Assembly (NCBI GenBank): GCA_003525075.1
Contig: DQFO01000008.1
Span: 6,287 to 70,286 of the forward strand
Direction of reading: 5' to 3'
Source of the DNA: Clostridiales bacterium
GTDB taxonomy: Bacteria > Bacillota > Clostridia > TANB77 > CAG-508
Length of the DNA: 64,000 nt
The position numbers were made by a program, and so were the translations under genes. A model generated the notes under the pieces. That model had not been told where the DNA came from. It searched no databases and saw only the letters and a program-made list of their open reading frames with translations. This document shows positions 1 through 64,000 of this stretch, in pieces; the stretch's first letter is position 1; each line of letters opens with the position of its first letter.

Positions 1-1049
1 AAGAAAGTGCAAAATCATCAATTGAAAAACTTAATAAAAATGGAATTAGAGTTATTGTTTTAACTGGTGATAATGTTGAAGTTACAAAATGTATTTGTGA
101 TAAAGTTGGTATTAAATCACCACAAATTGTTATTGGAAGTCAAATTGATAAATTACAAGATATTGCTGTAAAAAGATTATTGAAAAAGACAAATATTTTT
201 GCAAAACTTTCTCCTATTCAAAAAGCTCGTATTGTAAGACTTTTAAGAAATACTGGAAATGTTGTTGGATATATGGGTGATGGTATAAATGATAGTCCTT
301 CACTTATAAATTCTGATGTTGGTATTTCTGTTGATACAGCTGTTGATATTGCAAAAGAATCTGCAGATATTATTTTACTTGAGAAAGATTTACATGTTTT
401 ACTTGATGGTGTAAAAGAAGGTCGTCATACTTATGCAAATCTAATGAAATATATTAAACTTGCTGCAAGCTTTAATTTTGGTGAAGTTATGTCTGTAATT
501 ATTGCAAGTGTTATTCTTCCATTTTTACCTGAAACACCAATTCAACTTTTAGTTGAAGGATTATTATATGATTTCGGTCAATTGACTTTACCTTTAGATA
601 ATGTTGATGAAGAATATTTGAAAAAACCTAAAAAGTTTGATGTAAAAAGTCTAAAAAATTTTATGCTATTTATGGGACCACTTAGTTCATGTTTTGATTT
701 AATAGTTTTTGCTTTAGTTTGGTTTACTTATGATATTCATGAACCTGCAATTTTCCAAACTATTTGGTTTATTTATAGTATTGTTTCAAACCTTGTTGGA
801 ATGCATGTTATTAGAACTGCTAAGATTCCTTTTAAAGAGAGTCATGCTTCAAAAGCTGTTTACTTTTCATCAATTTCAATTTGTATTATTGCTATGATTA
901 TACCTTTTACTTTTATAGGTCGTGCAATTGGTCTTACTGCTCTTGCTGCTAAAGATTTCTTAGTTATTATTGGTGTTCCAATATTGTATTGTTTTGTTGC
1001 AGTTATTGCTAAAAAGATTTATATTAAGAAATATGGTGAATGGATTTAG
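1..1049 (+). CDS. mgtA: Magnesium-translocating P-type ATPase, C-terminal part (5' end lies outside the window; reading frame starts at nt 3)
   Basis: The frame is open from nt 3. It shows the P-type ATPase hinge motif MGDGINDSPSL, then DIILLEKDL and NLMKYIKLAASFNFGEV, followed by C-terminal TM helices, collinear with the MgtA/MgtB C-terminus. Confidence 0.85.
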   Translation, partial: ESAKSSIEKLNKNGIRVIVLTGDNVEVTKCICDKVGIKSPQIVIGSQIDKLQDIAVKRLLKKTNIFAKLSPIQKARIVRLLRNTGNVVGYMGDGINDSPSLINSDVGISVDTAVDIAKESADIILLEKDLHVLLDGVKEGRHTYANLMKYIKLAASFNFGEVMSVIIASVILPFLPETPIQLLVEGLLYDFGQLTLPLDNVDEEYLKKPKKFDVKSLKNFMLFMGPLSSCFDLIVFALVWFTYDIHEPAIFQTIWFIYSIVSNLVGMHVIRTAKIPFKESHASKAVYFSSISICIIAMIIPFTFIGRAIGLTALAAKDFLVIIGVPILYCFVAVIAKKIYIKKYGEWI

Positions 1050-1058
1050 AAAATTAAA

Positions 1059-1084
1059 GACGGAATATTTTTATTCCGCCTTTT
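1059..1084. terminator. Hairpin gacggaata/tattccgcc plus T-run between convergent mgtA and rnr
   Basis: A 9-bp stem with 1 mismatch is followed by TTTT. It overlaps the rnr stop codon. Confidence 0.5.
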
Positions 1085-3020
1085 CTTCACATATCTCAAA
1101 ATCAATTTGTCTCATTAATTTACTAGCATTAGCAACTCTAATTTTAACCTTATCTCCAATTTGATAAACCTTTCCAGTATGTTCACCAATAGCTTGTCTC
1201 TTTTCTTCATTGTAAATAAAATATTCATCACCTAATTTTTCGTAACGAATTAGACCTTCAACAGTATTGTCAAGTTCAACAAATATTCCAAAATTAGTAA
1301 CAGATGATACAATTCCTTCATATTCTTCACCAATTTTACTTTCCATGAATTCTGCTTTCTTAATATCTTCTGCTTCTCTTTCTACTTTTGTTGCAACTCT
1401 TTCTCTTTCTGAACAATTTTCCGCTCTCTTTTCTGCTCTTTTTTCATATTTCTTAATCCAAAAATCATTTACTAAATAATCATTATCTAAATATTTTGAT
1501 ATTATTCTGTGTATGAATAAATCAGGATATCTTCTTATTGGTGATGTAAAATGGCAATAATATTTACTTGCAATTCCAAAATGTCCTTTATTTTCTGCTT
1601 CATATTTTGCAACTCTCAAAGTTCTTAATATTATATTTGATACTACTTTTTCTTCGTCTTTACCTTTTACATCTTCAAGAATTTTTGCAAATTCATTTGG
1701 ATAAATAATTTCTTCTTTTGAAATTTTTATTTTATATCCAAAATTATATAATGATTTATTTAATTCTTTTACTTTATCAACATCTGGTGCTTCATGGTTT
1801 CTATATATAAATGGTGCTTGTAACCAATAAAATTTTTCAGCAACTGTTTCATTTGCAATTAGCATAAATTGTTCAATTATTTCATTTGCAAAATATGTTT
1901 CATATTTTTTTACATCTATTGCAACACCATTTTCATCAAGTATTATTTTACTTTCTGGAATTTCAAGATTCAAATATCCATTTTCTTTTCTTTTTGCTTT
2001 TAATATATTTGCTAATTCTGCCATTAAATCAAAATATGAAATATATTTTTCATATCTTTTTAAGACTGTTTCATCAGATCTATCTAATATTTTTTGTACA
2101 TCTGTATAACACATTCTTTCTGTTACACGTATTACACCTTTATATATATCTGATGATACTATTTTAGCTTTTGGTGTTATTTCCATTGAACATGATAATG
2201 TATATCTATCTTCACCTGCATTTAAACTACATATTCCATTTGATAATTCTCTTGGAAGCATTGGTATTACTCTTCCTAACATATAAATACTTGTTCCTCT
2301 TAAATATGCTTCTTTATCAAGTTCTGTTTTTTCTCTTACATAATGACTTACATCTGCAATATGAACATCTAATTTATAATTGCCATTTTCCAATTTTTCT
2401 ACATGTATTGCATCATCTAAATCTTTAGCATCTTCACCATCAATTGTAAATATTATGTCATTACGCAAATCTCTTCTTCTTGGCAAATCTGATGGATCAA
2501 TTTTATCTCCATAGGCTTTTGCTTCTGCAACAACCTCATCTGGAAATTTATATGGAAGTTCATATTGTTTTATTAATGATAACATGTCAACACCTGCTTC
2601 ATTAATTCCGCCTAATACTTCAATAACTTTTCCTTCTGCATTTTTTCCTTTTTCAGGATATTTTAAAATTTGAACTAATACTTTTTTCTTATCTCTGGCT
2701 TTTCCCCAATTAGCTTTTGATATAAATATATCTGTTCCAAAATTCTTATCATCAGGAACAACAAATGCAAAATTTCTACTTTTTTGAAAAGTTCCAACTA
2801 CTGTATCTTTTTCATGTCTTACTATTTTTACTATTTTACCTTCTTGCTTTTTATCTCCTTCTTTTTCTGCTATTATTTTAATTGCTACAGTATCTCCATT
2901 TAAAGCATTTTTTGAATTTTCTCTTGATATATATATTTCATCTTCTTGATCTTCTATTTTTACAAATCCAAATCCTTTTTGATTTTTCCTATATGTTCCA
3001 ATTATTTCTTCTTTGCTCAT
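1071..3020 (-). CDS. rnr: Ribonuclease R (3'-5' exoribonuclease, RNB domain plus C-terminal S1 domain)
   Basis: 649 aa. It has an N-terminal OB/cold-shock-like region, RNB catalytic motifs (FTIDGEDAKDLDDAI, HFGIAS..YCHFTSPIRRYPDL) and a C-terminal S1 domain (YEGIVSSVTNFGIFVEL). A GGAGG RBS precedes the start. Confidence 0.9.
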   Translation of the reverse strand: MSKEEIIGTYRKNQKGFGFVKIEDQEDEIYISRENSKNALNGDTVAIKIIAEKEGDKKQEGKIVKIVRHEKDTVVGTFQKSRNFAFVVPDDKNFGTDIFISKANWGKARDKKKVLVQILKYPEKGKNAEGKVIEVLGGINEAGVDMLSLIKQYELPYKFPDEVVAEAKAYGDKIDPSDLPRRRDLRNDIIFTIDGEDAKDLDDAIHVEKLENGNYKLDVHIADVSHYVREKTELDKEAYLRGTSIYMLGRVIPMLPRELSNGICSLNAGEDRYTLSCSMEITPKAKIVSSDIYKGVIRVTERMCYTDVQKILDRSDETVLKRYEKYISYFDLMAELANILKAKRKENGYLNLEIPESKIILDENGVAIDVKKYETYFANEIIEQFMLIANETVAEKFYWLQAPFIYRNHEAPDVDKVKELNKSLYNFGYKIKISKEEIIYPNEFAKILEDVKGKDEEKVVSNIILRTLRVAKYEAENKGHFGIASKYYCHFTSPIRRYPDLFIHRIISKYLDNDYLVNDFWIKKYEKRAEKRAENCSERERVATKVEREAEDIKKAEFMESKIGEEYEGIVSSVTNFGIFVELDNTVEGLIRYEKLGDEYFIYNEEKRQAIGEHTGKVYQIGDKVKIRVANASKLMRQIDFEICEEKAE

Positions 3021-3085
3021 TTTTCCTCCTAAATTATGATTTAATATATAAAAGAAAGCAGTTCTACTGAACCGCTTTTGTTAAT

Positions 3086-3334
3086 TTATGCTATGTAAAT
3101 TATAGAAAGTGCTATTGTAACTATTACAAATGATATTCCTAATATAATAGTCCATTTTTTTTGCATTCCTTCTTTTGTTCTGCCTTTATTTTTCTCAAAA
3201 AAGTTATTTGTAGATGAACCTGTTATTGTTGATGATAACCCTGCATCATCTTTTGATTGTACCATGGCTAATATTGTTAATGCTAAACAAATTATTAAAT
3301 CTACTACAACTAATATTATTTTTACTACTTGCAT
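3086..3334 (-). CDS. secG: Preprotein translocase subunit SecG
   Basis: 82 aa with two TM helices and a central loop (VQSKDDAGLSS...). It sits immediately upstream of rnr, as is typical in Firmicutes, and has a GGAGG RBS. Confidence 0.7.
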   Translation of the reverse strand: MQVVKIILVVVDLIICLALTILAMVQSKDDAGLSSTITGSSTNNFFEKNKGRTKEGMQKKWTIILGISFVIVTIALSIIYIA

Positions 3335-3400
3335 TTAGTATTCCTCCTAACGGTTTAATTATTCATATTTATAATACTAGAACATTTTAACATATATTTC

Positions 3401-4084
3401 CTAGAAAATCAATGCTAATAAATTAAAAACTGCAACTTTTAACATAATTTTTATAAATAAACTTGAATTTGTAGCTATTATAGCTCCTTTATTTAATTCT
3501 TCTAATCTTTTACCGATTTTTTTCACTTCTTCTTCATCAAGTATCTTTTTTTCTTTCAAATATTCTTTTGCTAAATATTCTGATTTTGTCATTGCATCAT
3601 TTTCTAAAAACATTCTAATAGCATAATATAACATACTTATTATTAATAATATATTTGAAAAAACTAATTCATTTGGTAGTTTTTTTATGATTATTAATAT
3701 ACTTGATATTATGAAATATAATATGTATATATTTGAAAAAATAAAATTAAAAATCAAGACTTTTCTGTCCTGTATTGAATGTAGGCATTCATGTGCAATT
3801 GTTTGAATCCTTGTAAAACTTCCGTGCATATTTCCTAAATATATTTTATCTTGTAGTGCAATATATAATGTTGAATCTGATTCAATATTTTCTTCTATTT
3901 GCGTTTTTTCATTTTCCATTTTTTTTAATATTTCTTTACAAATTTCTATATTATCTGGATATTTTTCTGAAATTTTATTCAATTCTTTATCTATTGCAAT
4001 TTTATTTAATTTCTTAATATTAATTGGCATTAAGAGTATCATTACTACACTTGAAATAAGTGCAATTATTATAATTAGTATCAT
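3401..4084 (-). CDS. Hypothetical membrane protein with an HExxH zinc-metalloprotease-like motif
   Basis: 227 aa with an N-terminal TM helix, the motif TIAHECLHSIQD (HExxH), then 2-3 TM helices. I did not recognise a family. Confidence 0.45.
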   Translation of the reverse strand: MILIIIIALISSVVMILLMPINIKKLNKIAIDKELNKISEKYPDNIEICKEILKKMENEKTQIEENIESDSTLYIALQDKIYLGNMHGSFTRIQTIAHECLHSIQDRKVLIFNFIFSNIYILYFIISSILIIIKKLPNELVFSNILLIISMLYYAIRMFLENDAMTKSEYLAKEYLKEKKILDEEEVKKIGKRLEELNKGAIIATNSSLFIKIMLKVAVFNLLALIF

Positions 4085-4144
4085 TTTTAATTATTACCTT
4101 TCTTTTATAATTAAAATTTCCTAATTACATTATAAATTCAATTC

Positions 4145-4480
4145 TTATTTTAATAGTTCTTGGACTACATTTCCTATTATTTTATTTACATCTGCTATTA
4201 ATACATTAAATCTTATTTCAGCATCAAAATATTTACTTGCTTCTTCATTTTGAATAAGTTCTCCATATAATTCTTGAACATGTTTCATTTTTTGTTCATC
4301 ATCTTTTCCTGTTTGTAATGCTACTATTTGAGTTTCATATCTTGCATTTTCAAATTCATCAATTTTTTTCTTTAATTCATAATTTAAGTTAATAGCTTCT
4401 TTTGCAGTTCTATATGTTACATATTCTTCTGACTTCTTTATTTCTTCTGCTAATTCATTTGCTAAATCATAAACTTTCAT
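4145..4480 (-). CDS. YlbF/YmcA-family regulatory protein (UPF0342)
   Basis: The N-terminus MKVYDLANELAEEIKKSEEYVTYRTAKEAI and the helical ~110-aa size fit the YlbF family. I chose the start at the ATG with a GAGGA RBS 8 nt upstream; the tracked ORF extends to 4513. Confidence 0.6.
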   Translation of the reverse strand: MKVYDLANELAEEIKKSEEYVTYRTAKEAINLNYELKKKIDEFENARYETQIVALQTGKDDEQKMKHVQELYGELIQNEEASKYFDAEIRFNVLIADVNKIIGNVVQELLK

Positions 4481-4565
4481 GTTCTTGATCCTCATCTCCT
4501 TGCATTTTTTCAAAATATCATAATATTTACGAATTTTCTCAAAAATATTATTCTAATATTATGAA

Positions 4566-5051
4566 TTAATATTCTTGTATTGTCCATTTTTCAGTATTTA
4601 CTTCATACCATTTTTGAACTTGATCATTTAATCTTACAGCAATATAATAAACATTTCCTTCTTTTTGTTCTACATTATATGTAACATTTGAATCATTTTC
4701 TCCCCATTCTTTTTTGGCAAGTTCTATTGCTTTTTCTTCTTTTGTTTGTGATGTACTAGTTGTTTGACTTGCATCACTTTCTTTTTCTTCTTCTCCTACA
4801 TATCCATTTGTTGAAGCTGTACTAGTACTTTCTGTCTTAGTTGTTTCTGTATTTGTTGTACTAGTAGTTTGAGTTGAATTTGTAGTTATGTTTGTATTTT
4901 CTGTTTGTTTTGTACTTTGACTATTTAATGAATTTGATTTGTTGTTTTCTATTATTTCTGGATATATTATAAAACCAACAATTAATGTAATTGCTAAAAA
5001 TGCAACAATTATTATCATAGTTAATAAATTTTGTTTTTCTCTTGTTTCCAT
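4566..5051 (-). CDS. Membrane-anchored Thr/Ser-rich protein, unknown function
   Basis: 161 aa with an N-terminal TM helix, a low-complexity T/S/N linker and a small C-terminal globular domain (KEWGENDSNVTYNV..YYIAV). Confidence 0.45.
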   Translation of the reverse strand: METREKQNLLTMIIIVAFLAITLIVGFIIYPEIIENNKSNSLNSQSTKQTENTNITTNSTQTTSTTNTETTKTESTSTASTNGYVGEEEKESDASQTTSTSQTKEEKAIELAKKEWGENDSNVTYNVEQKEGNVYYIAVRLNDQVQKWYEVNTEKWTIQEY

Positions 5052-5093
5052 TTTCTTTTTTCCTTTCTCTATATATCTTTTTTGTAAGCTTTT

Positions 5094-6281
5094 TTATAAA
5101 ATTTCCGCATTTTTTTCTCCATCAGAAAACTTTATTGTAATTATATCACCTTTATCTATTTGAGTAGCTCTCTTTATAATTTTTCCATCTTTTTCTGTTA
5201 AACTATATCCTCTAATTAATGTTTTTAATGGACTTATAGAATCTAATTTTGTTACTAATTCTGTATATTTATTCTTCTTTTCTGTTTTTATTTCTTTCAT
5301 CGCATTTTCTAATCTTTTCATATAATCATCTAATATTATAGAATTGTCCATAACTTTTCTCATTGGATCTGTAAATATTCTGGATTTCATTATTTTCTCA
5401 AATCTTAATTTCATGATTTCTATTTTTTTCTTTAATGCTAATTTGCTTCTATCTTGATAATTTATAATTTTTTGCTTAACTTCAAAAATATCTGGTACTG
5501 CTAATTCTGCTGCAGCAGATGGGGTTGGTGCTCTCAAATCTGCAACAAAGTCTGCTATTGTAAAATCAGTTTCATGTCCTACTGCTGAGATTATTGGAAT
5601 TTCAGAATCATAAATTGCTCTTGCCACAATTTCTTCATTAAATGGCCATAAATCTTCTAATGATCCTCCTCCTCTTCCAATTATTAAAACATCTGCTAAT
5701 TTTTTTTCATTCATTATTCTAATTTTATCAGCTATTTGTTCTGCAGCACCAGGACCTTGTACTGGCACTGGTAATAGTCTTATATATACATTTGGATTTC
5801 TTCTTGTTGAAACATTTATTATATCTCTTATAACAGCTCCTGTTTGAGATGTTAAAACTCCTATTACATTTGGATATAATGGTATTATCTTTTTATGAGA
5901 TTGCTCAAAAAGGCCTTCTTTTTCAAGCTTAGCCTTTAATTGTTCAAATTGTTCATGCAAATCTCCTATACCATCTTCCATCATTGATTTTGCATATATT
6001 TGATATACTCCATCTCTTTCAAATACAGATACAGTTCCAAATACCATAACTTTCATTCCATCTTTAGGTTTAAATGTTAATTTTTCTGCATAACTTTTAA
6101 ACATTATACATTTTATTAAGGAGTTCTCATCTTTTAAAGTAAAATATAAATGTCCTGTATAATGATTTTTAAAATTTGATATTTCTCCTTTTACTAGTAT
6201 TGCATTTAAGTTCTCATCTTCATCAAATCTATCTTTTAAATATTTATTTAATTGTGTTACCGTTACTGCATTATATTTCAT
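5094..6281 (-). CDS. xseA: Exodeoxyribonuclease VII large subunit
   Basis: 395 aa with an N-terminal OB fold (VKGEISNFKNHYTGHLYFTLKD) and catalytic core (IIGRGGGSLEDLWPFNEE, ISAVGHETD). AAGGAG RBS. Confidence 0.9.
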   Translation of the reverse strand: MKYNAVTVTQLNKYLKDRFDEDENLNAILVKGEISNFKNHYTGHLYFTLKDENSLIKCIMFKSYAEKLTFKPKDGMKVMVFGTVSVFERDGVYQIYAKSMMEDGIGDLHEQFEQLKAKLEKEGLFEQSHKKIIPLYPNVIGVLTSQTGAVIRDIINVSTRRNPNVYIRLLPVPVQGPGAAEQIADKIRIMNEKKLADVLIIGRGGGSLEDLWPFNEEIVARAIYDSEIPIISAVGHETDFTIADFVADLRAPTPSAAAELAVPDIFEVKQKIINYQDRSKLALKKKIEIMKLRFEKIMKSRIFTDPMRKVMDNSIILDDYMKRLENAMKEIKTEKKNKYTELVTKLDSISPLKTLIRGYSLTEKDGKIIKRATQIDKGDIITIKFSDGEKNAEIL

Positions 6282-6298
6282 TTGTTATCTCCTTACCC

Positions 6299-6742
6299 TT
6301 ATTCGGCAATTTGCTCCTTAACAACACTTGCAAGTATTCCATTTATAAAGTTTCTTGATGTTTCTTCTCCATATTTTTTGGAAATCTCTAATGCTTCATT
6401 TATTGCAACTTTATATGGTAATTCTTTATATTTTATTTCATAAATAGCAAGCTTTAATATACTAAAATCTACTTTTGAAATTCTTTCTAGTGTCCAATCA
6501 GCTTTTAGATTCTTTTTTATTAAATTATTTATTTCATCTGTATGTTGTTTTATTCCATTAATTGCGTCTATAATATATTCTTTTGCTTCTTTATCTGTTA
6601 TTTCTTCACATTCTAAATATAAATCAATTTGTTCTTCTAAATTTTCTGGTTCCTGAATTTCAAAACTATATATTAGTTTAAATGCTGCTTCTCTAATTGC
6701 TGATCTTTTCATAATTTTAATGCTAGACTTTTCTTCTAGCAT
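6299..6742 (-). CDS. nusB: Transcription antitermination factor NusB
   Basis: The MKRSAIREAAFKLIY start region and NGILASV C-terminal motif match NusB. The start could be the internal ATG 10 codons downstream. Confidence 0.85.
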   Translation of the reverse strand: MLEEKSSIKIMKRSAIREAAFKLIYSFEIQEPENLEEQIDLYLECEEITDKEAKEYIIDAINGIKQHTDEINNLIKKNLKADWTLERISKVDFSILKLAIYEIKYKELPYKVAINEALEISKKYGEETSRNFINGILASVVKEQIAE

Positions 6743-6765
6743 TCTCCCTTCTAAATTTTTATATT

Positions 6766-6969
6766 TTAAAGTCTATCTATAAAGTTTTTTAATTTTTCTT
6801 TTACAATGTCTTTATTTTTTTGTACATAACTTCCAACCATTGCTCCTAATATTATTACAACACAGCCTATTATTAGGTCATATAATTTTGTACAAAGTAT
6901 TAATATAGCAACAACTATTCCTATAATTGCCCCTTTATATTGGTTCCAAAAGTTTTTAAATCCTTCCAT
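6766..6969 (-). CDS. Small integral membrane protein (DUF2273-like) of the asp23 cluster
   Basis: 67 aa with two TM helices. Its position between amaP and nusB is as in other Firmicute asp23 loci. GGAGG RBS. Confidence 0.55.
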   Translation of the reverse strand: MEGFKNFWNQYKGAIIGIVVAILILCTKLYDLIIGCVVIILGAMVGSYVQKNKDIVKEKLKNFIDRL

Positions 6970-6998
6970 GTTATACCTCCATTTTTATTTGTTATTGC

Positions 6999-7556
6999 TT
7001 ATTCTTTTGTTTCTTCTTGTTTTTTACTCATATTTATAATTTTTATATTTACATTTTTTACATCTAAATCTGATGTTTTTTTCATTTCTTCTTTTACTTT
7101 TGTTTGTAATCTATTTGCCAAATCTTTTATTATAACATCATCTTTTACTACAACTTGTAATGTTATTGATATTTCATTTTGTTCATCTATTGATATTCTA
7201 GGTGTACAATTTTCAATATTGTCAAATTTATAAACTACTGATTTTATCATATTATCTAATGTTTCTTTTGTTATTAAAAGTTGTCCATTTTCATTTTTTA
7301 ATAATATTCCTTGTGATTCTTTTATTTTTTCTTCTGTATCTGAATCAAAGAATATACATTTTATTGATAATAATATAAATATTGCACTTATTACTAATGT
7401 TATTTTTGATGAAATATCTCCTTGTGCAATTGTTGTTACTGTTTTTGTTACTGTTCCAATATCAATCCAATTAAAAACTAACAAACACATTATTACTGCT
7501 AAAACTAATACTATGTATGAATACACTGTTAGTGCAAATTTTTCTAAAAATTTCAT
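6999..7556 (-). CDS. Alkaline shock response membrane anchor protein AmaP-like
   Basis: 185 aa with two N-terminal TM helices, directly downstream of the Asp23 gene. Confidence 0.55.
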   Translation of the reverse strand: MKFLEKFALTVYSYIVLVLAVIMCLLVFNWIDIGTVTKTVTTIAQGDISSKITLVISAIFILLSIKCIFFDSDTEEKIKESQGILLKNENGQLLITKETLDNMIKSVVYKFDNIENCTPRISIDEQNEISITLQVVVKDDVIIKDLANRLQTKVKEEMKKTSDLDVKNVNIKIINMSKKQEETKE

Positions 7557-7620
7557 TTTTCTTCACATTCCTTCCTCAAAATAGTTTTTACAACTATTTT
7601 CTCTTTTATCTTAAATGAAA

Positions 7621-7668
7621 AAGGCATGATTAAATTAATTTGATATTTTTTTATTCATGCCTTTTTTA
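7621..7668 (-). terminator. Hairpin aaggcatga/tcatgcctt between asp23 and amaP (terminator or attenuator)
   Basis: A 9-bp perfect stem with a long AT-rich loop, flanked by A/T runs. Confidence 0.45.
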
Positions 7669-7670
7669 CT

Positions 7671-8102
7671 TTATTGTTGTTCTTCTATTACTTCTTCATT
7701 TTCTTCTTTTTCTTCAACTTCTTTTTCTGTCTTTACTCCTTGTACATGTACATTAACTTCTGAAACTTTTAATCCTGTCATGTTTTCAACTGATTTTTTT
7801 ACTCTTGTTTGTATTTCATAAGCTACATCTGGAATTCTTGAACCATATTCCACAATGATGTTTACATCTATTCTTACTTCTTTTTCATCAGCATCAACTT
7901 TTATTCCTTTGCTAAGGTTTTTCTTTCCACTTAATACTTCTGTAATTCCTCCTGCAAATCCTCCTGCCATGCTTGCAACTCCTGGTACTTCTGATACTGC
8001 CACACCAGCAATTACTGATATTACGTCATTTGCTATTTTTATGCCATTATTTCCTTCTTCAATTTCTTTTACTTCTTCATTTTCAACATTGTTTTCTTCC
8101 AT
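7671..8102 (-). CDS. Asp23/Gls24-family envelope stress response protein
   Basis: IANDVISVIAGVAVSEVPGVASM and the VNVHVQGV core are typical of Asp23. Both termini are acidic. Confidence 0.85.
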   Translation of the reverse strand: MEENNVENEEVKEIEEGNNGIKIANDVISVIAGVAVSEVPGVASMAGGFAGGITEVLSGKKNLSKGIKVDADEKEVRIDVNIIVEYGSRIPDVAYEIQTRVKKSVENMTGLKVSEVNVHVQGVKTEKEVEEKEENEEVIEEQQ

Positions 8103-8208
8103 ATTCTCAACATTCCTTTCTTGTTTTTTTAGATATATTTTATATCCTTTCTCTATTAGTATATCAATTTTTATTTTTTTTTACAACTATTTTTAGTGAA
8201 TTATTATA

Positions 8209-9648
8209 TTAATATTGTCTACCCCATATAACCATTTTTGTTGCTGGTTTTCCACAACATACACATGTATCTCCAATATGTTCTTGTTCAAATGGCATAC
8301 ATCTTGATTTTGCTGCTGTTAATTCTTTTATTTTTGCCTCACATTCTTCATTTCCACACCACATTGCTTTTATAAAACCTTGTTCTTTGTTCATATTTGC
8401 TTGAAATTCTTCTAAATTATGTGCAATAGTTGTTTTTGCTTCCATTCTTTTTTTACATGTATCAAACATATTTTGTTGAATTAGTTCTAGTATTTCGCCT
8501 ATTTTTGAAGATAATTCATCTAATTTTACTTCTATTTTTTCATTTGTATCTCTTCTAACTAAAATACAAATTCCATTTTCTATGTCTCTTGGTCCCATTT
8601 CTATTCTTAATGGAACTCCTCTCATTTCCCAATCATTAAATTTATACCCTGGTGATACTTTTTCTCTGTCATCTAATTCAATTCTATATTTATTTTTTAA
8701 CTCTTCAAATATTTCTTGAGCTTTTTCTTTTACTCCTTCTTTATGCATTGCTACTGGTACTAAAACCACTTGTATTGGTGCTACTCTTGGTGGTAATTTT
8801 AGTCCTCTATTATCACCATGTGCCATTATTAATGCTCCTATAAGTCTTGTTGATATTCCCCAAGATGTTTGATATGCATATTCTTGTTTTCCTTCTCTAT
8901 TTTGAAATACTACATTAAATGGTTTTGTGAAATTTTGTCCAAAATAATGTGATGTCCCTGATTGTAATGCCTTTCCATCATATGTCATTGCTTCTATTGT
9001 ATATGTTTCGTCAGCTCCAGCAAATTTTTCTGATTCTGTTTTTATTCCTTTTATAACTGGTATTGCTAAAAGATTTTCAGCTATATCTGCATATATATTT
9101 AACATTTGTAATGTTCTTTCTTGTGCTTCTTTTGCTGTTTCATGTATTGTATGTCCTTCCTGCCACAAAAATTCTCTTGAGCGCAAAAATGGTCTTGTTT
9201 CTTTTTCCCATCTTAATACACTACACCATTGATTATATACAAATGGTAAATCTCTCCATGATTTTAACCATTTTGAATACATTGTTGTAAATATTGTTTC
9301 TGATGTTGGTCTTACACATAATTTTTCGTCTAATTTTTCTCCTCCTGCTTCTGTTACCCAAGCAACTTCTGGTGCAAATCCTTCTACATGATCTTTTTCT
9401 TTTTGTAATAAACTTTCTGGTATTAATACTGGAAAATATGTATTTTTTACTCCTGTTTCTTTAAATTTTCTATCTGCATAATTTTGGATATTTTCCCAAA
9501 TCGCATATCCATATGGTCTTATTGCTATACAACCTTTTGTATCTGTATAATCTGCAAGTTCTGCTTTTAATACTATGTCTGTATACCATTGAGCAAAGTT
9601 TTCATCTATATTTGTTATTTCTTTTACAAAGTTTTTATTATCTTCCAT
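8209..9648 (-). CDS. proS: Proline--tRNA ligase (archaeal/eukaryote-like type, ~480 aa)
   Basis: The N-terminus [31 protein letters not shown], class II motifs and the C-terminal Zn-binding domain ending in WGRQY match ProRS. Confidence 0.92.
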
Positions 9649-9664
9649 TAATATTTTCTCCTTT

Positions 9665-10288
9665 TTATTCTTGATTTTCTTTCACTTCTTCTCTTTCACT
9701 CGGCATTGGAACCTCAGTCTCAATTAAGTCATCTATTACAATTTGTCTATTTGAGTCTAATTTATATCTTGGAAGTTCTGGTAATTTATTTAAATCTGTA
9801 TAGCCGAACATTTTTAAAAATTCTTGTGTTGTTTTATATGTTGTTGGTCTTCCTGGTAAATCTGCTTTTCCAGCTTCTTCTATTAATCCATATTCTAATA
9901 ACTTATAAATTGTCCCATCTGAGTTTACACCTCTTATTGCTTCAATTTCTGGTCTTGTAGCTCTTGGATTATATGCTATTATTGCTAATGTTTCCAATGC
10001 TGCATTTGATAAATTTGGTTTCGTTCTTTTATCTATTATTGGATATATATATTCATAATATTTAGGGTTACTACACATTTGATAACCTTTTTCTACTTTT
10101 ATAATTTGTATTCCACTTTTCTCATATCTTATTTGCATTTTATTTATTATATTTTCTATTTTTTCTTGGCTCATTTCTAATGCTATCATTAATTCTTGTT
10201 CTGCTACAACTCGCCCTGCTGCAAATAGTATTGCTTCAATTATTTGTTCATAATTATTATTTTCATTTTGATTATCTGCCATTTGCAT
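9665..10288 (-). CDS. scpB: Segregation and condensation protein B
   Basis: [12 protein letters not shown], then [25 protein letters not shown] and [13 protein letters not shown]. The start may be the second ATG (10282). Confidence 0.85.
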
Positions 10289-10451
10289 TTCCTCTCTTTC
10301 ATATGGTACTATTTTACTATATTATACCTGAAATTGCAAGAATAAATTAGTATTTTATGTATATATCATTTTTAAATTTTTCTTGCTTTATTTATTTTTT
10401 TATGGTAAGATAAAAAACAAATAAGTAAATTGTAATATGAAAGGATATATT

Positions 10452-10610
10452 ATGTCAGAAGAAAATAAAAAAATAAAAATAGTTGATGGTGATGGATCTA
10501 CTTTAGATATTTCACCTGTTTATAATCATATTAAAGATGTAATTCCAAAGAAAAAAAATACTAAAAAAGATATTATTGTTCCTAGTGAAAAAAAGATTGA
10601 AAAAAAATAG
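10452..10610 (+). CDS. Small lysine-rich hypothetical protein (52 aa)
   Basis: Not in the ORF track (<60 aa). AAAGGA RBS 7 nt upstream. A TTGCTT-17-TAAGAT promoter-like sequence lies at ~10384-10412, and a strong hairpin terminator follows. Confidence 0.35.
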   Translation: MSEENKKIKIVDGDGSTLDISPVYNHIKDVIPKKKNTKKDIIVPSEKKIEKK

Positions 10611-10613
10611 AAA

Positions 10614-10667
10614 AAAGATTTATAGTAATGAATTTTATTTTCATCTACTATAAATCTTTTTTTTATT
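10614..10667. terminator. Bidirectional terminator (aaagatttatagta / tactataaatcttt)
   Basis: A 14-bp perfect stem flanked by an A-run and a T-run, between the convergent small ORF and the PPIase gene. Confidence 0.6.
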
Positions 10668-11484
10668 TTCCTGAATTATATGATTTTAAATTTATTCCAT
10701 ATGTCTTATATACCCAGTCATAATAATCCCATACATCTAATGTTTTTGGTTTTCCATAATCAACTCCATATGTTTCAACTGTAACATTTGATATTATTAC
10801 ATCATTTACTGGTGTACTTACTTCTGTATTTGAACCTGAATCGGAGTCTGAATTTGTTGATTTTGATGATGCTTTTACTTCAACATTTTCAATTGCATGC
10901 ACTACATCTAATCCTTCTATTACTTTTCCAAATGTGGCATAGCTTCCATCTAATGATGTATTTGATGCTGTATTTATAAAGAATTGTGAACCTGCTGAAT
11001 TATAACTTTCTGTTGTTAATTGTGATGAATATGATGTATAATCTGCTCTTGCCATTGAAATTACCCCATCAGTATTTTTTATTTTGTTTTCATATCCGTT
11101 TGCAAGGAATTCACCTGTTATACAATATTTTTTATCTGAATCTGTTCCAGCTTCTGCTAATCCTATATCACTTAATTCTGGAGAACCTGTACCATCTCCA
11201 TTGCTATCTCCACCTTGAATCATAAATCCTTTTACAACTCTATGGAATTTTAATCCATCATAAAATCCATGATTTGCTAATGCTATAAAATTAGCAACTG
11301 TATCTGGAGCCATTTCTGGATATAATTCTAATTTTATTGTTCCAAAGTCTTTTACTTCCATTGTTACTATTGGATTTTTTACTTCCATTGTTACTTTTTT
11401 GTAATATCCAAATGATATTGTTCCTATTAATACTACAATAACAATTAATGCTATTATTGTTAAAATGTTTGTTAATTTTTTCAT
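10663..11484 (-). CDS. Peptidyl-prolyl cis-trans isomerase, cyclophilin type, membrane-anchored
   Basis: N-terminal TM helix and a cyclophilin core (FHRVVKGFMIQGGD, SMARA, GSQFFIN, YATFGKVIEG), with a Ser/Asp-rich C-terminal extension. Confidence 0.85.
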   Translation of the reverse strand: MKKLTNILTIIALIVIVVLIGTISFGYYKKVTMEVKNPIVTMEVKDFGTIKLELYPEMAPDTVANFIALANHGFYDGLKFHRVVKGFMIQGGDSNGDGTGSPELSDIGLAEAGTDSDKKYCITGEFLANGYENKIKNTDGVISMARADYTSYSSQLTTESYNSAGSQFFINTASNTSLDGSYATFGKVIEGLDVVHAIENVEVKASSKSTNSDSDSGSNTEVSTPVNDVIISNVTVETYGVDYGKPKTLDVWDYYDWVYKTYGINLKSYNSGK

Positions 11485-11579
11485 TTTTATAATCCTTCCT
11501 TTTGTATTTTACGAAGCTAATTATACATTTTATTTTTTTAAATTGCAACATTTTTCAAAAACATTTCACATTTTTTATT

Positions 11580-12650
11580 CTAAACTAAATTATCAAAAGC
11601 AAATTGTTCTTGCATTTTTCTTAAATATTGCTTTATTGCTTCTGCTCTTACTTCTCCAATTCCATCAACCTTGTCCAAATCATTTATATCTGCAACTAAT
11701 ATATGTTGGAATGATTTAAATGATTTTACTAAATTATCAACAATTGAACTTGGCATTCTTGGGACTTTGTTTAATATTCTATATCCTTTTGGATATACTG
11801 CTAAATCTTCATAATTTTCAAAGCTTTCATATCCAAGCAATTTGGCTATTGTACTTTGTTTCATTAATTCTTCATGTCCTAAATTTTCTAAATGTTCTAT
11901 TATTTCTTCTGATGTCGATTCTGCAACTAAATAATCTTTAACTAATTGCATTTCTTCTTTTTCTAATCCCCCAATTAGTTCCTCTAATTGCATGCTTACA
12001 AGTCTTCCATCTTCTCCTAATTCATATATTTTCTTTTTTATTTCTTCTACAATTCTCTTTACCATTTCTGCTCTTTGAATTACAGATATTACATTATCTA
12101 ATGTTACAATATCATTAAATTCATATTCATTTAATATACTTAATTTACTATCATATACTTTTCTGTATTTTTCTAATGTTTGAATTGCTTGATTTGCTTT
12201 ATTTAATACTACATCTGTATCTTCTAATATATATCTGTAGTTGTCTTTAAAGATTGTTATTATATTTCTTCTTTGAGATATACTTATAACTAATTCTCCT
12301 GTTTGTTTTGCTGTTCTTTCTGCAGTTCTATGTCTCGTTCCTGTTTCAACTGTTGGTATTTGATATGATGGTATTAATTGTGCATTTGCAAATAATATTT
12401 TTTTCATATCTCCACTTAATATTATTGCACCATCCATTTTTGCTAATTCATATAATTTTGATGATGTATAATCTTCATTTATATTAAATCCACCATCAAC
12501 AATTTCATCAATTACTTCCTGCTTATCTGTTATTAATAATAATGCTCCTGTTCTTGCTTTTAATATGTTGTCTAGTCCTTCTCTTATAGGTGTTCCTGGT
12601 GCTATTTTCTTTAAAATTTCTGCAATTGGATCTTCTTTTATTGCCTTCAT
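11580..12650 (-). CDS. disA: DNA integrity scanning protein DisA (diadenylate cyclase)
   Basis: DAC domain (GALLLITD, DGAIILS, GTRHRTAERTAKQTG) plus a C-terminal HhH (VDGIGEVRAEAIKQYL). It lies downstream of radA, as is typical. Confidence 0.9.
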   Translation of the reverse strand: MKAIKEDPIAEILKKIAPGTPIREGLDNILKARTGALLLITDKQEVIDEIVDGGFNINEDYTSSKLYELAKMDGAIILSGDMKKILFANAQLIPSYQIPTVETGTRHRTAERTAKQTGELVISISQRRNIITIFKDNYRYILEDTDVVLNKANQAIQTLEKYRKVYDSKLSILNEYEFNDIVTLDNVISVIQRAEMVKRIVEEIKKKIYELGEDGRLVSMQLEELIGGLEKEEMQLVKDYLVAESTSEEIIEHLENLGHEELMKQSTIAKLLGYESFENYEDLAVYPKGYRILNKVPRMPSSIVDNLVKSFKSFQHILVADINDLDKVDGIGEVRAEAIKQYLRKMQEQFAFDNLV

Positions 12651-12700
12651 TGAAAAACCTTCCTCTCTACTATAAAGCCTATTTTTCTAATCTTTTGTTT

Positions 12701-14062
12701 TTATTTTATTCCTAATTTTCTTAGTGCTTCTCCAATATTTTTCACACCTATTATATCTAATTTGTATTCATCTTTCAAGCTTTTTTTGTTATTTTCTGGA
12801 ATTATACATGTTTTAAAGCCCAATTTTTCTGCTTCTTTTAATCTTTTTTCAATTAAATTAATTCTTCTTACTTCTCCTGTCAAACCTACTTCTCCCATAA
12901 CAACTGTACTTTGCGGAATTGGTATATTTTTATATGCAGATGCAACTGTTGCTATTATTCCTAAATCGACTGCTGGTTCATTTAATTTCATTCCACCTGC
13001 TATATTTAAATAAATATCTTGCCCTCCCAATGCTAATCCTGCTCTTTTTTCTAGAACTGCAATTAATACTGCTAATCTGTTATAATCAAATCCATTTGCA
13101 GTTCTTTTTGGTATTCCAAATACTGATTGTGATGTTAATGCTTGCATTTCTACTAGTATTGGTCTCGTTCCTTCTATGCTTGCTATAATACATGAGCCAG
13201 ATGGATTGTCTTCTCTTTCTGTTATTAAAATGTCTGATGGATTTGTTACTTCACACATTCCTTCTTGTCTCATTTCAAACATTCCTATTTCATTTGTTGA
13301 TCCAAATCTGTTTTTTACAGCTCTTAATATTCTATATGTATTATATCTTTCTCCTTCTAAATAAAGTACCGTATCTACCATATGTTCCAAAACTCTTGGA
13401 CCTGCTATGTTTCCTTCTTTTGTTACATGTCCTATTATTATTGTTGTTATTTGTTGTGCTTTACATACTCTCATTATTTGTGCTGTTATTTCTCTTACTT
13501 GACTTACACTTCCTGCTGCTGCAGTTATTTCGTCTGAATACATTGTTTGTATTGAGTCTATTATTACTAGTTTTGGTTGCATTTCTGATATTGCTTCTTT
13601 TACTATATCTATATCTGTTTCTCCTAAAAACATTAATTCTTCACTTTTTACATCTAATCTATCTGCTCTTAATTTTATTTGTTCTGCTGATTCTTCTCCA
13701 GATACATATAATACTTTTCCTTCTCCTTGTACTTTTTCACATAATTGTAATATTAATGTTGATTTTCCTATTCCAGGTTCTCCTCCTAATAATATCAATG
13801 AGCCTTTTACTAATCCACCTCCTAGAACTCTATCTAATTCTGAATATCCTGTTGAGGTTCTATTTGCTTCTTGTCCTATATATGTGTTTAATGGTTTTGG
13901 GGTATTATTTATCTTTTTTTCTATTTTGTTTTCTTCTGTGTATTTCTCTATTTTTTGTTCATAAAATGTATTCCAACTATTACATGCTGGACATTTTCCT
14001 AACCATTTTGGTGATTCATTTCCACATTCACTACATACAAATATTGTTTTTGCTTTTGCCAT
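12701..14062 (-). CDS. radA: DNA repair protein RadA/Sms
   Basis: N-terminal zinc ribbon (FVCSECGNESPKWLGKCPAC), Walker A GGEPGIGKST, the KNRFG motif and a Lon-like C-terminal domain. Confidence 0.93.
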   Translation of the reverse strand: MAKAKTIFVCSECGNESPKWLGKCPACNSWNTFYEQKIEKYTEENKIEKKINNTPKPLNTYIGQEANRTSTGYSELDRVLGGGLVKGSLILLGGEPGIGKSTLILQLCEKVQGEGKVLYVSGEESAEQIKLRADRLDVKSEELMFLGETDIDIVKEAISEMQPKLVIIDSIQTMYSDEITAAAGSVSQVREITAQIMRVCKAQQITTIIIGHVTKEGNIAGPRVLEHMVDTVLYLEGERYNTYRILRAVKNRFGSTNEIGMFEMRQEGMCEVTNPSDILITEREDNPSGSCIIASIEGTRPILVEMQALTSQSVFGIPKRTANGFDYNRLAVLIAVLEKRAGLALGGQDIYLNIAGGMKLNEPAVDLGIIATVASAYKNIPIPQSTVVMGEVGLTGEVRRINLIEKRLKEAEKLGFKTCIIPENNKKSLKDEYKLDIIGVKNIGEALRKLGIK

Positions 14063-14097
14063 TTTTCCATCATTCCTATCTTATTTTTTCTTTTTGA

Positions 14098-14126
14098 ATT
14101 ATATATTTTTTGTTTTTATTAGTCAA
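14098..14126 (-). promoter_or_regulatory. Candidate sigma-A promoter of radA-disA (TTGACT-17-TATAAT)
   Basis: Read on the minus strand: -35 at 14121-14126, -10 at 14098-14103, 17-nt spacer. Confidence 0.45.
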
Positions 14127-14261
14127 TATATTTTCGAAAAAATGTTTGCAATTATTTGTAATTTATTTCCTTTGATTTCGACAAATTTTGATGTTATTAT
14201 TAATTATAAGAACTAATTTTATTTTGCCTTTATTTTAAGACAGAAAGGACTGAGATTTATT

Positions 14262-14507
14262 ATGAATAAAATTATTATAGGATTAAAAAATTTAGATAAG
14301 GATACTTATAAAATTATAAAATATGGTATATTATTCTCAATATTTCTTGCGATTATTGCATCTACAATACTAATTTCTTACATATTACTTGGAATTAACT
14401 TATTTTATCATATTGGTGAACTTTTAATTAAATCTAGTTTTACTTTTGCTACACAATTTGTCATTTGTGGTATTATTGTTGATTCTATTAAAAAACAAAT
14501 TATATAG
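14262..14507 (+). CDS. Small two-TM membrane protein, unknown function
   Basis: 81 aa with two hydrophobic helices, an AAAGGA RBS, and a GC-rich hairpin downstream. Confidence 0.4.
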   Translation: MNKIIIGLKNLDKDTYKIIKYGILFSIFLAIIASTILISYILLGINLFYHIGELLIKSSFTFATQFVICGIIVDSIKKQII

Positions 14508-14521
14508 ATATAATATAAAAG

Positions 14522-14540
14522 AAAGCCCCTTAGGGGCTTT
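14522..14540. terminator. Bidirectional terminator aaagcccc-tta-ggggcttt
   Basis: An 8-bp GC-rich perfect stem between the convergent 81-aa gene and spoVG. Confidence 0.65.
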
Positions 14541-14555
14541 AATAATATTTATATA

Positions 14556-14828
14556 TTATTCTGCTGATTCTTCTGTTTCAGGAGCGTTATAAGCTTCTAA
14601 AATAGCTTTTTGAATTTTTTCTCTTGTCTCAGCATTGATTGGATGAGCTATGTCTTTGAATTCTCCGTTTGGAGTTTTTCTGCTTGGCATAGCAATGAAT
14701 AATCCATCTTGACTTTCGATAACTTTGATATCATGGATAACAAATTCATTATCGAATGTTACAGAAGCAACAGCTTTCATTCTGTTCTCTGAATTTACTT
14801 TTCTTAAACGTACGTCTGTTATTTGCAT
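14556..14828 (-). CDS. spoVG: Septation protein SpoVG
   Basis: [49 protein letters not shown] is the SpoVG signature. The start is set at the ATG 8 nt after GGAGG (the tracked ORF starts 5 codons upstream). Confidence 0.9.
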
Positions 14829-15058
14829 TGTGTGCACCTCCACTGTTAAATTTTTTGTACTAATAAGTTTTATATCTTATGTACTAGTCTATTATTCTCC
14901 AATATTTTCTTTTTTCCCTCTTTTTTTTCAAAAAATTTTTTTATTTTATTTTTTTTAGATTTATTGTCTCAAAAAACTTGAAATTTGCATTATATAAGTA
15001 TATAATGTGAACTAATAATTTAGACATATATTTTGAAAATACAAGGAGAGATTTTATA

Positions 15059-16441
15059 ATGCCAAATATTGAAAATATTAAAAAATATCAAAAAATACAT
15101 ATGATAGGAATTGGTGGAATTAGCATGAGTGGAATTGCTGAAATCCTTGCCAATTGGGGGTTTTCTGTTTCTGGAAGCAATAATGTTGATTCAGAAATTT
15201 TACATACTTTAGAAAATGCAGGAATTAAAGTATTTGTTGGTCATGATGCCAAAAATGTAATTGGAGCTGATTGTGTTGTTTATACAGCTGCAATTCATCA
15301 AGACAATCCAGAACTTATACATGCAAAAGAACTTGGAATTCCTACTATAGAAAGATCTGATTTTTTAGGTGAACTTACAAGATGTTATAAAAATACTATT
15401 GCAATTTCAGGAACACATGGAAAAACAACTACAACATCACTTGTTTCTTTATGTTTCTTAGAAGCATTAAGAGATCCAAGTATACAAGTTGGTGCAATAA
15501 TAAAAGAACTTGATGGAAATTATAGAGTTGGAAATAGTGAAAATTTTATAATAGAAGCTTGTGAATATGTTGAGAGTTTTTTAAAATTTAGTCCAAAATC
15601 TGAAATAATTTTAAACATTGATAATGATCATCTAGATTATTATAAAAATTTAGAAAATATAAAGAATGCTTTTATAAAATATGTAAAATTACTACCTGAA
15701 GATGGACATTTAATAATAAATGCTGATGATAATAATTGTTTAGACCTACCTGTTTATTCAAAAGCTCAAGCAATTAAATATGGTATCGAAAATGATGATG
15801 TTGATTTTCAAGCGAAAAATATTAAATTTGATGATGAAGGAATGGCTGAATTTGATGTTTATAAATATAATGAATTTTATGAACATATTTCACTTTCTAT
15901 TCCAGGAAAACATAATATTTTAAATGCTTTAGCTTGTATTGCTTTATGTGATACTTATGGAATTTCAAAAGCTGATATAAAAAATGCTATTCATAAATTT
16001 AAAGGTGCTGATAGAAGATTTGAATTTAAAGGTATGTTAAATGGTGCTAGAGTTTATGATGATTATGGTCATCATCCAACAGAAGTTAAAGCTACTGCAA
16101 AAGCTTTAAAAAACAAAAAATATAATAAATCTTGGGTTGTATTCCAACCACATACATATAGTAGAACATTTAATCTTTTAGATGATTTCGCAAATGCTTT
16201 ACTTGAATTTGATAATATTATTGTTACAGATATTTATGCAGCAAGAGAAACTAATACTTATAATATTTCTTCAAAAGATTTAGTTAATAAAATAATTGAA
16301 TTAGGAAAAAATGCTATATATCTTCCTTCTCTTGAAGAATGTGCTTCTTATCTAAAAGAAAATGTAAAAAAAGATGATATTGTTCTTACTTTAGGAGCTG
16401 GAACTGTTACAAATATAGGACCTATGATTGTTGAGAGATAG
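15059..16441 (+). CDS. murC: UDP-N-acetylmuramate--L-alanine ligase
   Basis: IHMIGIGGISMSGIAEIL, ISGTHGKTTTTS, NIDNDHLDYY and DDYGHHPTEV match MurC. Confidence 0.92.
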   Translation: MPNIENIKKYQKIHMIGIGGISMSGIAEILANWGFSVSGSNNVDSEILHTLENAGIKVFVGHDAKNVIGADCVVYTAAIHQDNPELIHAKELGIPTIERSDFLGELTRCYKNTIAISGTHGKTTTTSLVSLCFLEALRDPSIQVGAIIKELDGNYRVGNSENFIIEACEYVESFLKFSPKSEIILNIDNDHLDYYKNLENIKNAFIKYVKLLPEDGHLIINADDNNCLDLPVYSKAQAIKYGIENDDVDFQAKNIKFDDEGMAEFDVYKYNEFYEHISLSIPGKHNILNALACIALCDTYGISKADIKNAIHKFKGADRRFEFKGMLNGARVYDDYGHHPTEVKATAKALKNKKYNKSWVVFQPHTYSRTFNLLDDFANALLEFDNIIVTDIYAARETNTYNISSKDLVNKIIELGKNAIYLPSLEECASYLKENVKKDDIVLTLGAGTVTNIGPMIVER

Positions 16442-16457
16442 TTATAAAACTATCTCT

Positions 16458-17075
16458 TTATTCTTCACCAAAAATTTCCCCATCTGATTCAATTGTTTCA
16501 ATATTCATCTTATTTTCTTTTTGAGAATTAACTTCATTTTGAACAATTTTTTCATCTTGTTTTTTCACTTCTTCACCTTTTTTCTCTTGATTCTTATTAC
16601 AATCCGATTTTTTACAATTCTTCTTTTTTATATCTTCTAAAATTCTTTTTGTTCTTTCATCTTTTTGACAAATTGTTTTATTAAACATTTCATTAATTTT
16701 TTGCATTAAATCTGGAACATAATCTATAAGTCTATCAATACAAGATTGATGGTCAACAGGCATTAATTTTACATTATCTCCTTGCACAACTAAAAAAGCA
16801 ACTGGATTTATTGAAACACCTGCCCCTGCTCCACCTCCAAATGGTAATTTGTATTCAATTTCTTCATCTTTGTCTTTCATTCTATATTGTTTTATAGTTT
16901 CACCTGTAAATTCACTTCCACCTGCTGCAAATCCAAAAGATACTTTAGAGATTGGAATAATTGTAATTCCATTCATTGATTGAATTGGCTCACCTACTAT
17001 AGTATTCACATCTACCATGTTTTGAATACTATTCATTGCTGTAATCATTAAATTTTCAATAGGATGTTCTCCCAT
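16458..17075 (-). CDS. ytfJ: Sporulation protein YtfJ (GerW family) with a charged C-terminal extension
   Basis: TIIPISKVSFGFAAGGSEF..GGGAGAGVSINPVAFLVV is the GerW/YtfJ core. A Lys/Glu-rich tail follows. Confidence 0.75.
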   Translation of the reverse strand: MGEHPIENLMITAMNSIQNMVDVNTIVGEPIQSMNGITIIPISKVSFGFAAGGSEFTGETIKQYRMKDKDEEIEYKLPFGGGAGAGVSINPVAFLVVQGDNVKLMPVDHQSCIDRLIDYVPDLMQKINEMFNKTICQKDERTKRILEDIKKKNCKKSDCNKNQEKKGEEVKKQDEKIVQNEVNSQKENKMNIETIESDGEIFGEE

Positions 17076-17083
17076 AATATCAC

Positions 17084-17674
17084 TTACCTTACTTTAAAAT
17101 TTAGATTTTTATTTAAGGGTTTATCCATAAACCTTTCCTTTATATTGTTTTTTATAAATTTATATATATAATGCATCAAATATATTGTAAATATACCATT
17201 TAGATTAATTTTTAATAAATTTCTATTTGCATAAATTGGCAAAATCTGATATTTCGGCTTTTTTATAATTATTCCCAATATTCCAGCCAAAATTCCCACT
17301 AATATTGCAGTTATTCCTGCATCTTCTGTTCCAATATTGACATTCAAATCTATATTTTTTATATCTATATTAATATTTTGAATCAATTCCAAATAATTTA
17401 TTTTTATATCTTTATTTTTAAAAATCTTTATATCAAAATCACTTGTTTCAAATTTCACATCTTTCATTGGTATATTTCTTACATTTTTTCTAAATAATTT
17501 AATTTTATTAAATAATAATAAATAAACATATATTTTTCCATCTTCATTTATTTTTTCTTCTGCATCTGTATCAATTATAAGATTTTTTATATCTATACCA
17601 ATTTTACTTGTATGTATTGCAATTATCAAAATCGTAAATATTACTAATATAAAAAGAAAAAACAATATTATCAA
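17084..17674 (-). CDS. DUF2953-like sporulation membrane protein (YtfI-like)
   Basis: 196 aa with an N-terminal TM helix, positioned immediately upstream of ytfJ as ytfI is in Bacillus. The assignment rests on context. Confidence 0.45.
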   Translation of the reverse strand: MIILFFLFILVIFTILIIAIHTSKIGIDIKNLIIDTDAEEKINEDGKIYVYLLLFNKIKLFRKNVRNIPMKDVKFETSDFDIKIFKNKDIKINYLELIQNINIDIKNIDLNVNIGTEDAGITAILVGILAGILGIIIKKPKYQILPIYANRNLLKINLNGIFTIYLMHYIYKFIKNNIKERFMDKPLNKNLNFKVR

Positions 17675-17721
17675 CTCTTTTCTTAAAAGTTATAATATTA
17701 TTTTTTCCCATTTTTTCTTTT

Positions 17722-18489
17722 TTAATCTTCAATTTGTTTTGGGTGAAATTTTGACTTTTCTACCTCTATGTCTCCAAATAATTCATCTTGTTCTGTTACA
17801 ACTTTATTTCTACGTGACATTTCTAAAAGTCCTGTAAATGCTGTAACAACTTCATTTTTACTATGTTTTTTTAATGTAAATAATTTATTAAATGTAAATT
17901 TCTTATATTTTATTAATGCTCTATACATATCTTTTACTTTATCTCCAACAGAAAATGTTTCTGTTATTGCTATTTTTTCAATATTTGCAGCATTTTCATT
18001 TATTTTTTCAGCATTTGTTTGCAACAATTTTTGATAAACTTCTGGTATTATATTTGGAGTATAATCTTTTTGTATTTTTTGTTTTGGTAATTCAATTTCT
18101 TCTGGCATTTTAAATAATCTATTTGAATTTACTAAAAATGCTTCTTTTAATTTTTTGGTTATTTCTTTATATTTTTTATATTCAATTATTCTTCTAATAA
18201 GTTCTTCTTCTGTAATTTCTTCCTCTTCATTTTCTACTTTTGGTAATAAATGTTTTGATTTTAAATATAATAATGTTGATGACATAACTAAAAATTCACT
18301 TGTTATATCTAAATTCATTTTTTCCATTTGATTTATATAATCTATATATTGATCTGCTATTTCACTTATATTTATGTCATAAATATCCATTTTATTTTTG
18401 TCTATTAAGTGACATAATAAATCTAATGGTCCTTCAAAATTTTCTAATTTTATAGAATATATTCTTCCCATTGTAATTAAATTTTGCAT
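17722..18489 (-). CDS. scpA: Segregation and condensation protein A
   Basis: FEGPLDLLCHLIDKNKMDIYDINISEIADQY, LVMSSTLLYLKSKHLLP and the C-terminal FTGLLEM match ScpA. Confidence 0.85.
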   Translation of the reverse strand: MQNLITMGRIYSIKLENFEGPLDLLCHLIDKNKMDIYDINISEIADQYIDYINQMEKMNLDITSEFLVMSSTLLYLKSKHLLPKVENEEEEITEEELIRRIIEYKKYKEITKKLKEAFLVNSNRLFKMPEEIELPKQKIQKDYTPNIIPEVYQKLLQTNAEKINENAANIEKIAITETFSVGDKVKDMYRALIKYKKFTFNKLFTLKKHSKNEVVTAFTGLLEMSRRNKVVTEQDELFGDIEVEKSKFHPKQIED

Positions 18490-18532
18490 TTGTTTTTCCT
18501 TCCTTTAAGCTACAACTCTGTCCAAAATTAAT

Positions 18533-19036
18533 TTATTCATATTTGCTTATTGGATATCCTTTTCTAAACAAATATTGATTAATTTTTTCTTCTTCCATAT
18601 TTCCTGCTTTTTTTCTTCTTATTTTTTCTATACATTTCTTTTCATATTCTTCAAGTTCTTCTCTATTATCTTCTATATATTTTTCGACTAATTTTTTGTC
18701 TAATCCTTTTTCTAGAAGTTTGTATTTTAATTCTCTTATTGATAATGTTTTTAACATCATATATTCATTTACTTGTTTTTGAATAAATTGATAATCATCT
18801 AGATAATTAGCTTCTTTTAGATATTCAATTATTTCATCAAGTAATTGTTCATCTATTTCATTTTTAAACTTTTTTCTTACTTCTTGCTCTGTTCTTTTTT
18901 TATATGTAATATATTTCATTATTCTTGTTTTAGCTTCATCTTTTCTTTTTAAATCATTAATTTTAGTAGTTTTTATATCTTCTAAATCTATTGATTTTAA
19001 TGATTTAAAGTCATCTACATTGTTTATAATTTTCAT
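18533..19036 (-). CDS. recX: Regulatory protein RecX-like
   Basis: 167 aa of repeated three-helix modules (..YLDDYQF.., ..SIRELKYKLLEKGLDKKLVEKYI.., ..INQYLFRKGY) typical of RecX. No recA gene is adjacent. Confidence 0.6.
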   Translation of the reverse strand: MKIINNVDDFKSLKSIDLEDIKTTKINDLKRKDEAKTRIMKYITYKKRTEQEVRKKFKNEIDEQLLDEIIEYLKEANYLDDYQFIQKQVNEYMMLKTLSIRELKYKLLEKGLDKKLVEKYIEDNREELEEYEKKCIEKIRRKKAGNMEEEKINQYLFRKGYPISKYE

Positions 19037-19184
19037 TATGTTTGCTCCTTTTGATTAATTTTATATGATTTTTTATTTTTTTGCAAGATTTTTCAAGTAT
19101 ATTTTGGTTCAATAAATTAATACTATAAATAAGGTTTTGTTTTGAAACCTTTAATTGTAATTTTTAGAAAGGAATTTAGACATT

Positions 19185-19685
19185 ATGAGTAAAAAATTGT
19201 TTCTTGCAATTGGTTTGGCTATAGCAATAATATTTTCTTTTTCTGTTACTTTAAGTTTTGCTACCGAAAATACTATGCAAAATGCTGGCAATGATGTTGT
19301 TAATGGTGTAAGAGATGTTGTTGGTGGAGCTGAAAATGCTGTCGAAGATGCTTTAAAAGGTGTTGGAGATGGAATAAATGATATGACTAATATGAACAAT
19401 AACAACAATAATGCAAATACTAATACTACAAATAATACTAATAATAATGATATTATGACTGGTATTGGTAATGATGCTAATACAGCTGTTAGAAATACTA
19501 CAGGTTATAATGCTACTAGAACAGCAACAGATGCAAACACAGCTAATTTCTTAGGTATGAATTCTACTATGTGGACTTGGCTTATAATTGCTGTTGCAGC
19601 TGCTGTTATTATTGCTTTAATTTGGTATTATGCTTCTTCTAATAATAGAAGAACTAATTACTATGATGATGACAATAATCATTAA
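19185..19685 (+). CDS. Secreted/C-terminally anchored Asn/Thr-rich protein, unknown function
   Basis: Signal peptide (LAIGLAIAIIFSFSVTLSFA), a poly-N low-complexity region and a C-terminal TM helix (WLIIAVAAAVIIALIWYY). Confidence 0.5.
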   Translation: MSKKLFLAIGLAIAIIFSFSVTLSFATENTMQNAGNDVVNGVRDVVGGAENAVEDALKGVGDGINDMTNMNNNNNNANTNTTNNTNNNDIMTGIGNDANTAVRNTTGYNATRTATDANTANFLGMNSTMWTWLIIAVAAAVIIALIWYYASSNNRRTNYYDDDNNH

Positions 19686-19720
19686 TCTTAAAATACAAGA
19701 AAAAGGCCTCATAACATTAG

Positions 19721-19918
19721 TTATGAAGTCTTTTTTTGTATCTTTAAAAGTTTTTCATATTCTTCAGTTTTTTGGGCAATTCTTCTATCATTTATTTTAA
19801 TTTCTTCATTAAGCATCTGTAAAATTTTTAATGTTGTTTTTGAATCTAAAGTTTTTATATTCATTTCTTCTTTTTTTACTTTTTGATATATTTCAAAAAA
19901 TTGCTTTTTATCTTCCAT
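19721..19918 (-). CDS. Small helical hypothetical protein (65 aa), translationally coupled to the 591-aa gene
   Basis: The ATG lies 8 nt after AAAGGAGA and overlaps the 3' end of the upstream gene by 11 nt. Confidence 0.4.
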   Translation of the reverse strand: MEDKKQFFEIYQKVKKEEMNIKTLDSKTTLKILQMLNEEIKINDRRIAQKTEEYEKLLKIQKKTS

Positions 19919-21683
19919 TATCATCTTCTCCTTTAGATTGATTTTTCAATTGTTCTCCTACTTCTCTTTGTTTCTTAAGATAAAGAATATTCGCATCTAA
20001 TTCTTGCATTTTTTCTTGTTGTATTCTTAATTTTGATAATGCTATTTTTATTGCTTCTTCATTTTCATCTTTATAAATTGTAATTCCATTTTCAGCCAAT
20101 TTTTCTATTATTTCATTAGCTGTTGTTTCTCCAATCCATCTTAATTGCAACAAATCATCCTTACTTTTTATTCTCTCTACTAATTGTTCAACTGTATGTA
20201 TTTCATTTCTTGCCAACACCATATATGATCTATGTGATAAGTTTAAGCTTTTTATCTCTAGTCCTATTTTTTCTCTCGTTTTTACTCCATTATAAATGGT
20301 AATTCCAAGTTCTGATAATTTTTCTATTATTTCTTCTGCTTCTTTATTGCCAATATATGCCATAGTTAATAAATCTTTTTTACTTCTTGCTTTTTCTAAT
20401 AAATCTCCAACTGTATTTACCCCATTATATTTCATTGCCTTATATAATAGTTGTGTTGAAAAATTTATGTTTTCAATTGCCATTTCTTCTATTGTATCTT
20501 CATCTATTACTCCAATATTTTCATTTTCCACATCTATCATATTTAATAGTTCTTGTTTATCTTCATCTGATAACTGTTCGCTATCTTTTTCAAAAACATC
20601 CATTTTACTAAAATATGCTCTAATAAATTCTTCAGATGGTTTATAAAGATGATTAAAAAAAACATCTTTTATTTCTTTTTTACGCATTTTTCGTACTACT
20701 TGATAACACATTATTTGATACATGCTTTGTTGTTTCATATTCCTTACTTCTTTGGGTATTTCTTCTTCTCTTTTTAATCCAAATTTAAATTCCACAATAT
20801 GTCTTTCTCTATCTGTTAACATTTCTCTTAAGATTTTTTCTAAAATCACATCAACTTCTGGTCCTAATATTATATTAGTAGCATATTTTTCTCCGTACAT
20901 ATATGAGATAAAATTCAATAAAGCTTTCTGTTTTTCTAAACTTTGAGATCCTAAATAGAAATTTCTTACTAATGGAATTTTTGGGTTTTCCATAGCTGAC
21001 TCTTTATTTTCAATTTTTATTCTATGTATCTCATTATAATTTTTAGCATTAGCAAGTTTTATCATATATTTTTTATAAGATTTTTTTAAATTTTCCATAT
21101 TTCCAAATTCATTTATTATTTGTCTTTTTTCTTTATCACCAATTTCATATTTCTCATAAAGTTCTCCAATATCATCTTTTTTAAATACTCCTCCAATTTG
21201 ACTATTATTTAATTCTTCTTCTAATTTTTGGGGCAATTTTCCTCTAGATTTTCTTTCCCTTATATAAGTATAATCTTTAAAAACTTTTTCAAATTCCATT
21301 TTTTCTTTCTTATTTAAATCTTTACGTAATCTATAAATATTGGAAAATGCATAAGGATGTTTTTCGCAAAACTGTTTTAAACGTTTAATTTTTACATATA
21401 TTGTTTCTTTAGTGTTTTCTAATAATCCTAAATTTTCCATTCTTTTAAATTCTTCAGAGTTATATTTTATCAAATTATTTTTCATTAAATATCTAAGTTG
21501 TATAAGAATTCTTCCTATATTATATCCTTCAAAAATAGTATTAGAATGAATTGATTCATTTGAATTTTCTTTCAAATATCTTTCAAATAAATCGATTTTT
21601 TTTGAAACTGATAACCCATCACAATTGGTTGATTTGGTTCTATTCTGTAATAGATTATTATCTGTATTTATTTCTATATTCAT
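19908..21683 (-). CDS. Multidomain putative DNA-binding/transcription-associated protein (sigma-70 region-4-like HTH plus a tandem pair of RpoA-CTD-like repeats)
   Basis: 591 aa. LTDRERHIVEFKFGL resembles sigma region 4. Two ~45-aa repeats (GVNTVGDLLEKARSKKDLLTMAYIGNKEAEEIIEKLSELGITIY and EIHTVEQLVERIKSKDDLLQLRWIGETTANEIIEKLAENGITIY) resemble the RNAP alpha CTD. The C-terminus is coiled-coil. The N-terminal region is possibly helicase-associated-domain-like. Confidence 0.55.
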   Translation of the reverse strand: MNIEINTDNNLLQNRTKSTNCDGLSVSKKIDLFERYLKENSNESIHSNTIFEGYNIGRILIQLRYLMKNNLIKYNSEEFKRMENLGLLENTKETIYVKIKRLKQFCEKHPYAFSNIYRLRKDLNKKEKMEFEKVFKDYTYIRERKSRGKLPQKLEEELNNSQIGGVFKKDDIGELYEKYEIGDKEKRQIINEFGNMENLKKSYKKYMIKLANAKNYNEIHRIKIENKESAMENPKIPLVRNFYLGSQSLEKQKALLNFISYMYGEKYATNIILGPEVDVILEKILREMLTDRERHIVEFKFGLKREEEIPKEVRNMKQQSMYQIMCYQVVRKMRKKEIKDVFFNHLYKPSEEFIRAYFSKMDVFEKDSEQLSDEDKQELLNMIDVENENIGVIDEDTIEEMAIENINFSTQLLYKAMKYNGVNTVGDLLEKARSKKDLLTMAYIGNKEAEEIIEKLSELGITIYNGVKTREKIGLEIKSLNLSHRSYMVLARNEIHTVEQLVERIKSKDDLLQLRWIGETTANEIIEKLAENGITIYKDENEEAIKIALSKLRIQQEKMQELDANILYLKKQREVGEQLKNQSKGEDDNGR

Positions 21684-21712
21684 ATAAATTCTCCTTTTTT
21701 ACACTATTTATC

Positions 21713-21741
21713 AGTATATCACATTATGTAAATTGCGTCAA
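21713..21741 (-). promoter_or_regulatory. Candidate promoter of the 591-aa gene (TTGACG-17-TATACT, TGn-extended)
   Basis: Read on the minus strand: -35 at 21736-21741, -10 at 21713-21718. Confidence 0.5.
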
Positions 21742-21845
21742 TCTTTATAAGATTATTATTTGTTTTCGCCCAATTTGAGTTTCTGAGCAAAGCGATGAAA
21801 TATCAAAATGCTAGCGATTGTAACTTTCCTACTACATAAAAAAAT

Positions 21846-21884
21846 AGCTTTAAGAATTACTATTATATAGAAATTCTTAAAGCT
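21846..21884 (-). terminator. pflB terminator (agctttaagaatt / aattcttaaagct)
   Basis: A 13-bp perfect stem followed by a T7 run on the minus strand. Confidence 0.7.
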
Positions 21885-21900
21885 TTATATCTATCTTTTA

Positions 21901-24138
21901 TTAAATTCTTTCATGAATTGTTCTGTTAATTACATCTAATTGTTGTTCTCTTGTTAATTTTGTAAAGTTTACAGCATATCCTGAGACTCTAATTGTAAGT
22001 TGAGGATATTTTTCTGGATGTTCCATAGCATCTTCAAGTAAAGCTCTATCAAATACATTAACATTAATATGATGTCCTGTTTCTGCAAAATATCCATCTA
22101 ACATACTTACAAGATTTGTTTCTTTTGTCCACATATCTTGACCTAATGTTGAAGGTGTAATTGCAAATGTGAATGAAATACCATCTTCTGATTCTTCAAA
22201 TGGTAATTTTGCAATTGAGTTCATTACAGCTAATGCACCATTTGTATCTCTTCCATGTAATGGATTTGCACCTGGTCCAAATGGAGCTCCTGCTCTTCTT
22301 CCATCAGGTGTATTTCCTGTTGCTTTTCCATATACAACATTTGATGTTATTGTTAATATTGACAATGTTTGTTTTGCTCCTCTATATGCAGGATGTTTCT
22401 TTAATTTTCTTAAGAATTGTGTTACAACATCAACAGCTATTTGATCAACTCTGTCATCATCATTTCCGAATTTTGGATAATCTCCTTCAATTTCATAGTC
22501 AACTGCTAATCCGTTTTCATCTCTTATTACTTTAACTTTTGCATATTTAATTGCTGATAATGAATCTGCAACTACTGAAAGTCCAGCTATACCACATGCC
22601 ATTGTTCTTATTACATCTTTATCGTGTAAAGCCATTTCTATTGCTTCATAAGAATATTTATCATGCATATAGTGTATTGCATTTAATGCTTTTATATAAA
22701 TTTTTGCTACATAATCCATCATTTGATCAAATTTTACCATAACTTCATCATAATCTAGATATTCAGATGTTATTGGTTCAAATCTTGGAGCTACTTGTTT
22801 TCCAGATTTTTCGTCTTTTCCACCATTTATTGCATATAATAATGTTTTTGCTAAGTTTGCTCTTGCACCAAAGAATTGCATTTGTTTTCCTATCTTCATT
22901 GGTGATACACAACAAGCTATTCCATAATCATCACCTAATGTTGTTCTCATTACATCATCATTTTCATATTGGATTGAAGATGTTTTGATTGATAAGTTTG
23001 CTGTATAACGTTTAAATCCTTCTGGTAATCTTGTTGACCATAATACTGTTAAATTTGGTTCTGGTGCAGGTCCTAAATTTTCTAGTGTGTGTAAAATTCT
23101 GAATGAGTTCTTTGTTACTAATGTTCTTCCATCAACTCCCATACCACCAATACTTTCTGTTACCCAAACTGGATCTCCACTAAATAATTCATTGTATTCT
23201 GGTGTTCTTAAGAATCTTACTAATCTTAATTTCATTACAAAATGATCCATTAATTCTTGTGCTTGTTCTTCTGTTAATGTTCCATTTTTGAAATCTCTTT
23301 CTATATATATATCTAAAAATGTTGATGTTCTACCAATACTCATTGCAGCACCATTTTGGTCTTTTATTGCTCCTAAATATCCAAAATATAACCATTGTAT
23401 TGCTTCTTTTGCATTTCCAGCTGGTCTTGATATATCAAATCCATATTTTGCTGCCATTACTTTTAATTCGTTTAATGCTTTTATTTGTTCATAGATTTCT
23501 TCTCTTTCTCTTATTACATCTTCTGTAAATTCATCTACATCTAATTCTTCTAAATCTAATTGTTTTTCTCTAATTAATTCATCAACACCATATAGTGCTA
23601 CTCTTCTGTAATCTCCAATTATTCTTCCTCTTCCATATCCATCTGGAAGTCCTGTAATTAAGTGTGCACTTCTTGCAGCTCTTATATCTGGTGTATATAC
23701 ACTGAATACTCCATCATTGTGTGTTTTTCTTACTGTATGGAATATTTTATCAACTTCTGGGTCTACTTCTCTTCCATAAGCTTCACATGATTTTTCTACT
23801 ATTTTGATCCCACCATATGGCATTATTGCTCTTTTTAATGGTGCATCTGTTTGTAATCCTACTATTTCTTCTAAGTCTTTATCTATATATCCAGCTTCAT
23901 GTGCTGATACTGTTGATATTGTTTTTGTATCTATATCTAATACTGAACCATTTGAATTTCTTTCTTTTTCATATAATTTTAATACTTCATCCCATAATTT
24001 TTTTGTTTTTTCTGTTGTTCCTGTTAAAAATGTTGCATTTCCTTCATATGGTGTATAGTTCTTTTGAATGAAATTTCTTACATCGATTTTTCTTTTCCAT
24101 TCGCCTTTTTCAAAGCCTTTCCATTGTTCAAAATCCAT
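21901..24138 (-). CDS. pflB: Formate C-acetyltransferase (pyruvate formate-lyase)
   Basis: 745 aa with the glycyl-radical C-terminus [11 protein letters not shown] and the active-site IACCVSPM. Confidence 0.96.
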
Positions 24139-24210
24139 TTTTTATTACCTCCATTTTTATTTTTTCCATATTTGTTTATTGTATTACATTTTTATTCTTT
24201 TGCCATACTA

Positions 24211-24239
24211 ATTATAAGGATAATAATTTGAATTGTCAA
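24211..24239 (-). promoter_or_regulatory. Candidate pflB promoter (TTGACA-17-TATAAT)
   Basis: Consensus hexamers on the minus strand: -35 at 24234-24239, -10 at 24211-24216. Confidence 0.55.
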
Positions 24240-24263
24240 TGAAATTTTTGTGATTTTTTATGT

Positions 24264-24319
24264 AAAAAGCGAGTCTAAGATTTTCTATCAAATGAAAATT
24301 TTAAGAAAATCTAAGACTC
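24264..24319 (-). terminator. Second (tandem) hairpin downstream of the small orphan gene, insulating the pflB promoter
   Basis: 15-bp arms (gagtctaagattttc / gaaaatctaagactc) with 14/15 paired, followed by GCTTTTT on the minus strand. Confidence 0.45.
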
Positions 24320-24372
24320 ACCATATTTATCTAGTACAGAAAGTCCTCCTACAAGGAGAACTTTCCTACTAT

Positions 24373-24403
24373 ATAAAAAGGACCCAAGCACTGCTTGGGT
24401 CCC
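24373..24403 (-). terminator. Intrinsic terminator of the small orphan gene (ggacccaagc-n3-gcttgggtcc plus T5)
   Basis: A 10-bp GC-rich perfect stem followed by TTTTT on the minus strand. Confidence 0.75.
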
Positions 24404-24426
24404 TTGCCAGGGATATTGTTGGTTCT

Positions 24427-24570
24427 TTAACTTGCGCTGAGCTCTCTGAGCCTAATCAGATTTCTGTTCAATTCGTGAGCCACCTGATTCAGCTCGAAGA
24501 TTTCTGCAGACATGACCAGTCCGGTCATATCCACATAATAAAAGCCTGCAATTACATCGTACTTTATCAT
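24427..24570 (-). CDS. Orphan small protein, 47 aa (MIKYDVIAGFYYVDMTGLVMSAEIFELNQVAHELNRNLIRLRELSAS)
   Basis: Not in the ORF track (<60 aa). AAGGAGG lies 8 nt upstream of the ATG. It has its own consensus promoter and terminator, and is visibly richer in G+C than the surrounding DNA. Confidence 0.55.
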   Translation of the reverse strand: MIKYDVIAGFYYVDMTGLVMSAEIFELNQVAHELNRNLIRLRELSAS

Positions 24571-24610
24571 GAAATTTACCTCCTTGGCATACAGCCATCA
24601 TGATAGAACT

Positions 24611-24639
24611 ATTATACCATATTTTTACTTTTTTTGCAA
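24611..24639 (-). promoter_or_regulatory. Promoter of the small orphan gene (TTGCAA-17-TGgTATAAT)
   Basis: Read on the minus strand: -35 at 24634-24639, extended -10 at 24611-24616. Confidence 0.6.
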
Positions 24640-24672
24640 GTTATGTATACATACAAGTCATTTTTTTATATA

Positions 24673-24702
24673 AAAAGCAACAAAACTAAATTTGTTGCTT
24701 TT
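24673..24702 (-). terminator. groEL terminator (aaaagcaacaaa / tttgttgctttt)
   Basis: A perfect 12-bp stem whose 3' arm runs into T residues on the minus strand. Confidence 0.6.
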
Positions 24703-24727
24703 TTCGACACTTTTGTATAATGTTTTA

Positions 24728-26371
<1,644 letters not shown>

Positions 26372-26406
26372 TCAACCTCCTAAAATTATTTGTTAATATA
26401 ATTTTT

Positions 26407-26761
<355 letters not shown>

Positions 26762-26762
26762 T

Positions 26763-26791
26763 AATATATACCCTATTTTTTCCTTTGTCAA
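26763..26791 (-). promoter_or_regulatory. groESL promoter (TTGACA-17-TATATT)
   Basis: Read on the minus strand: -35 at 26786-26791, -10 at 26763-26768. Confidence 0.6.
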
Positions 26792-26900
26792 TAGTTTTAT
26801 TTATTTTTCACAAAATCTTCACATTCATAATAATTATATGTTCATTATATAAAAAATAGACCCATAATTTGAGTATTTTCAAACTATAAGTCTATTTTTG

Positions 26901-27422
26901 TTAAATTGTTATTTCTTTACATTCAATCTGTTTATATTTAACTTTACACGTGTCAAATAATCTTTTTGATGCAATATTTTCATCTGTTCCATTATACTTA
27001 TCTGACAAATATATTACTTCTTTTATTCCTGATTGAATTATTAATTTTGCACATTCATTACATGGAAATAAGTCTACATATATTTTTGCATTTTCAAATT
27101 CTTTTTTTGTTCCTCTATAATTTAAAATTGCATTCATTTCTGCATGACATACATATGGATATTTTGTATAAATTTTTTCTCCATCTCTTGCCCATGGAAA
27201 ATTTTCATCTTCAAATCCATTTGGTGCTCCATTATATCCTATTGATAATATTCTATTATCATTACTTACAATACATGCTCCAACTTGTGTATTAGGATCT
27301 TTACTTCTTTTTGATGATAGTTTTGCAATTGCCATAAAGTATTCGTCCCAGCTTAAATAATCATTTCTTTTGTTTCCAGATTCTTTACATTTTTCTTGCC
27401 ATTTTTCAAACTCATTATTCAT
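26901..27422 (-). CDS. comEB: Deoxycytidylate (dCMP) deaminase / ComEB family
   Basis: Zinc-binding motifs CHAEMNAI and PCNECAKLIIQSGIKEV. Confidence 0.85.
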   Translation of the reverse strand: MNNEFEKWQEKCKESGNKRNDYLSWDEYFMAIAKLSSKRSKDPNTQVGACIVSNDNRILSIGYNGAPNGFEDENFPWARDGEKIYTKYPYVCHAEMNAILNYRGTKKEFENAKIYVDLFPCNECAKLIIQSGIKEVIYLSDKYNGTDENIASKRLFDTCKVKYKQIECKEITI

Positions 27423-27452
27423 AAACTTTTTCCTTTCTTATATTAGAATAAT

Positions 27453-29054
27453 TTATTTAATATTTTTAGCTGCTCTAACTAATCCTATAAATAATGGTGC
27501 TGGTCTATTAGGTCTTGATTTTAATTCTGGATGGAATTGTCCTGCAATAAAATATGGATGTTCTTTATATTCTACTATTTCAACTAATTTTCCATCTGGT
27601 GATGTTCCAGAACATATTAAACCTGCTTTTTCTAATCTTTCTTTATATTCATTATTATATTCATATCTATGTCTGTGTCTTTCTGAAATTTGCTCTTTTC
27701 CATATAATTCTTTTGCTAATGTTCCTTCTTTTAATATACATGGATATGCTCCTAAACGCATTGTTCCACCTTTTTTATCTATTCCTATTTGATCATCCAT
27801 TATATGTATAACTGGATTTGTTGTTTTTTCATTAAATTCTGCTGAATTAGCATCTTTTAATCCTAATACATTTCTTGCAAATTCTACAACTGCCATTTGC
27901 ATACCTAAACATATTCCTAAGAATGGAATTTTATTTTCTCTAGCATATCTAATTGTTTCTATTTTTCCTTCTATTCCTCTATTTCCAAATCCACCTGGAA
28001 CTATTATTCCTTGTAATCCTTTTAATTTTTCTTGTGCTGTTTCTTTATTTATTGTTTCACAATCTATTAATTTGATCTTAACTTTTACTTTATTAGCAAA
28101 TCCTGCATGATGTAAACTTTCTATTACTGACAAATATGAATCTTCTAGTTGAATATATTTTCCTACTATTCCTATATTTACAGATTCATCTCCTATGCTT
28201 CTTATATTATCTATCATTTTTTGCCATTCTGTATTATCTGGAACATATCTATCTAATCTCATATGATTACATACTTCTCTTGCTAACCCTTCTTCTTCAA
28301 GCATTAGTGGTACTGCATATAAATTGTCTGCTGTTTTATTTTGTATTACACTACTTTTTCTTACATTACAAAATAGTGCTAGTTTTTCTCTTATTGTGTC
28401 TGGAATATCTTGTTCTGTTCTACATACTAAAATATTGGGTTGTATTCCTAAGCTTTGTAATTCTTTTACAGAGTGTTGCGTTGGTTTTGATTTTATTTCA
28501 TTTGAACCAAATATGTATGGTAATAATGTTACATGTATATATACTACATCTTCAGGATTTTTCTCTAATCCTACTTGACGGATTGCTTCTATTATTGATA
28601 ATCCTTCTATATCTCCAACTGTTCCCCCAACTTCTGTTATAACTATGTCTGTATCTGTATTTTCAAAACTATATATTCTTTCTTTTATTTCATTTGTTAC
28701 ATGTGGTATTACTTGTACTGTTTTTCCTAAATAGTCTCCTCTTCTTTCTTTTTCAATTACTGTTGAATATACTTTTCCCATTGTTACACTTGAATGTTGT
28801 GTTAAGTTTTCATCAATAAATCTTTCATAATGTCCTAAATCTAAATCTGTTTCTGCTCCATCATCTGTTACGAATACTTCTCCATGTTCATATGGACTCA
28901 TTGTTCCTGGATCAACATTTAAATATGGATCAAATTTTTGAATTGTTACTTTATATCCTCTATTTTTTAATAATCTTCCTAGTGATGCAGCTGTTATTCC
29001 CTTTCCTAATCCTGATACTACTCCTCCTGTTACAAATACATATTTTGTGTTCAT
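27453..29054 (-). CDS. pyrG: CTP synthase
   Basis: [17 protein letters not shown], and a glutaminase domain with GICLGMQ and the HRHRYE motif. Confidence 0.96.
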
Positions 29055-29233
29055 TTATTCTTCCTCCTATATTCCCATTTTTGCCATATAAAATCAAATA
29101 AAAAAAATAGATTAAAATAAAAACTGCAAAAGTGGTTTTTTTTTAATCTATTAAAACTATATTTTTATATTATCATATTTTTATAATTTTTTCAAGACAA
29201 ATTTGATTAATTGCCTCAACTTTCTATAAAAAA

Positions 29234-30232
29234 TCATACAATATATTCTATACTATTATCTGGAAAATATTTTTTCATTTGTTTTCTTAAGTAAACTTCC
29301 GCTTCTTTTCTAACATCTTGTTTATATGAATATTTACCTTTTCCTCTACCTGTCATAATTTCAGTATTATATAAATTTATAGCATTTGGAAATGCTTCTT
29401 CATTTATTTGGGTGTGTACAAAACTATATGTCATAAATATTATTTCAAAAAATGCTTGTTTTTTTACTTTTTCAGATAATTCACTATTTAATCTTTGAAT
29501 TAAATTTGTATATAATTCTTTCCAATTTTCAACTAAAATTACTGGTGCAATTAGTATTCCAACTTTATATTCAGCTTCTGCTAATTTGTTTATAGCCACT
29601 ATTCTTTCTTTTAGTCTTGATGTACCAAATTCCACTTTATTTATGATTTCTTCTGGATTCATACTTACTCTTATTGTGATTTTACCATTATGTTTTAATG
29701 GCAAAATTGGATCTACCATGTCAAATTTGGTAGGAAGTGTTAATTGTCCTTTTGATGTATCTGCAAAGTTTTCTATTGTCCATACTAAATTATTTGTTAT
29801 TGTATTTTCTAATATTAAATCACTATTACTTCCTATCTCAAATGTTAGATTTTTTTCACTTTTTTGTGCTGTTTTTATTATTTTTTCAAGCATCTGCTCT
29901 CTATTTACAAATAATCTTAAATATGCACATTTATTGTAATTACATACCAAATAGCAATATAAACACATCGCAGTACATCCTGATGAGGTATATGGTACTA
30001 AATAATCTGATGTTTTATGGTTTTCTACAAATTTATGTGTTTTTCTTGTTCCTATTATTAGATTTTGTTTTATTTTTGGAAATTCACTATTATTCTTTTT
30101 TCTCATTTCTTCTATATTATTATGATTTTCTATAAGGATTTTGGGTACTTCTTTATATTTTTCTAATAGTTCTTTTCCTAATTGATAATTTTCTATTTCT
30201 TTTTCATAATATATCGCTTGTGGTTTAAACAT
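29234..30232 (-). CDS. splB: Spore photoproduct lyase (radical SAM)
   Basis: 332 aa with CTAMCLYC (CxxxCxxC), collinear with B. subtilis SplB including the C-terminal ...IEYIV. Confidence 0.85.
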   Translation of the reverse strand: MFKPQAIYYEKEIENYQLGKELLEKYKEVPKILIENHNNIEEMRKKNNSEFPKIKQNLIIGTRKTHKFVENHKTSDYLVPYTSSGCTAMCLYCYLVCNYNKCAYLRLFVNREQMLEKIIKTAQKSEKNLTFEIGSNSDLILENTITNNLVWTIENFADTSKGQLTLPTKFDMVDPILPLKHNGKITIRVSMNPEEIINKVEFGTSRLKERIVAINKLAEAEYKVGILIAPVILVENWKELYTNLIQRLNSELSEKVKKQAFFEIIFMTYSFVHTQINEEAFPNAINLYNTEIMTGRGKGKYSYKQDVRKEAEVYLRKQMKKYFPDNSIEYIV

Positions 30233-30312
30233 AACTTTTTCTCCTTTTTGTTAGTTTAACCTTTATTAAAACATTAATACAAAAAGAGCTTCAAATTGAA
30301 GTTCTTTTTAAG

Positions 30313-30717
30313 TTATTTTATTAAATTATTTTTCTTACAATATGGAACAACTTCATTTTTTAATGTATTTGACAATATATTATTATCCATATCAGTGTCA
30401 TACCATAAAAATTTTTCTATTTCTTCTGATGTTTTCAAAATTCCTTGAAGTTTTCCGTTATATTTATATACATAGAAATGTATTGGAGTAATTCCATCAC
30501 TTGTTGCAATTTCATCAAATTCCATTATTAATTCAAATTTTTCTTCATCAAAAATAGCTTCATCACCAAGCTCTTCATGACATTCTCTTATTGCTGCTTG
30601 TAATGTTGTTTCGCCATCTTCAACTTTTCCTCCTATCATTTGATAAGTTGGTCTTTTACGAGGCTTATCTATTAATAATTTTTCATTTTCAAAAAACATT
30701 GTTCCAACTACTTTCAT
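30313..30717 (-). CDS. NUDIX hydrolase (MutT-like)
   Basis: Nudix box GGKVEDGETTLQAAIRECHEELG. Confidence 0.75.
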   Translation of the reverse strand: MKVVGTMFFENEKLLIDKPRKRPTYQMIGGKVEDGETTLQAAIRECHEELGDEAIFDEEKFELIMEFDEIATSDGITPIHFYVYKYNGKLQGILKTSEEIEKFLWYDTDMDNNILSNTLKNEVVPYCKKNNLIK

Positions 30718-30731
30718 TTTTCTTACTCCCT

Positions 30732-33335
30732 TTACTCTGTTCTTAATGCTTCAACTGGATCTCTTTTAGCTGCAAATCTTGCTGGAATTAATCCTGCAAT
30801 CATTGTTAGTCCTACACTTATTACAACTAATATAATTGCTCCTGCTGTAGGCAATTTAGAAATATTTGATATTCCAACTATTGATTTTATTATCATATTT
30901 ATTGGAATATTTAACAATAATGTAACAACAATTCCTATTAATCCTGCTACTAATCCTATTATAAGTGTTTCTGCATTAAATACTCTTGAAACATCTTTCT
31001 TTGATGCTCCTATACTTCTTAATATTCCAATTTCTTTTGTTCTCTCTAAAACTGATATATATGTTATAATTCCAATCATTATTGATGATACAACTAATGA
31101 AATACCAACAAATGCAATTAATACATAACTTATTACATTAATTATTGTTGAAACAGAACTCATCATAACACCTACAATATCTGTATATGTTATAACATTT
31201 TCTTCTTTTCCATCATTTGTTTGTTTATCATTGTATTCACTAATTCTTGTTGTAATCATATCTTTTGATTCAAAATCTTTTGGATATATATTTATTGTTG
31301 ATGGCTTATTTAAGTCTACTACTCCAAGTGTTGATAAATTCGAATCATAAGTTGCTGTTGAATTTTCTGCATAATTTTTCATAAGCTCTGCCAATTCTGC
31401 TTCTGACAATGTTGCCATATACATTCTTTGTTCATCTGTTAATTGTGAATAATCAAATGAACTATTTTGATTTTCTGGGAATTCTATTCCTGTAAATACA
31501 TTTATGTTTGGATTTTCTTTTTGTTCTTTTACTATTTCTGTTTCATTAATTTTATTTATAACATATTCTTTTAATTCTTTTGTATATCCAATCATTCCTG
31601 CACCTGATGATGAAACATTTTCTTCATTTGGTTTTATTATTCCTACTATTGTTATTTCTTCTGCATTATCTACAACATTCTTCATATATTCGTCATCATT
31701 TGACATATCTTGCCATGTATTTCCAGATTCCTTATAATAATCTGTATTTAATAATATTTTAAATTTATAATTTAATAAATCATCATATGAATAACTTTCT
31801 GATTCACCAGCTTCAACTTTTTCTTTATTTTTTATTTTTTCCATTGATTCATTTAGTTCTTTGATATCTTTTATTCCTAAAGAATATAATGTATAATCAC
31901 TGACTTCATTATTTTCATCAACTATTAAAACAACTTCATTATATTTTGTTGGCCATTTTCCTGCAAGTACGTCATATTGTGATTGTAATAAATTTTGGTT
32001 ATCTAACATTTCATTCCATACATCAGTTTGAGTCATTGTCATTGAACCTGACATCATTGATGATGTGCTTTGTCTTGATTCCATCATTTCTCCAAATCCT
32101 AGTTCGTCAAATACTTTGCTTGGATTTACTTGTTGATATGTTTTATCTTCATTTTGTTTATATATATTTAAGTTTAAATTATACTCATATTGAATAGCAT
32201 TTATATAATTTTTTATATCTGTATCTCCACTTTCTAAATATTTTTTTAATTCTTCTAAATTATTTGTTTGAAGTTTAGTAGATACTGTTTCTAATATATT
32301 ATTTACTATTGGTCTTGAATATATTTTATTATCATTATGTTCTTCTTTTTCTCCATTTCCCATCATTGCTTCTAACATACTTGTTACATCTATACTAGCT
32401 TCTTGAATTGTTAATGGATATGATGAAAGTGTATCTTCTTCTACTCTATTTATATAACTTTGCATTCCATGTGATAATGATAATATTAATGCAATTCCTA
32501 TTATTCCTATGCTTCCTGCAAATGATGTTAAAAATGTTCTTCCTTTTTTAGTCATTAAATTATTTAGACTTAATCTTACTGCTGTTGTGAATTTCATTGA
32601 TGCTTTTCCAGATTTGTCTTTTTTATTTCTAGCTTTCTTCACATCTTCTTCACTAGATTTATAAGGATTTGAGTCATCTATGATTTTTCCATCTAATAAT
32701 TTTACTATTCTTGATGAATATTTTTTAGCAAGTTCTGGATTATGTGTTACCATTATTATTAATCTATCTTTTGATATTTCTTTTAATATTTCCATTACCT
32801 GTACTGATGTTTTTGAATCTAATGCTCCTGTTGGCTCATCAGCAAGTAATATATCTGGATCATTTACTAATGCTCTTGCTATTGCAACTCTTTGCATTTG
32901 TCCTCCAGACATTTGATTTGGCTTTTTATTTAGTTGATCTCCTAATCCTACTTTTTGTAATGCTTCTATTGCCTTTTTTTTTCTTTCTGCTTTTCCTACA
33001 CCTGATATTGTAAGTGCTAATTCAACATTTGCAAGTACTGTTTGATGTGGTATTAAATTATAGCTTTGAAATACAAATCCTACAGAATGATTTCTATATG
33101 TATCCCAATCTTTATCTTTAAATTCTTTGGTTGATTTTCCATTAATAATTAAATCTCCTGATGTGTATCTATCAAGTCCTCCTATTATATTTAACAATGT
33201 TGTTTTTCCACATCCGCTTTGTCCTAAAATTGAGACAAATTCATTTTCTCTAAACTCTATATCTATTCCTTTTAATGCTTGAACTTCGTTATCTCCTGAT
33301 AAATAGTTTTTTGTTATATTTTTTAATTGTAACAT
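30732..33335 (-). CDS. Fused ABC transporter ATP-binding/permease protein (MacB/FtsX type)
   Basis: N-terminal ATPase (GQSGCGKTTLLN, LSGGQMQRVAIARAL, LLADEPTGALD), a large extracytoplasmic domain and C-terminal FtsX-type TM helices. Confidence 0.85.
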   Translation of the reverse strand: MLQLKNITKNYLSGDNEVQALKGIDIEFRENEFVSILGQSGCGKTTLLNIIGGLDRYTSGDLIINGKSTKEFKDKDWDTYRNHSVGFVFQSYNLIPHQTVLANVELALTISGVGKAERKKKAIEALQKVGLGDQLNKKPNQMSGGQMQRVAIARALVNDPDILLADEPTGALDSKTSVQVMEILKEISKDRLIIMVTHNPELAKKYSSRIVKLLDGKIIDDSNPYKSSEEDVKKARNKKDKSGKASMKFTTAVRLSLNNLMTKKGRTFLTSFAGSIGIIGIALILSLSHGMQSYINRVEEDTLSSYPLTIQEASIDVTSMLEAMMGNGEKEEHNDNKIYSRPIVNNILETVSTKLQTNNLEELKKYLESGDTDIKNYINAIQYEYNLNLNIYKQNEDKTYQQVNPSKVFDELGFGEMMESRQSTSSMMSGSMTMTQTDVWNEMLDNQNLLQSQYDVLAGKWPTKYNEVVLIVDENNEVSDYTLYSLGIKDIKELNESMEKIKNKEKVEAGESESYSYDDLLNYKFKILLNTDYYKESGNTWQDMSNDDEYMKNVVDNAEEITIVGIIKPNEENVSSSGAGMIGYTKELKEYVINKINETEIVKEQKENPNINVFTGIEFPENQNSSFDYSQLTDEQRMYMATLSEAELAELMKNYAENSTATYDSNLSTLGVVDLNKPSTINIYPKDFESKDMITTRISEYNDKQTNDGKEENVITYTDIVGVMMSSVSTIINVISYVLIAFVGISLVVSSIMIGIITYISVLERTKEIGILRSIGASKKDVSRVFNAETLIIGLVAGLIGIVVTLLLNIPINMIIKSIVGISNISKLPTAGAIILVVISVGLTMIAGLIPARFAAKRDPVEALRTE

Positions 33336-33497
33336 ATCTATATCCTTTCATTTTTTGTATATTTTATATTATTATTGTGAATATCTTGTGAAATTCTTTA
33401 TGTTATTAAGATTTCATATAATATCTTGATTTTTTTTATAAAAAATGTTATACTTAATAAGTTCGAATTTTGCACATTGAAATTGGAGGTAGGCAAA

Positions 33498-33932
33498 ATG
33501 AAACTCTGTATTGTACGTCATCATTTTTTCCTTTGGTTTTTAATTGATAAGCCTGAGCTTTTACCATTTGAAGGTAACTGGAATACGCTTATTGTTTTGG
33601 CAAATGAATCTGGTAGAATTTTATCTGATATTACTAAACATGGAAATATCATCCATGTTGAAAAATACGGATTAGAAATTGATTTTAAAACATTTATGAA
33701 TATCTTAAATGTTCCAAACAGTTCAATTGCCGATTTGGTTAACCATAGTCAAAATTTGATTTTACACTCTGACGACGAATATTCTGTAGCCAAATTTGCA
33801 AAAACACACAATTTAGTTTATGGATATGTTTTCAATCCAACTACAAATAATCTTTTTTATTATGTTGTAAACAGAACGTATCCGTTCCAATTTGACCGTG
33901 GAGTCTTCATCGACCCAAACAATCCGTTCTAA
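33498..33932 (+). CDS. Orphan hypothetical protein (144 aa)
   Basis: The start is chosen at the ATG 8 nt after GGAGG (the tracked ORF begins at 33426). It is a lone plus-strand gene that looks richer in G+C than its neighbours, and a hairpin terminator follows. Confidence 0.45.
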   Translation: MKLCIVRHHFFLWFLIDKPELLPFEGNWNTLIVLANESGRILSDITKHGNIIHVEKYGLEIDFKTFMNILNVPNSSIADLVNHSQNLILHSDDEYSVAKFAKTHNLVYGYVFNPTTNNLFYYVVNRTYPFQFDRGVFIDPNNPF

Positions 33933-33938
33933 TTTCAA

Positions 33939-33970
33939 AAGAGGATCCCTTTTTGGGGTCCTCTTATTTT
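33939..33970. terminator. Bidirectional terminator (aagaggatccc / ggggtcctctt)
   Basis: An 11-bp stem with one G-U pair, flanked by A and T runs, between the convergent orphan gene and ispA. Confidence 0.6.
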
Positions 33971-34847
33971 ATTTGTTTCTGTCTTTTATATAAATTGCTA
34001 ATTGTTTCAAAAATTCTGCCTTATCTCCATAATATTCTAATATCTCAACTGCTTCATTTGTTATTTTCTCTAATTCTTTTTTAGCTCCTTCAATTCCAAA
34101 TACAGATACATATGTACATTTATTGTGTTCTTTATCATTTCCAACTGGTTTTCCAGTTACATCTGGATTACCTTCTTCAGATAAAATATCATCTTTTATT
34201 TGAAATGCTAAACCAATTTTATCTGCAAATTTTGATAATCTTTCTATATCATTTTCACTTGCATCTGCTAATATTGCTCCCATTCTTATACTTAGTTTTA
34301 ATAATTCTCCTGTTTTATTTTCATGTATATATTGAAGCATTTGGTGGCTAATTTGTTGTCCTTCAAGTTCTGTATCTAAATATTCTCCTGCAATCATTCT
34401 ATCTACCGCATTTGAAAATTCTCCAAATATTCTTATTTTATTTTGTGTTGCTGATTTTGCTAAGTCTTTACTCATAACTATATATGCTTGATTAAATAAT
34501 GAATCTCCTGCAAGTAGTGCTGTTGGGTGATTAAATTGTTTATGATTTGTTGGCTTTCCATGTCTAAAATCATCATTATCTACTTCTGGCAAATCATCAT
34601 GTATTAATGAAAAATTATGTATCATTTCAATTGCAACTGCATATGGCATTGCTTCTTGATAATTTTCTTTAAACATTTTATATACATCTAATACTAATAT
34701 TGGTCTTAGTCTTTTTCCACCTGCCATAAAACTATAACTTACTGATTCATTTAATATTTTTTCAGGACATTCTTCTTTTCTTAAATATTTTTCTAATTCT
34801 GTATTTATAATTGTTTGATATTTTTTTAGTTGTTCTTTAAATTCCAT
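33969..34847 (-). CDS. ispA: Polyprenyl (farnesyl/geranylgeranyl) diphosphate synthase
   Basis: First Asp-rich motif LIHDDLPEVDNDDFRHGKPT and second motif FQIKDDILS. Confidence 0.85.
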   Translation of the reverse strand: MEFKEQLKKYQTIINTELEKYLRKEECPEKILNESVSYSFMAGGKRLRPILVLDVYKMFKENYQEAMPYAVAIEMIHNFSLIHDDLPEVDNDDFRHGKPTNHKQFNHPTALLAGDSLFNQAYIVMSKDLAKSATQNKIRIFGEFSNAVDRMIAGEYLDTELEGQQISHQMLQYIHENKTGELLKLSIRMGAILADASENDIERLSKFADKIGLAFQIKDDILSEEGNPDVTGKPVGNDKEHNKCTYVSVFGIEGAKKELEKITNEAVEILEYYGDKAEFLKQLAIYIKDRNK

Positions 34848-35004
34848 TTTGGACTTCCTTTAAAATTAATTTTTATTGCTAAAGTATTTACTCTTCACAT
34901 TGAGTTCATTTTAACACATTATTAGACATTATTCAACATTTATTAGATATATTTTGAACATTAACAAATATGCCAAGCTATCTAAAATAACTTGGCATAT
35001 TATA

Positions 35005-35628
35005 TTATCTTCCACAATTATTATTTAATTGCATTATATTATTCATATCATTCATACAAAATTTCTTATCTGAAAGCTTATCTTGAACAATTCTTAAAGC
35101 TTCACCAAATCTTTGGAAGTGAACAATTTCTCTTTCTCTTAAAAATCTTAATGGATCTATTACATCTGGATTATCTCTACATAAATCTATTAATTTTTCA
35201 TATGTTGCTCTTGCCTTTTGCTCAGCAGCTAAGTCTTCTTGTAAGTTTGCAATTACATCACCTTTACATGCTAAACATGTTGCATCAAATGGTACACCTG
35301 CTGCAGATTGTGGATATATATCTACACCATGATCTGTATAATATGCTCCTAATCCTGCTGCTTCTATTTCTTCAATTGATGCATTTTTTGTTAATTGATG
35401 AACTATAGTTCCTACCATTTCTAAATGGGCTAATTCTTCTGTTCCAATATCATTTAAAATAGCTTTTGCATTTTGGTCTGGCATACCAAATCTTTGTGAT
35501 AAATATCTTAAAGATGCTGCAAGTTCTCCATCTGGTCCACCATATTGGCTAATAATTACTTTTGCAAGACGAGGGTCTGCACATTTTATATTTATTGGAT
35601 ATTGTAATACTTTATTATAAGTCCACAT
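35005..35628 (-). CDS. cotJC: Spore coat protein CotJC (manganese catalase family)
   Basis: YGGPDGELAASLRYLSQRF and TEELAHLEMVG match the CotJC/Mn-catalase di-metal motifs. Confidence 0.85.
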   Translation of the reverse strand: MWTYNKVLQYPINIKCADPRLAKVIISQYGGPDGELAASLRYLSQRFGMPDQNAKAILNDIGTEELAHLEMVGTIVHQLTKNASIEEIEAAGLGAYYTDHGVDIYPQSAAGVPFDATCLACKGDVIANLQEDLAAEQKARATYEKLIDLCRDNPDVIDPLRFLREREIVHFQRFGEALRIVQDKLSDKKFCMNDMNNIMQLNNNCGR

Positions 35629-35631
35629 AGT

Positions 35632-36015
35632 TTAGAAATTCCCCCTTTCCCAAGGCCATGGTTCTTCAATCCATCTCCATTTATTACATGGAAATTGAAT
35701 TGTTAATGGTCCATAAACTTTTTGATATTTATCTGTTAATTCTCTATATTCTTTGCAATATTTTCTGTGTAAACAAAGTGCTTTTTGATCATCAACATGT
35801 GTGTCTAAATATAATCCAAGCTCTGTTATTGCAAAATTCAAGCTTTTTATTCTTTCCATCATTTCTTCTCTTGTTGCTTGTGATTGATTGCATTCACAAT
35901 TTTGCATATTATTACAATTTGTCATATTATCTAATACATTCAAACCATCTGCAGACTGCATATTCCAATTCATATTATTTGAATTATTCATCATCCAATT
36001 TCTATTATCTTCCAT
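35632..36015 (-). CDS. cotJB: Spore coat protein CotJB with an Asn/Met-rich N-terminal extension
   Basis: FAITELGLYLDTHVDDQKAL is the CotJB signature. The start is set at the ATG 8 nt after GGGGAGGG. Confidence 0.75.
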   Translation of the reverse strand: MEDNRNWMMNNSNNMNWNMQSADGLNVLDNMTNCNNMQNCECNQSQATREEMMERIKSLNFAITELGLYLDTHVDDQKALCLHRKYCKEYRELTDKYQKVYGPLTIQFPCNKWRWIEEPWPWERGNF

Positions 36016-36382
36016 TATTACAGCCCTCCCCAATTTGATTTGTTGTTTCTAAAAATTCATTTGTTCTCATTGATTGACATGGTGTATATGGGCTTACTAA
36101 TTCTGGAAATATTGTTCCCATTTTTAGTCCAATTTCTGGTCTAAATGTTTTATCCATATATTGCCAAGGAACATAACTTTGAGCTAACATTGGATTATCT
36201 GGAAATACACTCATTTCATATTCTTCATCAAATCCACATTCACAACAGTCTACAGGCTCTTGTTGTTCATAACTACAATTTGTAGAACAGTCATTATTGC
36301 ATTTATCTTCAATCATATTTGTAGATGTATTCCATGCTTGATTATTCATGCATGAACATCTTTGATATCTACGCATAAACAT
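36005..36382 (-). CDS. cotJA: Spore coat-associated protein CotJA with a Cys-rich N-terminal extension
   Basis: MLAQSYVPWQ....GLKMGTIFPELVSPY is the CotJA signature. It is first in the cotJABC order. Confidence 0.7.
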   Translation of the reverse strand: MFMRRYQRCSCMNNQAWNTSTNMIEDKCNNDCSTNCSYEQQEPVDCCECGFDEEYEMSVFPDNPMLAQSYVPWQYMDKTFRPEIGLKMGTIFPELVSPYTPCQSMRTNEFLETTNQIGEGCNNGR

Positions 36383-36504
36383 ATTTTTCCTCCTCTTAAT
36401 ATAATTAAATCAATTTTTGATTTGTCATATTACATAATATGCAAAAAAAGTAGCCTTGCTACAATAATTTGTCTTATTTAGTTGTTTTGACAAATTTGCT
36501 TTGG

Positions 36505-37740
36505 CTACTTTAAATATTTTATTATAAATGTTGTTCCTTTATTTAATTTTGAATCCACTTGTATATATCCATTATTACTTTCTATTATTGATTTTGATAA
36601 AGCTAAACCTATTCCTACACTATCACTTGATGAATTTTTTCCTTTATAAAATCTTTCAAATATGTGTGGTAAATCTTTTGCATCTATTCCTGTTCCATTA
36701 TCTTCAATTTTTAATTCTGTATACATATTATTTTGATTATAATTTATATAAATTTTTCTATTTTCATATGAATGTTCTATGCAATTTTTTAATATATTTG
36801 TTATTGCTTCAACTTGCCATTTTAAATCACATATTGTTTTTATTGAATCATCTCCTGAAACTATTATTTCTATATTTTTCAATTCACTTAACATTGATAC
36901 ATTTTTTACCGCTTCATTTATTATATCTTTTATCAAAACTTCTTTTTTTATAAATTTTATCGAATTACTGTCTATTTTTGATAATTTCAAAATTGATTCC
37001 ACTAAAAATTTTATATTTACTATTTCTCTTTTTATATCTTTAATAAAATCTTTTTTTATATCTTCTGGCATATTTTCATCACTTAAAATATTGTCTAACA
37101 TTATTAAAATTGATATAATTGGTGTCTTTATTTGATGTGATATATCTGATAATGAATCTTTTAAGGTTGTTTTATCTTTTTGAGAATTTTCAGCCACTTC
37201 TTTTAACATTATCGTTATTTTATATAATTCATTTTTTAATATTGACAATTCATCTTCTGTGTTTTCTTCTATATTTAGTTTGTAATTTCCTCTATTGATT
37301 TCTTCTATGTATTTTGTTATTTCATTAATTTTTTTACTTTCACTATGATTATATTTGAAGACTATTATTGATAATATTAAAATAAATACTATCAATGTAC
37401 TTACATCTATAATAATAAATTTTTGAAAATCTGTGTTATTTTCTAATATTACTGAATCTTTATCTAGTTCTATGCCATATTCCCTTAATATCTCATTATT
37501 AGTTTTATCACTACTATTTAATATTTCTACAATTTCTCTTTTTTCTATATCTGGATATTTTTCTAAAACATTATCTATAATTCCTGCTATTTTTTGATTA
37601 AAATTATATGTATATGTTTTGTATTGTTTATATATTAAAATCGAAAATGTGATTAGAAATATAATAATTACAACACAACTTGTGATGCACATTTTCTTTA
37701 ATTCTATTTTGTTTTTCATTTTTATTTCATTCCTTTTCAA
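36505..37740 (-). CDS. Sensor histidine kinase (two TM, HisKA plus HATPase_c)
   Basis: H-box LSDISHQIKTPI, N-box NILKNCIEHS and G-boxes DNGTGI / GIGLALSKSI. Confidence 0.85.
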   Translation of the reverse strand: MKRNEIKMKNKIELKKMCITSCVVIIIFLITFSILIYKQYKTYTYNFNQKIAGIIDNVLEKYPDIEKREIVEILNSSDKTNNEILREYGIELDKDSVILENNTDFQKFIIIDVSTLIVFILILSIIVFKYNHSESKKINEITKYIEEINRGNYKLNIEENTEDELSILKNELYKITIMLKEVAENSQKDKTTLKDSLSDISHQIKTPIISILIMLDNILSDENMPEDIKKDFIKDIKREIVNIKFLVESILKLSKIDSNSIKFIKKEVLIKDIINEAVKNVSMLSELKNIEIIVSGDDSIKTICDLKWQVEAITNILKNCIEHSYENRKIYINYNQNNMYTELKIEDNGTGIDAKDLPHIFERFYKGKNSSSDSVGIGLALSKSIIESNNGYIQVDSKLNKGTTFIIKYLK

Positions 37741-37764
37741 AACTTAGATGTTATTGACAATTCA

Positions 37765-38424
37765 TTAATATACTTCACTATCAATTCTATATCCAATTCC
37801 TTTAATTGTAATTATAATATCTGTTTTAATTTTTTCTCTTATTCTTTTTAAATATACTGTTACAGTATTATCATTTACATCATTTCCTGTCCATTCCCAT
37901 ATTTTGTCTATTATTTCACTTCTTTTTACTACTTTATTTAAATTTAAGAATAATAAATTCAATATTTTCAATTCTAAGTTTGTAAGTTCTACATTTTCAT
38001 TATCCCTATACACAACCATTTTGTCCATATCAAATTTTATATTTTGGACTTGTATTATTGTGTTTTTCTTGTTTCTTAATATTATTCTATTTATTCTTGC
38101 CATCAGTTCTTTTATTGAAAATGGTTTTGTAATATAATCTTCTGCGCCTAACTCTAATCCTTTTACAATATTATCTTCTTCATCTTTTGCTGTTAAAAAA
38201 ATTGAAGGTATATTCTTTTCTTTTATATTATTTCTATATAAATCAAATCCATTTCCATCTGGTAATGATACATCTAATATTGCTAAATCTATTTTTTCTG
38301 TTTTTAATATTTTAAGTGTATTTTCTACATTTAATGTGTGTATTACTTGATATTTCTTTTGTTCTAAAGAGTATATTAATCCTTTAGCTAATATCTCATT
38401 ATCCTCTACTAATAATATTTTCAT
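37765..38424 (-). CDS. OmpR/PhoB-family response regulator
   Basis: Receiver domain (ILLVEDN, DLAILDVSLPDGNG, LTAKD) plus a winged-helix C-terminus (LTNLELKILNLL, GIGYRI). Confidence 0.9.
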   Translation of the reverse strand: MKILLVEDNEILAKGLIYSLEQKKYQVIHTLNVENTLKILKTEKIDLAILDVSLPDGNGFDLYRNNIKEKNIPSIFLTAKDEEDNIVKGLELGAEDYITKPFSIKELMARINRIILRNKKNTIIQVQNIKFDMDKMVVYRDNENVELTNLELKILNLLFLNLNKVVKRSEIIDKIWEWTGNDVNDNTVTVYLKRIREKIKTDIIITIKGIGYRIDSEVY

Positions 38425-38495
38425 ATATTCTCACTCCATATATATTTTATCATAAAAAGAGGACTTTGTAAGCCCCCTTTTTATACAATATTTTA

Positions 38496-40943
38496 CTATC
38501 TTAAAAATTGTTGATTATCCTTTGTTTTATGTATTTGCATTTGTTTTATTATTTGTACCATATCATTTATTTCTTGAAGCTCAACATCTTTAGTATCTCT
38601 TGATATTGTTTCTGGTGTAATATCATATGTTGGAGAAGTCATTATAGGTCTTTCCTTTTGTTCTTCTTGAGTATCCATTCTGCAACGCCAACATTTTTTT
38701 TCTTCATCATAAAATGGCTCGCTTGGAGTTTTTCCTTCTTGTCTTGCAAGAACTCTAGTTAGTGAAATCTGTTGATTTCTTACCAATGGGATATCCTCTT
38801 TTTTCTTTTCATTAGATACTTTAATTAAACTTTTTGAGGCCTGTATTCTTCTATAATTTATTTCTTGTTCAACAGAACCTTGACTTAGATTTCCACTTCT
38901 TAGATAATCTTGTGCATATTGCTTATCAATTTCTGCTATAGTCCTATGATGTCTAGGAATATTGCCAGTTTTTCTATTATTTTCTGCCTTTTTATGCATT
39001 TGTTTTGATTGCTCATTATCTCGAATTTGAATCAACATTTTATTTACTTCCGGAATTGATACAAACTTTTCTAAATAGTCTACTCCTCCATCTATAGTTA
39101 AGTTATCAGCTTCTTTTAGTAGTCTAGCCATAGCTGGTATTAAATTTTGCATAAACAATTCTGGATCATTTTTATACTTAACAGCATTATTATCAAAATC
39201 TTCAACAAACTTTCCACTTTTTATACTATCTATAACCCTTTTAATATTTTCATTTTCACAATTTGCTCTTAATGCATATGCCGTTTCTTCTTCTGTTACC
39301 TCATAGTCTTTAATAAAATCTTTTACCCATTGCATCTTTCTTTGATGTTTTTGTTGTTGCTCATCTACTTTTGTAGGATCATAACTTAATACTTTTTGTT
39401 CTATATCTGCTAAAACCTGTTTTTTTCCTTCATAGTATTGTTCTAATCTTTCGCGACTTTCTTTATGGATAGCCCATGGGGTTTCTGACTGCATTGTGTT
39501 CATAATAAAATTTTGGGGTGCATAATTTTCTTTTAATTCTCCCATTTCCAAAACATATTGTTCTACATATTGTTTTGCTGATATTTCTGTTCCATCTTTT
39601 AATTTTACTTTTCCACTTTGTGGCAAATATTTAAAGAAATATTGTCCTACAAATTGTTCAGCTGACATTTCTCCTTTATTTTTTCCAGATGGAATCATAA
39701 ACTTTTTTTGTAATAATTGTGGATCAATTGTTTTTATAAAATCTTCAAATAATACTTGTTGTCTTTTTCCATTTTGCTCTATTTCTATTGTTCCATTATT
39801 AAAAGGCATTATAAATCCATAATTTCCTATTCTTTCTTGTGCAGAAGTCATCTGTGCTGATTTTCCTAATCTCCCCTCTAATTCACGTTGAAAATAATGA
39901 GACATTTCTTCAAATATTCTTTGTGCTTCATCTTTTCCTATTTGTTTTACGATTTCAGCAATTTGCTCTGGTGTACTTTTTTCAACCTGCCTATAAACCA
40001 ATTCATAATACATTTCTTGTCCATCTCGTATTAATTTTGCTTTATCATCATCTGATAAGTCTTGATTTTGTAATATATATTGTTCTTCTTTTTGCATATT
40101 TTTAATTAAATCAATTGCACTCTTTTTGGTTCCATCTAAATTATATTCCTTTTGTAATATCGGATATCTATTTAATATTTCAGTTCTACCTCTAACACAT
40201 ATTAAATCATCCAAAATAGGAATTGTAACATCATCTCTTTCTTGTAATCCATCACTTTCATAATGTGATTGTCCATCCCAAGAATTTACATTTGCTTTAT
40301 ATCGTGCTATATTAAATTTTCCTTGTTCAATATTCATTAAATCTGTTATTTCTTTATCTGAATATCCCATTATTTCTAAATATTGTCTATATCCAACTTC
40401 ATCTGCATTATTTTCTATTGAATATGCATCATAATTTCCTGTTTTTCTATCTCTAGAATACCAACTCTTTTCAAGATACCCATTTAATATATAATCCCTT
40501 GCATATTCCAATCCATCTTTACTACTAACATTTGTTTTTGTCATCAATTCTTGTCTATGATGTTGTATTTCATGAAATACCGTTTGATATAATGTCTTAC
40601 AAGTAAATAATCTTTTATCAACATCTGGACTTTGTAAACCTCTATACAAGTGTGCAATATTATATGTTATACTAGGCGGCCTAGTATTCTTTCGATATAC
40701 CCCCAAAAATGTTTCACTTCTATCATTTATAAATTTTAATCCAAATGTATTTTGACTATCATCTCTATTAGGTTGATAACTATATCCCAGTTCTTCAATT
40801 TCTAATTGAAATATTCTTGTTATAGAAGCTTGCATTTTCTGTAGTAATTCCGTATCATTAAAATCTAATTGATTATCCCTAAAATAATTCATAAAACTAG
40901 TCATTTCTTTTTTTTGTATTGCTATTTTTTCCTCTTTAGTCAT
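38496..40943 (-). CDS. Large (815 aa) cytoplasmic hypothetical protein with an N-terminal HExxH metallopeptidase-like motif
   Basis: No signal peptide or TM helix. The motif is TVFHEIQHHRQ near residue 125, and the rest is helical and charged. I did not recognise a family. Confidence 0.55.
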   Translation of the reverse strand: MTKEEKIAIQKKEMTSFMNYFRDNQLDFNDTELLQKMQASITRIFQLEIEELGYSYQPNRDDSQNTFGLKFINDRSETFLGVYRKNTRPPSITYNIAHLYRGLQSPDVDKRLFTCKTLYQTVFHEIQHHRQELMTKTNVSSKDGLEYARDYILNGYLEKSWYSRDRKTGNYDAYSIENNADEVGYRQYLEIMGYSDKEITDLMNIEQGKFNIARYKANVNSWDGQSHYESDGLQERDDVTIPILDDLICVRGRTEILNRYPILQKEYNLDGTKKSAIDLIKNMQKEEQYILQNQDLSDDDKAKLIRDGQEMYYELVYRQVEKSTPEQIAEIVKQIGKDEAQRIFEEMSHYFQRELEGRLGKSAQMTSAQERIGNYGFIMPFNNGTIEIEQNGKRQQVLFEDFIKTIDPQLLQKKFMIPSGKNKGEMSAEQFVGQYFFKYLPQSGKVKLKDGTEISAKQYVEQYVLEMGELKENYAPQNFIMNTMQSETPWAIHKESRERLEQYYEGKKQVLADIEQKVLSYDPTKVDEQQQKHQRKMQWVKDFIKDYEVTEEETAYALRANCENENIKRVIDSIKSGKFVEDFDNNAVKYKNDPELFMQNLIPAMARLLKEADNLTIDGGVDYLEKFVSIPEVNKMLIQIRDNEQSKQMHKKAENNRKTGNIPRHHRTIAEIDKQYAQDYLRSGNLSQGSVEQEINYRRIQASKSLIKVSNEKKKEDIPLVRNQQISLTRVLARQEGKTPSEPFYDEEKKCWRCRMDTQEEQKERPIMTSPTYDITPETISRDTKDVELQEINDMVQIIKQMQIHKTKDNQQFLR

Positions 40944-41014
40944 ACTATTTCTCTTCCTTTCTCACTTCATTCAAAAACATAGCTAGGTATGAAAGATTTA
41001 AAATTTCTTTCAAA

Positions 41015-41164
41015 CTATTTTTCTTCCATTTCATCTCTTTCTGCATCTTCCTTTGTAATAACATTATTATATACTTCTTCTATTATTTCATCACTTTCAT
41101 CATTTTCTTGAATTTGTTTTAATTTTAAATATTCTCTCATTTGCGCTGTTTTATTGTCTTGCAT
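41015..41164 (-). CDS. Small acidic hypothetical protein (49 aa)
   Basis: Not in the ORF track. AAGGAGGG lies 8 nt upstream of the ATG. It is wedged between the 153-aa and 815-aa genes on the same strand. Confidence 0.4.
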   Translation of the reverse strand: MQDNKTAQMREYLKLKQIQENDESDEIIEEVYNNVITKEDAERDEMEEK

Positions 41165-41178
41165 TCTTTCCACCCTCC

Positions 41179-41640
41179 TTAATTATTTTTTTTAAATAAT
41201 TTCATAATCTTACTTAGAATTTTCTTAAATATATTTTGTTCTTTATATTCAATAAGTTGTGTATACTCTTGATTAATTTTATTATCTTCAACTATTTGTC
41301 CTTTTTTCTTAAATAAATTATCTGGATTATATCTTTCCCTCAATTCTTCTTCTTTTCTTTTATCATTTTCAGAATAAAGTTTAATTAACTCTTTCTTTTC
41401 ATTTTCATCTTCACACCAATAATTAATATTTAACATTGCTAAAATTATTAAAGTTTTTTTCTGCAATTTTTGCTCATCTAGTGGTATAGTTGGCTCTATA
41501 TTAGGCTTATAGTCTTTCAATTTTTCTTCTCTAAATAATTCCATTAATTTTAATGGTATTTTATCTATATATTTTGGTTCCATAAAAGATAAAATCTCAT
41601 ATACTTCTGCATAAGCAATTGATAATTCATTATTTTCCAT
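41179..41640 (-). CDS. Hypothetical protein (153 aa), first gene of the three-gene orphan module
   Basis: GGGAGA RBS. Helical and charged, with no recognised motif. Confidence 0.5.
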   Translation of the reverse strand: MENNELSIAYAEVYEILSFMEPKYIDKIPLKLMELFREEKLKDYKPNIEPTIPLDEQKLQKKTLIILAMLNINYWCEDENEKKELIKLYSENDKRKEEELRERYNPDNLFKKKGQIVEDNKINQEYTQLIEYKEQNIFKKILSKIMKLFKKNN

Positions 41641-41679
41641 ATAATTTCTCCCATTTCAATTATTTTTACTCAATCTATC

Positions 41680-41703
41680 TATAATCTTAAATTTAAGATT
41701 ATA
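41680..41703. promoter_or_regulatory. Perfect 24-nt palindrome (tATAATCTTAAATTTAAGATTATa), a putative operator over the transcription start of the orphan module
   Basis: The sequence is self-complementary. It lies 4 nt downstream of a TTGAGA-17-TATAAA promoter (-35 at 41730-41735, -10 at 41707-41712, minus strand). Confidence 0.5.
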
Positions 41704-41871
41704 ATTTTTATAATTATTTATTTTTTTCTTCTCAAATATTTGTATATATCAATTATAAGCTATATTGTTAAATAAATCAATGTTATTTTTATTCATTAAG
41801 TTATATACTTAATGAATTTTTTGATATATTTTTTATACATAGCAATAAAAAAATTTCAATAATTTACTATA

Positions 41872-41918
41872 TTCAAAAAAATAATCATAAATTATTAAAA
41901 ATCTTTAATAATTTATGA
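41872..41918 (-). terminator. Terminator of the ABC ATPase/permease operon
   Basis: A 15-bp perfect stem (tcataaattattaaa / tttaataatttatga) followed by a T-run on the minus strand, just after the permease stop codon. Confidence 0.7.
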
Positions 41919-41926
41919 CTATTTTT

Positions 41927-44485
41927 TTATACATTTTCATTTCTAATAGTTTCAATTGTATTTTGTTTATTAATTTTATAAATTGAATATCTCATAATAA
42001 TAAATATAAATATAAATACAAAAACTGCAGAAATTAAAATTGCATTTGTAGGTATATACATACCTTTTTGAAATTTTACTGAAAATGCTTTATATATTGC
42101 AAATGTTCCAAGTAATCCCATAATTGTTCCTATAATCCATGCTTTAGTTCCATAAAATATAGTTTCTAAATTTATCATCCTATCAAATTCTTTTGATGTC
42201 ATTCCTATTGATTTTAACATTGCAAATTCTTTTTGTCTTAATTCCATATTTGATGTAATTGTGTTAAAAATATTTGTAATTCCTATTAATGTTATTACTG
42301 TTATAAATCCATATAAGAATATTTTTGTTACTAATACCATTGCACTTTCTTCTTTGGCAGATGCATCAATATTATAAATTCTAATATCTAAATGTAAAGC
42401 ATCTATATCTTTCTCTAGTTGGTCTGGATTATTTGATTGTATTGTTACTGTATTATATACTGGCTTTTCCTCATTTTCTAATTGTGATATATCTAAAATT
42501 AAATATCCACCTTCATAATAACTTCTATCAATTCCATCTGGTTTAATTGTTGAAATTGCACCAACTTCTACTGAACGTTGTTTATCATTGTAATCTTTTC
42601 CTTCTATTATATCTCCAACATTGTATTTATATTTTCTTCCATTTTTTACTTGACCATCTTCTATCCAACTTACTTCGTCACACAATATTCCTTTATCTTT
42701 TACTTTATCATATTTAGCACCAATTTTACTTACATATCTTTTAAATGAATCACTATCTAATGCCATAATTTGTAATGCTGAATATTTCTCCCCTGTCTCT
42801 ATGAATTCTTCATTTTCTTCATCATAATATCCTTCTTCTGACAATGTACCAGAAGCTAAATTAATTTTATCAATATCTTTTATTTTTATAACTCCATTAT
42901 TTGAATTATACAATATTGAATATTTTTCTATATTATCTAATGAAATTATTCTATCTATTTCTTCATTTGATACTTTTCCAACATTTAATTGTATATTATA
43001 ATCATAGTCTTTATAATATTTTTGTGATTCTTGGAACATATTAGTTATAAATGCATTCATTGTGATAAATACAAATATGCTTACCGCAATTGATACAACT
43101 GTTGTTCTATATTTTTTCTTACTTCTTTTTAAGTTTTTATATGCTAATTCTCCACCAGTTTTAAATAATTTTGATATAATCTTTGGTACTTTTAATTTTT
43201 TTGAATTTAGTTTTATATCTTTAGAGCCTCTTAATCCTTCTATTGGGCTTACTCTACTTGCTTTTATAGCAGATGCTATTGATGATAAATATATTGTTAC
43301 AAATCCTAACACTGCTGATAAAATAATTGGTAATATTGATATTTTAAATACTAATCCATCAACATGTTGTAATAAATAATCACCTAAAAGTGAATTTACT
43401 ATTTGTATTAATACAAATACTGCAAAAAATCCTGATAGTATTCCTAAAGGTATTCCTATTAATCCTAATATTAATCCTTCTTGTATTACATTTTTTCTTA
43501 TTTGTCTTTTGGTTGCTCCAACACTTGCAAGCATTGAATACATTTTTATTTTTTCTGTTATTGATATTGCAAATGAATTTCTTATACAAAATATACTTGT
43601 AAATAATATTATTACTATTACTACTCCAATTACTGAATATAACATAGTAACTGTTGAATCTGAAAATGCAAATGCTTCCCATCTTAATAATTCTTTATTT
43701 AAAGTATAATCATATTTGGTCTCAGTGTCATTTTTTGACAAACTTTCATAACTTTGAACTCCTAATATTTGAGGTATTGTCTCTTTATAATTTTTTGGTG
43801 ATTTTAAACTTATATATAAATCAGATCTTCCTGTACTTATTCCTGTTGTAATTACAGTATATCCTGGCTCTGAATATTTTTCAAAACTTGTATCTGGTCT
43901 TTCTATGATTCCTACTATTTTAAATGAATAATTTGTTGTATTTATTATCTCTTCTGCATCATATATATTATCATATTCTTTTTCATTAACTCCTGGTTTT
44001 ATACTTCTTGTTCCAACATTTAAATTGATTGTGTCTCCTATTTTGTATTCTACTTTTCCATTTGCCATTATCGTTTTACTAATTACTACTTCATTATTAT
44101 TAACTGGAAATCTGCCTTCTATTAATTCAAAATGCAAATCATTAAATGAACTCTCATTCATAGAAATTAATCTTGCATAAGGTTTATACTCATTTTGACT
44201 TCCTTGTAAAATTGAATATCCACATATTTTTATTGCAAATATATCTTTTACATCTCTATTATTTTGTATATCTTTTATTTCTTCATCACTAACATTTTCT
44301 AACTTCAAATGCCAATATCCTGATTGATTTTTTGCATTTTCTACTAATGTTGCTTGAAAACTCATTCCCATACTTGCAACAGCACATATTAATGCTACTG
44401 ATAATATTATTCCTATTATTGTACTTATTGTTCTTTTTTTATTTAATTTTAAATTTCTGATAGATAAACTTGTAAGAATGTTCAT
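41927..44485 (-). CDS. ABC transporter permease with two FtsX-type domains and large extracytoplasmic loops
   Basis: 852 aa. Two 4-TM FtsX modules (..MLASVGATKRQIRKNV.. and ..MLKSIGMTSKEF..) are each preceded by a large loop. Confidence 0.85.
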   Translation of the reverse strand: MNILTSLSIRNLKLNKKRTISTIIGIILSVALICAVASMGMSFQATLVENAKNQSGYWHLKLENVSDEEIKDIQNNRDVKDIFAIKICGYSILQGSQNEYKPYARLISMNESSFNDLHFELIEGRFPVNNNEVVISKTIMANGKVEYKIGDTINLNVGTRSIKPGVNEKEYDNIYDAEEIINTTNYSFKIVGIIERPDTSFEKYSEPGYTVITTGISTGRSDLYISLKSPKNYKETIPQILGVQSYESLSKNDTETKYDYTLNKELLRWEAFAFSDSTVTMLYSVIGVVIVIILFTSIFCIRNSFAISITEKIKMYSMLASVGATKRQIRKNVIQEGLILGLIGIPLGILSGFFAVFVLIQIVNSLLGDYLLQHVDGLVFKISILPIILSAVLGFVTIYLSSIASAIKASRVSPIEGLRGSKDIKLNSKKLKVPKIISKLFKTGGELAYKNLKRSKKKYRTTVVSIAVSIFVFITMNAFITNMFQESQKYYKDYDYNIQLNVGKVSNEEIDRIISLDNIEKYSILYNSNNGVIKIKDIDKINLASGTLSEEGYYDEENEEFIETGEKYSALQIMALDSDSFKRYVSKIGAKYDKVKDKGILCDEVSWIEDGQVKNGRKYKYNVGDIIEGKDYNDKQRSVEVGAISTIKPDGIDRSYYEGGYLILDISQLENEEKPVYNTVTIQSNNPDQLEKDIDALHLDIRIYNIDASAKEESAMVLVTKIFLYGFITVITLIGITNIFNTITSNMELRQKEFAMLKSIGMTSKEFDRMINLETIFYGTKAWIIGTIMGLLGTFAIYKAFSVKFQKGMYIPTNAILISAVFVFIFIFIIMRYSIYKINKQNTIETIRNENV

Positions 44486-44488
44486 TTA

Positions 44489-45160
44489 TTACACCTCCTC
44501 AACAATTTTTCCATCTTCAATTTTTATAATTCTATCTGCAACTTTTGCTATTTCTAGATTGTGTGTTATCATTATTATTGTTTGTTTATAATCTTTATTT
44601 GATTTTTTTAATAATGTTACAATTTCATCACTTGCTTTAGAATCCAAATTTCCTGTTGGCTCATCTGCTAATATAATTGCTGGATTTGTTATCATTGCTC
44701 TTCCTATTGATGTTCTTTGTTGTTGACCTCCTGATAATTCATTTGGTAAATGTGTTCTTCTTTCTTCTAATCCTAATACTTTTATTAATTCATCAAGTCT
44801 TTGTTTATCTATATTTTTGTTATCTAATTTTAATGGTAATGTGATATTTTCTTCTACATTTAATATTGGTATTAAATTATAAAATTGATATATTAATCCA
44901 ACTTGTCTTCTTCTAAATATTGCTAGTTCATCATCATTAAATTTATAAATATCTTTTCCGTCTATAAATACTTTTCCACTTGTTGGTCTATCAACTCCTC
45001 CTATTAAATGTAATAGTGTTGATTTTCCACTTCCTGATGCTCCTACTATTGCTACAAATTCACCTTTATTTACTGTAAATGAAACATTATCTAATGCTGT
45101 TACTTTATTTTCTCCTTTTCCATATTGCTTACATAAGTTTTCAACTTTTAATATTTCCAT
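44489..45160 (-). CDS. ABC transporter ATP-binding protein (MacB/LolD-like)
   Basis: GASGSGKSTLLH, LSGGQQQRTSIGRA and ILADEPTGNLD. Its stop is 3 nt from the permease start. Confidence 0.92.
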   Translation of the reverse strand: MEILKVENLCKQYGKGENKVTALDNVSFTVNKGEFVAIVGASGSGKSTLLHLIGGVDRPTSGKVFIDGKDIYKFNDDELAIFRRRQVGLIYQFYNLIPILNVEENITLPLKLDNKNIDKQRLDELIKVLGLEERRTHLPNELSGGQQQRTSIGRAMITNPAIILADEPTGNLDSKASDEIVTLLKKSNKDYKQTIIMITHNLEIAKVADRIIKIEDGKIVEEV

Positions 45161-45261
45161 TTAATTTCCTCGTACAATGAAATGCTACATTATACGAACT
45201 CCTTTCTTTTTATTTTTCTAGTTTTATTATACAATGTTATAAGTGACTATTAAATGACATT

Positions 45262-45292
45262 AAAAAAGATTTAAGAAATTCTTCTTAAATCT
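45262..45292 (-). terminator. Terminator after the kinase-NUDIX gene
   Basis: An 11-bp perfect stem (agatttaagaa / ttcttaaatct) plus T5 on the minus strand. Confidence 0.6.
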
Positions 45293-45317
45293 ATCTATTC
45301 TCATTAAATCTTTTTGC

Positions 45318-46892
45318 TCATCTTTGTTCCAATATTTTCAATAAAAAATTCCATGGTCCTGTTTTATCTGTTAATCCATCATAATTATTATTAATTCTTT
45401 CTAATACTTCCTCTTTAGTAAAAAATTTTATTTCTGAAACTTCCTCTTCTTGTAATTTAACTTTTGATATGTCTATGTTTTTTGTAATCAAATAACATTC
45501 ATTAAATTGATTATTAGTAATCTTTCCTTTTGTTGTTTTTGAACATGATCCAACTAAATATTTTATATCCTTATCACATATATCTATTCCAAGCTCTTCC
45601 TTACATTCTCTTATTAATGCTTGTCTACCAAATTCTCCTGAATCAACATGTCCTCCAACTGTTACATCCCATAAATTAGGCCATAATTTTTTGTTTGCAC
45701 TTCTTTTTTGAAGTAATATATTTAAATCTTTATCTATAACAAATGCATATACACATCTATGCCACAAACCTTTTTTATGACACTCTTCTCTTGTTTCTAT
45801 TATTCCTGTAAATTCTCCTCTTTCATTTAAAACATCTAATTTTTCTTTTTTCATATATTCTGTAACTTCTTTTTCTAATCTTGTCCCGATTTCATCTAAA
45901 TGTTCATATAAATATCTACATAAATTAGTTCTAAAAATTGCAAAGTTTAATAATTCTGTTTGTTCATAATTTTCATTATATTGCTTATATCCATATAAGC
46001 TTCCCACAATTTGTATTAAATAAATATATGCACAATATTTTAAATCAAATTCATTTAATTTTACATATTTTGAAACTTCCCTAACATATTCTATAAAAGT
46101 ATCTATATTCATCTCTCCATTTTTTACATCTTTATCAATATATGTATATGATCTTATTATTTCCCACATTATTGGTAATCTCTTTGCAGATTCAAAATCA
46201 ATTACTGATGTTTCTTTTTCATTATTATATATCAATTGTTGAACACTATAATCTCCATGACTATTCATTATTGACATTTTTGAAATAATTGAAAAATCAA
46301 ATTGTTCTTTTAGTTTTTTTGAAATTTTAATTTTATTTTCTAAATCTTTTAAGAAAACTTCTTTATATTTATTATCTTTTTTTATTGATTTCTTAAAGTC
46401 TTCCATTTGAATTATTTTATTTTCTAAACTTTCTTTTGAAAACCATTTTTCAATTATGTTTTCATCATCAAGTTTTTTATATTTTTGAAGCTCTTTTATT
46501 ATTCTTCCAAGTATTGTTGCACTTTCTATCACTTTATCATGATCACCTGTATTATTCTCAATTGTATATCCATCGATAAATTTTTGGAGTATTATTATTT
46601 CATTTTCATATTTTATATAAAATTCATTTGATTTTGTTTTTATGTATTGAGGAACACTTATTTTTCTACATCTCAAAAAGTTAATTATTTGTATCTCTTT
46701 TTCTATAGATTCTTCTTTTCTGCTTTCATCAAATTCTTTTAATATATATTTTTGTTCATCTTCAGCAAAAATTATATATATATTTGCTGTTCCTTTTTCT
46801 ATTTTTTCAATTTTATTTACAGCTATTTCATACTTTTCTTGTAACATATTTTTTATTTTAACTTCATTTAATTTTGATTTATATATTGACAT
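45318..46892 (-). CDS. Fusion protein: APH/choline-kinase-like phosphotransferase domain plus C-terminal NUDIX hydrolase domain
   Basis: Kinase catalytic region NSHGDYSVQQLI...VIDFESA. The Nudix domain has GLWHRCVYAFVI...GGHVDSGEFGRQALIRECKEELGI. The start is set at the ATG 6 nt after GGAGA (the tracked ORF starts at a TTG 4 codons upstream). Confidence 0.75.
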   Translation of the reverse strand: MSIYKSKLNEVKIKNMLQEKYEIAVNKIEKIEKGTANIYIIFAEDEQKYILKEFDESRKEESIEKEIQIINFLRCRKISVPQYIKTKSNEFYIKYENEIIILQKFIDGYTIENNTGDHDKVIESATILGRIIKELQKYKKLDDENIIEKWFSKESLENKIIQMEDFKKSIKKDNKYKEVFLKDLENKIKISKKLKEQFDFSIISKMSIMNSHGDYSVQQLIYNNEKETSVIDFESAKRLPIMWEIIRSYTYIDKDVKNGEMNIDTFIEYVREVSKYVKLNEFDLKYCAYIYLIQIVGSLYGYKQYNENYEQTELLNFAIFRTNLCRYLYEHLDEIGTRLEKEVTEYMKKEKLDVLNERGEFTGIIETREECHKKGLWHRCVYAFVIDKDLNILLQKRSANKKLWPNLWDVTVGGHVDSGEFGRQALIRECKEELGIDICDKDIKYLVGSCSKTTKGKITNNQFNECYLITKNIDISKVKLQEEEVSEIKFFTKEEVLERINNNYDGLTDKTGPWNFLLKILEQR

Positions 46893-46957
46893 TTTTTTCT
46901 CCAATCATAATTTTACTTTTTTCTTTACTTCTCCATATATTTTTAATACTTTCAAAA

Positions 46958-47010
46958 ACAGAAAACAAAGAAATGCTAACATATATCAATGTCTACATCA
47001 CTTTGTTTTA
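46958..47010 (+). repeat. Left copy of a ~56-nt imperfect direct repeat (partner at 59889-59944)
   Basis: By hand alignment, about 46 of 56 positions are identical. Exact blocks include GAAATG, AACATATAT and ATGTCTACAT. Confidence 0.5.
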
Positions 47011-47013
47011 ATT

Positions 47014-48009
47014 TTAATCTTTTACATTATAATATACTGTTTTATCATTATATGTTATTTTATAATATTCTTCTGGTAATGCTGTTATAGAGTTTATATA
47101 ATATGGTATAATTGTTATCATCTGATTTCCATCTTTATCAAACATTTGATATCCTCTGTCTTTTCTCTCATAAGTTTCTGATATTTCTATTTCTTCTGTA
47201 TATTCTGCATACTTTTTCTTCCTTAATTGTCGTAATACTTCATCTTTCTTTAATTTACTATTATCACTACCTGTTATTTCATCTATGTTTGCAATTATAT
47301 CATTTGGTATTATTTCATCAAATTCTTTCCAGTTTTCTTCTGGGATTGATTTTGATATTTTTGTTCTTTGTTCAATTTTTACTTTATATATATTTTTTAA
47401 CAAATTATTTTCATTTCCGTTTACTTTTATTATTTTATATAAACTGCCAATTTTTACTTCATGTCCTCTTACTATATCTATAGTTGCTCTATCTTGTACA
47501 TCTATCATCTCATTGCTTTGTTTTTTTTCATCATCATATACCCATTTATATAATTTAATTTCTAAGTCAAAGCTATTAATATTTGAAAAACCATTTTTGT
47601 AGTCTTGAACTGTATATCCATATTTATTTAATTTTTCCTTATTTGTTTTTAAATTTAATGCATCTAAATCTCTTTTATAAAAACTATATAAGTTTATACT
47701 TGTTGTATCTTGTAATCCTATCTTTTCATATGAATACAATCTTACACCATTTATATATCTAGTTGTTACTTCTATACTATAATTAGTGGTATCATTTTCA
47801 TTTTTGTCAAACCTGAAATATAATTGTGGTCCTTGTTCTTCATCATATTTAATATCTGTTAAATACAATGTAATATCTTCTTTACTTATTAGTTTTACTT
47901 CTTTTCCATCATATTTTTTTGTTACACTTATTTTTAATATTAAAACTCCTATTATAACAATTGCTATTATAATTCCTACTATTTTTAATACTGTTTTTAT
48001 TTTTTCCAT
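47014..48009 (-). CDS. Membrane-anchored hypothetical protein (331 aa)
   Basis: N-terminal TM helix and AAAGGAGA RBS. No recognised motif. Confidence 0.5.
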   Translation of the reverse strand: MEKIKTVLKIVGIIIAIVIIGVLILKISVTKKYDGKEVKLISKEDITLYLTDIKYDEEQGPQLYFRFDKNENDTTNYSIEVTTRYINGVRLYSYEKIGLQDTTSINLYSFYKRDLDALNLKTNKEKLNKYGYTVQDYKNGFSNINSFDLEIKLYKWVYDDEKKQSNEMIDVQDRATIDIVRGHEVKIGSLYKIIKVNGNENNLLKNIYKVKIEQRTKISKSIPEENWKEFDEIIPNDIIANIDEITGSDNSKLKKDEVLRQLRKKKYAEYTEEIEISETYERKDRGYQMFDKDGNQMITIIPYYINSITALPEEYYKITYNDKTVYYNVKD

Positions 48010-48078
48010 ATCCTTTTCTCCTTTTATTTTATAATTAAATTATATCATAACATGTCTAATTTAACAACTTGCCTAAGT

Positions 48079-48109
48079 AAAAAAGACTGGCATCTTTACA
48101 ATGTCAGCC
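48079..48109 (-). terminator. Terminator following the SEC-C remnant
   Basis: Hairpin ggctgacat/atgccagtc (8 of 9 positions paired, one a G-U pair) followed by T6 on the minus strand. Confidence 0.5.
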
Positions 48110-48172
48110 TTTTTACTATTTTAATTTTTTGGTGTTTATTTCAACTTATATAAATATTAGTAACCTTTCCAA

Positions 48173-48382
48173 TTACTGGTTTTTACCACAGCAGTTTTTG
48201 TACTTTTTACCACTTCCACATGGACTGTTCCCTTCAGTATATATAGTACATATAGTATTTATAGTATTATTTGTATTTCAAGTCTTTTTCAGACAAGTAA
48301 CTTTTGGTATATATAGTATTTATTTTATTATCAGTATTTATTCCCTGCGAACATTTTGTGAACATTGTTCGCAATATTTCAT
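48173..48382 (-). pseudogene. Degenerate small gene ending in a SEC-C motif (..[17 protein letters not shown]); no intact reading frame
   Basis: The minus strand has an ATG (MKYCEQCSQNVRRE*) followed by two frame changes. The last 34 codons (48173-48277) have no start codon. The first Zn-ligand Cys of the CxC is Ser. Internal AATACTATA-type repeats are present. Confidence 0.4.
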
Positions 48383-48459
48383 CTTACTATATTAATTATA
48401 TAATTACTTATATATAATTTCAAGTCAAAAATTCTATTTTCTTGTAATTTTATTAATCT

Positions 48460-50673
48460 TTATTGGCTTATAATATCAAGTGTATGCATTGCTCTTGTAC
48501 AAGCCACATACAATAATTTTGTATCTAAAATATTTTCACTATATTTATTAGAATCTGAAATAATAACACTATCAAACTCTAAACCTTTTGACAAATATGA
48601 AGGTATAATAATTGTTCCTCCAGTATATTTATCCAAATTTTCTGATATTAATTTTATATCAACTTCATAATTAGTAAGCTTTTTATGTAATTCTATACTT
48701 TCATCAAAGTCTTTTGTGATTACTGCAATATTTATATGTCCCGCTTCTAAGTGTGTTTTTATTATTTCATATATTTTTGATATTTTGCTATCTTCGCTAT
48801 CAATTTTCCAATGTTCTATTTTATCCCCATGTCTCTCAATTGGTTGTGCTAGGATAATATTTTCATTATCAACAATTTTATTTATTATTGTATTCGCTTC
48901 ATTCATAATTTCCATAGATGTTCTATAACTCTCTTTTAAATATTCTATTGATGCTTTATTATTAAAAACTATTTGATTAAGTTTATTCCAATTATTTATT
49001 CCTTTGTAAGAATATATCCCTTGTGATATATCTCCTAAAATGGTCATAGACATATTAGGTTTAACTATTTCTTTGAAATTATAAAATTGAAATTCTCCCA
49101 AATCTTGAGCTTCATCAATAACAATATGTTCTAGCTTTAAATTATTAATATTCCCCAAAAATCTATTTTGGATATAAAATAATGGTGCTAAATCTTCGTA
49201 TTCAACTTTTTTGCTTTTTATATTCTTTTTATATGTTTCTAAAATATATTCATATAATTCAGATTCAACATATTTATCAAATAAAATTTTATCACTTATA
49301 ATTTTTTTATATATTGATAAAACCTTTTCTATTTTAAAGTTTTTCAAATAATCTAATACTAATTTTTTTCCACCTTTAAAAAGTTGTTGCATTTCATATT
49401 CTTTTTCTTTAAAAATTTCTAATCTTATTTCTTTTACCTTATCATCACTTAAATTTTTGTCTATATTATATAATTTACTCTTTCTCTGTTCTGACAATCT
49501 ATCTATTAATTCATTTGCAATATTACTAACTCTTTTTTGCAATATTGCTGTTAGCATTTTTTTGCTATCGTTTATCGAATTATTTTTAAAGTAATTTATA
49601 AACATATCTATAACCTCATCATGATTAAATACTACTATATCAGAAATTTTAAAATCTCCTTTTGGCAAATTGCTTTTTAAGAATTTATCAATAAATTCAT
49701 CTATTAATTCTTTAAATCTTAAAGAAGATTTGAAATTTGCAGATTTTTTTATTAAATCTGTTTTTCCATTTTGATTAACTATATTAGACAACTCAACATT
49801 TATTGGATTAATTTCAAAATTTGCATCAATGTTTTCAAGCATAAATTCTTCAAATGTTTGCTGTCTTACATAGTCTACCCCTAAATCTGGTAATACATTT
49901 GAAATATAGTCTAGAAAAAATTTATTAGGAGCAATAATTAAAAATTCATCTGGATTAAATTCTTTTTCATAAGTATATACCAAATAAGCTATTCTATGTA
50001 ATGCTACTGTTGTTTTACCAGAACCTGCCACACCTTGAACAATAAGAGGATTTGACATTTTAGCTCTAATGATTTTATTTTGTTCTGACTGTATTGTAGA
50101 AATAATATTTTTAAGTCTAGCTTCAGAATTTTCATTAAGACATTCTTGTAAAAATTCATCATTTGTAGTTATATCTATATCTTGGTAATCCTTTAATATA
50201 GAATTTTCAATAGTATAAACTCTTTTTTTGCTTAAGTCGCCTTTTATTATTCCATCTGGACATTCATATTTAACTTTTCCTAATTGTCCATCATAATATA
50301 TACTTGCAATTGGTGCTCTCCAATCTGTAACTATTACATCATATTTATCATTTAAAATTCCTGTTTTACCAATATAAATTTTTCTTTCATTGTTAGCATT
50401 GTTTTCTTTAAAATCAATTCGAGCAAAATATGGTATAGAAATTGCTTTATTTAAATTTTTTAACTTATTGCTATATTCTTTACTCATATTTTGAATATAT
50501 TGTTCATCGGCATTTCCTTTTAATAAATTACTATACAATATTTCATATTCTTTTATATTGTTTTTCACAATTTCTATTGTATCAGATACTCTTTTTATTT
50601 CCTCATTATCTATCATTTTCTTTTCCAATCTATATAACTTCTTTTTAACTAAAATATAATACCATTTTTTCAT
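48460..50673 (-). CDS. helD: HelD-type UvrD-family helicase (RNA polymerase recycling ATPase-like)
   Basis: 737 aa. The HelD-specific N-terminal motif is FARIDFKE...IYIGK...VTDWRAPIASIYYD, with Walker A GVAGSGKTT, DEAQD and the C-terminal LYVACTRAMH. The exact start is uncertain. Confidence 0.8.
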   Translation of the reverse strand: MKKWYYILVKKKLYRLEKKMIDNEEIKRVSDTIEIVKNNIKEYEILYSNLLKGNADEQYIQNMSKEYSNKLKNLNKAISIPYFARIDFKENNANNERKIYIGKTGILNDKYDVIVTDWRAPIASIYYDGQLGKVKYECPDGIIKGDLSKKRVYTIENSILKDYQDIDITTNDEFLQECLNENSEARLKNIISTIQSEQNKIIRAKMSNPLIVQGVAGSGKTTVALHRIAYLVYTYEKEFNPDEFLIIAPNKFFLDYISNVLPDLGVDYVRQQTFEEFMLENIDANFEINPINVELSNIVNQNGKTDLIKKSANFKSSLRFKELIDEFIDKFLKSNLPKGDFKISDIVVFNHDEVIDMFINYFKNNSINDSKKMLTAILQKRVSNIANELIDRLSEQRKSKLYNIDKNLSDDKVKEIRLEIFKEKEYEMQQLFKGGKKLVLDYLKNFKIEKVLSIYKKIISDKILFDKYVESELYEYILETYKKNIKSKKVEYEDLAPLFYIQNRFLGNINNLKLEHIVIDEAQDLGEFQFYNFKEIVKPNMSMTILGDISQGIYSYKGINNWNKLNQIVFNNKASIEYLKESYRTSMEIMNEANTIINKIVDNENIILAQPIERHGDKIEHWKIDSEDSKISKIYEIIKTHLEAGHINIAVITKDFDESIELHKKLTNYEVDIKLISENLDKYTGGTIIIPSYLSKGLEFDSVIISDSNKYSENILDTKLLYVACTRAMHTLDIISQ

Positions 50674-50712
50674 AGATTTTGCAATTGTTTTGAACCTTTT
50701 TTCTACTAAAAC

Positions 50713-50741
50713 TTGAGAAAATCAATATTTTATGTTATAAT
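50713..50741 (+). promoter_or_regulatory. Candidate promoter (TTGAGA-17-TGtTATAAT) of the pyrophosphatase-like gene
   Basis: -35 at 50713-50718 and extended -10 at 50736-50741. Confidence 0.5.
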
Positions 50742-50787
50742 TTCTATATATTTAAGCAAAAGTTATCATAATATTAGGAGGATTAAA

Positions 50788-51126
50788 ATGGACGATTTCA
50801 AAAAATATATTGGCAAAAAAATAACTGTAACAATAGACAGAAAAATGGGTTCAAAGCATCCAAAATGGGGATTTATCTATCCGAATAACTATGGATATAT
50901 TCCTAACACAATAAGTGGCGACGGTGAAGAACTGGATGCCTATGTTCTTGGAGTTTTCGAACCTGTTGAGTCATTTGAAGGCATTTGTATTGCAGTACTG
51001 CACCGTTTGACGGATGATGATGACAAGCTCATAGTCGTTCCTGAAGACGTTAATTATACAGATGAACAAATTAATGCTCTCACAGAATATCAAGAAAGAT
51101 TTTTCAAACATATTATTATTAGATAG
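50788..51126 (+). CDS. Truncated inorganic-pyrophosphatase-like protein (112 aa)
   Basis: The start is at the ATG 7 nt after AGGAGG (the tracked ORF begins at 50713). NYGYIPNTISGDGEELDAYVLG resembles the family I PPase NYGFIP..DGDPLDVLV motif, but the protein is about 60 aa shorter. It looks richer in G+C than its neighbours. Confidence 0.5.
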   Translation: MDDFKKYIGKKITVTIDRKMGSKHPKWGFIYPNNYGYIPNTISGDGEELDAYVLGVFEPVESFEGICIAVLHRLTDDDDKLIVVPEDVNYTDEQINALTEYQERFFKHIIIR

Positions 51127-51141
51127 CTTTTTATTTAAAAT

Positions 51142-51177
51142 CCTCACTTATTTTATTAAATTAAGTGAGGTATTTTT
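51142..51177 (+). terminator. Terminator (cctcactta / taagtgagg plus T-run)
   Basis: A 9-bp perfect stem followed by TATTTTT. Confidence 0.65.
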
Positions 51178-51210
51178 GTTATTCTAGTCACCATAATAAC
51201 TTTCCATTTA

Positions 51211-51239
51211 TTGACAAATTAGTTTAAATATAGTATAAT
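51211..51239 (+). promoter_or_regulatory. Consensus promoter TTGACA-17-TATAAT of the guanylate-kinase-like gene
   Basis: -35 at 51211-51216 and -10 at 51234-51239. Confidence 0.6.
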
Positions 51240-51272
51240 TGTACTATATTATTTATAGAAGGATGTTAAGAA

Positions 51273-52043
51273 ATGAAAAAATTTGATGTAATAAAGAGAG
51301 GTAATGATCAAATTCTTGTAATATCTGGTGCAAGTGGTGTTGGCAAAACTACAACATGTGCATTACTTGGTATGTTATACCCTGCTAATTATGTACATAT
51401 TCCTTTCGACAGAAGTAGAGCATCAAGACCTGGAGAGTTTGGTTCAAGGCATGTCGATTTAGATATAATGCAGGAAAAATATGATTCTGGAGAATATTTT
51501 AACATTGCTCCTGTAACACATGGTGGATTTGCTGCGATTAGAACCTCAGATATACAAAAAGCATTTTCAGAAGGAAAAATTGCAGTATTAGAATATCCAA
51601 TAGAACAAATAGATGTATTAGAAAAAACTTTTTCAAATGCTCAAGTAACTGGTGTTGAATTAGTTGCGCCATCTGAAAAAGAGCGATTTAGAAGACTAAA
51701 AAAGGATCATAAATATACAGACCATCGTATTGAAAGTGATAAGTTCGGCTCTGGTAGAATTGATAGATATAAAAATGATGATTTGCTTACTTTAGATGAC
51801 CATAATTTAGTATTGATTACTGAAAGAGATAGACTTGGAGATACTGTATATGAAATTCATCGTTATATGAAAATACAAACTCTTACATTATCTAAGCTAC
51901 AAAAAATAGAAAAAGATGATGGTATTAGTGGTGTTCAAAGTTTTTTAAAATCTCTTCGCGTTCCAAAACATGATTATACTCAATCTGAGCATTATGAATT
52001 TTTAGAAAATAAATTACCAAAAACAGAAGATTTTGAGAGATAA
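51273..52043 (+). CDS. Guanylate-kinase-like nucleoside monophosphate kinase (256 aa, with a C-terminal extension)
   Basis: P-loop ISGASGVGKTT. RSRASRPGEFGSRH, GKIAVLEYPIEQ and APSEKERFRRL are collinear with Gmk TTRxPRxGExxGxxY / ildid.qG / PPS...L..RL. Confidence 0.6.
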   Translation: MKKFDVIKRGNDQILVISGASGVGKTTTCALLGMLYPANYVHIPFDRSRASRPGEFGSRHVDLDIMQEKYDSGEYFNIAPVTHGGFAAIRTSDIQKAFSEGKIAVLEYPIEQIDVLEKTFSNAQVTGVELVAPSEKERFRRLKKDHKYTDHRIESDKFGSGRIDRYKNDDLLTLDDHNLVLITERDRLGDTVYEIHRYMKIQTLTLSKLQKIEKDDGISGVQSFLKSLRVPKHDYTQSEHYEFLENKLPKTEDFER

Positions 52044-52068
52044 ATACTCTCAAAATCTTCTGTCTTTT
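52024..52068. terminator. Shared bidirectional terminator of the convergent kinase genes
   Basis: A 16-bp perfect stem (cagaagattttgagag / ctctcaaaatcttctg). The stop codon of the plus-strand gene sits in the loop. Confidence 0.7.
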
Positions 52069-52676
52069 CACATATCTTTCAAAAAATTATTATCATTAAT
52101 TATTACATTAATTGTTTGTTCTAAATCAATATCAGTAGTATCAATAGTCTTAGTATTAGGAAAGTATTCCAATACTATTTTTTTATAAATTTGCTCTCTT
52201 CGTTCAAATTTATCAGTATCCATAATTAACTTATCTGAACCAGTAATCTCATTACCTGATTTTGCTCTTGCTTGAAATCTTTTTATTCTTTCATTCATAC
52301 TTACAGTAATATAAAATGAATCCATTTCTGGATATTTTTTTAATAATTCTTTTAATATAATTATTTCTTCTTCATCCTGTTTATCGTTTTTTTCAATTTT
52401 GCCAGCTAAATATTTTATTATCCATAACGAATCTAGTAGTATTAATCCATTTTCTTTATATTCTTTTATATCCTTTTGTATATTTTCTTGAAGTAGTGGT
52501 TTCCATTCTTCTGGAGATAACCATGTGTCTCTTTTTCTTACATTTTCTATTAAATCAATTGGAGTTAAGAATTTCTTTTTAATACTAAATTTACTTGGCA
52601 TTTTTTCATTTATACCATTAATAATAGTTGTTTTTCCTGAAAAATCCATTCCACTAAACAATTTAATTTTAGACAT
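52068..52676 (-). CDS. P-loop kinase, thymidylate/deoxynucleoside-kinase-like (202 aa)
   Basis: Walker A FSGMDFSGKTT at the N-terminus, about 200 aa. It is the last gene of the radical SAM operon (5-nt gap to the upstream gene). Confidence 0.5.
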   Translation of the reverse strand: MSKIKLFSGMDFSGKTTIINGINEKMPSKFSIKKKFLTPIDLIENVRKRDTWLSPEEWKPLLQENIQKDIKEYKENGLILLDSLWIIKYLAGKIEKNDKQDEEEIIILKELLKKYPEMDSFYITVSMNERIKRFQARAKSGNEITGSDKLIMDTDKFERREQIYKKIVLEYFPNTKTIDTTDIDLEQTINVIINDNNFLKDM

Positions 52677-52681
52677 GTCTT

Positions 52682-53320
52682 TTATTCCTTTTCTATCTTA
52701 TTTTTTATAAATTCTAATATTTTATCTATCCCTTGCTCTACTGATAAATCTGAAGATGTATCAATTATTATATTATCTTCCAATTCATTTGCTTTATTTA
52801 CAAGTTCATTATATACAATTTTAAAAAATTCAGGATTATCTCTATAAAAGTCATGTACTGGTGATTCTTTACTTTGAGCCATTCTTTCCTTTATTATTTC
52901 AAATGGTGGAATACAAAACACACTTAATGATGGCTCAATTAATATATCGTTTTCTACAAATGCTTTTGGTATATCATAAATATTATAATCAGTTTTAATG
53001 TAATCTCCATATGCTTTTATATATGTTGTTATTGCATCAAAATATCTATCTTGTAACACAATTGTATTTTTCTTTGCCAAATAAGGTTTAATAATATTTT
53101 TAGTATTTATTATTAGATCAGTAAAAAAATATGAAACAGTAATTGGCATATCTTTTTTCCCTAAATTCTGTTTAAACTTTTTTCCTAAATCAGTATATGT
53201 CATTGCACCATGATTATATACAGTTTCATATCCTAATTCTTTTATTCTTTCACTTAATAATTTGGTTGTTGTTGTCTTTCCACTACAACATATTCCTTCA
53301 AATACTATAAAATTATTCAT
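52682..53320 (-). CDS. Thymidylate-kinase-like P-loop kinase (212 aa)
   Basis: FIVFEGICCSGKTTTTKLL resembles the Tmk motif EGxDGxGKTT. Size and layout match the NMP/dNMP kinase fold. Confidence 0.55.
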   Translation of the reverse strand: MNNFIVFEGICCSGKTTTTKLLSERIKELGYETVYNHGAMTYTDLGKKFKQNLGKKDMPITVSYFFTDLIINTKNIIKPYLAKKNTIVLQDRYFDAITTYIKAYGDYIKTDYNIYDIPKAFVENDILIEPSLSVFCIPPFEIIKERMAQSKESPVHDFYRDNPEFFKIVYNELVNKANELEDNIIIDTSSDLSVEQGIDKILEFIKNKIEKE

Positions 53321-53328
53321 TTTTACTC

Positions 53329-53988
53329 CTATCTGTTATTTAAAACAGTATATCCTCTAAAATATTTGCTGTCTTTTGTTAGTTCTATTGGAAGTTGTGC
53401 ATTTGAAATCAAGTTATTAACTTTTATCAAATGCCTATCATAATCATAATCTACATTTGTTGTATTTGGATTTTTCCAATCTTCTATTTCAAGCATTTCT
53501 TCGTAAACTGAATTTGATTCATCTTTTTCAAAATATTTAACTTTGTCATAAGAGACATATAAACGATCACCATCTTTTTCCACTATGCTCACTTCTCTTT
53601 TCATATTTGCAAATAATTTTATGTTTAATTGACCTTTTACATCTATATTTAATTCTTTAATAAATTCATTTACATCTTTATATTGACCTCTTAATTTAGT
53701 TCCAAGCTCCAGTTTAGATACATAAGGTTTTTGGGGATTACATTTGTTTGTCTTGTATAAAAAACCTTTAAATTGTTCGGTAACCATATTGCTACCTCTC
53801 ATAACATCTCCTCTTTTTAATATAGAAAAATCATTATCATCATAGTAAGTTTCGTGTTTTTCTTTTTCAAAACTTTCAACTAATTTATATCCATTTTCGC
53901 AAAGAAATTCAAGAAATTGTTTTGAAGTATATTTTTCATTCTTCTTTATTAAATATTTAAGTTCTCTTTCATAATTTTCAAATTCCAT
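53329..53988 (-). CDS. CYTH-domain (triphosphate tunnel metalloenzyme) protein
   Basis: N-terminal ExExK signature (YERELKYLI) and a ~220-aa protein of alternating charged strands. Confidence 0.5.
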   Translation of the reverse strand: MEFENYERELKYLIKKNEKYTSKQFLEFLCENGYKLVESFEKEKHETYYDDNDFSILKRGDVMRGSNMVTEQFKGFLYKTNKCNPQKPYVSKLELGTKLRGQYKDVNEFIKELNIDVKGQLNIKLFANMKREVSIVEKDGDRLYVSYDKVKYFEKDESNSVYEEMLEIEDWKNPNTTNVDYDYDRHLIKVNNLISNAQLPIELTKDSKYFRGYTVLNNR

Positions 53989-54009
53989 ATAAAATACCTC
54001 TTTTCAATT

Positions 54010-54804
54010 TTATTTAACACTTATAAATACTCCTGTTTCTCTTGGAATACTTATAGCACCATCTTTTATTCTTATATCTTCAAAATAATTATATAAATTT
54101 AATAAACTTTCATCCGAATAACCTGAAATAGATTTAGTTGATTTCAACCATTCTATCAAGTCTTGTGTATTAGTTATTGCAAGTATATTTTCATAATCAA
54201 ATCTTTGCACATTTTCAAAGTATTTGCCTAAAATTTCACAACCATTTTGAAGATTAAAAGGTAACTGTTCTGTAAATGCAGTAGATGTCGGCTCAAATCT
54301 TACTATCGCATTATGTAGAAATGGTCTCATTCCACCATTACCATCTGTTGCAGAATAAAATACTCCATTGTCTTTCAATACTCTTTTTACTTCTAGTAAT
54401 GCTTTATTTAAATCTGGTACATGAAATAACATATGGTTTGCAATTACAATATCAAATGTTTCATCTTCAAACGGAATTTCTTGTATATCAATTTTTTTAA
54501 TTGAAACATTTTCATTTGCAGAAAATTTTTCTCTAACTAAATCTAACATACCTTCTGAAAAATCTGATAATACTAAACTACAACCATCTGGCAAAGTTTC
54601 AATTTTTCCTTCCCAATGACTTCCATTTCCACATCCTAATTCTAATATTTTCATATTTTTTTTAAAAACATATTTATCAAATAACCAATCTGCAAATTTA
54701 TACTTATTAGTGGTGTATTTTTTATAAAAATTAATCCTCATAGCTAAATTTTTATCATTTGAAAATTGATTTTTAACATTTTTAGTTACATTCATAATTG
54801 CCAT
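54010..54804 (-). CDS. Class I SAM-dependent methyltransferase
   Basis: Motif I ILELGCGNGSHW, then LSDFSEGML and the post-II IVIANHMLFHV. Confidence 0.8.
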   Translation of the reverse strand: MAIMNVTKNVKNQFSNDKNLAMRINFYKKYTTNKYKFADWLFDKYVFKKNMKILELGCGNGSHWEGKIETLPDGCSLVLSDFSEGMLDLVREKFSANENVSIKKIDIQEIPFEDETFDIVIANHMLFHVPDLNKALLEVKRVLKDNGVFYSATDGNGGMRPFLHNAIVRFEPTSTAFTEQLPFNLQNGCEILGKYFENVQRFDYENILAITNTQDLIEWLKSTKSISGYSDESLLNLYNYFEDIRIKDGAISIPRETGVFISVK

Positions 54805-54816
54805 ATATATACCTCC

Positions 54817-56604
54817 TTATCTTATAAACGGATTTTCTTTACCATCATAATTTAAGTCATATTTTTCACACAATGCTTGTCCACTTCTATTTATTGAACT
54901 ATAAAAATCTGAATTACTACCAATTTGAGCCATAACCTTGTCATTAAGTTCTTCCTCTGTAATCCCTTTCTCTACATTATCTAAAACCATTTTCATAAAG
55001 TCTAAATCTTTTAACTTTAATTGATAATATAAGTCATAAAAAGATTTTTCTCCAGCTGAATCAATGGCTTTTGGAGATGAAATAGGATCGATAATCATAT
55101 CATATAACTTCATGTGTGATTTATGCCATTTTTTTAAAGCATTATATGTTAATTTCACTTTTGTATCCACAATTTCATATTTATTATTATCATATACATC
55201 ATTTTTAACAATCTTATCTTCCTTTTTTAACTTTTCAGTATATAAAGTTCCGTCTGCTGCAAACATCTCAGAAAAAATTCCTTTTGTTATAATCCAATCA
55301 TATTCTCTTAAGAACTCATAATTTTCTTTTAATTCTTCAAAAGTAGTATTATCATCAAATAAAATGAAACCTGCTTGAACATAAATTCCATGTTTTTTTA
55401 GGATATCTAATGCCCTTTTATTGTCTTCTAAACTAGCACTCTTGTTCATTCTTTTTAATGCCGTATTAGAACCATTTTCAATTCCACAAGCAAATGAATG
55501 AAATCCTGCTTCTTTTAAATATTTTATTTTTTCATCTTCAACCTGATCTGCTTTTAAAGATCCTCTTAATGAAACATTAATTCCTCTTGATTTTATTTTT
55601 TCACAAAATTCTTTTGCCCACTGTTCATTTCTTTCTTGTTCTAAGAAACTATCATCTATAACCTTAATGTACTTAACTCCCATATTTTGAAGTTGCTCCA
55701 ATTCATCTACAATACTATCAACACTTCTACCTCTCCATTTTCTTCCGTTAGATAACTTATTAAAAGCATTGACTGAACAAAATAAGCAATTTCCCATGCA
55801 ACCTCTTGCCGTTAAAATATTTACCGTAGATTTTCTATCTTTTGCCATATTCATAGTATCTCTTGCAGGAAATGGTATAACATCCAAATCAGATATTAAA
55901 TCTCTTTTTTCTGTTCTTACTGTTTTTCCATCTTTCTCAAAAACTATACCTTTTATATCTTCAATTTTTCTGTCTGAGTTTTCAGTAAAATAATCAGATA
56001 CTTCAACAATAGATTCTTCTCCCTCTCCAATCATTGCAATATCAAATACACCATCTTTTACAAATTTTTGAGGATTAAATGATGGTCCAAAACCACCACA
56101 CATTAATTTTATTTCTGGTCTAACTTCTCTTATTCTTTTTGCTAGTTCTATTGATTTATCATTGTTTGACATATAACATGAAACACCAACGATAGCTACC
56201 TCTTTATCATTTAAAATTCTTCTTAATACTTCTTCATCACTTAATCCTCCTAGCCATCCATCAATTATCTCAACATTATATCCTCTTTTTCTTAAAACAG
56301 CAGTCAAATAAGCTAATCCTAGATTCTCTTCAGAAGTTCTATGTGTATCTGGTGATAAAGTTGTTAAAATAATTTTATTTTTTCTTTTTCTCATAATATT
56401 TTGAAGGTATTTCTGATATTCTTGAATATTGCTATCATCATCTCCTTCAATATGGATAATTAATTTTGATTTATCCATAATAACACATTTTCCATCATGT
56501 GTTGTAAAAAGAAAGTCATTATCTTCATAGTTTAGTCTACACATATTTTTAACTTTTTCATTAGTAAGAGTCATATTTTTTCTAACGATAATTTCAGATT
56601 CCAT
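54817..56604 (-). CDS. B12-binding-domain radical SAM enzyme (class B type) with a ~75-aa N-terminal extra domain
   Basis: A Rossmann-like cobalamin-binding region (IVGVSCYMSN...KLMCGGFGPS) is followed by the radical SAM cluster motif ARGCMGNCLFCSV (CxxxCxxC). Confidence 0.8.
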   Translation of the reverse strand: MESEIIVRKNMTLTNEKVKNMCRLNYEDNDFLFTTHDGKCVIMDKSKLIIHIEGDDDSNIQEYQKYLQNIMRKRKNKIILTTLSPDTHRTSEENLGLAYLTAVLRKRGYNVEIIDGWLGGLSDEEVLRRILNDKEVAIVGVSCYMSNNDKSIELAKRIREVRPEIKLMCGGFGPSFNPQKFVKDGVFDIAMIGEGEESIVEVSDYFTENSDRKIEDIKGIVFEKDGKTVRTEKRDLISDLDVIPFPARDTMNMAKDRKSTVNILTARGCMGNCLFCSVNAFNKLSNGRKWRGRSVDSIVDELEQLQNMGVKYIKVIDDSFLEQERNEQWAKEFCEKIKSRGINVSLRGSLKADQVEDEKIKYLKEAGFHSFACGIENGSNTALKRMNKSASLEDNKRALDILKKHGIYVQAGFILFDDNTTFEELKENYEFLREYDWIITKGIFSEMFAADGTLYTEKLKKEDKIVKNDVYDNNKYEIVDTKVKLTYNALKKWHKSHMKLYDMIIDPISSPKAIDSAGEKSFYDLYYQLKLKDLDFMKMVLDNVEKGITEEELNDKVMAQIGSNSDFYSSINRSGQALCEKYDLNYDGKENPFIR

Positions 56605-56616
56605 ATTAACTCTCCT

Positions 56617-57729
56617 TTATTTTTTTGGTTTTCCTATCCAAGTGCATAAATAATTTTCATGTACTAATTTTTTATTACTTTTTTTATAGTCAATATTTTT
56701 ATCAATCTCAATATCTTTAAAGCAAAATGGATCTCGTGCGTATAAATCTTTTTCACCTGTTTCACATTTTTTATATGTATATGCCATTGCAAAGCAACCA
56801 CCTCTACATATTTCAGCTTTGTCGCAATCTTTACAACTTTCAATATTTTTATAATTTTCTTTTCTAGTTTTAAAAGCTTTAAATTGCTCTGAATTTATAA
56901 TATCAAATATATCATCTTTTAATAAATCACCAACTCTATAGTCATGCATATATACACATGGAGATACAGGTATTTTTCCATCTGGAGTTATAGAATTTAT
57001 TCTCATTGAATAGATTCCACAAGCACATCCTTTAACTTTATTATTTTGCTTTAGTCCTGATAATGTTGGTTCACTTAATTCAACAGTATCACATTTTTCA
57101 AATAAATATTTATAATTTTCTAACACTTGTTCTTTTGAAGGTACAAGTTTAAAATGTTGTAATTGTATTGGTTTAAGTAAATTAAATCTTATATTAGAAT
57201 CATATTTTTTGGCTATTTCTAATAATGCATCTATTCTGTCTTTTGTAAAGTTCCAGTTCATTGCACACATTATAATTCCTGATTCAATATTGTATTCTTT
57301 ACAAATTTCTAATGCTTGAATAGCATATTTATAAACATCTCCACCTCTATTTTCATTATGTTCTTTTTCGAAAGGTGAATCAAAGCTAATATCTACATCA
57401 TTTAATAATTCTAAGCATTCTGGATATGTATTTTTTAATGCAATAAGGCTTATTCCAGCAGTTGTTATACCTACCTTTATATTTCTTTTATTTAGCTCTT
57501 TTAATATATATGGTAGCATACTTTTTTTAACATCCAAACCATTAGTAAAAATTGGTTCATTACCGCCTAAATTAACTGTTTCAACATTTAATTTTTCAAT
57601 TTGTTCTATAACCTTATCAACTATTTCTTTCGTTAAATTTTTTCCTTTCTGTCTAACTGAAAAAGAATAACAATGTTTACATTTACATGGACAGTCATTT
57701 CCTAATGTCCAGCCTATATTTTTTATCAT
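56617..57729 (-). CDS. Radical SAM enzyme with a C-terminal SPASM/twitch-like Cys-rich domain
   Basis: N-terminal CPCKCKHCY (CxxxCxxC). C-terminal cysteines occur in CACGIYS, SPCVY and CKDCDKAEICRGGCFAMAY. Confidence 0.8.
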   Translation of the reverse strand: MIKNIGWTLGNDCPCKCKHCYSFSVRQKGKNLTKEIVDKVIEQIEKLNVETVNLGGNEPIFTNGLDVKKSMLPYILKELNKRNIKVGITTAGISLIALKNTYPECLELLNDVDISFDSPFEKEHNENRGGDVYKYAIQALEICKEYNIESGIIMCAMNWNFTKDRIDALLEIAKKYDSNIRFNLLKPIQLQHFKLVPSKEQVLENYKYLFEKCDTVELSEPTLSGLKQNNKVKGCACGIYSMRINSITPDGKIPVSPCVYMHDYRVGDLLKDDIFDIINSEQFKAFKTRKENYKNIESCKDCDKAEICRGGCFAMAYTYKKCETGEKDLYARDPFCFKDIEIDKNIDYKKSNKKLVHENYLCTWIGKPKK

Positions 57730-57755
57730 ATAAAAATACCTCCATTTTCAACAAA

Positions 57756-57784
57756 ATTATACCATTTTATGTAAATTCTGTCAA
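57756..57784 (-). promoter_or_regulatory. Consensus promoter TTGACA-17-TGgTATAAT of the radical SAM operon
   Basis: Read on the minus strand: -35 at 57779-57784 and extended -10 at 57756-57761, about 25 nt upstream of the GGAGG RBS. Confidence 0.65.
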
Positions 57785-57895
57785 ATGGATTTTTATAATT
57801 AACCATTAAAATTCAGCTAAAAATATGTATTTACATTATTTTTAATTGAAAGCCATAAAACGATCTTAAACTAAAATCCATTTTATGGCTTTCTA

Positions 57896-58525
57896 CTAAT
57901 CTATTTGTTCTAAGTTAATCAATTCATTTTTTCTAAAAGTCAATTTTAATAAACATGGTGATTTTATATTTAATATTAAATCATCTTTGTAAACAAGTTT
58001 AACATTTTCATTTACCTTACACCAATTTAACAAAAAGAATTTTATTGAACCTCCATGGCTAATTACTGCAATTCTTTTTCCTTCATATTCTTTAAGTATT
58101 TTATCAAAAAAAATATTCATTCTTTCTCTAGTTTGCTCTGCACTTTCTCCATCAGATGTTCTAAATGTTCTATCTAATAATTGTTCTTGTGAAGGATCTC
58201 TTGTTTTTTTATCCTTCATAAATTCTCCTAATTCTTTTAAATTTCCTAGTTTTCTTTCACTTAAGTTATTATCTAAATTAAAAATTAAATTATTTTCATA
58301 TGCAATATATTTTGCTGTAGCCTTAGCTCTAGTATAACTGCTTGACCAAATAATATCTAAATTTTTCAATTCATTATTTTTACTTAATTTTTTTGCTTGT
58401 TCCTCTCCTTCTACTGACAAGATTTCTTTTTCATTAATCATTTGTGAATCTTCATTTGTATTTCTAATACCATTTTCGTCAACAGTTTCAGCATGTCTAA
58501 CTAAATATATTATTGTATCTTTCAC
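57896..58525 (-). CDS. Histidine phosphatase family protein (phosphoglycerate-mutase-like)
   Basis: IYLVRHAET (RHG-type motif) and a downstream ISHGGSI. GTG start 9 nt after GGGGGA. Confidence 0.75.
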   Translation of the reverse strand: MKDTIIYLVRHAETVDENGIRNTNEDSQMINEKEILSVEGEEQAKKLSKNNELKNLDIIWSSSYTRAKATAKYIAYENNLIFNLDNNLSERKLGNLKELGEFMKDKKTRDPSQEQLLDRTFRTSDGESAEQTRERMNIFFDKILKEYEGKRIAVISHGGSIKFFLLNWCKVNENVKLVYKDDLILNIKSPCLLKLTFRKNELINLEQID

Positions 58526-58606
58526 TTTACTTTCCCCCTCTTTTCTTTTTTATTATAACAATAGAAACAATATATTTCAATCATTTATTACAAATCATTT
58601 TTTAAT

Positions 58607-59859
58607 TCAATAATTCATAATCTCATCTATTACATCAGATTTCATAATTTCTTCTAACATATCATTTGCTTCTTTTCTTGTTTCATCTGAGCTTGATATA
58701 TAATAATTTTCAGTTGTTTCTATTCTACTATGACCTAAAATATCTGCAACATCTCTAATTTCTGCTCCATTTCGTAGAATCTTAGTTGCATAACTTCCTC
58801 TTAAATCATAAAATCTACAATTCTTTATTCTAAGTTCATTATGTATTATTTTAAAAGGATATTTTATAATATCTGTTCCTACATATAATCCATTATTTTT
58901 TGTAAATACCATTTCTACACTTTTTAAATTTTTATATTTACCTTCAACAATTTTATATTCATTTATTTTTCCGTATTCATTTTTAATAGGCTCTAATTCA
59001 TATTTCTTATACTTTCTGCCATATTTCTTTTTTAATAATTTTTGTTTTTCTTTATAATTAGATAATATTTTATATAAAGTATCACATATGAAAACCTCTC
59101 TACAACTATCATTTGTTTTAGTGGTTCCTAAAAACCATCTTCCTTTATCATCTTTTATTTTGGAATATACTGTTTTATTTATTTTTATAATTTTGTTTTC
59201 TAAATCAATATCATCCCAAGTTAATGCAAATACTTCTCCTGTTCTCATACCGGTATAGCAAGCTGTTAAAAAAGCACATATAAATGTATTATTATTCTTA
59301 AATCTTAATAAAATTTTATCAATTTCTTCTTGAGAATAAATATGTTTTATACCGTTTTTTTTGTTTCAAACGAAAGTATTTTAGGAATTTGTAATTCTAC
59401 TGCTGGATTATATTTCAAAAATCCAAAATGATTTGTTGCATCCCTAAAAGAACTTTTTATTACTTTTTGATAATTTCTTACTCCTTCTTTAGTCTTACAC
59501 TTTTGAGCAATTTTCAATAATGACTGATTTAGCAAAAATGGTGTAATAAAACTTAATTTGTATTTTCCTATTTCCTCTTTTAGAACTTTAAAAGTTTCTT
59601 TATATCTCTTTGCTGTAGAATATTTGTAATTAATTTCAAAATATTCTTTCATCCAATAATCTAAATAATCTGCATAAGACATCTGTGAATCTTTAGTGTT
59701 GCCTCCATTTATATATTCATCATAAACTTTCATTCCTGCCATTAATGCTTCATTTTTGGTTTTGAATCCTGATTTGCTAATGTATTTTCGTTTTCCATCT
59801 ACTTTTGCTATTTCAAATTGATATTGATATACTTTACCACGTTTTCTAATATTTACCAT
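58607..59859 (-). pseudogene. int: Tyrosine recombinase/phage-type integrase, split by a frameshift in an A8 tract
   Basis: The N-terminal ORF (59347-59859) has an Arm/AP2-like DNA-binding domain and a SAM-like domain. The C-terminal ORF (58607-59248) has ACYTGMRTGEVFALTWDDI, HSRIETT and ENYY. The C-terminal frame is open upstream through KKNGIKHIYSQEEIDKILL... and meets the N-terminal frame at T8 (59355-59362); one extra A would fuse them. Confidence 0.8.
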
Positions 59860-59888
59860 TTTTCACCTCCATTCCTCTATATTTTTAC

Positions 59889-59944
59889 ACAGAAAAAAAA
59901 AGAAATGTCAACATATATTCTATGTCTACATTCCTTTATTTTCA
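59889..59944 (+). repeat. Right copy of the ~56-nt imperfect direct repeat (partner at 46958-47010); contains the int promoter-like TTGACA
   Basis: See the left copy. The minus strand reads TTGACA (59906-59911), 18 nt, TAAAAA, upstream of int. Confidence 0.5.
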
Positions 59945-60035
59945 GCACTTCTTGTTCGCATTTTGATATTTTTGTTGACAAAACGAACTTGTTTTGCAAA
60001 TTTTCAATTTTTAAAATTTCTGTGTGACTCGCTAT

Positions 60036-62789
60036 TTAAGCGTTCTTCCCGCAACAGTTTTTATATTTTTTACCACTTCCACAAGGACATGGATCATTAC
60101 GTCCAGCTTTAGGACCATCATTAACAACTGGTTTGTGTTCTTCAACTTTCATTTTTTCACCATTATCCAAGCTATTTAATGCTTGTAAAGCTGCACCAGT
60201 TATTTTAGCTGTTTCCTCACGTTTTACTTCATCTTGTTTACGAAGATTCATCATCATTTGAACAACATCATGTTTGATATCTAATACCATTTCATCAAAC
60301 ATATCCATACCCTCTATTCTATATTTTACAACAGGATCTTGTTGTCCATAAGCTCTTAAACCAATACCATCTTTTAACTCATCCATTGCATCAATATGAT
60401 CCATCCATTTTTGATCAACTACTTTAAGCATTACAACTCTTTCTAGTTCTCTCAATTCTTCTGAACCAATTTCTGCTTCTTTCTTGTCATATTCTGATAA
60501 TGCAACTTCTTGTAATTTTTCTATTATTTTGTTTGAATCTTTTGCATTTTCCTTTACGAAATCACTAATATCTACACCAAATATATTTTTTATATTTGTA
60601 TTTAATGCTTCTTGATTTACATCATTATCACCTGCAAATTGTGAAATTACAACTTCTTCTGCTAAAGATTTTATCATATTTAAAATGTTATCTTTTAAGT
60701 TTTCACCATCAAGAACTTGTCTTCTTTGTTCATATATGATTTCTCTTTGTGCATTCATTACATCATCATATTTTAATACATTCTTTCTGATACTGAAGTT
60801 TCTTCCTTCAACTTTCTTTTGAGCTGATTCTACTGCATTACTGATGATTTTGTTTTCAATTGGAATACTTTCATCCATTCCTACTGCATTATATACTTTT
60901 GTAATCATGTCTCCACCAAAGATTTTCATTAAGTCATCATCTAATCCTATATAGAATTTTGACTCTCCTGGATCTCCTTGACGTCCACTACGTCCTCTTA
61001 ACTGATTATCAATTCTTCTTGATTCATGTCTTTCTGTTCCTATTATTTTTAGACCACCTACTGCTAGAACTTTTTCTTTTTCTTCTTTGATTTCTTCATC
61101 ATATTTCTTTTCTAACTCATTGAATTTTTCTCTAGCTCTTAATATTTCTTGGTCATCTGTTTCATAATATGTATTTGATTCTTCAATTAAGTTTTCTGGA
61201 ATTTTATTTTTTCTCATTTCTTGTTTTGCAAGATATTCACTATTTCCTCCAAGCATAATATCAGTACCACGTCCTGCCATGTTTGTTGCAATTGTTACTG
61301 CTCCAAATTTTCCTGCTTGTGCTATTATTTCGGCTTCTTTTTCATGATATTTTGCGTTTAATACTTCATGCTTAATTCCTTCTTTTTTCAATATATTGCT
61401 TAATTTTTCAGATTTTTCTATTGAAACTGTACCAATTAATACTGGTTGTCCTTTTTCATGACTTTCTTTTACACTTTGTACTATTGCATTAAATTTTGCT
61501 TTTTCATTTTTATAAATTGCATCATTTAAATCTTTTCTTATCATTGGCTTATTTGTTGGAATTGAAATTACATCCAAATTATAGATTTCTTCAAACTCTG
61601 CCTCTTCTGTCATTGCAGTACCTGTCATACCTGACAATTTATCATACATTCTAAAATAGTTTTGAAATGTGATTGTTGCAAGTGTTTTTGACTCATCTGC
61701 AATTTTTACACCTTCTTTTGCTTCAATTGCTTGATGTAATCCATTATTATATCTTCTTCCATACATAATACGTCCTGTAAATTCATCAACAATTAAGACT
61801 TCTCCATCTTTTACGATATAATCAATATCTTTTTTCATTACTCCATGTGCTCTTAATGCTTGATTTACATGGTGAACAAGTGTTGAATTTTCTATATCAT
61901 TAAAGTTCTCTAAATGGAATGTTTCTTCTGCTTTCTTAATTCCCTTTTGTGTTAATGATGCAGATTTTGCTTTTAAATCAACTATATAATCATAATTTTC
62001 ATTATCTTCTGCTTGTGCTTCATCTTTTACATCTTCTTCTACAATTACTTTTGGTGTTAATCTTTTTACAAAATCATTTGCTTTTTTATATAAATCTGAT
62101 GATTGATTTGCTCTTCCTGAAATGATAAGTGGTGTTCTTGCTTCATCTATTAATATACTATCAATCTCATCTACGATAGCATATGCTAAATCTCTTTGAA
62201 CTAATTGTTCTTTATATATAACCATGTTATCTCTTAGATAATCAAATCCAAATTCATTGTTTGTACCATATGTAATATCACAAGCATAAGCTTTTTGCTT
62301 TGCTTTTGGATCCATTCCTGCAATAACTAATCCAACAGATAGTCCCATGAATTTATATAGTTTTCCCATCCATTCACTATCTCTTTTAGCTAAATAATCA
62401 TTTACTGTTATTACATGAACTCCTCTTCCTGTTAGTGCATTTAAATATACTGGTAATGTTGCAACAAGTGTTTTTCCTTCACCTGTTTTCATTTCAGCAA
62501 TTCTACCTTGATGTAAAATAATACCACCTATTAATTGTACATCAAAATGTCTCATTCCTAATACTCTTTTTGATGCTTCTCTTACTACTGCAAAGGCTTC
62601 TGGTAATATATCATCTAATGTTTTTCCATTATCTAATTGTTCTTTAAATTCATTTGTTTTATTTTTTAGTTCTTCGTCTGTTAATTTTGATATTTCATCT
62701 TCTAATGAATTTATTTTGTCAACTATTGGCATAATTCTCTTTACTTCTTTTTCACTATAGCTCTTAAATATTTTATTAAAAATGCTCAT
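60036..62789 (-). CDS. secA: Preprotein translocase ATPase SecA
   Basis: 917 aa with [14 protein letters not shown], the DEVD-like [18 protein letters not shown], and the C-terminal SEC-C zinc motif [15 protein letters not shown]. Confidence 0.97.
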
Positions 62790-62911
62790 TCTTTTATCAA
62801 TTCCTTTCAGTTTTTAACTTTTATAATATTACCACGAATTATTTTATTTTTCAACCCTTTTGATGTTCTAAGTTTTTTTTTTTTTCATATTCTTTATTGG
62901 AGGTTTTTAAA

Positions 62912-64000
62912 TTGAAAACTAACAAACTATTTATTTTATTTTTAATTTTGGTATTTCTTCTTTCTGGAATTGTTTATGCTGATGATATAGATTTGGAAAT
63001 AGATTCTTCTATTGAAACTATTTCTCCTCAAGATACAATTCCTTCTATAAATTCAAGAGCTGCTATTGTTTATGATAGAAATTCTGGAATGATTTTATAT
63101 GGAAAAAATGAAAATGAGAAAAGAAAGATGGCTTCTACAACAAAAATTCTAACAGCAATCATTACTATCGAAAATTCGACTTTAAGTGATATTGTAACAA
63201 TTTCTTCTAAGTCTGCTGGAACAGGTGGTTCTCGTCTAGGTCTTCATAAAGATGATAAAATTTCAGTTGCTGATTTACTTTATGGTTTAATGCTATGTTC
63301 CGGTAATGATGCAGCAGTTGCACTTGCTGAACACATTAGTGGAAGTGTTGAAAATTTTGCTATATTAATGAATCAAAAAGCTTGCAAAATTGGTTTAAAT
63401 TCAAGTCATTTTGTTACTCCTCATGGTCTTGATAATGAAGAACATTATACTACTGCTTATGAATTAGCTCTTTTAACTAATTATGCTTTAAAAAATGATA
63501 TTTTTAGAAAATATGTTGGCACAAAGTCTCAAACTATTACAATAAATACTTATTCTAAAACATTAAATAATACAAATGAATTGCTTGGATACTTAGATGG
63601 GGTTTATGGTGTAAAAACAGGATTTACGAATGGCGCTAATCGTTGCCTAGTTACTGCTGTAAAAAGAAATAATATGGATTTAATATGTATTGTACTTGGT
63701 GCTGATACAAAAAAGGATAGAACTCGTGATAGTATTGAACTTATTGAATATGCTTTTAAAACTTTTTTTCCTTATAATATTAAAGAGAAAATCGAAAATG
63801 AATTCCAGAACTGGATTTTGTGTAATTCAAATAGTTTTTATGTTTCGAAAGGCTCTTCAAATGATATTTCTCCATATTTAGAAAATTTAAATTCTGAATA
63901 TTTACCTTTATCTAGTAATCAAATTCAAAATTTAAGCATATATATATATTGTAATTATACTTTAACAGCACCTTTAGAAAAAGATTCTTCTATTGGAACT
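62912..64000 (+). CDS. D-alanyl-D-alanine carboxypeptidase (serine-type, PBP5/DacB-like), 3' end outside the window
   Basis: Not in the ORF track (it runs off the window). TTG start 8 nt after GGAGG, a signal peptide, then SxxK (ASTTK), SxN (CSGND) and KTG (VKTGFT) motifs. Confidence 0.85.
   Translation, partial: MKTNKLFILFLILVFLLSGIVYADDIDLEIDSSIETISPQDTIPSINSRAAIVYDRNSGMILYGKNENEKRKMASTTKILTAIITIENSTLSDIVTISSKSAGTGGSRLGLHKDDKISVADLLYGLMLCSGNDAAVALAEHISGSVENFAILMNQKACKIGLNSSHFVTPHGLDNEEHYTTAYELALLTNYALKNDIFRKYVGTKSQTITINTYSKTLNNTNELLGYLDGVYGVKTGFTNGANRCLVTAVKRNNMDLICIVLGADTKKDRTRDSIELIEYAFKTFFPYNIKEKIENEFQNWILCNSNSFYVSKGSSNDISPYLENLNSEYLPLSSNQIQNLSIYIYCNYTLTAPLEKDSSIGT

What the first reader, a model, noticed from the sequence alone, without database searches (positions are those of the whole stretch)
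50788..58525. Nucleotide-centred radical SAM operon (SPASM rSAM + B12-rSAM + methyltransferase + CYTH + three NMP-kinase-like proteins + two phosphatase-type proteins): candidate undescribed modified-nucleotide system
What the sequence shows:
- Six genes (57729 down to 52068, minus strand) are packed with 5-21 nt gaps. A perfect TTGACA-17-TGgTATAAT promoter precedes them and a 16-bp hairpin follows.
- In order, they are a radical SAM/SPASM enzyme (CPCKCKHC; C-terminal CKDC..C..GGC), a B12-binding radical SAM enzyme (CMGNCLFC), a class I SAM methyltransferase (ILELGCGNG), a CYTH protein with the ExExK signature (ERELK), and two Tmk-like P-loop proteins (FEGICCSGKTT, FSGMDFSGKTT).
- Flanking genes are a histidine phosphatase (RHAET), a convergent guanylate-kinase-like gene with its own consensus TTGACA-17-TATAAT promoter, and a truncated pyrophosphatase-like gene.

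What is absent:
- I found no short precursor-peptide ORF, protease, transporter, glycosyltransferase or resistance-like gene inside the cluster.
- This argues against a RiPP or a classical secondary-metabolite cluster.

Interpretation:
- Every non-radical enzyme here is of a type that adds or removes phosphates on nucleotides.
- Established precedents are prokaryotic viperins, which make ddh-nucleotides and often neighbour nucleotide kinases, and OxsB/OxsA, a B12-radical SAM enzyme plus a phosphohydrolase that remodel deoxyadenosine phosphates into oxetanocin.
- By inference, the operon takes a (deoxy)nucleotide, rearranges and/or C-methylates it by radical chemistry, and adjusts its phosphorylation state.
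- The product would be a nucleotide analogue (anti-phage chain terminator, antibiotic or signalling molecule) or a hypermodified DNA/RNA base.
- Carriage on an integrase-bearing island fits a defence or competition role.
Basis: partly seen in the sequence, partly recalled or inferred. Interest (0 to 1): 0.9.

Follow-up and report, generated by a model that had tools for sequence, protein, structure and literature searches.

The report
Radical SAM nucleotide cassette with HelD
A ten-gene mobile cassette from uncultured gut Clostridia joins two radical SAM enzymes and a set of nucleotide kinases and phosphatases to an RNA-polymerase rescue factor (HelD), so it probably makes an unknown, transcription-directed nucleotide analogue; no paper in the searched library describes it.

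Summary
Four corrections apply.
- The "truncated" pyrophosphatase is a complete, conserved 112-aa family.
- The CYTH call fails every sequence library but is confirmed by structure (pLDDT 92; top match YgiF).
- The integrase is split and lies outside the conserved block.
- The block is larger. It runs from 48,460 to 58,525 and includes a HelD RNA-polymerase recycling factor.

HelD-like genes sit directly beside the radical SAM pair in at least 21 of 26 distinct loci with enough flank, from gut Clostridia to RF39-like Bacilli. They lie on either side of the cluster and come from different HelD lineages.

The nucleotide reading is supported indirectly:
- The closest solved relative of the B12 enzyme is OxsB (oxetanocin).
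- A NUDIX hydrolase replaces the mini-pyrophosphatase in some layouts.
- Other layouts swap in MTAP-like, deoxyribosyltransferase-like, deaminase and HD enzymes.
- Orthologous SPASM, B12 and NUDIX trios sit in NRPS and exporter clusters.

I found no precursor peptide, recognition domain, phage copy or riboswitch, and ten literature searches returned nothing on this cluster.

Best reading: biosynthesis of a toxic nucleotide analogue, with HelD as self-protection. This is inferred, not shown.

The parts
48460..50673 (-). HelD-type RNA polymerase recycling motor (737 aa).
   Evidence: It scores 474.5 bits against NCBIfam NF041464 HelD_BACSU, above the cut-off of 419. Walker A (GVAGSGKTT) and Walker B (VIDEAQD) are intact. 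It is included in the nucleotide block shared with loci that have different flanks. A HelD-like gene is adjacent in at least 21 of 26 distinct loci.
50713..50741 (+). Promoter-like site in front of the mini-pyrophosphatase gene, in the 114-nt divergent region shared with helD.
   Evidence: TTGAGA-17-TATAAT with an upstream TG, 11 of 12 matches. This is a consensus match only.
50788..51126 (+). Mini family-I pyrophosphatase-like protein (112 aa). It is complete, not truncated.
   Evidence: Pfam PF00719 scores 43.8 bits against a cut-off of 23.5. It aligns to the YPxNYGxIPxT...DGD core of solved pyrophosphatases but lacks their N- and C-terminal segments. The family is conserved at 54-99% identity. 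A NUDIX hydrolase takes its place in other layouts.
51211..51239 (+). Consensus promoter of the guanylate-kinase-like gene.
   Evidence: TTGACA-17-TATAAT, 12 of 12 matches.
51273..52043 (+). Guanylate-kinase-like P-loop protein (256 aa), convergent with the operon.
   Evidence: NCBIfam guanylate kinase gives E 8e-10, below the cut-off. PDB guanylate kinases match at E 6e-4, with the RxxRPGE motif kept. The gene is co-directional inside the operon in L085 and L086.
52019..52067 (.). Hairpin between the convergent genes, probably a terminator for both.
   Evidence: A 21-bp stem with a 7-nt loop, -29 kcal/mol, z = -6.74, followed by a U run on the minus strand.
52068..52676 (-). Second Tmk-like P-loop protein (202 aa), last gene of the operon.
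   Evidence: P-loop GMDFSGKTT. It matches PHROG phrog_761 thymidylate kinase over residues 1-192 at E 1e-5. The Pfam and NCBIfam matches are weak and there is no PDB sequence hit.
52682..53320 (-). Thymidylate-kinase-like protein (212 aa).
   Evidence: Pfam PF02223 scores 45 bits against a cut-off of 27. PDB thymidylate kinases match at E 2e-6 over the full length. It matches PADLOC VakA at 5.5e-10 and PDC-M51B at 2e-8.
53329..53988 (-). Triphosphate tunnel metalloenzyme (CYTH fold), 219 aa, from a small family with no sequence-level annotation.
   Evidence: It has no hit in any sequence library. The family has only 84 clusters. Invariant residues are E7, R8, E9, K11, K44, E46, R64, K87, K92, E94, R131, E163, E167 and E169. 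The AlphaFold model has pLDDT 92.2. The top Foldseek matches are YgiF 5a60 (E 7.5e-9), SaTTM, class IV adenylate cyclases and thiamine triphosphatase.
54010..54804 (-). Class I SAM-dependent methyltransferase (264 aa).
   Evidence: Pfam Methyltransf_11, _25 and _31 match at E 1e-19 to 1e-22. It passes no specific NCBIfam family cut-off.
54817..56604 (-). Cobalamin-binding radical SAM enzyme (595 aa) with a roughly 75-aa N-terminal extension specific to this layout.
   Evidence: PF02310 plus PF04055. The best NCBIfam hit is BchE, 161 bits against a cut-off of 481. The closest solved relative is OxsB 5UL2 at E 1e-19, or 6.5e-21 with a profile. About 45 clusters at 50% identity align over the full length, and nearly all start at residues 73-78.
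56617..57729 (-). Radical SAM / SPASM enzyme (370 aa), first gene of the operon, with no N-terminal recognition domain.
   Evidence: PF04055 plus PF13186. It carries CX3CX2C at residues 13-20 and CX2CX5CX3C at residues 299-312. The model has pLDDT 92.2. The top Foldseek matches are anSME (4.8e-12) and the nucleoside enzyme BlsE (5.4e-12).
57756..57784 (-). Consensus promoter of the six-gene operon.
   Evidence: TTGACA-17-(TG)TATAAT, 12 of 12 matches. The -10 box ends 26 nt before the ATG, which leaves no room for a riboswitch. Rfam found nothing.
57896..58525 (-). Histidine phosphatase (branch 1), 209 aa. It has its own promoter (58580-58552) and its own hairpin (57851-57890).
   Evidence: PF00300 at E 8e-28. 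The best NCBIfam hit is alpha-ribazole phosphatase CobC, 73 bits against a cut-off of 163. The promoter matches 11 of 12 positions. The hairpin agccataaaa...ttttatggct was read.

Best explanation
The unit is a 10.1-kb portable cassette (window 48,460-58,525) with ten genes in at least four transcription units.

**Shown**
- The block is conserved as a whole in different genomic contexts in uncultured gut Clostridia.
- Its radical SAM pair has orthologues in RF39-like Bacilli and in other Firmicutes.
- The accessory genes around that pair are swapped among nucleoside- and nucleotide-handling enzymes.
- A HelD-type RNA polymerase recycling factor is nearly always adjacent.

**Inferred mechanism**
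1. The OxsB-like cobalamin radical SAM enzyme and the SPASM radical SAM enzyme remodel the sugar or base of a nucleoside phosphate, most likely a purine one. The class I methyltransferase adds a further methyl group.
2. The three NMP-kinase-like proteins carry the intermediate or product up to the triphosphate level.
3. The triphosphate tunnel enzyme, the mini-pyrophosphatase (a NUDIX hydrolase in other layouts) and the histidine phosphatase take phosphates off again. This either releases the nucleoside or keeps the cell's own pool of the toxic triphosphate low.
4. The product is a nucleotide analogue that interferes with transcription. HelD is carried as self-protection, to strip and recycle RNA polymerase stalled by the analogue. 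This parallels HelR-type target protection against rifamycins and the target-directed resistance genes of the oxetanocin cluster.

Whether the analogue is used against competing bacteria or against phage is not resolved. I lean slightly to competitors, because orthologous enzyme trios sit in exporter- and NRPS-containing clusters.
For: **Block and mobility**
- blastn of 15 other loci against the window gives sharp ends at about 48,180-48,445 and 58,525-58,604, with unrelated flanks.
- Recombinases, integrases and IS elements sit next to many copies.

**Nucleotide theme**
- OxsB is the closest solved relative of the B12 enzyme. OxsB acts on 2'-deoxyadenosine phosphates, and it and BchE, the best NCBIfam hit, are among the few non-methylating cobalamin radical SAM enzymes (PMC13598231).
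- The window carries Tmk-like and Gmk-like kinases, a TTM fold, and His-phosphatase and pyrophosphatase domains.
- A NUDIX hydrolase replaces the mini-pyrophosphatase in L086, L174 and L180. HD phosphohydrolases appear in L176.
- An MTAP/PNP-like phosphorylase, a deoxyribosyltransferase-like protein and an HprK-like kinase appear in about 20 RF39-type loci.
- A deaminase-type amidohydrolase appears in types B and E.

**Biosynthetic rather than housekeeping**
- The SPASM (55%), B12 (50%, full length) and NUDIX trio sits next to an MFS exporter and an NRPS module in L174.
- In L180 the trio lies inside an A-PCP, KR, AMP-ligase and double ABC exporter cluster, next to AgrB/LytTR genes.

**HelD link**
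- A HelD-like gene is directly adjacent in at least 21 of 26 distinct loci with at least 2.4 kb of flank (with L010 and L051 corrected by eye).
- In RF39-type loci it is co-directional, with a 24-nt gap after the pyrophosphatase gene. There it scores 423 bits against the HelD model, above the cut-off of 419.
- In L028 and L031 the B12 enzyme is 81-82% identical to the window's, but the adjacent HelD is only 38-39% identical. A different HelD lineage therefore holds the same position.
- L034, L049 and L182 each carry two HelD-like genes next to the cluster, and in L182 they lie on the opposite side of it.
- The mini-pyrophosphatase family occurs widely without HelD, so the link is to the radical SAM cluster itself.
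- Layouts with exporters lack HelD and layouts with HelD lack exporters (against 19, 94). The sample is small.
Against: - No product, substrate or phenotype is known, so every chemical step is inferred from family membership at low identity. OxsB is only about 25% identical, over the B12 and radical SAM domains only.
- The MTAP-like and deaminase-like accessories could merely clear 5'-deoxyadenosine, MTA or SAH, the by-products of the radical SAM enzymes. That would weaken their value as evidence for a nucleoside substrate.
- The SPASM enzyme is as close in fold to the protein-modifying anSME as to the nucleoside enzyme BlsE.
- The conserved block has no exporter, which is odd for a secreted antibiotic.
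- HelD paralogues are numerous and horizontally mobile in gut Clostridia in any case (PMC8655204). Adjacency could reflect co-mobilisation rather than function, and no HelD has been shown to rescue polymerase from a nucleotide analogue.
- About a fifth of loci lack HelD.
- In the very abundant B12-less layout (L177) the genes sit in a core chromosomal neighbourhood, which looks more like metabolism than warfare.
Confidence: 0.42

Rival explanations
1. Anti-phage defence of the viperin type. The cassette makes a chain-terminating or otherwise poisonous nucleotide inside the cell to block phage replication or transcription. The kinases supply the triphosphate, and HelD keeps the host's own polymerase running.
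For: - The cassette is cargo of integrative elements, and the block has no exporter.
- PADLOC gives weak hits: pVip for the SPASM enzyme (9e-11, N-terminal half only), VakA for the Tmk-like kinase (5.5e-10), and both components of the untested candidate PDC-M51, a B12 radical SAM enzyme (4e-16) plus a Tmk-like kinase (2e-8).
- The operon has strong constitutive-looking promoters.
Against: - The PADLOC scores are at the level of general family resemblance. PDC systems are described as unpublished candidates (PMC11811056).
- The SPASM enzyme is not a viperin. Viperins lack a SPASM domain, and no viperin model appears among the 25 NCBIfam families listed for the window's SPASM enzyme.
- No known defence genes recur in the flanks.
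- Orthologous trios sit in NRPS and exporter clusters.
- A phage that uses the host polymerase would benefit from HelD as well.
- Viral contigs hold no close relative, which neither supports nor excludes defence.
Confidence: 0.22
2. Resistance or detoxification island against an exogenous nucleoside-type inhibitor. Kinases, phosphatases, a methyltransferase, deaminases and phosphorylases inactivate the drug, and HelD protects the target.
For: - Every non-radical enzyme is of a type used for drug modification or breakdown.
- HelD relatives (HelR) confer rifamycin resistance, and helD paralogues spread horizontally in the gut (PMC8655204).
- In the window an APH-NUDIX fusion, a MacB-type ABC pump and a two-component system lie next to the block.
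Against: - The conserved core is the pair of radical SAM enzymes, which are costly, oxygen-sensitive and cobalamin-dependent. Their orthologues sit in biosynthetic clusters with NRPS parts.
- The neighbouring APH-NUDIX, ABC and two-component genes are not conserved with the block.
Confidence: 0.1
3. Salvage or cofactor metabolism. The genes would recycle radical SAM by-products or build a cofactor, for example a cobamide lower ligand, a menaquinone by a futalosine-like route, or a hopanoid-like adenosyl adduct. HelD would be a bystander.
For: - The histidine phosphatase is closest to alpha-ribazole phosphatase CobC, below cut-off at 73 bits against 163.
- MTAP-like and 5'-deoxyadenosine/MTA-deaminase-like enzymes are present.
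- The B12-less layout sits in a core chromosomal neighbourhood of a very abundant gut species.
- From my own knowledge, adenosyl-radical addition followed by deaminase or nucleosidase steps is the logic of MqnE-MqnB and of HpnH-HpnG-HpnJ.
Against: - No protein reaches any curated cofactor-family cut-off.
- The cassette is patchily distributed and mobile.
- Three NMP-type kinases, a TTM and HelD are not explained.
Confidence: 0.1
4. Hypermodification of the cell's own DNA or RNA. The cassette makes a modified (d)NTP that is incorporated into nucleic acid, and HelD helps the polymerase cope with the modified template.
For: - From my own knowledge, kinases that raise a modified nucleotide to the triphosphate are typical of phage and island-borne hypermodification pathways.
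- HelD clears stalled transcription complexes (PMC8655204).
Against: - No layout contains a polymerase, glycosylase or transglycosylase, or a restriction partner.
- Phosphate-removing enzymes dominate the accessory set.
- Orthologues occur in exporter clusters.
Confidence: 0.06
5. Peptide (RiPP) modification. The SPASM and B12 radical SAM enzymes would tailor a ribosomal peptide encoded elsewhere or overlooked, perhaps one that blocks the polymerase secondary channel.
For: - The closest curated families of the SPASM enzyme are peptide maturases (MftC, GeoRSP), and its top fold match is anSME.
- HprK-related kinases in types B and C resemble those of RiPP-like cassettes such as ScmC and HprK_rel_B.
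Against: - All scores are far below the cut-offs.
- No short ORF lies in the intergenic gaps. The only candidate overlaps the promoter.
- No layout has an RRE/PqqD domain, a protease or a leader-type gene.
- The radical SAM motif starts at residue 13.
- The nucleoside enzyme BlsE is as close in fold as anSME.
Confidence: 0.05

Closest known systems
Oxetanocin A cluster (OxsB/OxsA with OxrA/OxrB) and the albucidin pair AlsB/AlsA
   Same: - It is a small, mobile cluster built around a cobalamin-dependent radical SAM enzyme that remodels a nucleoside phosphate, helped by a phosphohydrolase.
- OxsB is the closest solved relative of the window's B12 enzyme (E 1e-19 for the single sequence, 6.5e-21 with a profile).
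- From my own knowledge, the oxetanocin cluster also carries target-directed resistance genes rather than an exporter.
   Different: - The similarity covers only the B12 and radical SAM domains, at about 25% identity. The flanking OxsB domains do not align.
- The window has no HD-domain partner. A mini-pyrophosphatase, a TTM and a histidine phosphatase take that role.
- A second radical SAM enzyme (SPASM), a methyltransferase and three kinases are added.
- The resistance-type gene is HelD, which acts on RNA polymerase, rather than OxrA or OxrB.
Prokaryotic viperins with associated nucleotide kinases (pVip/Vak)
   Same: A radical SAM enzyme next to NMP-type kinases on mobile DNA. From my own knowledge, the product in that system is a modified NTP that terminates transcription.
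   Different: - The SPASM enzyme is not a viperin. Only its N-terminal core matches, weakly. It also carries two auxiliary-cluster motifs that viperins lack.
- A second, cobalamin-dependent radical SAM enzyme is present.
- Anti-phage activity has not been tested.
HelD / HelR RNA polymerase recycling and target-protection factors
   Same: The window's protein passes the curated HelD model (474.5 bits against a cut-off of 419). HelR-type relatives protect polymerase from rifamycins, and multiple mobile paralogues are known in gut Clostridia (PMC8655204).
   Different: The papers I could search and read report no linkage of a HelD gene to a radical SAM or nucleotide-metabolic cluster. Here the linkage is conserved across Clostridia and RF39-like Bacilli.
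Blasticidin S enzyme BlsE and other SPASM/twitch radical SAM enzymes that act on nucleosides or sugars
   Same: BlsE is the second-best fold match of the SPASM enzyme (E 5.4e-12). This shows that the fold is used on nucleoside substrates.
   Different: Sequence identity is 14%. The protein-modifying anSME scores equally well, so the fold does not decide the substrate.

Membership tests
Cobalamin-dependent (class B) radical SAM enzymes | An N-terminal cobalamin-binding Rossmann domain followed by a radical SAM core with CX3CX2C. | tested here: met
   PF02310 scores 64.9 bits (cut-off 32.1) and PF04055 scores 80.1 bits (cut-off 29.5) in that order. The motif CMGNCLFC is present.
OxsB/OxsA oxetanocin-type system | The B12 radical SAM enzyme is an orthologue of OxsB over its full four-domain architecture. 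| tested here: not met
   Only query residues 95-440 align to OxsB 137-500. The N- and C-terminal OxsB domains give no significant alignment.
OxsB/OxsA oxetanocin-type system | An HD-domain phosphohydrolase partner (OxsA) is encoded alongside. | tested here: not met
   None of the ten window proteins has an HD domain. HD proteins occur only in the distant Treponema layout L176.
OxsB/OxsA oxetanocin-type system | Ring contraction of a 2'-deoxyadenosine phosphate to an oxetane. | not testable with these tools
   This needs enzyme assays.
SPASM-domain radical SAM enzymes | A radical SAM core plus a C-terminal CX2CX5CX3C-containing domain for auxiliary clusters. | tested here: met
   PF13186 scores 40.2 bits (cut-off 21.5). 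C299, C302, C308 and C312 are invariant in 35 homologues.
Prokaryotic viperin (pVip) | The radical SAM enzyme belongs to the viperin family. | tested here: not met
   The PADLOC pVip models match only residues 5-169 (E 9e-11). No viperin model appears among the 25 NCBIfam families listed for the window's SPASM enzyme. The related enzyme of L035 scores 42 bits against a cut-off of 180.
RiPP biosynthetic cluster | A precursor peptide gene and a peptide-recognition (RRE/PqqD) element. | tested here: not met
   No candidate ORF of at least 20 aa lies in the gaps. No PqqD/RRE hit occurs in any layout. The SPASM enzyme has no N-terminal domain.
CYTH / triphosphate tunnel metalloenzymes | An N-terminal ExExK motif and further conserved acidic and basic residues lining the tunnel. 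| tested here: met
   E7, E9, K11, K44, E46, R64, K87, K92, E94, R131, E163, E167 and E169 are invariant in 31 homologues.
CYTH / triphosphate tunnel metalloenzymes | The eight-stranded beta-tunnel fold. | tested here: met
   The model has pLDDT 92.2. The top 17 Foldseek matches are all TTM or CYTH proteins, led by YgiF 5a60 at E 7.5e-9 and TM 0.66.
CYTH / triphosphate tunnel metalloenzymes | A match to the Pfam CYTH model. | tested here: not met
   No Pfam family matches at E up to 0.01. This is therefore a divergent, unannotated branch.
HelD class I RNA polymerase recycling factor | A score above the curated NCBIfam HelD_BACSU cut-off, with intact ATPase motifs. | tested here: met
   474.5 bits against 419. 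GSGKT and DEAQD are present.
HelD class I RNA polymerase recycling factor | Binds RNA polymerase and releases stalled complexes. | not testable with these tools
   This needs biochemistry.
Family I inorganic pyrophosphatase | The full catalytic residue set of the roughly 175-aa enzyme. | tested here: inconclusive
   PF00719 is passed at 43.8 bits. However, only profile positions 32-115 of 153 are covered. The DGD motif reads DGE, and the segments that in E. coli PPase carry E20, K29, E31, Y141 and K142 (residue numbers from my own knowledge) are absent.
Thymidylate / guanylate kinase family (three P-loop proteins) | A P-loop plus NMP-binding motifs, with a score above the family cut-off. | tested here: inconclusive
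   - TmkA passes Pfam and keeps a DRY-type motif.
- The Gmk-like protein is below cut-off but keeps RxxRPGE.
- TmkB has the P-loop and a full-length PHROG match only.
- Substrate specificity cannot be read from these data.
PADLOC candidate system PDC-M51 | Both components (a B12 radical SAM enzyme and a Tmk-like kinase) match the models. | tested here: inconclusive
   E 4e-16 and 2e-8 over most of both profiles, but at low scores of 57 and 32 bits. The candidate itself is unpublished and untested.

The most novel reading that the evidence does not exclude
A horizontally mobile cassette of the human and animal gut microbiome makes a new radical-SAM-derived nucleotide analogue that targets bacterial RNA polymerase, and it carries a dedicated HelD paralogue as the immunity factor. 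If so, HelD proteins would be general target-protection determinants against nucleotide-type transcription inhibitors. The many unexplained helD paralogues of Firmicutes could then mark the loci of such compounds.
Probability: 0.25. Interest if true: 0.9.

Novelty: new variant of a known kind. Interest (0 to 1): 0.72.

Why it matters
- Few cobalamin-dependent radical SAM enzymes are known to act on nucleotides (OxsB and AlsB). Both make bioactive nucleosides: an antiviral and a herbicide.
- This family has about 45 clusters at 50% identity. It occurs in human, primate, rabbit and ruminant gut metagenomes, and single protein clusters hold hundreds of member sequences. No member has a known product.
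- Its linkage to HelD gives a concrete, testable answer to an open question raised in the HelD literature: why many Firmicutes keep several expressed helD paralogues. It also points to transcription as the target.
- If confirmed, it would add a new nucleotide antimetabolite scaffold and a new self-resistance principle. It would also give a genome-mining handle: a helD gene next to radical SAM genes.

Tried and rejected
- **RiPP reading.** I listed all ORFs of at least 20 aa in 50,600-58,700. The only intergenic candidate (57726-57806) overlaps the promoter. No RRE was found, so I rejected this reading.
- **Riboswitch or leader RNA.** Rfam at E up to 1 over 45-61 kb gave only two chance miRNA matches.
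- **Phage or plasmid origin.** megablast of the block against the plasmid and phage collections gave no match. IMG/VR scans with the B12 and CYTH alignments gave only three hits at 25% identity, and none, respectively.
- **HelD pairs with the mini-pyrophosphatase rather than with the radical SAM genes.** A metagenome scan with the pyrophosphatase alignment returned 80 loci. Most have neither radical SAM genes nor HelD. Rejected.
- **Terminal repeats of the block.** The repeat search found no convincing direct or inverted repeats at the two ends. An AT-rich repeated stretch at 48,237-48,339 was not pursued.
- **Sequence-only identification of the 219-aa protein.** The PDB phmmer search gave only chance calmodulin matches. 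Structure prediction was needed.
- **Fold search of the SPASM enzyme.** It did not discriminate between peptide and nucleoside substrates.
- **Literature.** Ten full-text searches on combinations of radical SAM, B12, SPASM, CYTH/TTM, Tmk, HelD/HelR, OxsB/AlsB, Nudix and PDC-M51 found no description of this cluster. The word 'held' swamps searches for HelD, and subscription journals are not covered.
- **HGT from the secA flank.** My protein-level secA identity for L012 and L014 came from partial ORFs and conflicts with the nucleotide alignment. I make no claim from it.

Full report

Yes. The ORF list reproduces every gene at the stated coordinates. The six minus-strand genes from 57729 to 52068 are separated by 12, 12, 21, 8 and 5 nt, and all quoted motifs are present.

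The total number of promoter-like sites is no higher than in shuffled sequence, so only the perfect matches carry weight.

The hairpin between the convergent genes is a 21-bp stem of -29 kcal/mol, z = -6.7, followed by a U run. The simple terminator scan missed it because it is AT-rich.

Pfam confirms these domains:
- Radical_SAM plus SPASM
- B12-binding plus Radical_SAM
- a class I methyltransferase
- Thymidylate_kin
- His_Phos_1
- Pyrophosphatase

**2. Corrections to the observation**

- **The 'CYTH' protein.** It has no match in Pfam, NCBIfam, PADLOC, PHROGs or PDB sequences. The family is small, with 84 clusters, none annotated. An alignment of 31 members has invariant E7, R8, E9 and K11, plus further conserved Lys, Arg and Glu residues. 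The AlphaFold model (pLDDT 92.2) matches triphosphate tunnel metalloenzymes first: YgiF at E 7.5e-9, then SaTTM, class IV adenylate cyclases and thiamine triphosphatase.
- **The pyrophosphatase-like gene.** It is not truncated. The 112-aa form is conserved at 54-99% identity in dozens of loci. It keeps the YPxNYGxIPxT...DG(D/E)xxD...DDDDK core of family I enzymes but lacks their terminal segments.
- **The kinases.** They are graded. TmkA is a clear Tmk relative. The Gmk-like protein is below cut-offs but keeps RxxRPGE. TmkB is supported by its P-loop and a full-length PHROG match only.
- **The integrase.** It is two out-of-frame ORFs and lies outside the conserved block.
- **Transcription units.** The histidine phosphatase has its own promoter and its own hairpin, so it is a separate transcription unit.

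**3. What the unit really is**

The B12 enzyme has 485 relatives in the protein collection, and the best 120 are 77-98% identical. A scan of one genome per species returned 75 loci, almost all from uncultured gut or rumen MAGs. Clostridia give 76-97% identity, and RF39-like Bacilli, Mollicutes and Erysipelotrichaceae give 46-53%.

I called ORFs in all loci and labelled them by BLASTP against the window's proteins. Nucleotide alignment of 15 of these loci to the window shows one shared block. Its ends are sharp, at about 48,180-48,445 and 58,525-58,604, and the flanks are unrelated.

That gene (48460-50673) scores 474.5 bits on the curated HelD model, above the cut-off of 419.

**4. The layouts**

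- **Type A** (the window and about 20 species-level MAGs): HisP, SPASM, B12, MT, TTM, TmkA, TmkB, then the oppositely oriented Gmk-like and PPase genes, then HelD.
- **Reshuffled type A.** L085 has all genes on one strand and ends at an integrase. L086-88 follow a group II intron and carry a NUDIX hydrolase instead of the mini-pyrophosphatase.
- **Type B**: HprK-like kinase, SPASM, B12, a deaminase-type amidohydrolase and two mini-pyrophosphatases.
- **Type C** (about 20 RF39-type loci): LysR regulator, a SPASM-like radical SAM enzyme, an MTAP/PNP-like phosphorylase, a deoxyribosyltransferase-like protein, an HprK-related kinase, B12, mini-pyrophosphatase and HelD. All are on one strand, and the gap before HelD is 24 nt.
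- **L033 and L182**: HelD-like gene or genes, HprK-like protein, B12, SPASM, PPase and amidohydrolase.
- **Layouts without B12.** L171, L172 and L177 have SPASM, amidohydrolase, HprK-like protein and PPase; L177 adds HAD and PHP phosphoesterases. L177 lies in a core chromosomal neighbourhood of a very abundant gut species. L176 (Treponema) has SPASM, amidohydrolase, HprK-like protein and two HD proteins.
- **Biosynthetic-cluster layouts.** L174 has an MFS exporter, SPASM (55%), NUDIX, B12 (50% over the full length) and an NRPS module. L180 has A-PCP, two ABC exporters, PCP, KR, B12, SPASM, NUDIX and an AMP-ligase, next to AgrB/LytTR genes. In Paenibacillus lutimineralis (L173) a 53% SPASM homologue lies with an APH kinase, an adenosine deaminase, a sugar aminotransferase, a distant B12 enzyme (27%) and an ABC-2 exporter.

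**5. What this says about function**

The constant elements are the radical SAM enzyme or enzymes, at least one P-loop kinase and a pyrophosphate-cleaving hydrolase (mini-PPase, NUDIX or HD). The variable elements are all enzymes that act on nucleosides, nucleotides or their phosphates.

The closest solved relative of the B12 enzyme is OxsB. OxsB contracts the sugar ring of 2'-deoxyadenosine phosphates. The two best characterised relatives, BchE and OxsB, both belong to the small non-methylating group of cobalamin radical SAM enzymes (PMC13598231).

The caveat is that MTAP-like and deaminase-like enzymes could simply remove 5'-deoxyadenosine, MTA or SAH.

The SPASM enzyme's fold is equally close to anSME and to the nucleoside enzyme BlsE, so it does not decide the question. 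The exporter and NRPS layouts argue that the enzyme trio builds a specialised metabolite rather than a housekeeping compound.

**6. The HelD link**

- Among 49 distinct B12-orthologue loci, 26 have at least 2.4 kb of sequence on both sides. The script scored 19 of these as having a HelD-like gene directly adjacent. L010 and L051 are false negatives caused by an ORF overlap and a label, as one search shows, which gives at least 21 of 26.
- The five exceptions end in a recombinase or integrase (L019, L023, L085) or are type B (L004, L025).
- HelD lies downstream and divergent in type A, downstream and co-directional in type C, and upstream in L182. It is duplicated in L034, L049 and L182.
- In L028 and L031 the B12 enzyme is 81-82% identical to the window's, but the neighbouring HelD is only 38-39% identical. 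A different HelD lineage therefore occupies the same place.
- The mini-pyrophosphatase occurs widely without HelD, so the link is to the radical SAM cluster.
- The published survey of HelD diversity records multiple expressed paralogues in Clostridia, horizontal transfer among gut bacteria and a link to antibiotic resistance. It mentions no such gene neighbourhood (PMC8655204).
- Layouts with exporters lack HelD and layouts with HelD lack exporters. This fits two alternative ways of coping with a toxic product, but the sample is small.

**7. Most likely mechanism**

The steps below are inferred unless marked otherwise.

1. A nucleoside phosphate is remodelled by the two radical SAM enzymes and methylated by the class I enzyme.
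2. The three kinases raise it to the triphosphate.
3. The TTM, the mini-pyrophosphatase and the histidine phosphatase lower the phosphorylation state, either for release or for self-protection.
4. The active form interferes with transcription, and HelD recycles the producer's stalled polymerase.

What is shown is limited to the gene content, its conservation as a block, the family and fold assignments and the HelD adjacency. I put this model at 0.42.

Rivals and their confidences:
- viperin-like intracellular defence: 0.22
- resistance or detoxification island: 0.10
- salvage or cofactor metabolism: 0.10
- nucleic-acid hypermodification: 0.06
- RiPP: 0.05

**8. Comparison with known systems**

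The cassette works most like the oxetanocin cluster: a B12 radical SAM enzyme acting on a nucleotide, a phosphohydrolase, and target-type resistance genes on a mobile element. It is not a member of that system. Only two of OxsB's four domains align, there is no HD partner, and the accessory set is different.

It is not a viperin system, because the radical SAM enzyme is of another family. Its HelD is a bona fide class I HelD by the curated model. Its TTM is a divergent branch that the CYTH Pfam model does not detect.

**9. Novelty and limits**

Ten full-text searches found no description of this cluster. The library omits most subscription journals, so prior work cannot be excluded.

I rate it a new variant of a known kind, namely radical-SAM nucleoside or nucleotide analogue pathways. 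It has one feature not described in any paper I could search or read: the conserved HelD partner. The product, the substrate and the biological role remain untested.

Noticed in passing
window 45318-46904 (-): A 528-aa fusion of an APH-type phosphotransferase domain and a NUDIX hydrolase domain lies two genes beyond HelD. It is another kinase plus pyrophosphohydrolase pairing, but it is not conserved with the block in other loci.
   Followed up: partly
window 58607-59248 and 59347-59859 (-): A tyrosine integrase next to secA is split into an N-terminal arm-binding ORF and a C-terminal catalytic ORF in different frames. L012 and L014 show the same split. It looks like a decayed integrase.
   Followed up: partly
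window 48129-48445: An AT-rich stretch with three copies of a roughly 30-nt repeat (GTATATATAGTA...) and a GCGAACA...TGTTCGC inverted repeat lies at the left edge of the conserved block, just past the helD stop codon. It could be a terminator or a junction sequence.
   Followed up: no
window 36505-45160 (-): A MacB/FtsX-type ABC transporter (41927-45160) lies near a response regulator and a histidine kinase (36505-38424). Two proteins with no Pfam match (153 and 815 aa) sit between them. The set resembles a peptide-antibiotic sensing and efflux module. It is not linked to the cassette elsewhere.
   Followed up: no
L176 5814-7868: In the Treponema layout an EF-G-like GTPase (684 aa) sits immediately upstream of the SPASM, amidohydrolase, HprK-like and HD genes. 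It could be an ordinary fusA gene or a target-protection paralogue. There is only one instance.
   Followed up: no
L082 655-7238 (also L083, L084): A 48%-identical relative of the TTM protein occurs with a Tmk-like 202-aa protein and an unknown 285-aa protein. There are no radical SAM genes, and the trio is followed directly by Trypco1 and a 1258-aa Trypsin_2 protein.
   Followed up: partly
L093-L172 (metagenome loci): The 112-aa mini-pyrophosphatase is a widespread stand-alone family. The scan found at least 474 confirmed metagenome hits at 63-80% identity, in many unrelated contexts. It sometimes lies next to histidine phosphatases (L137, L152, L169). Its own activity is unknown.
   Followed up: partly
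window 56380-56604 (residues 1-75 of the B12 enzyme): The first 75 or so residues of the B12 radical SAM enzyme are specific to the type A layout. Nearly all other family members start at residues 73-78. The function of this extension is unknown.
   Followed up: no
L177-L179 8393-14418: A B12-less version (PHP, 237-aa protein, SPASM at 86%, amidohydrolase, HprK-like protein, mini-PPase, HAD) sits in a core chromosomal region near rpsF-ssb-rpsR and relA. The species is very abundant: the SPASM protein is indexed in 999 blocks of the collection.
   Followed up: no
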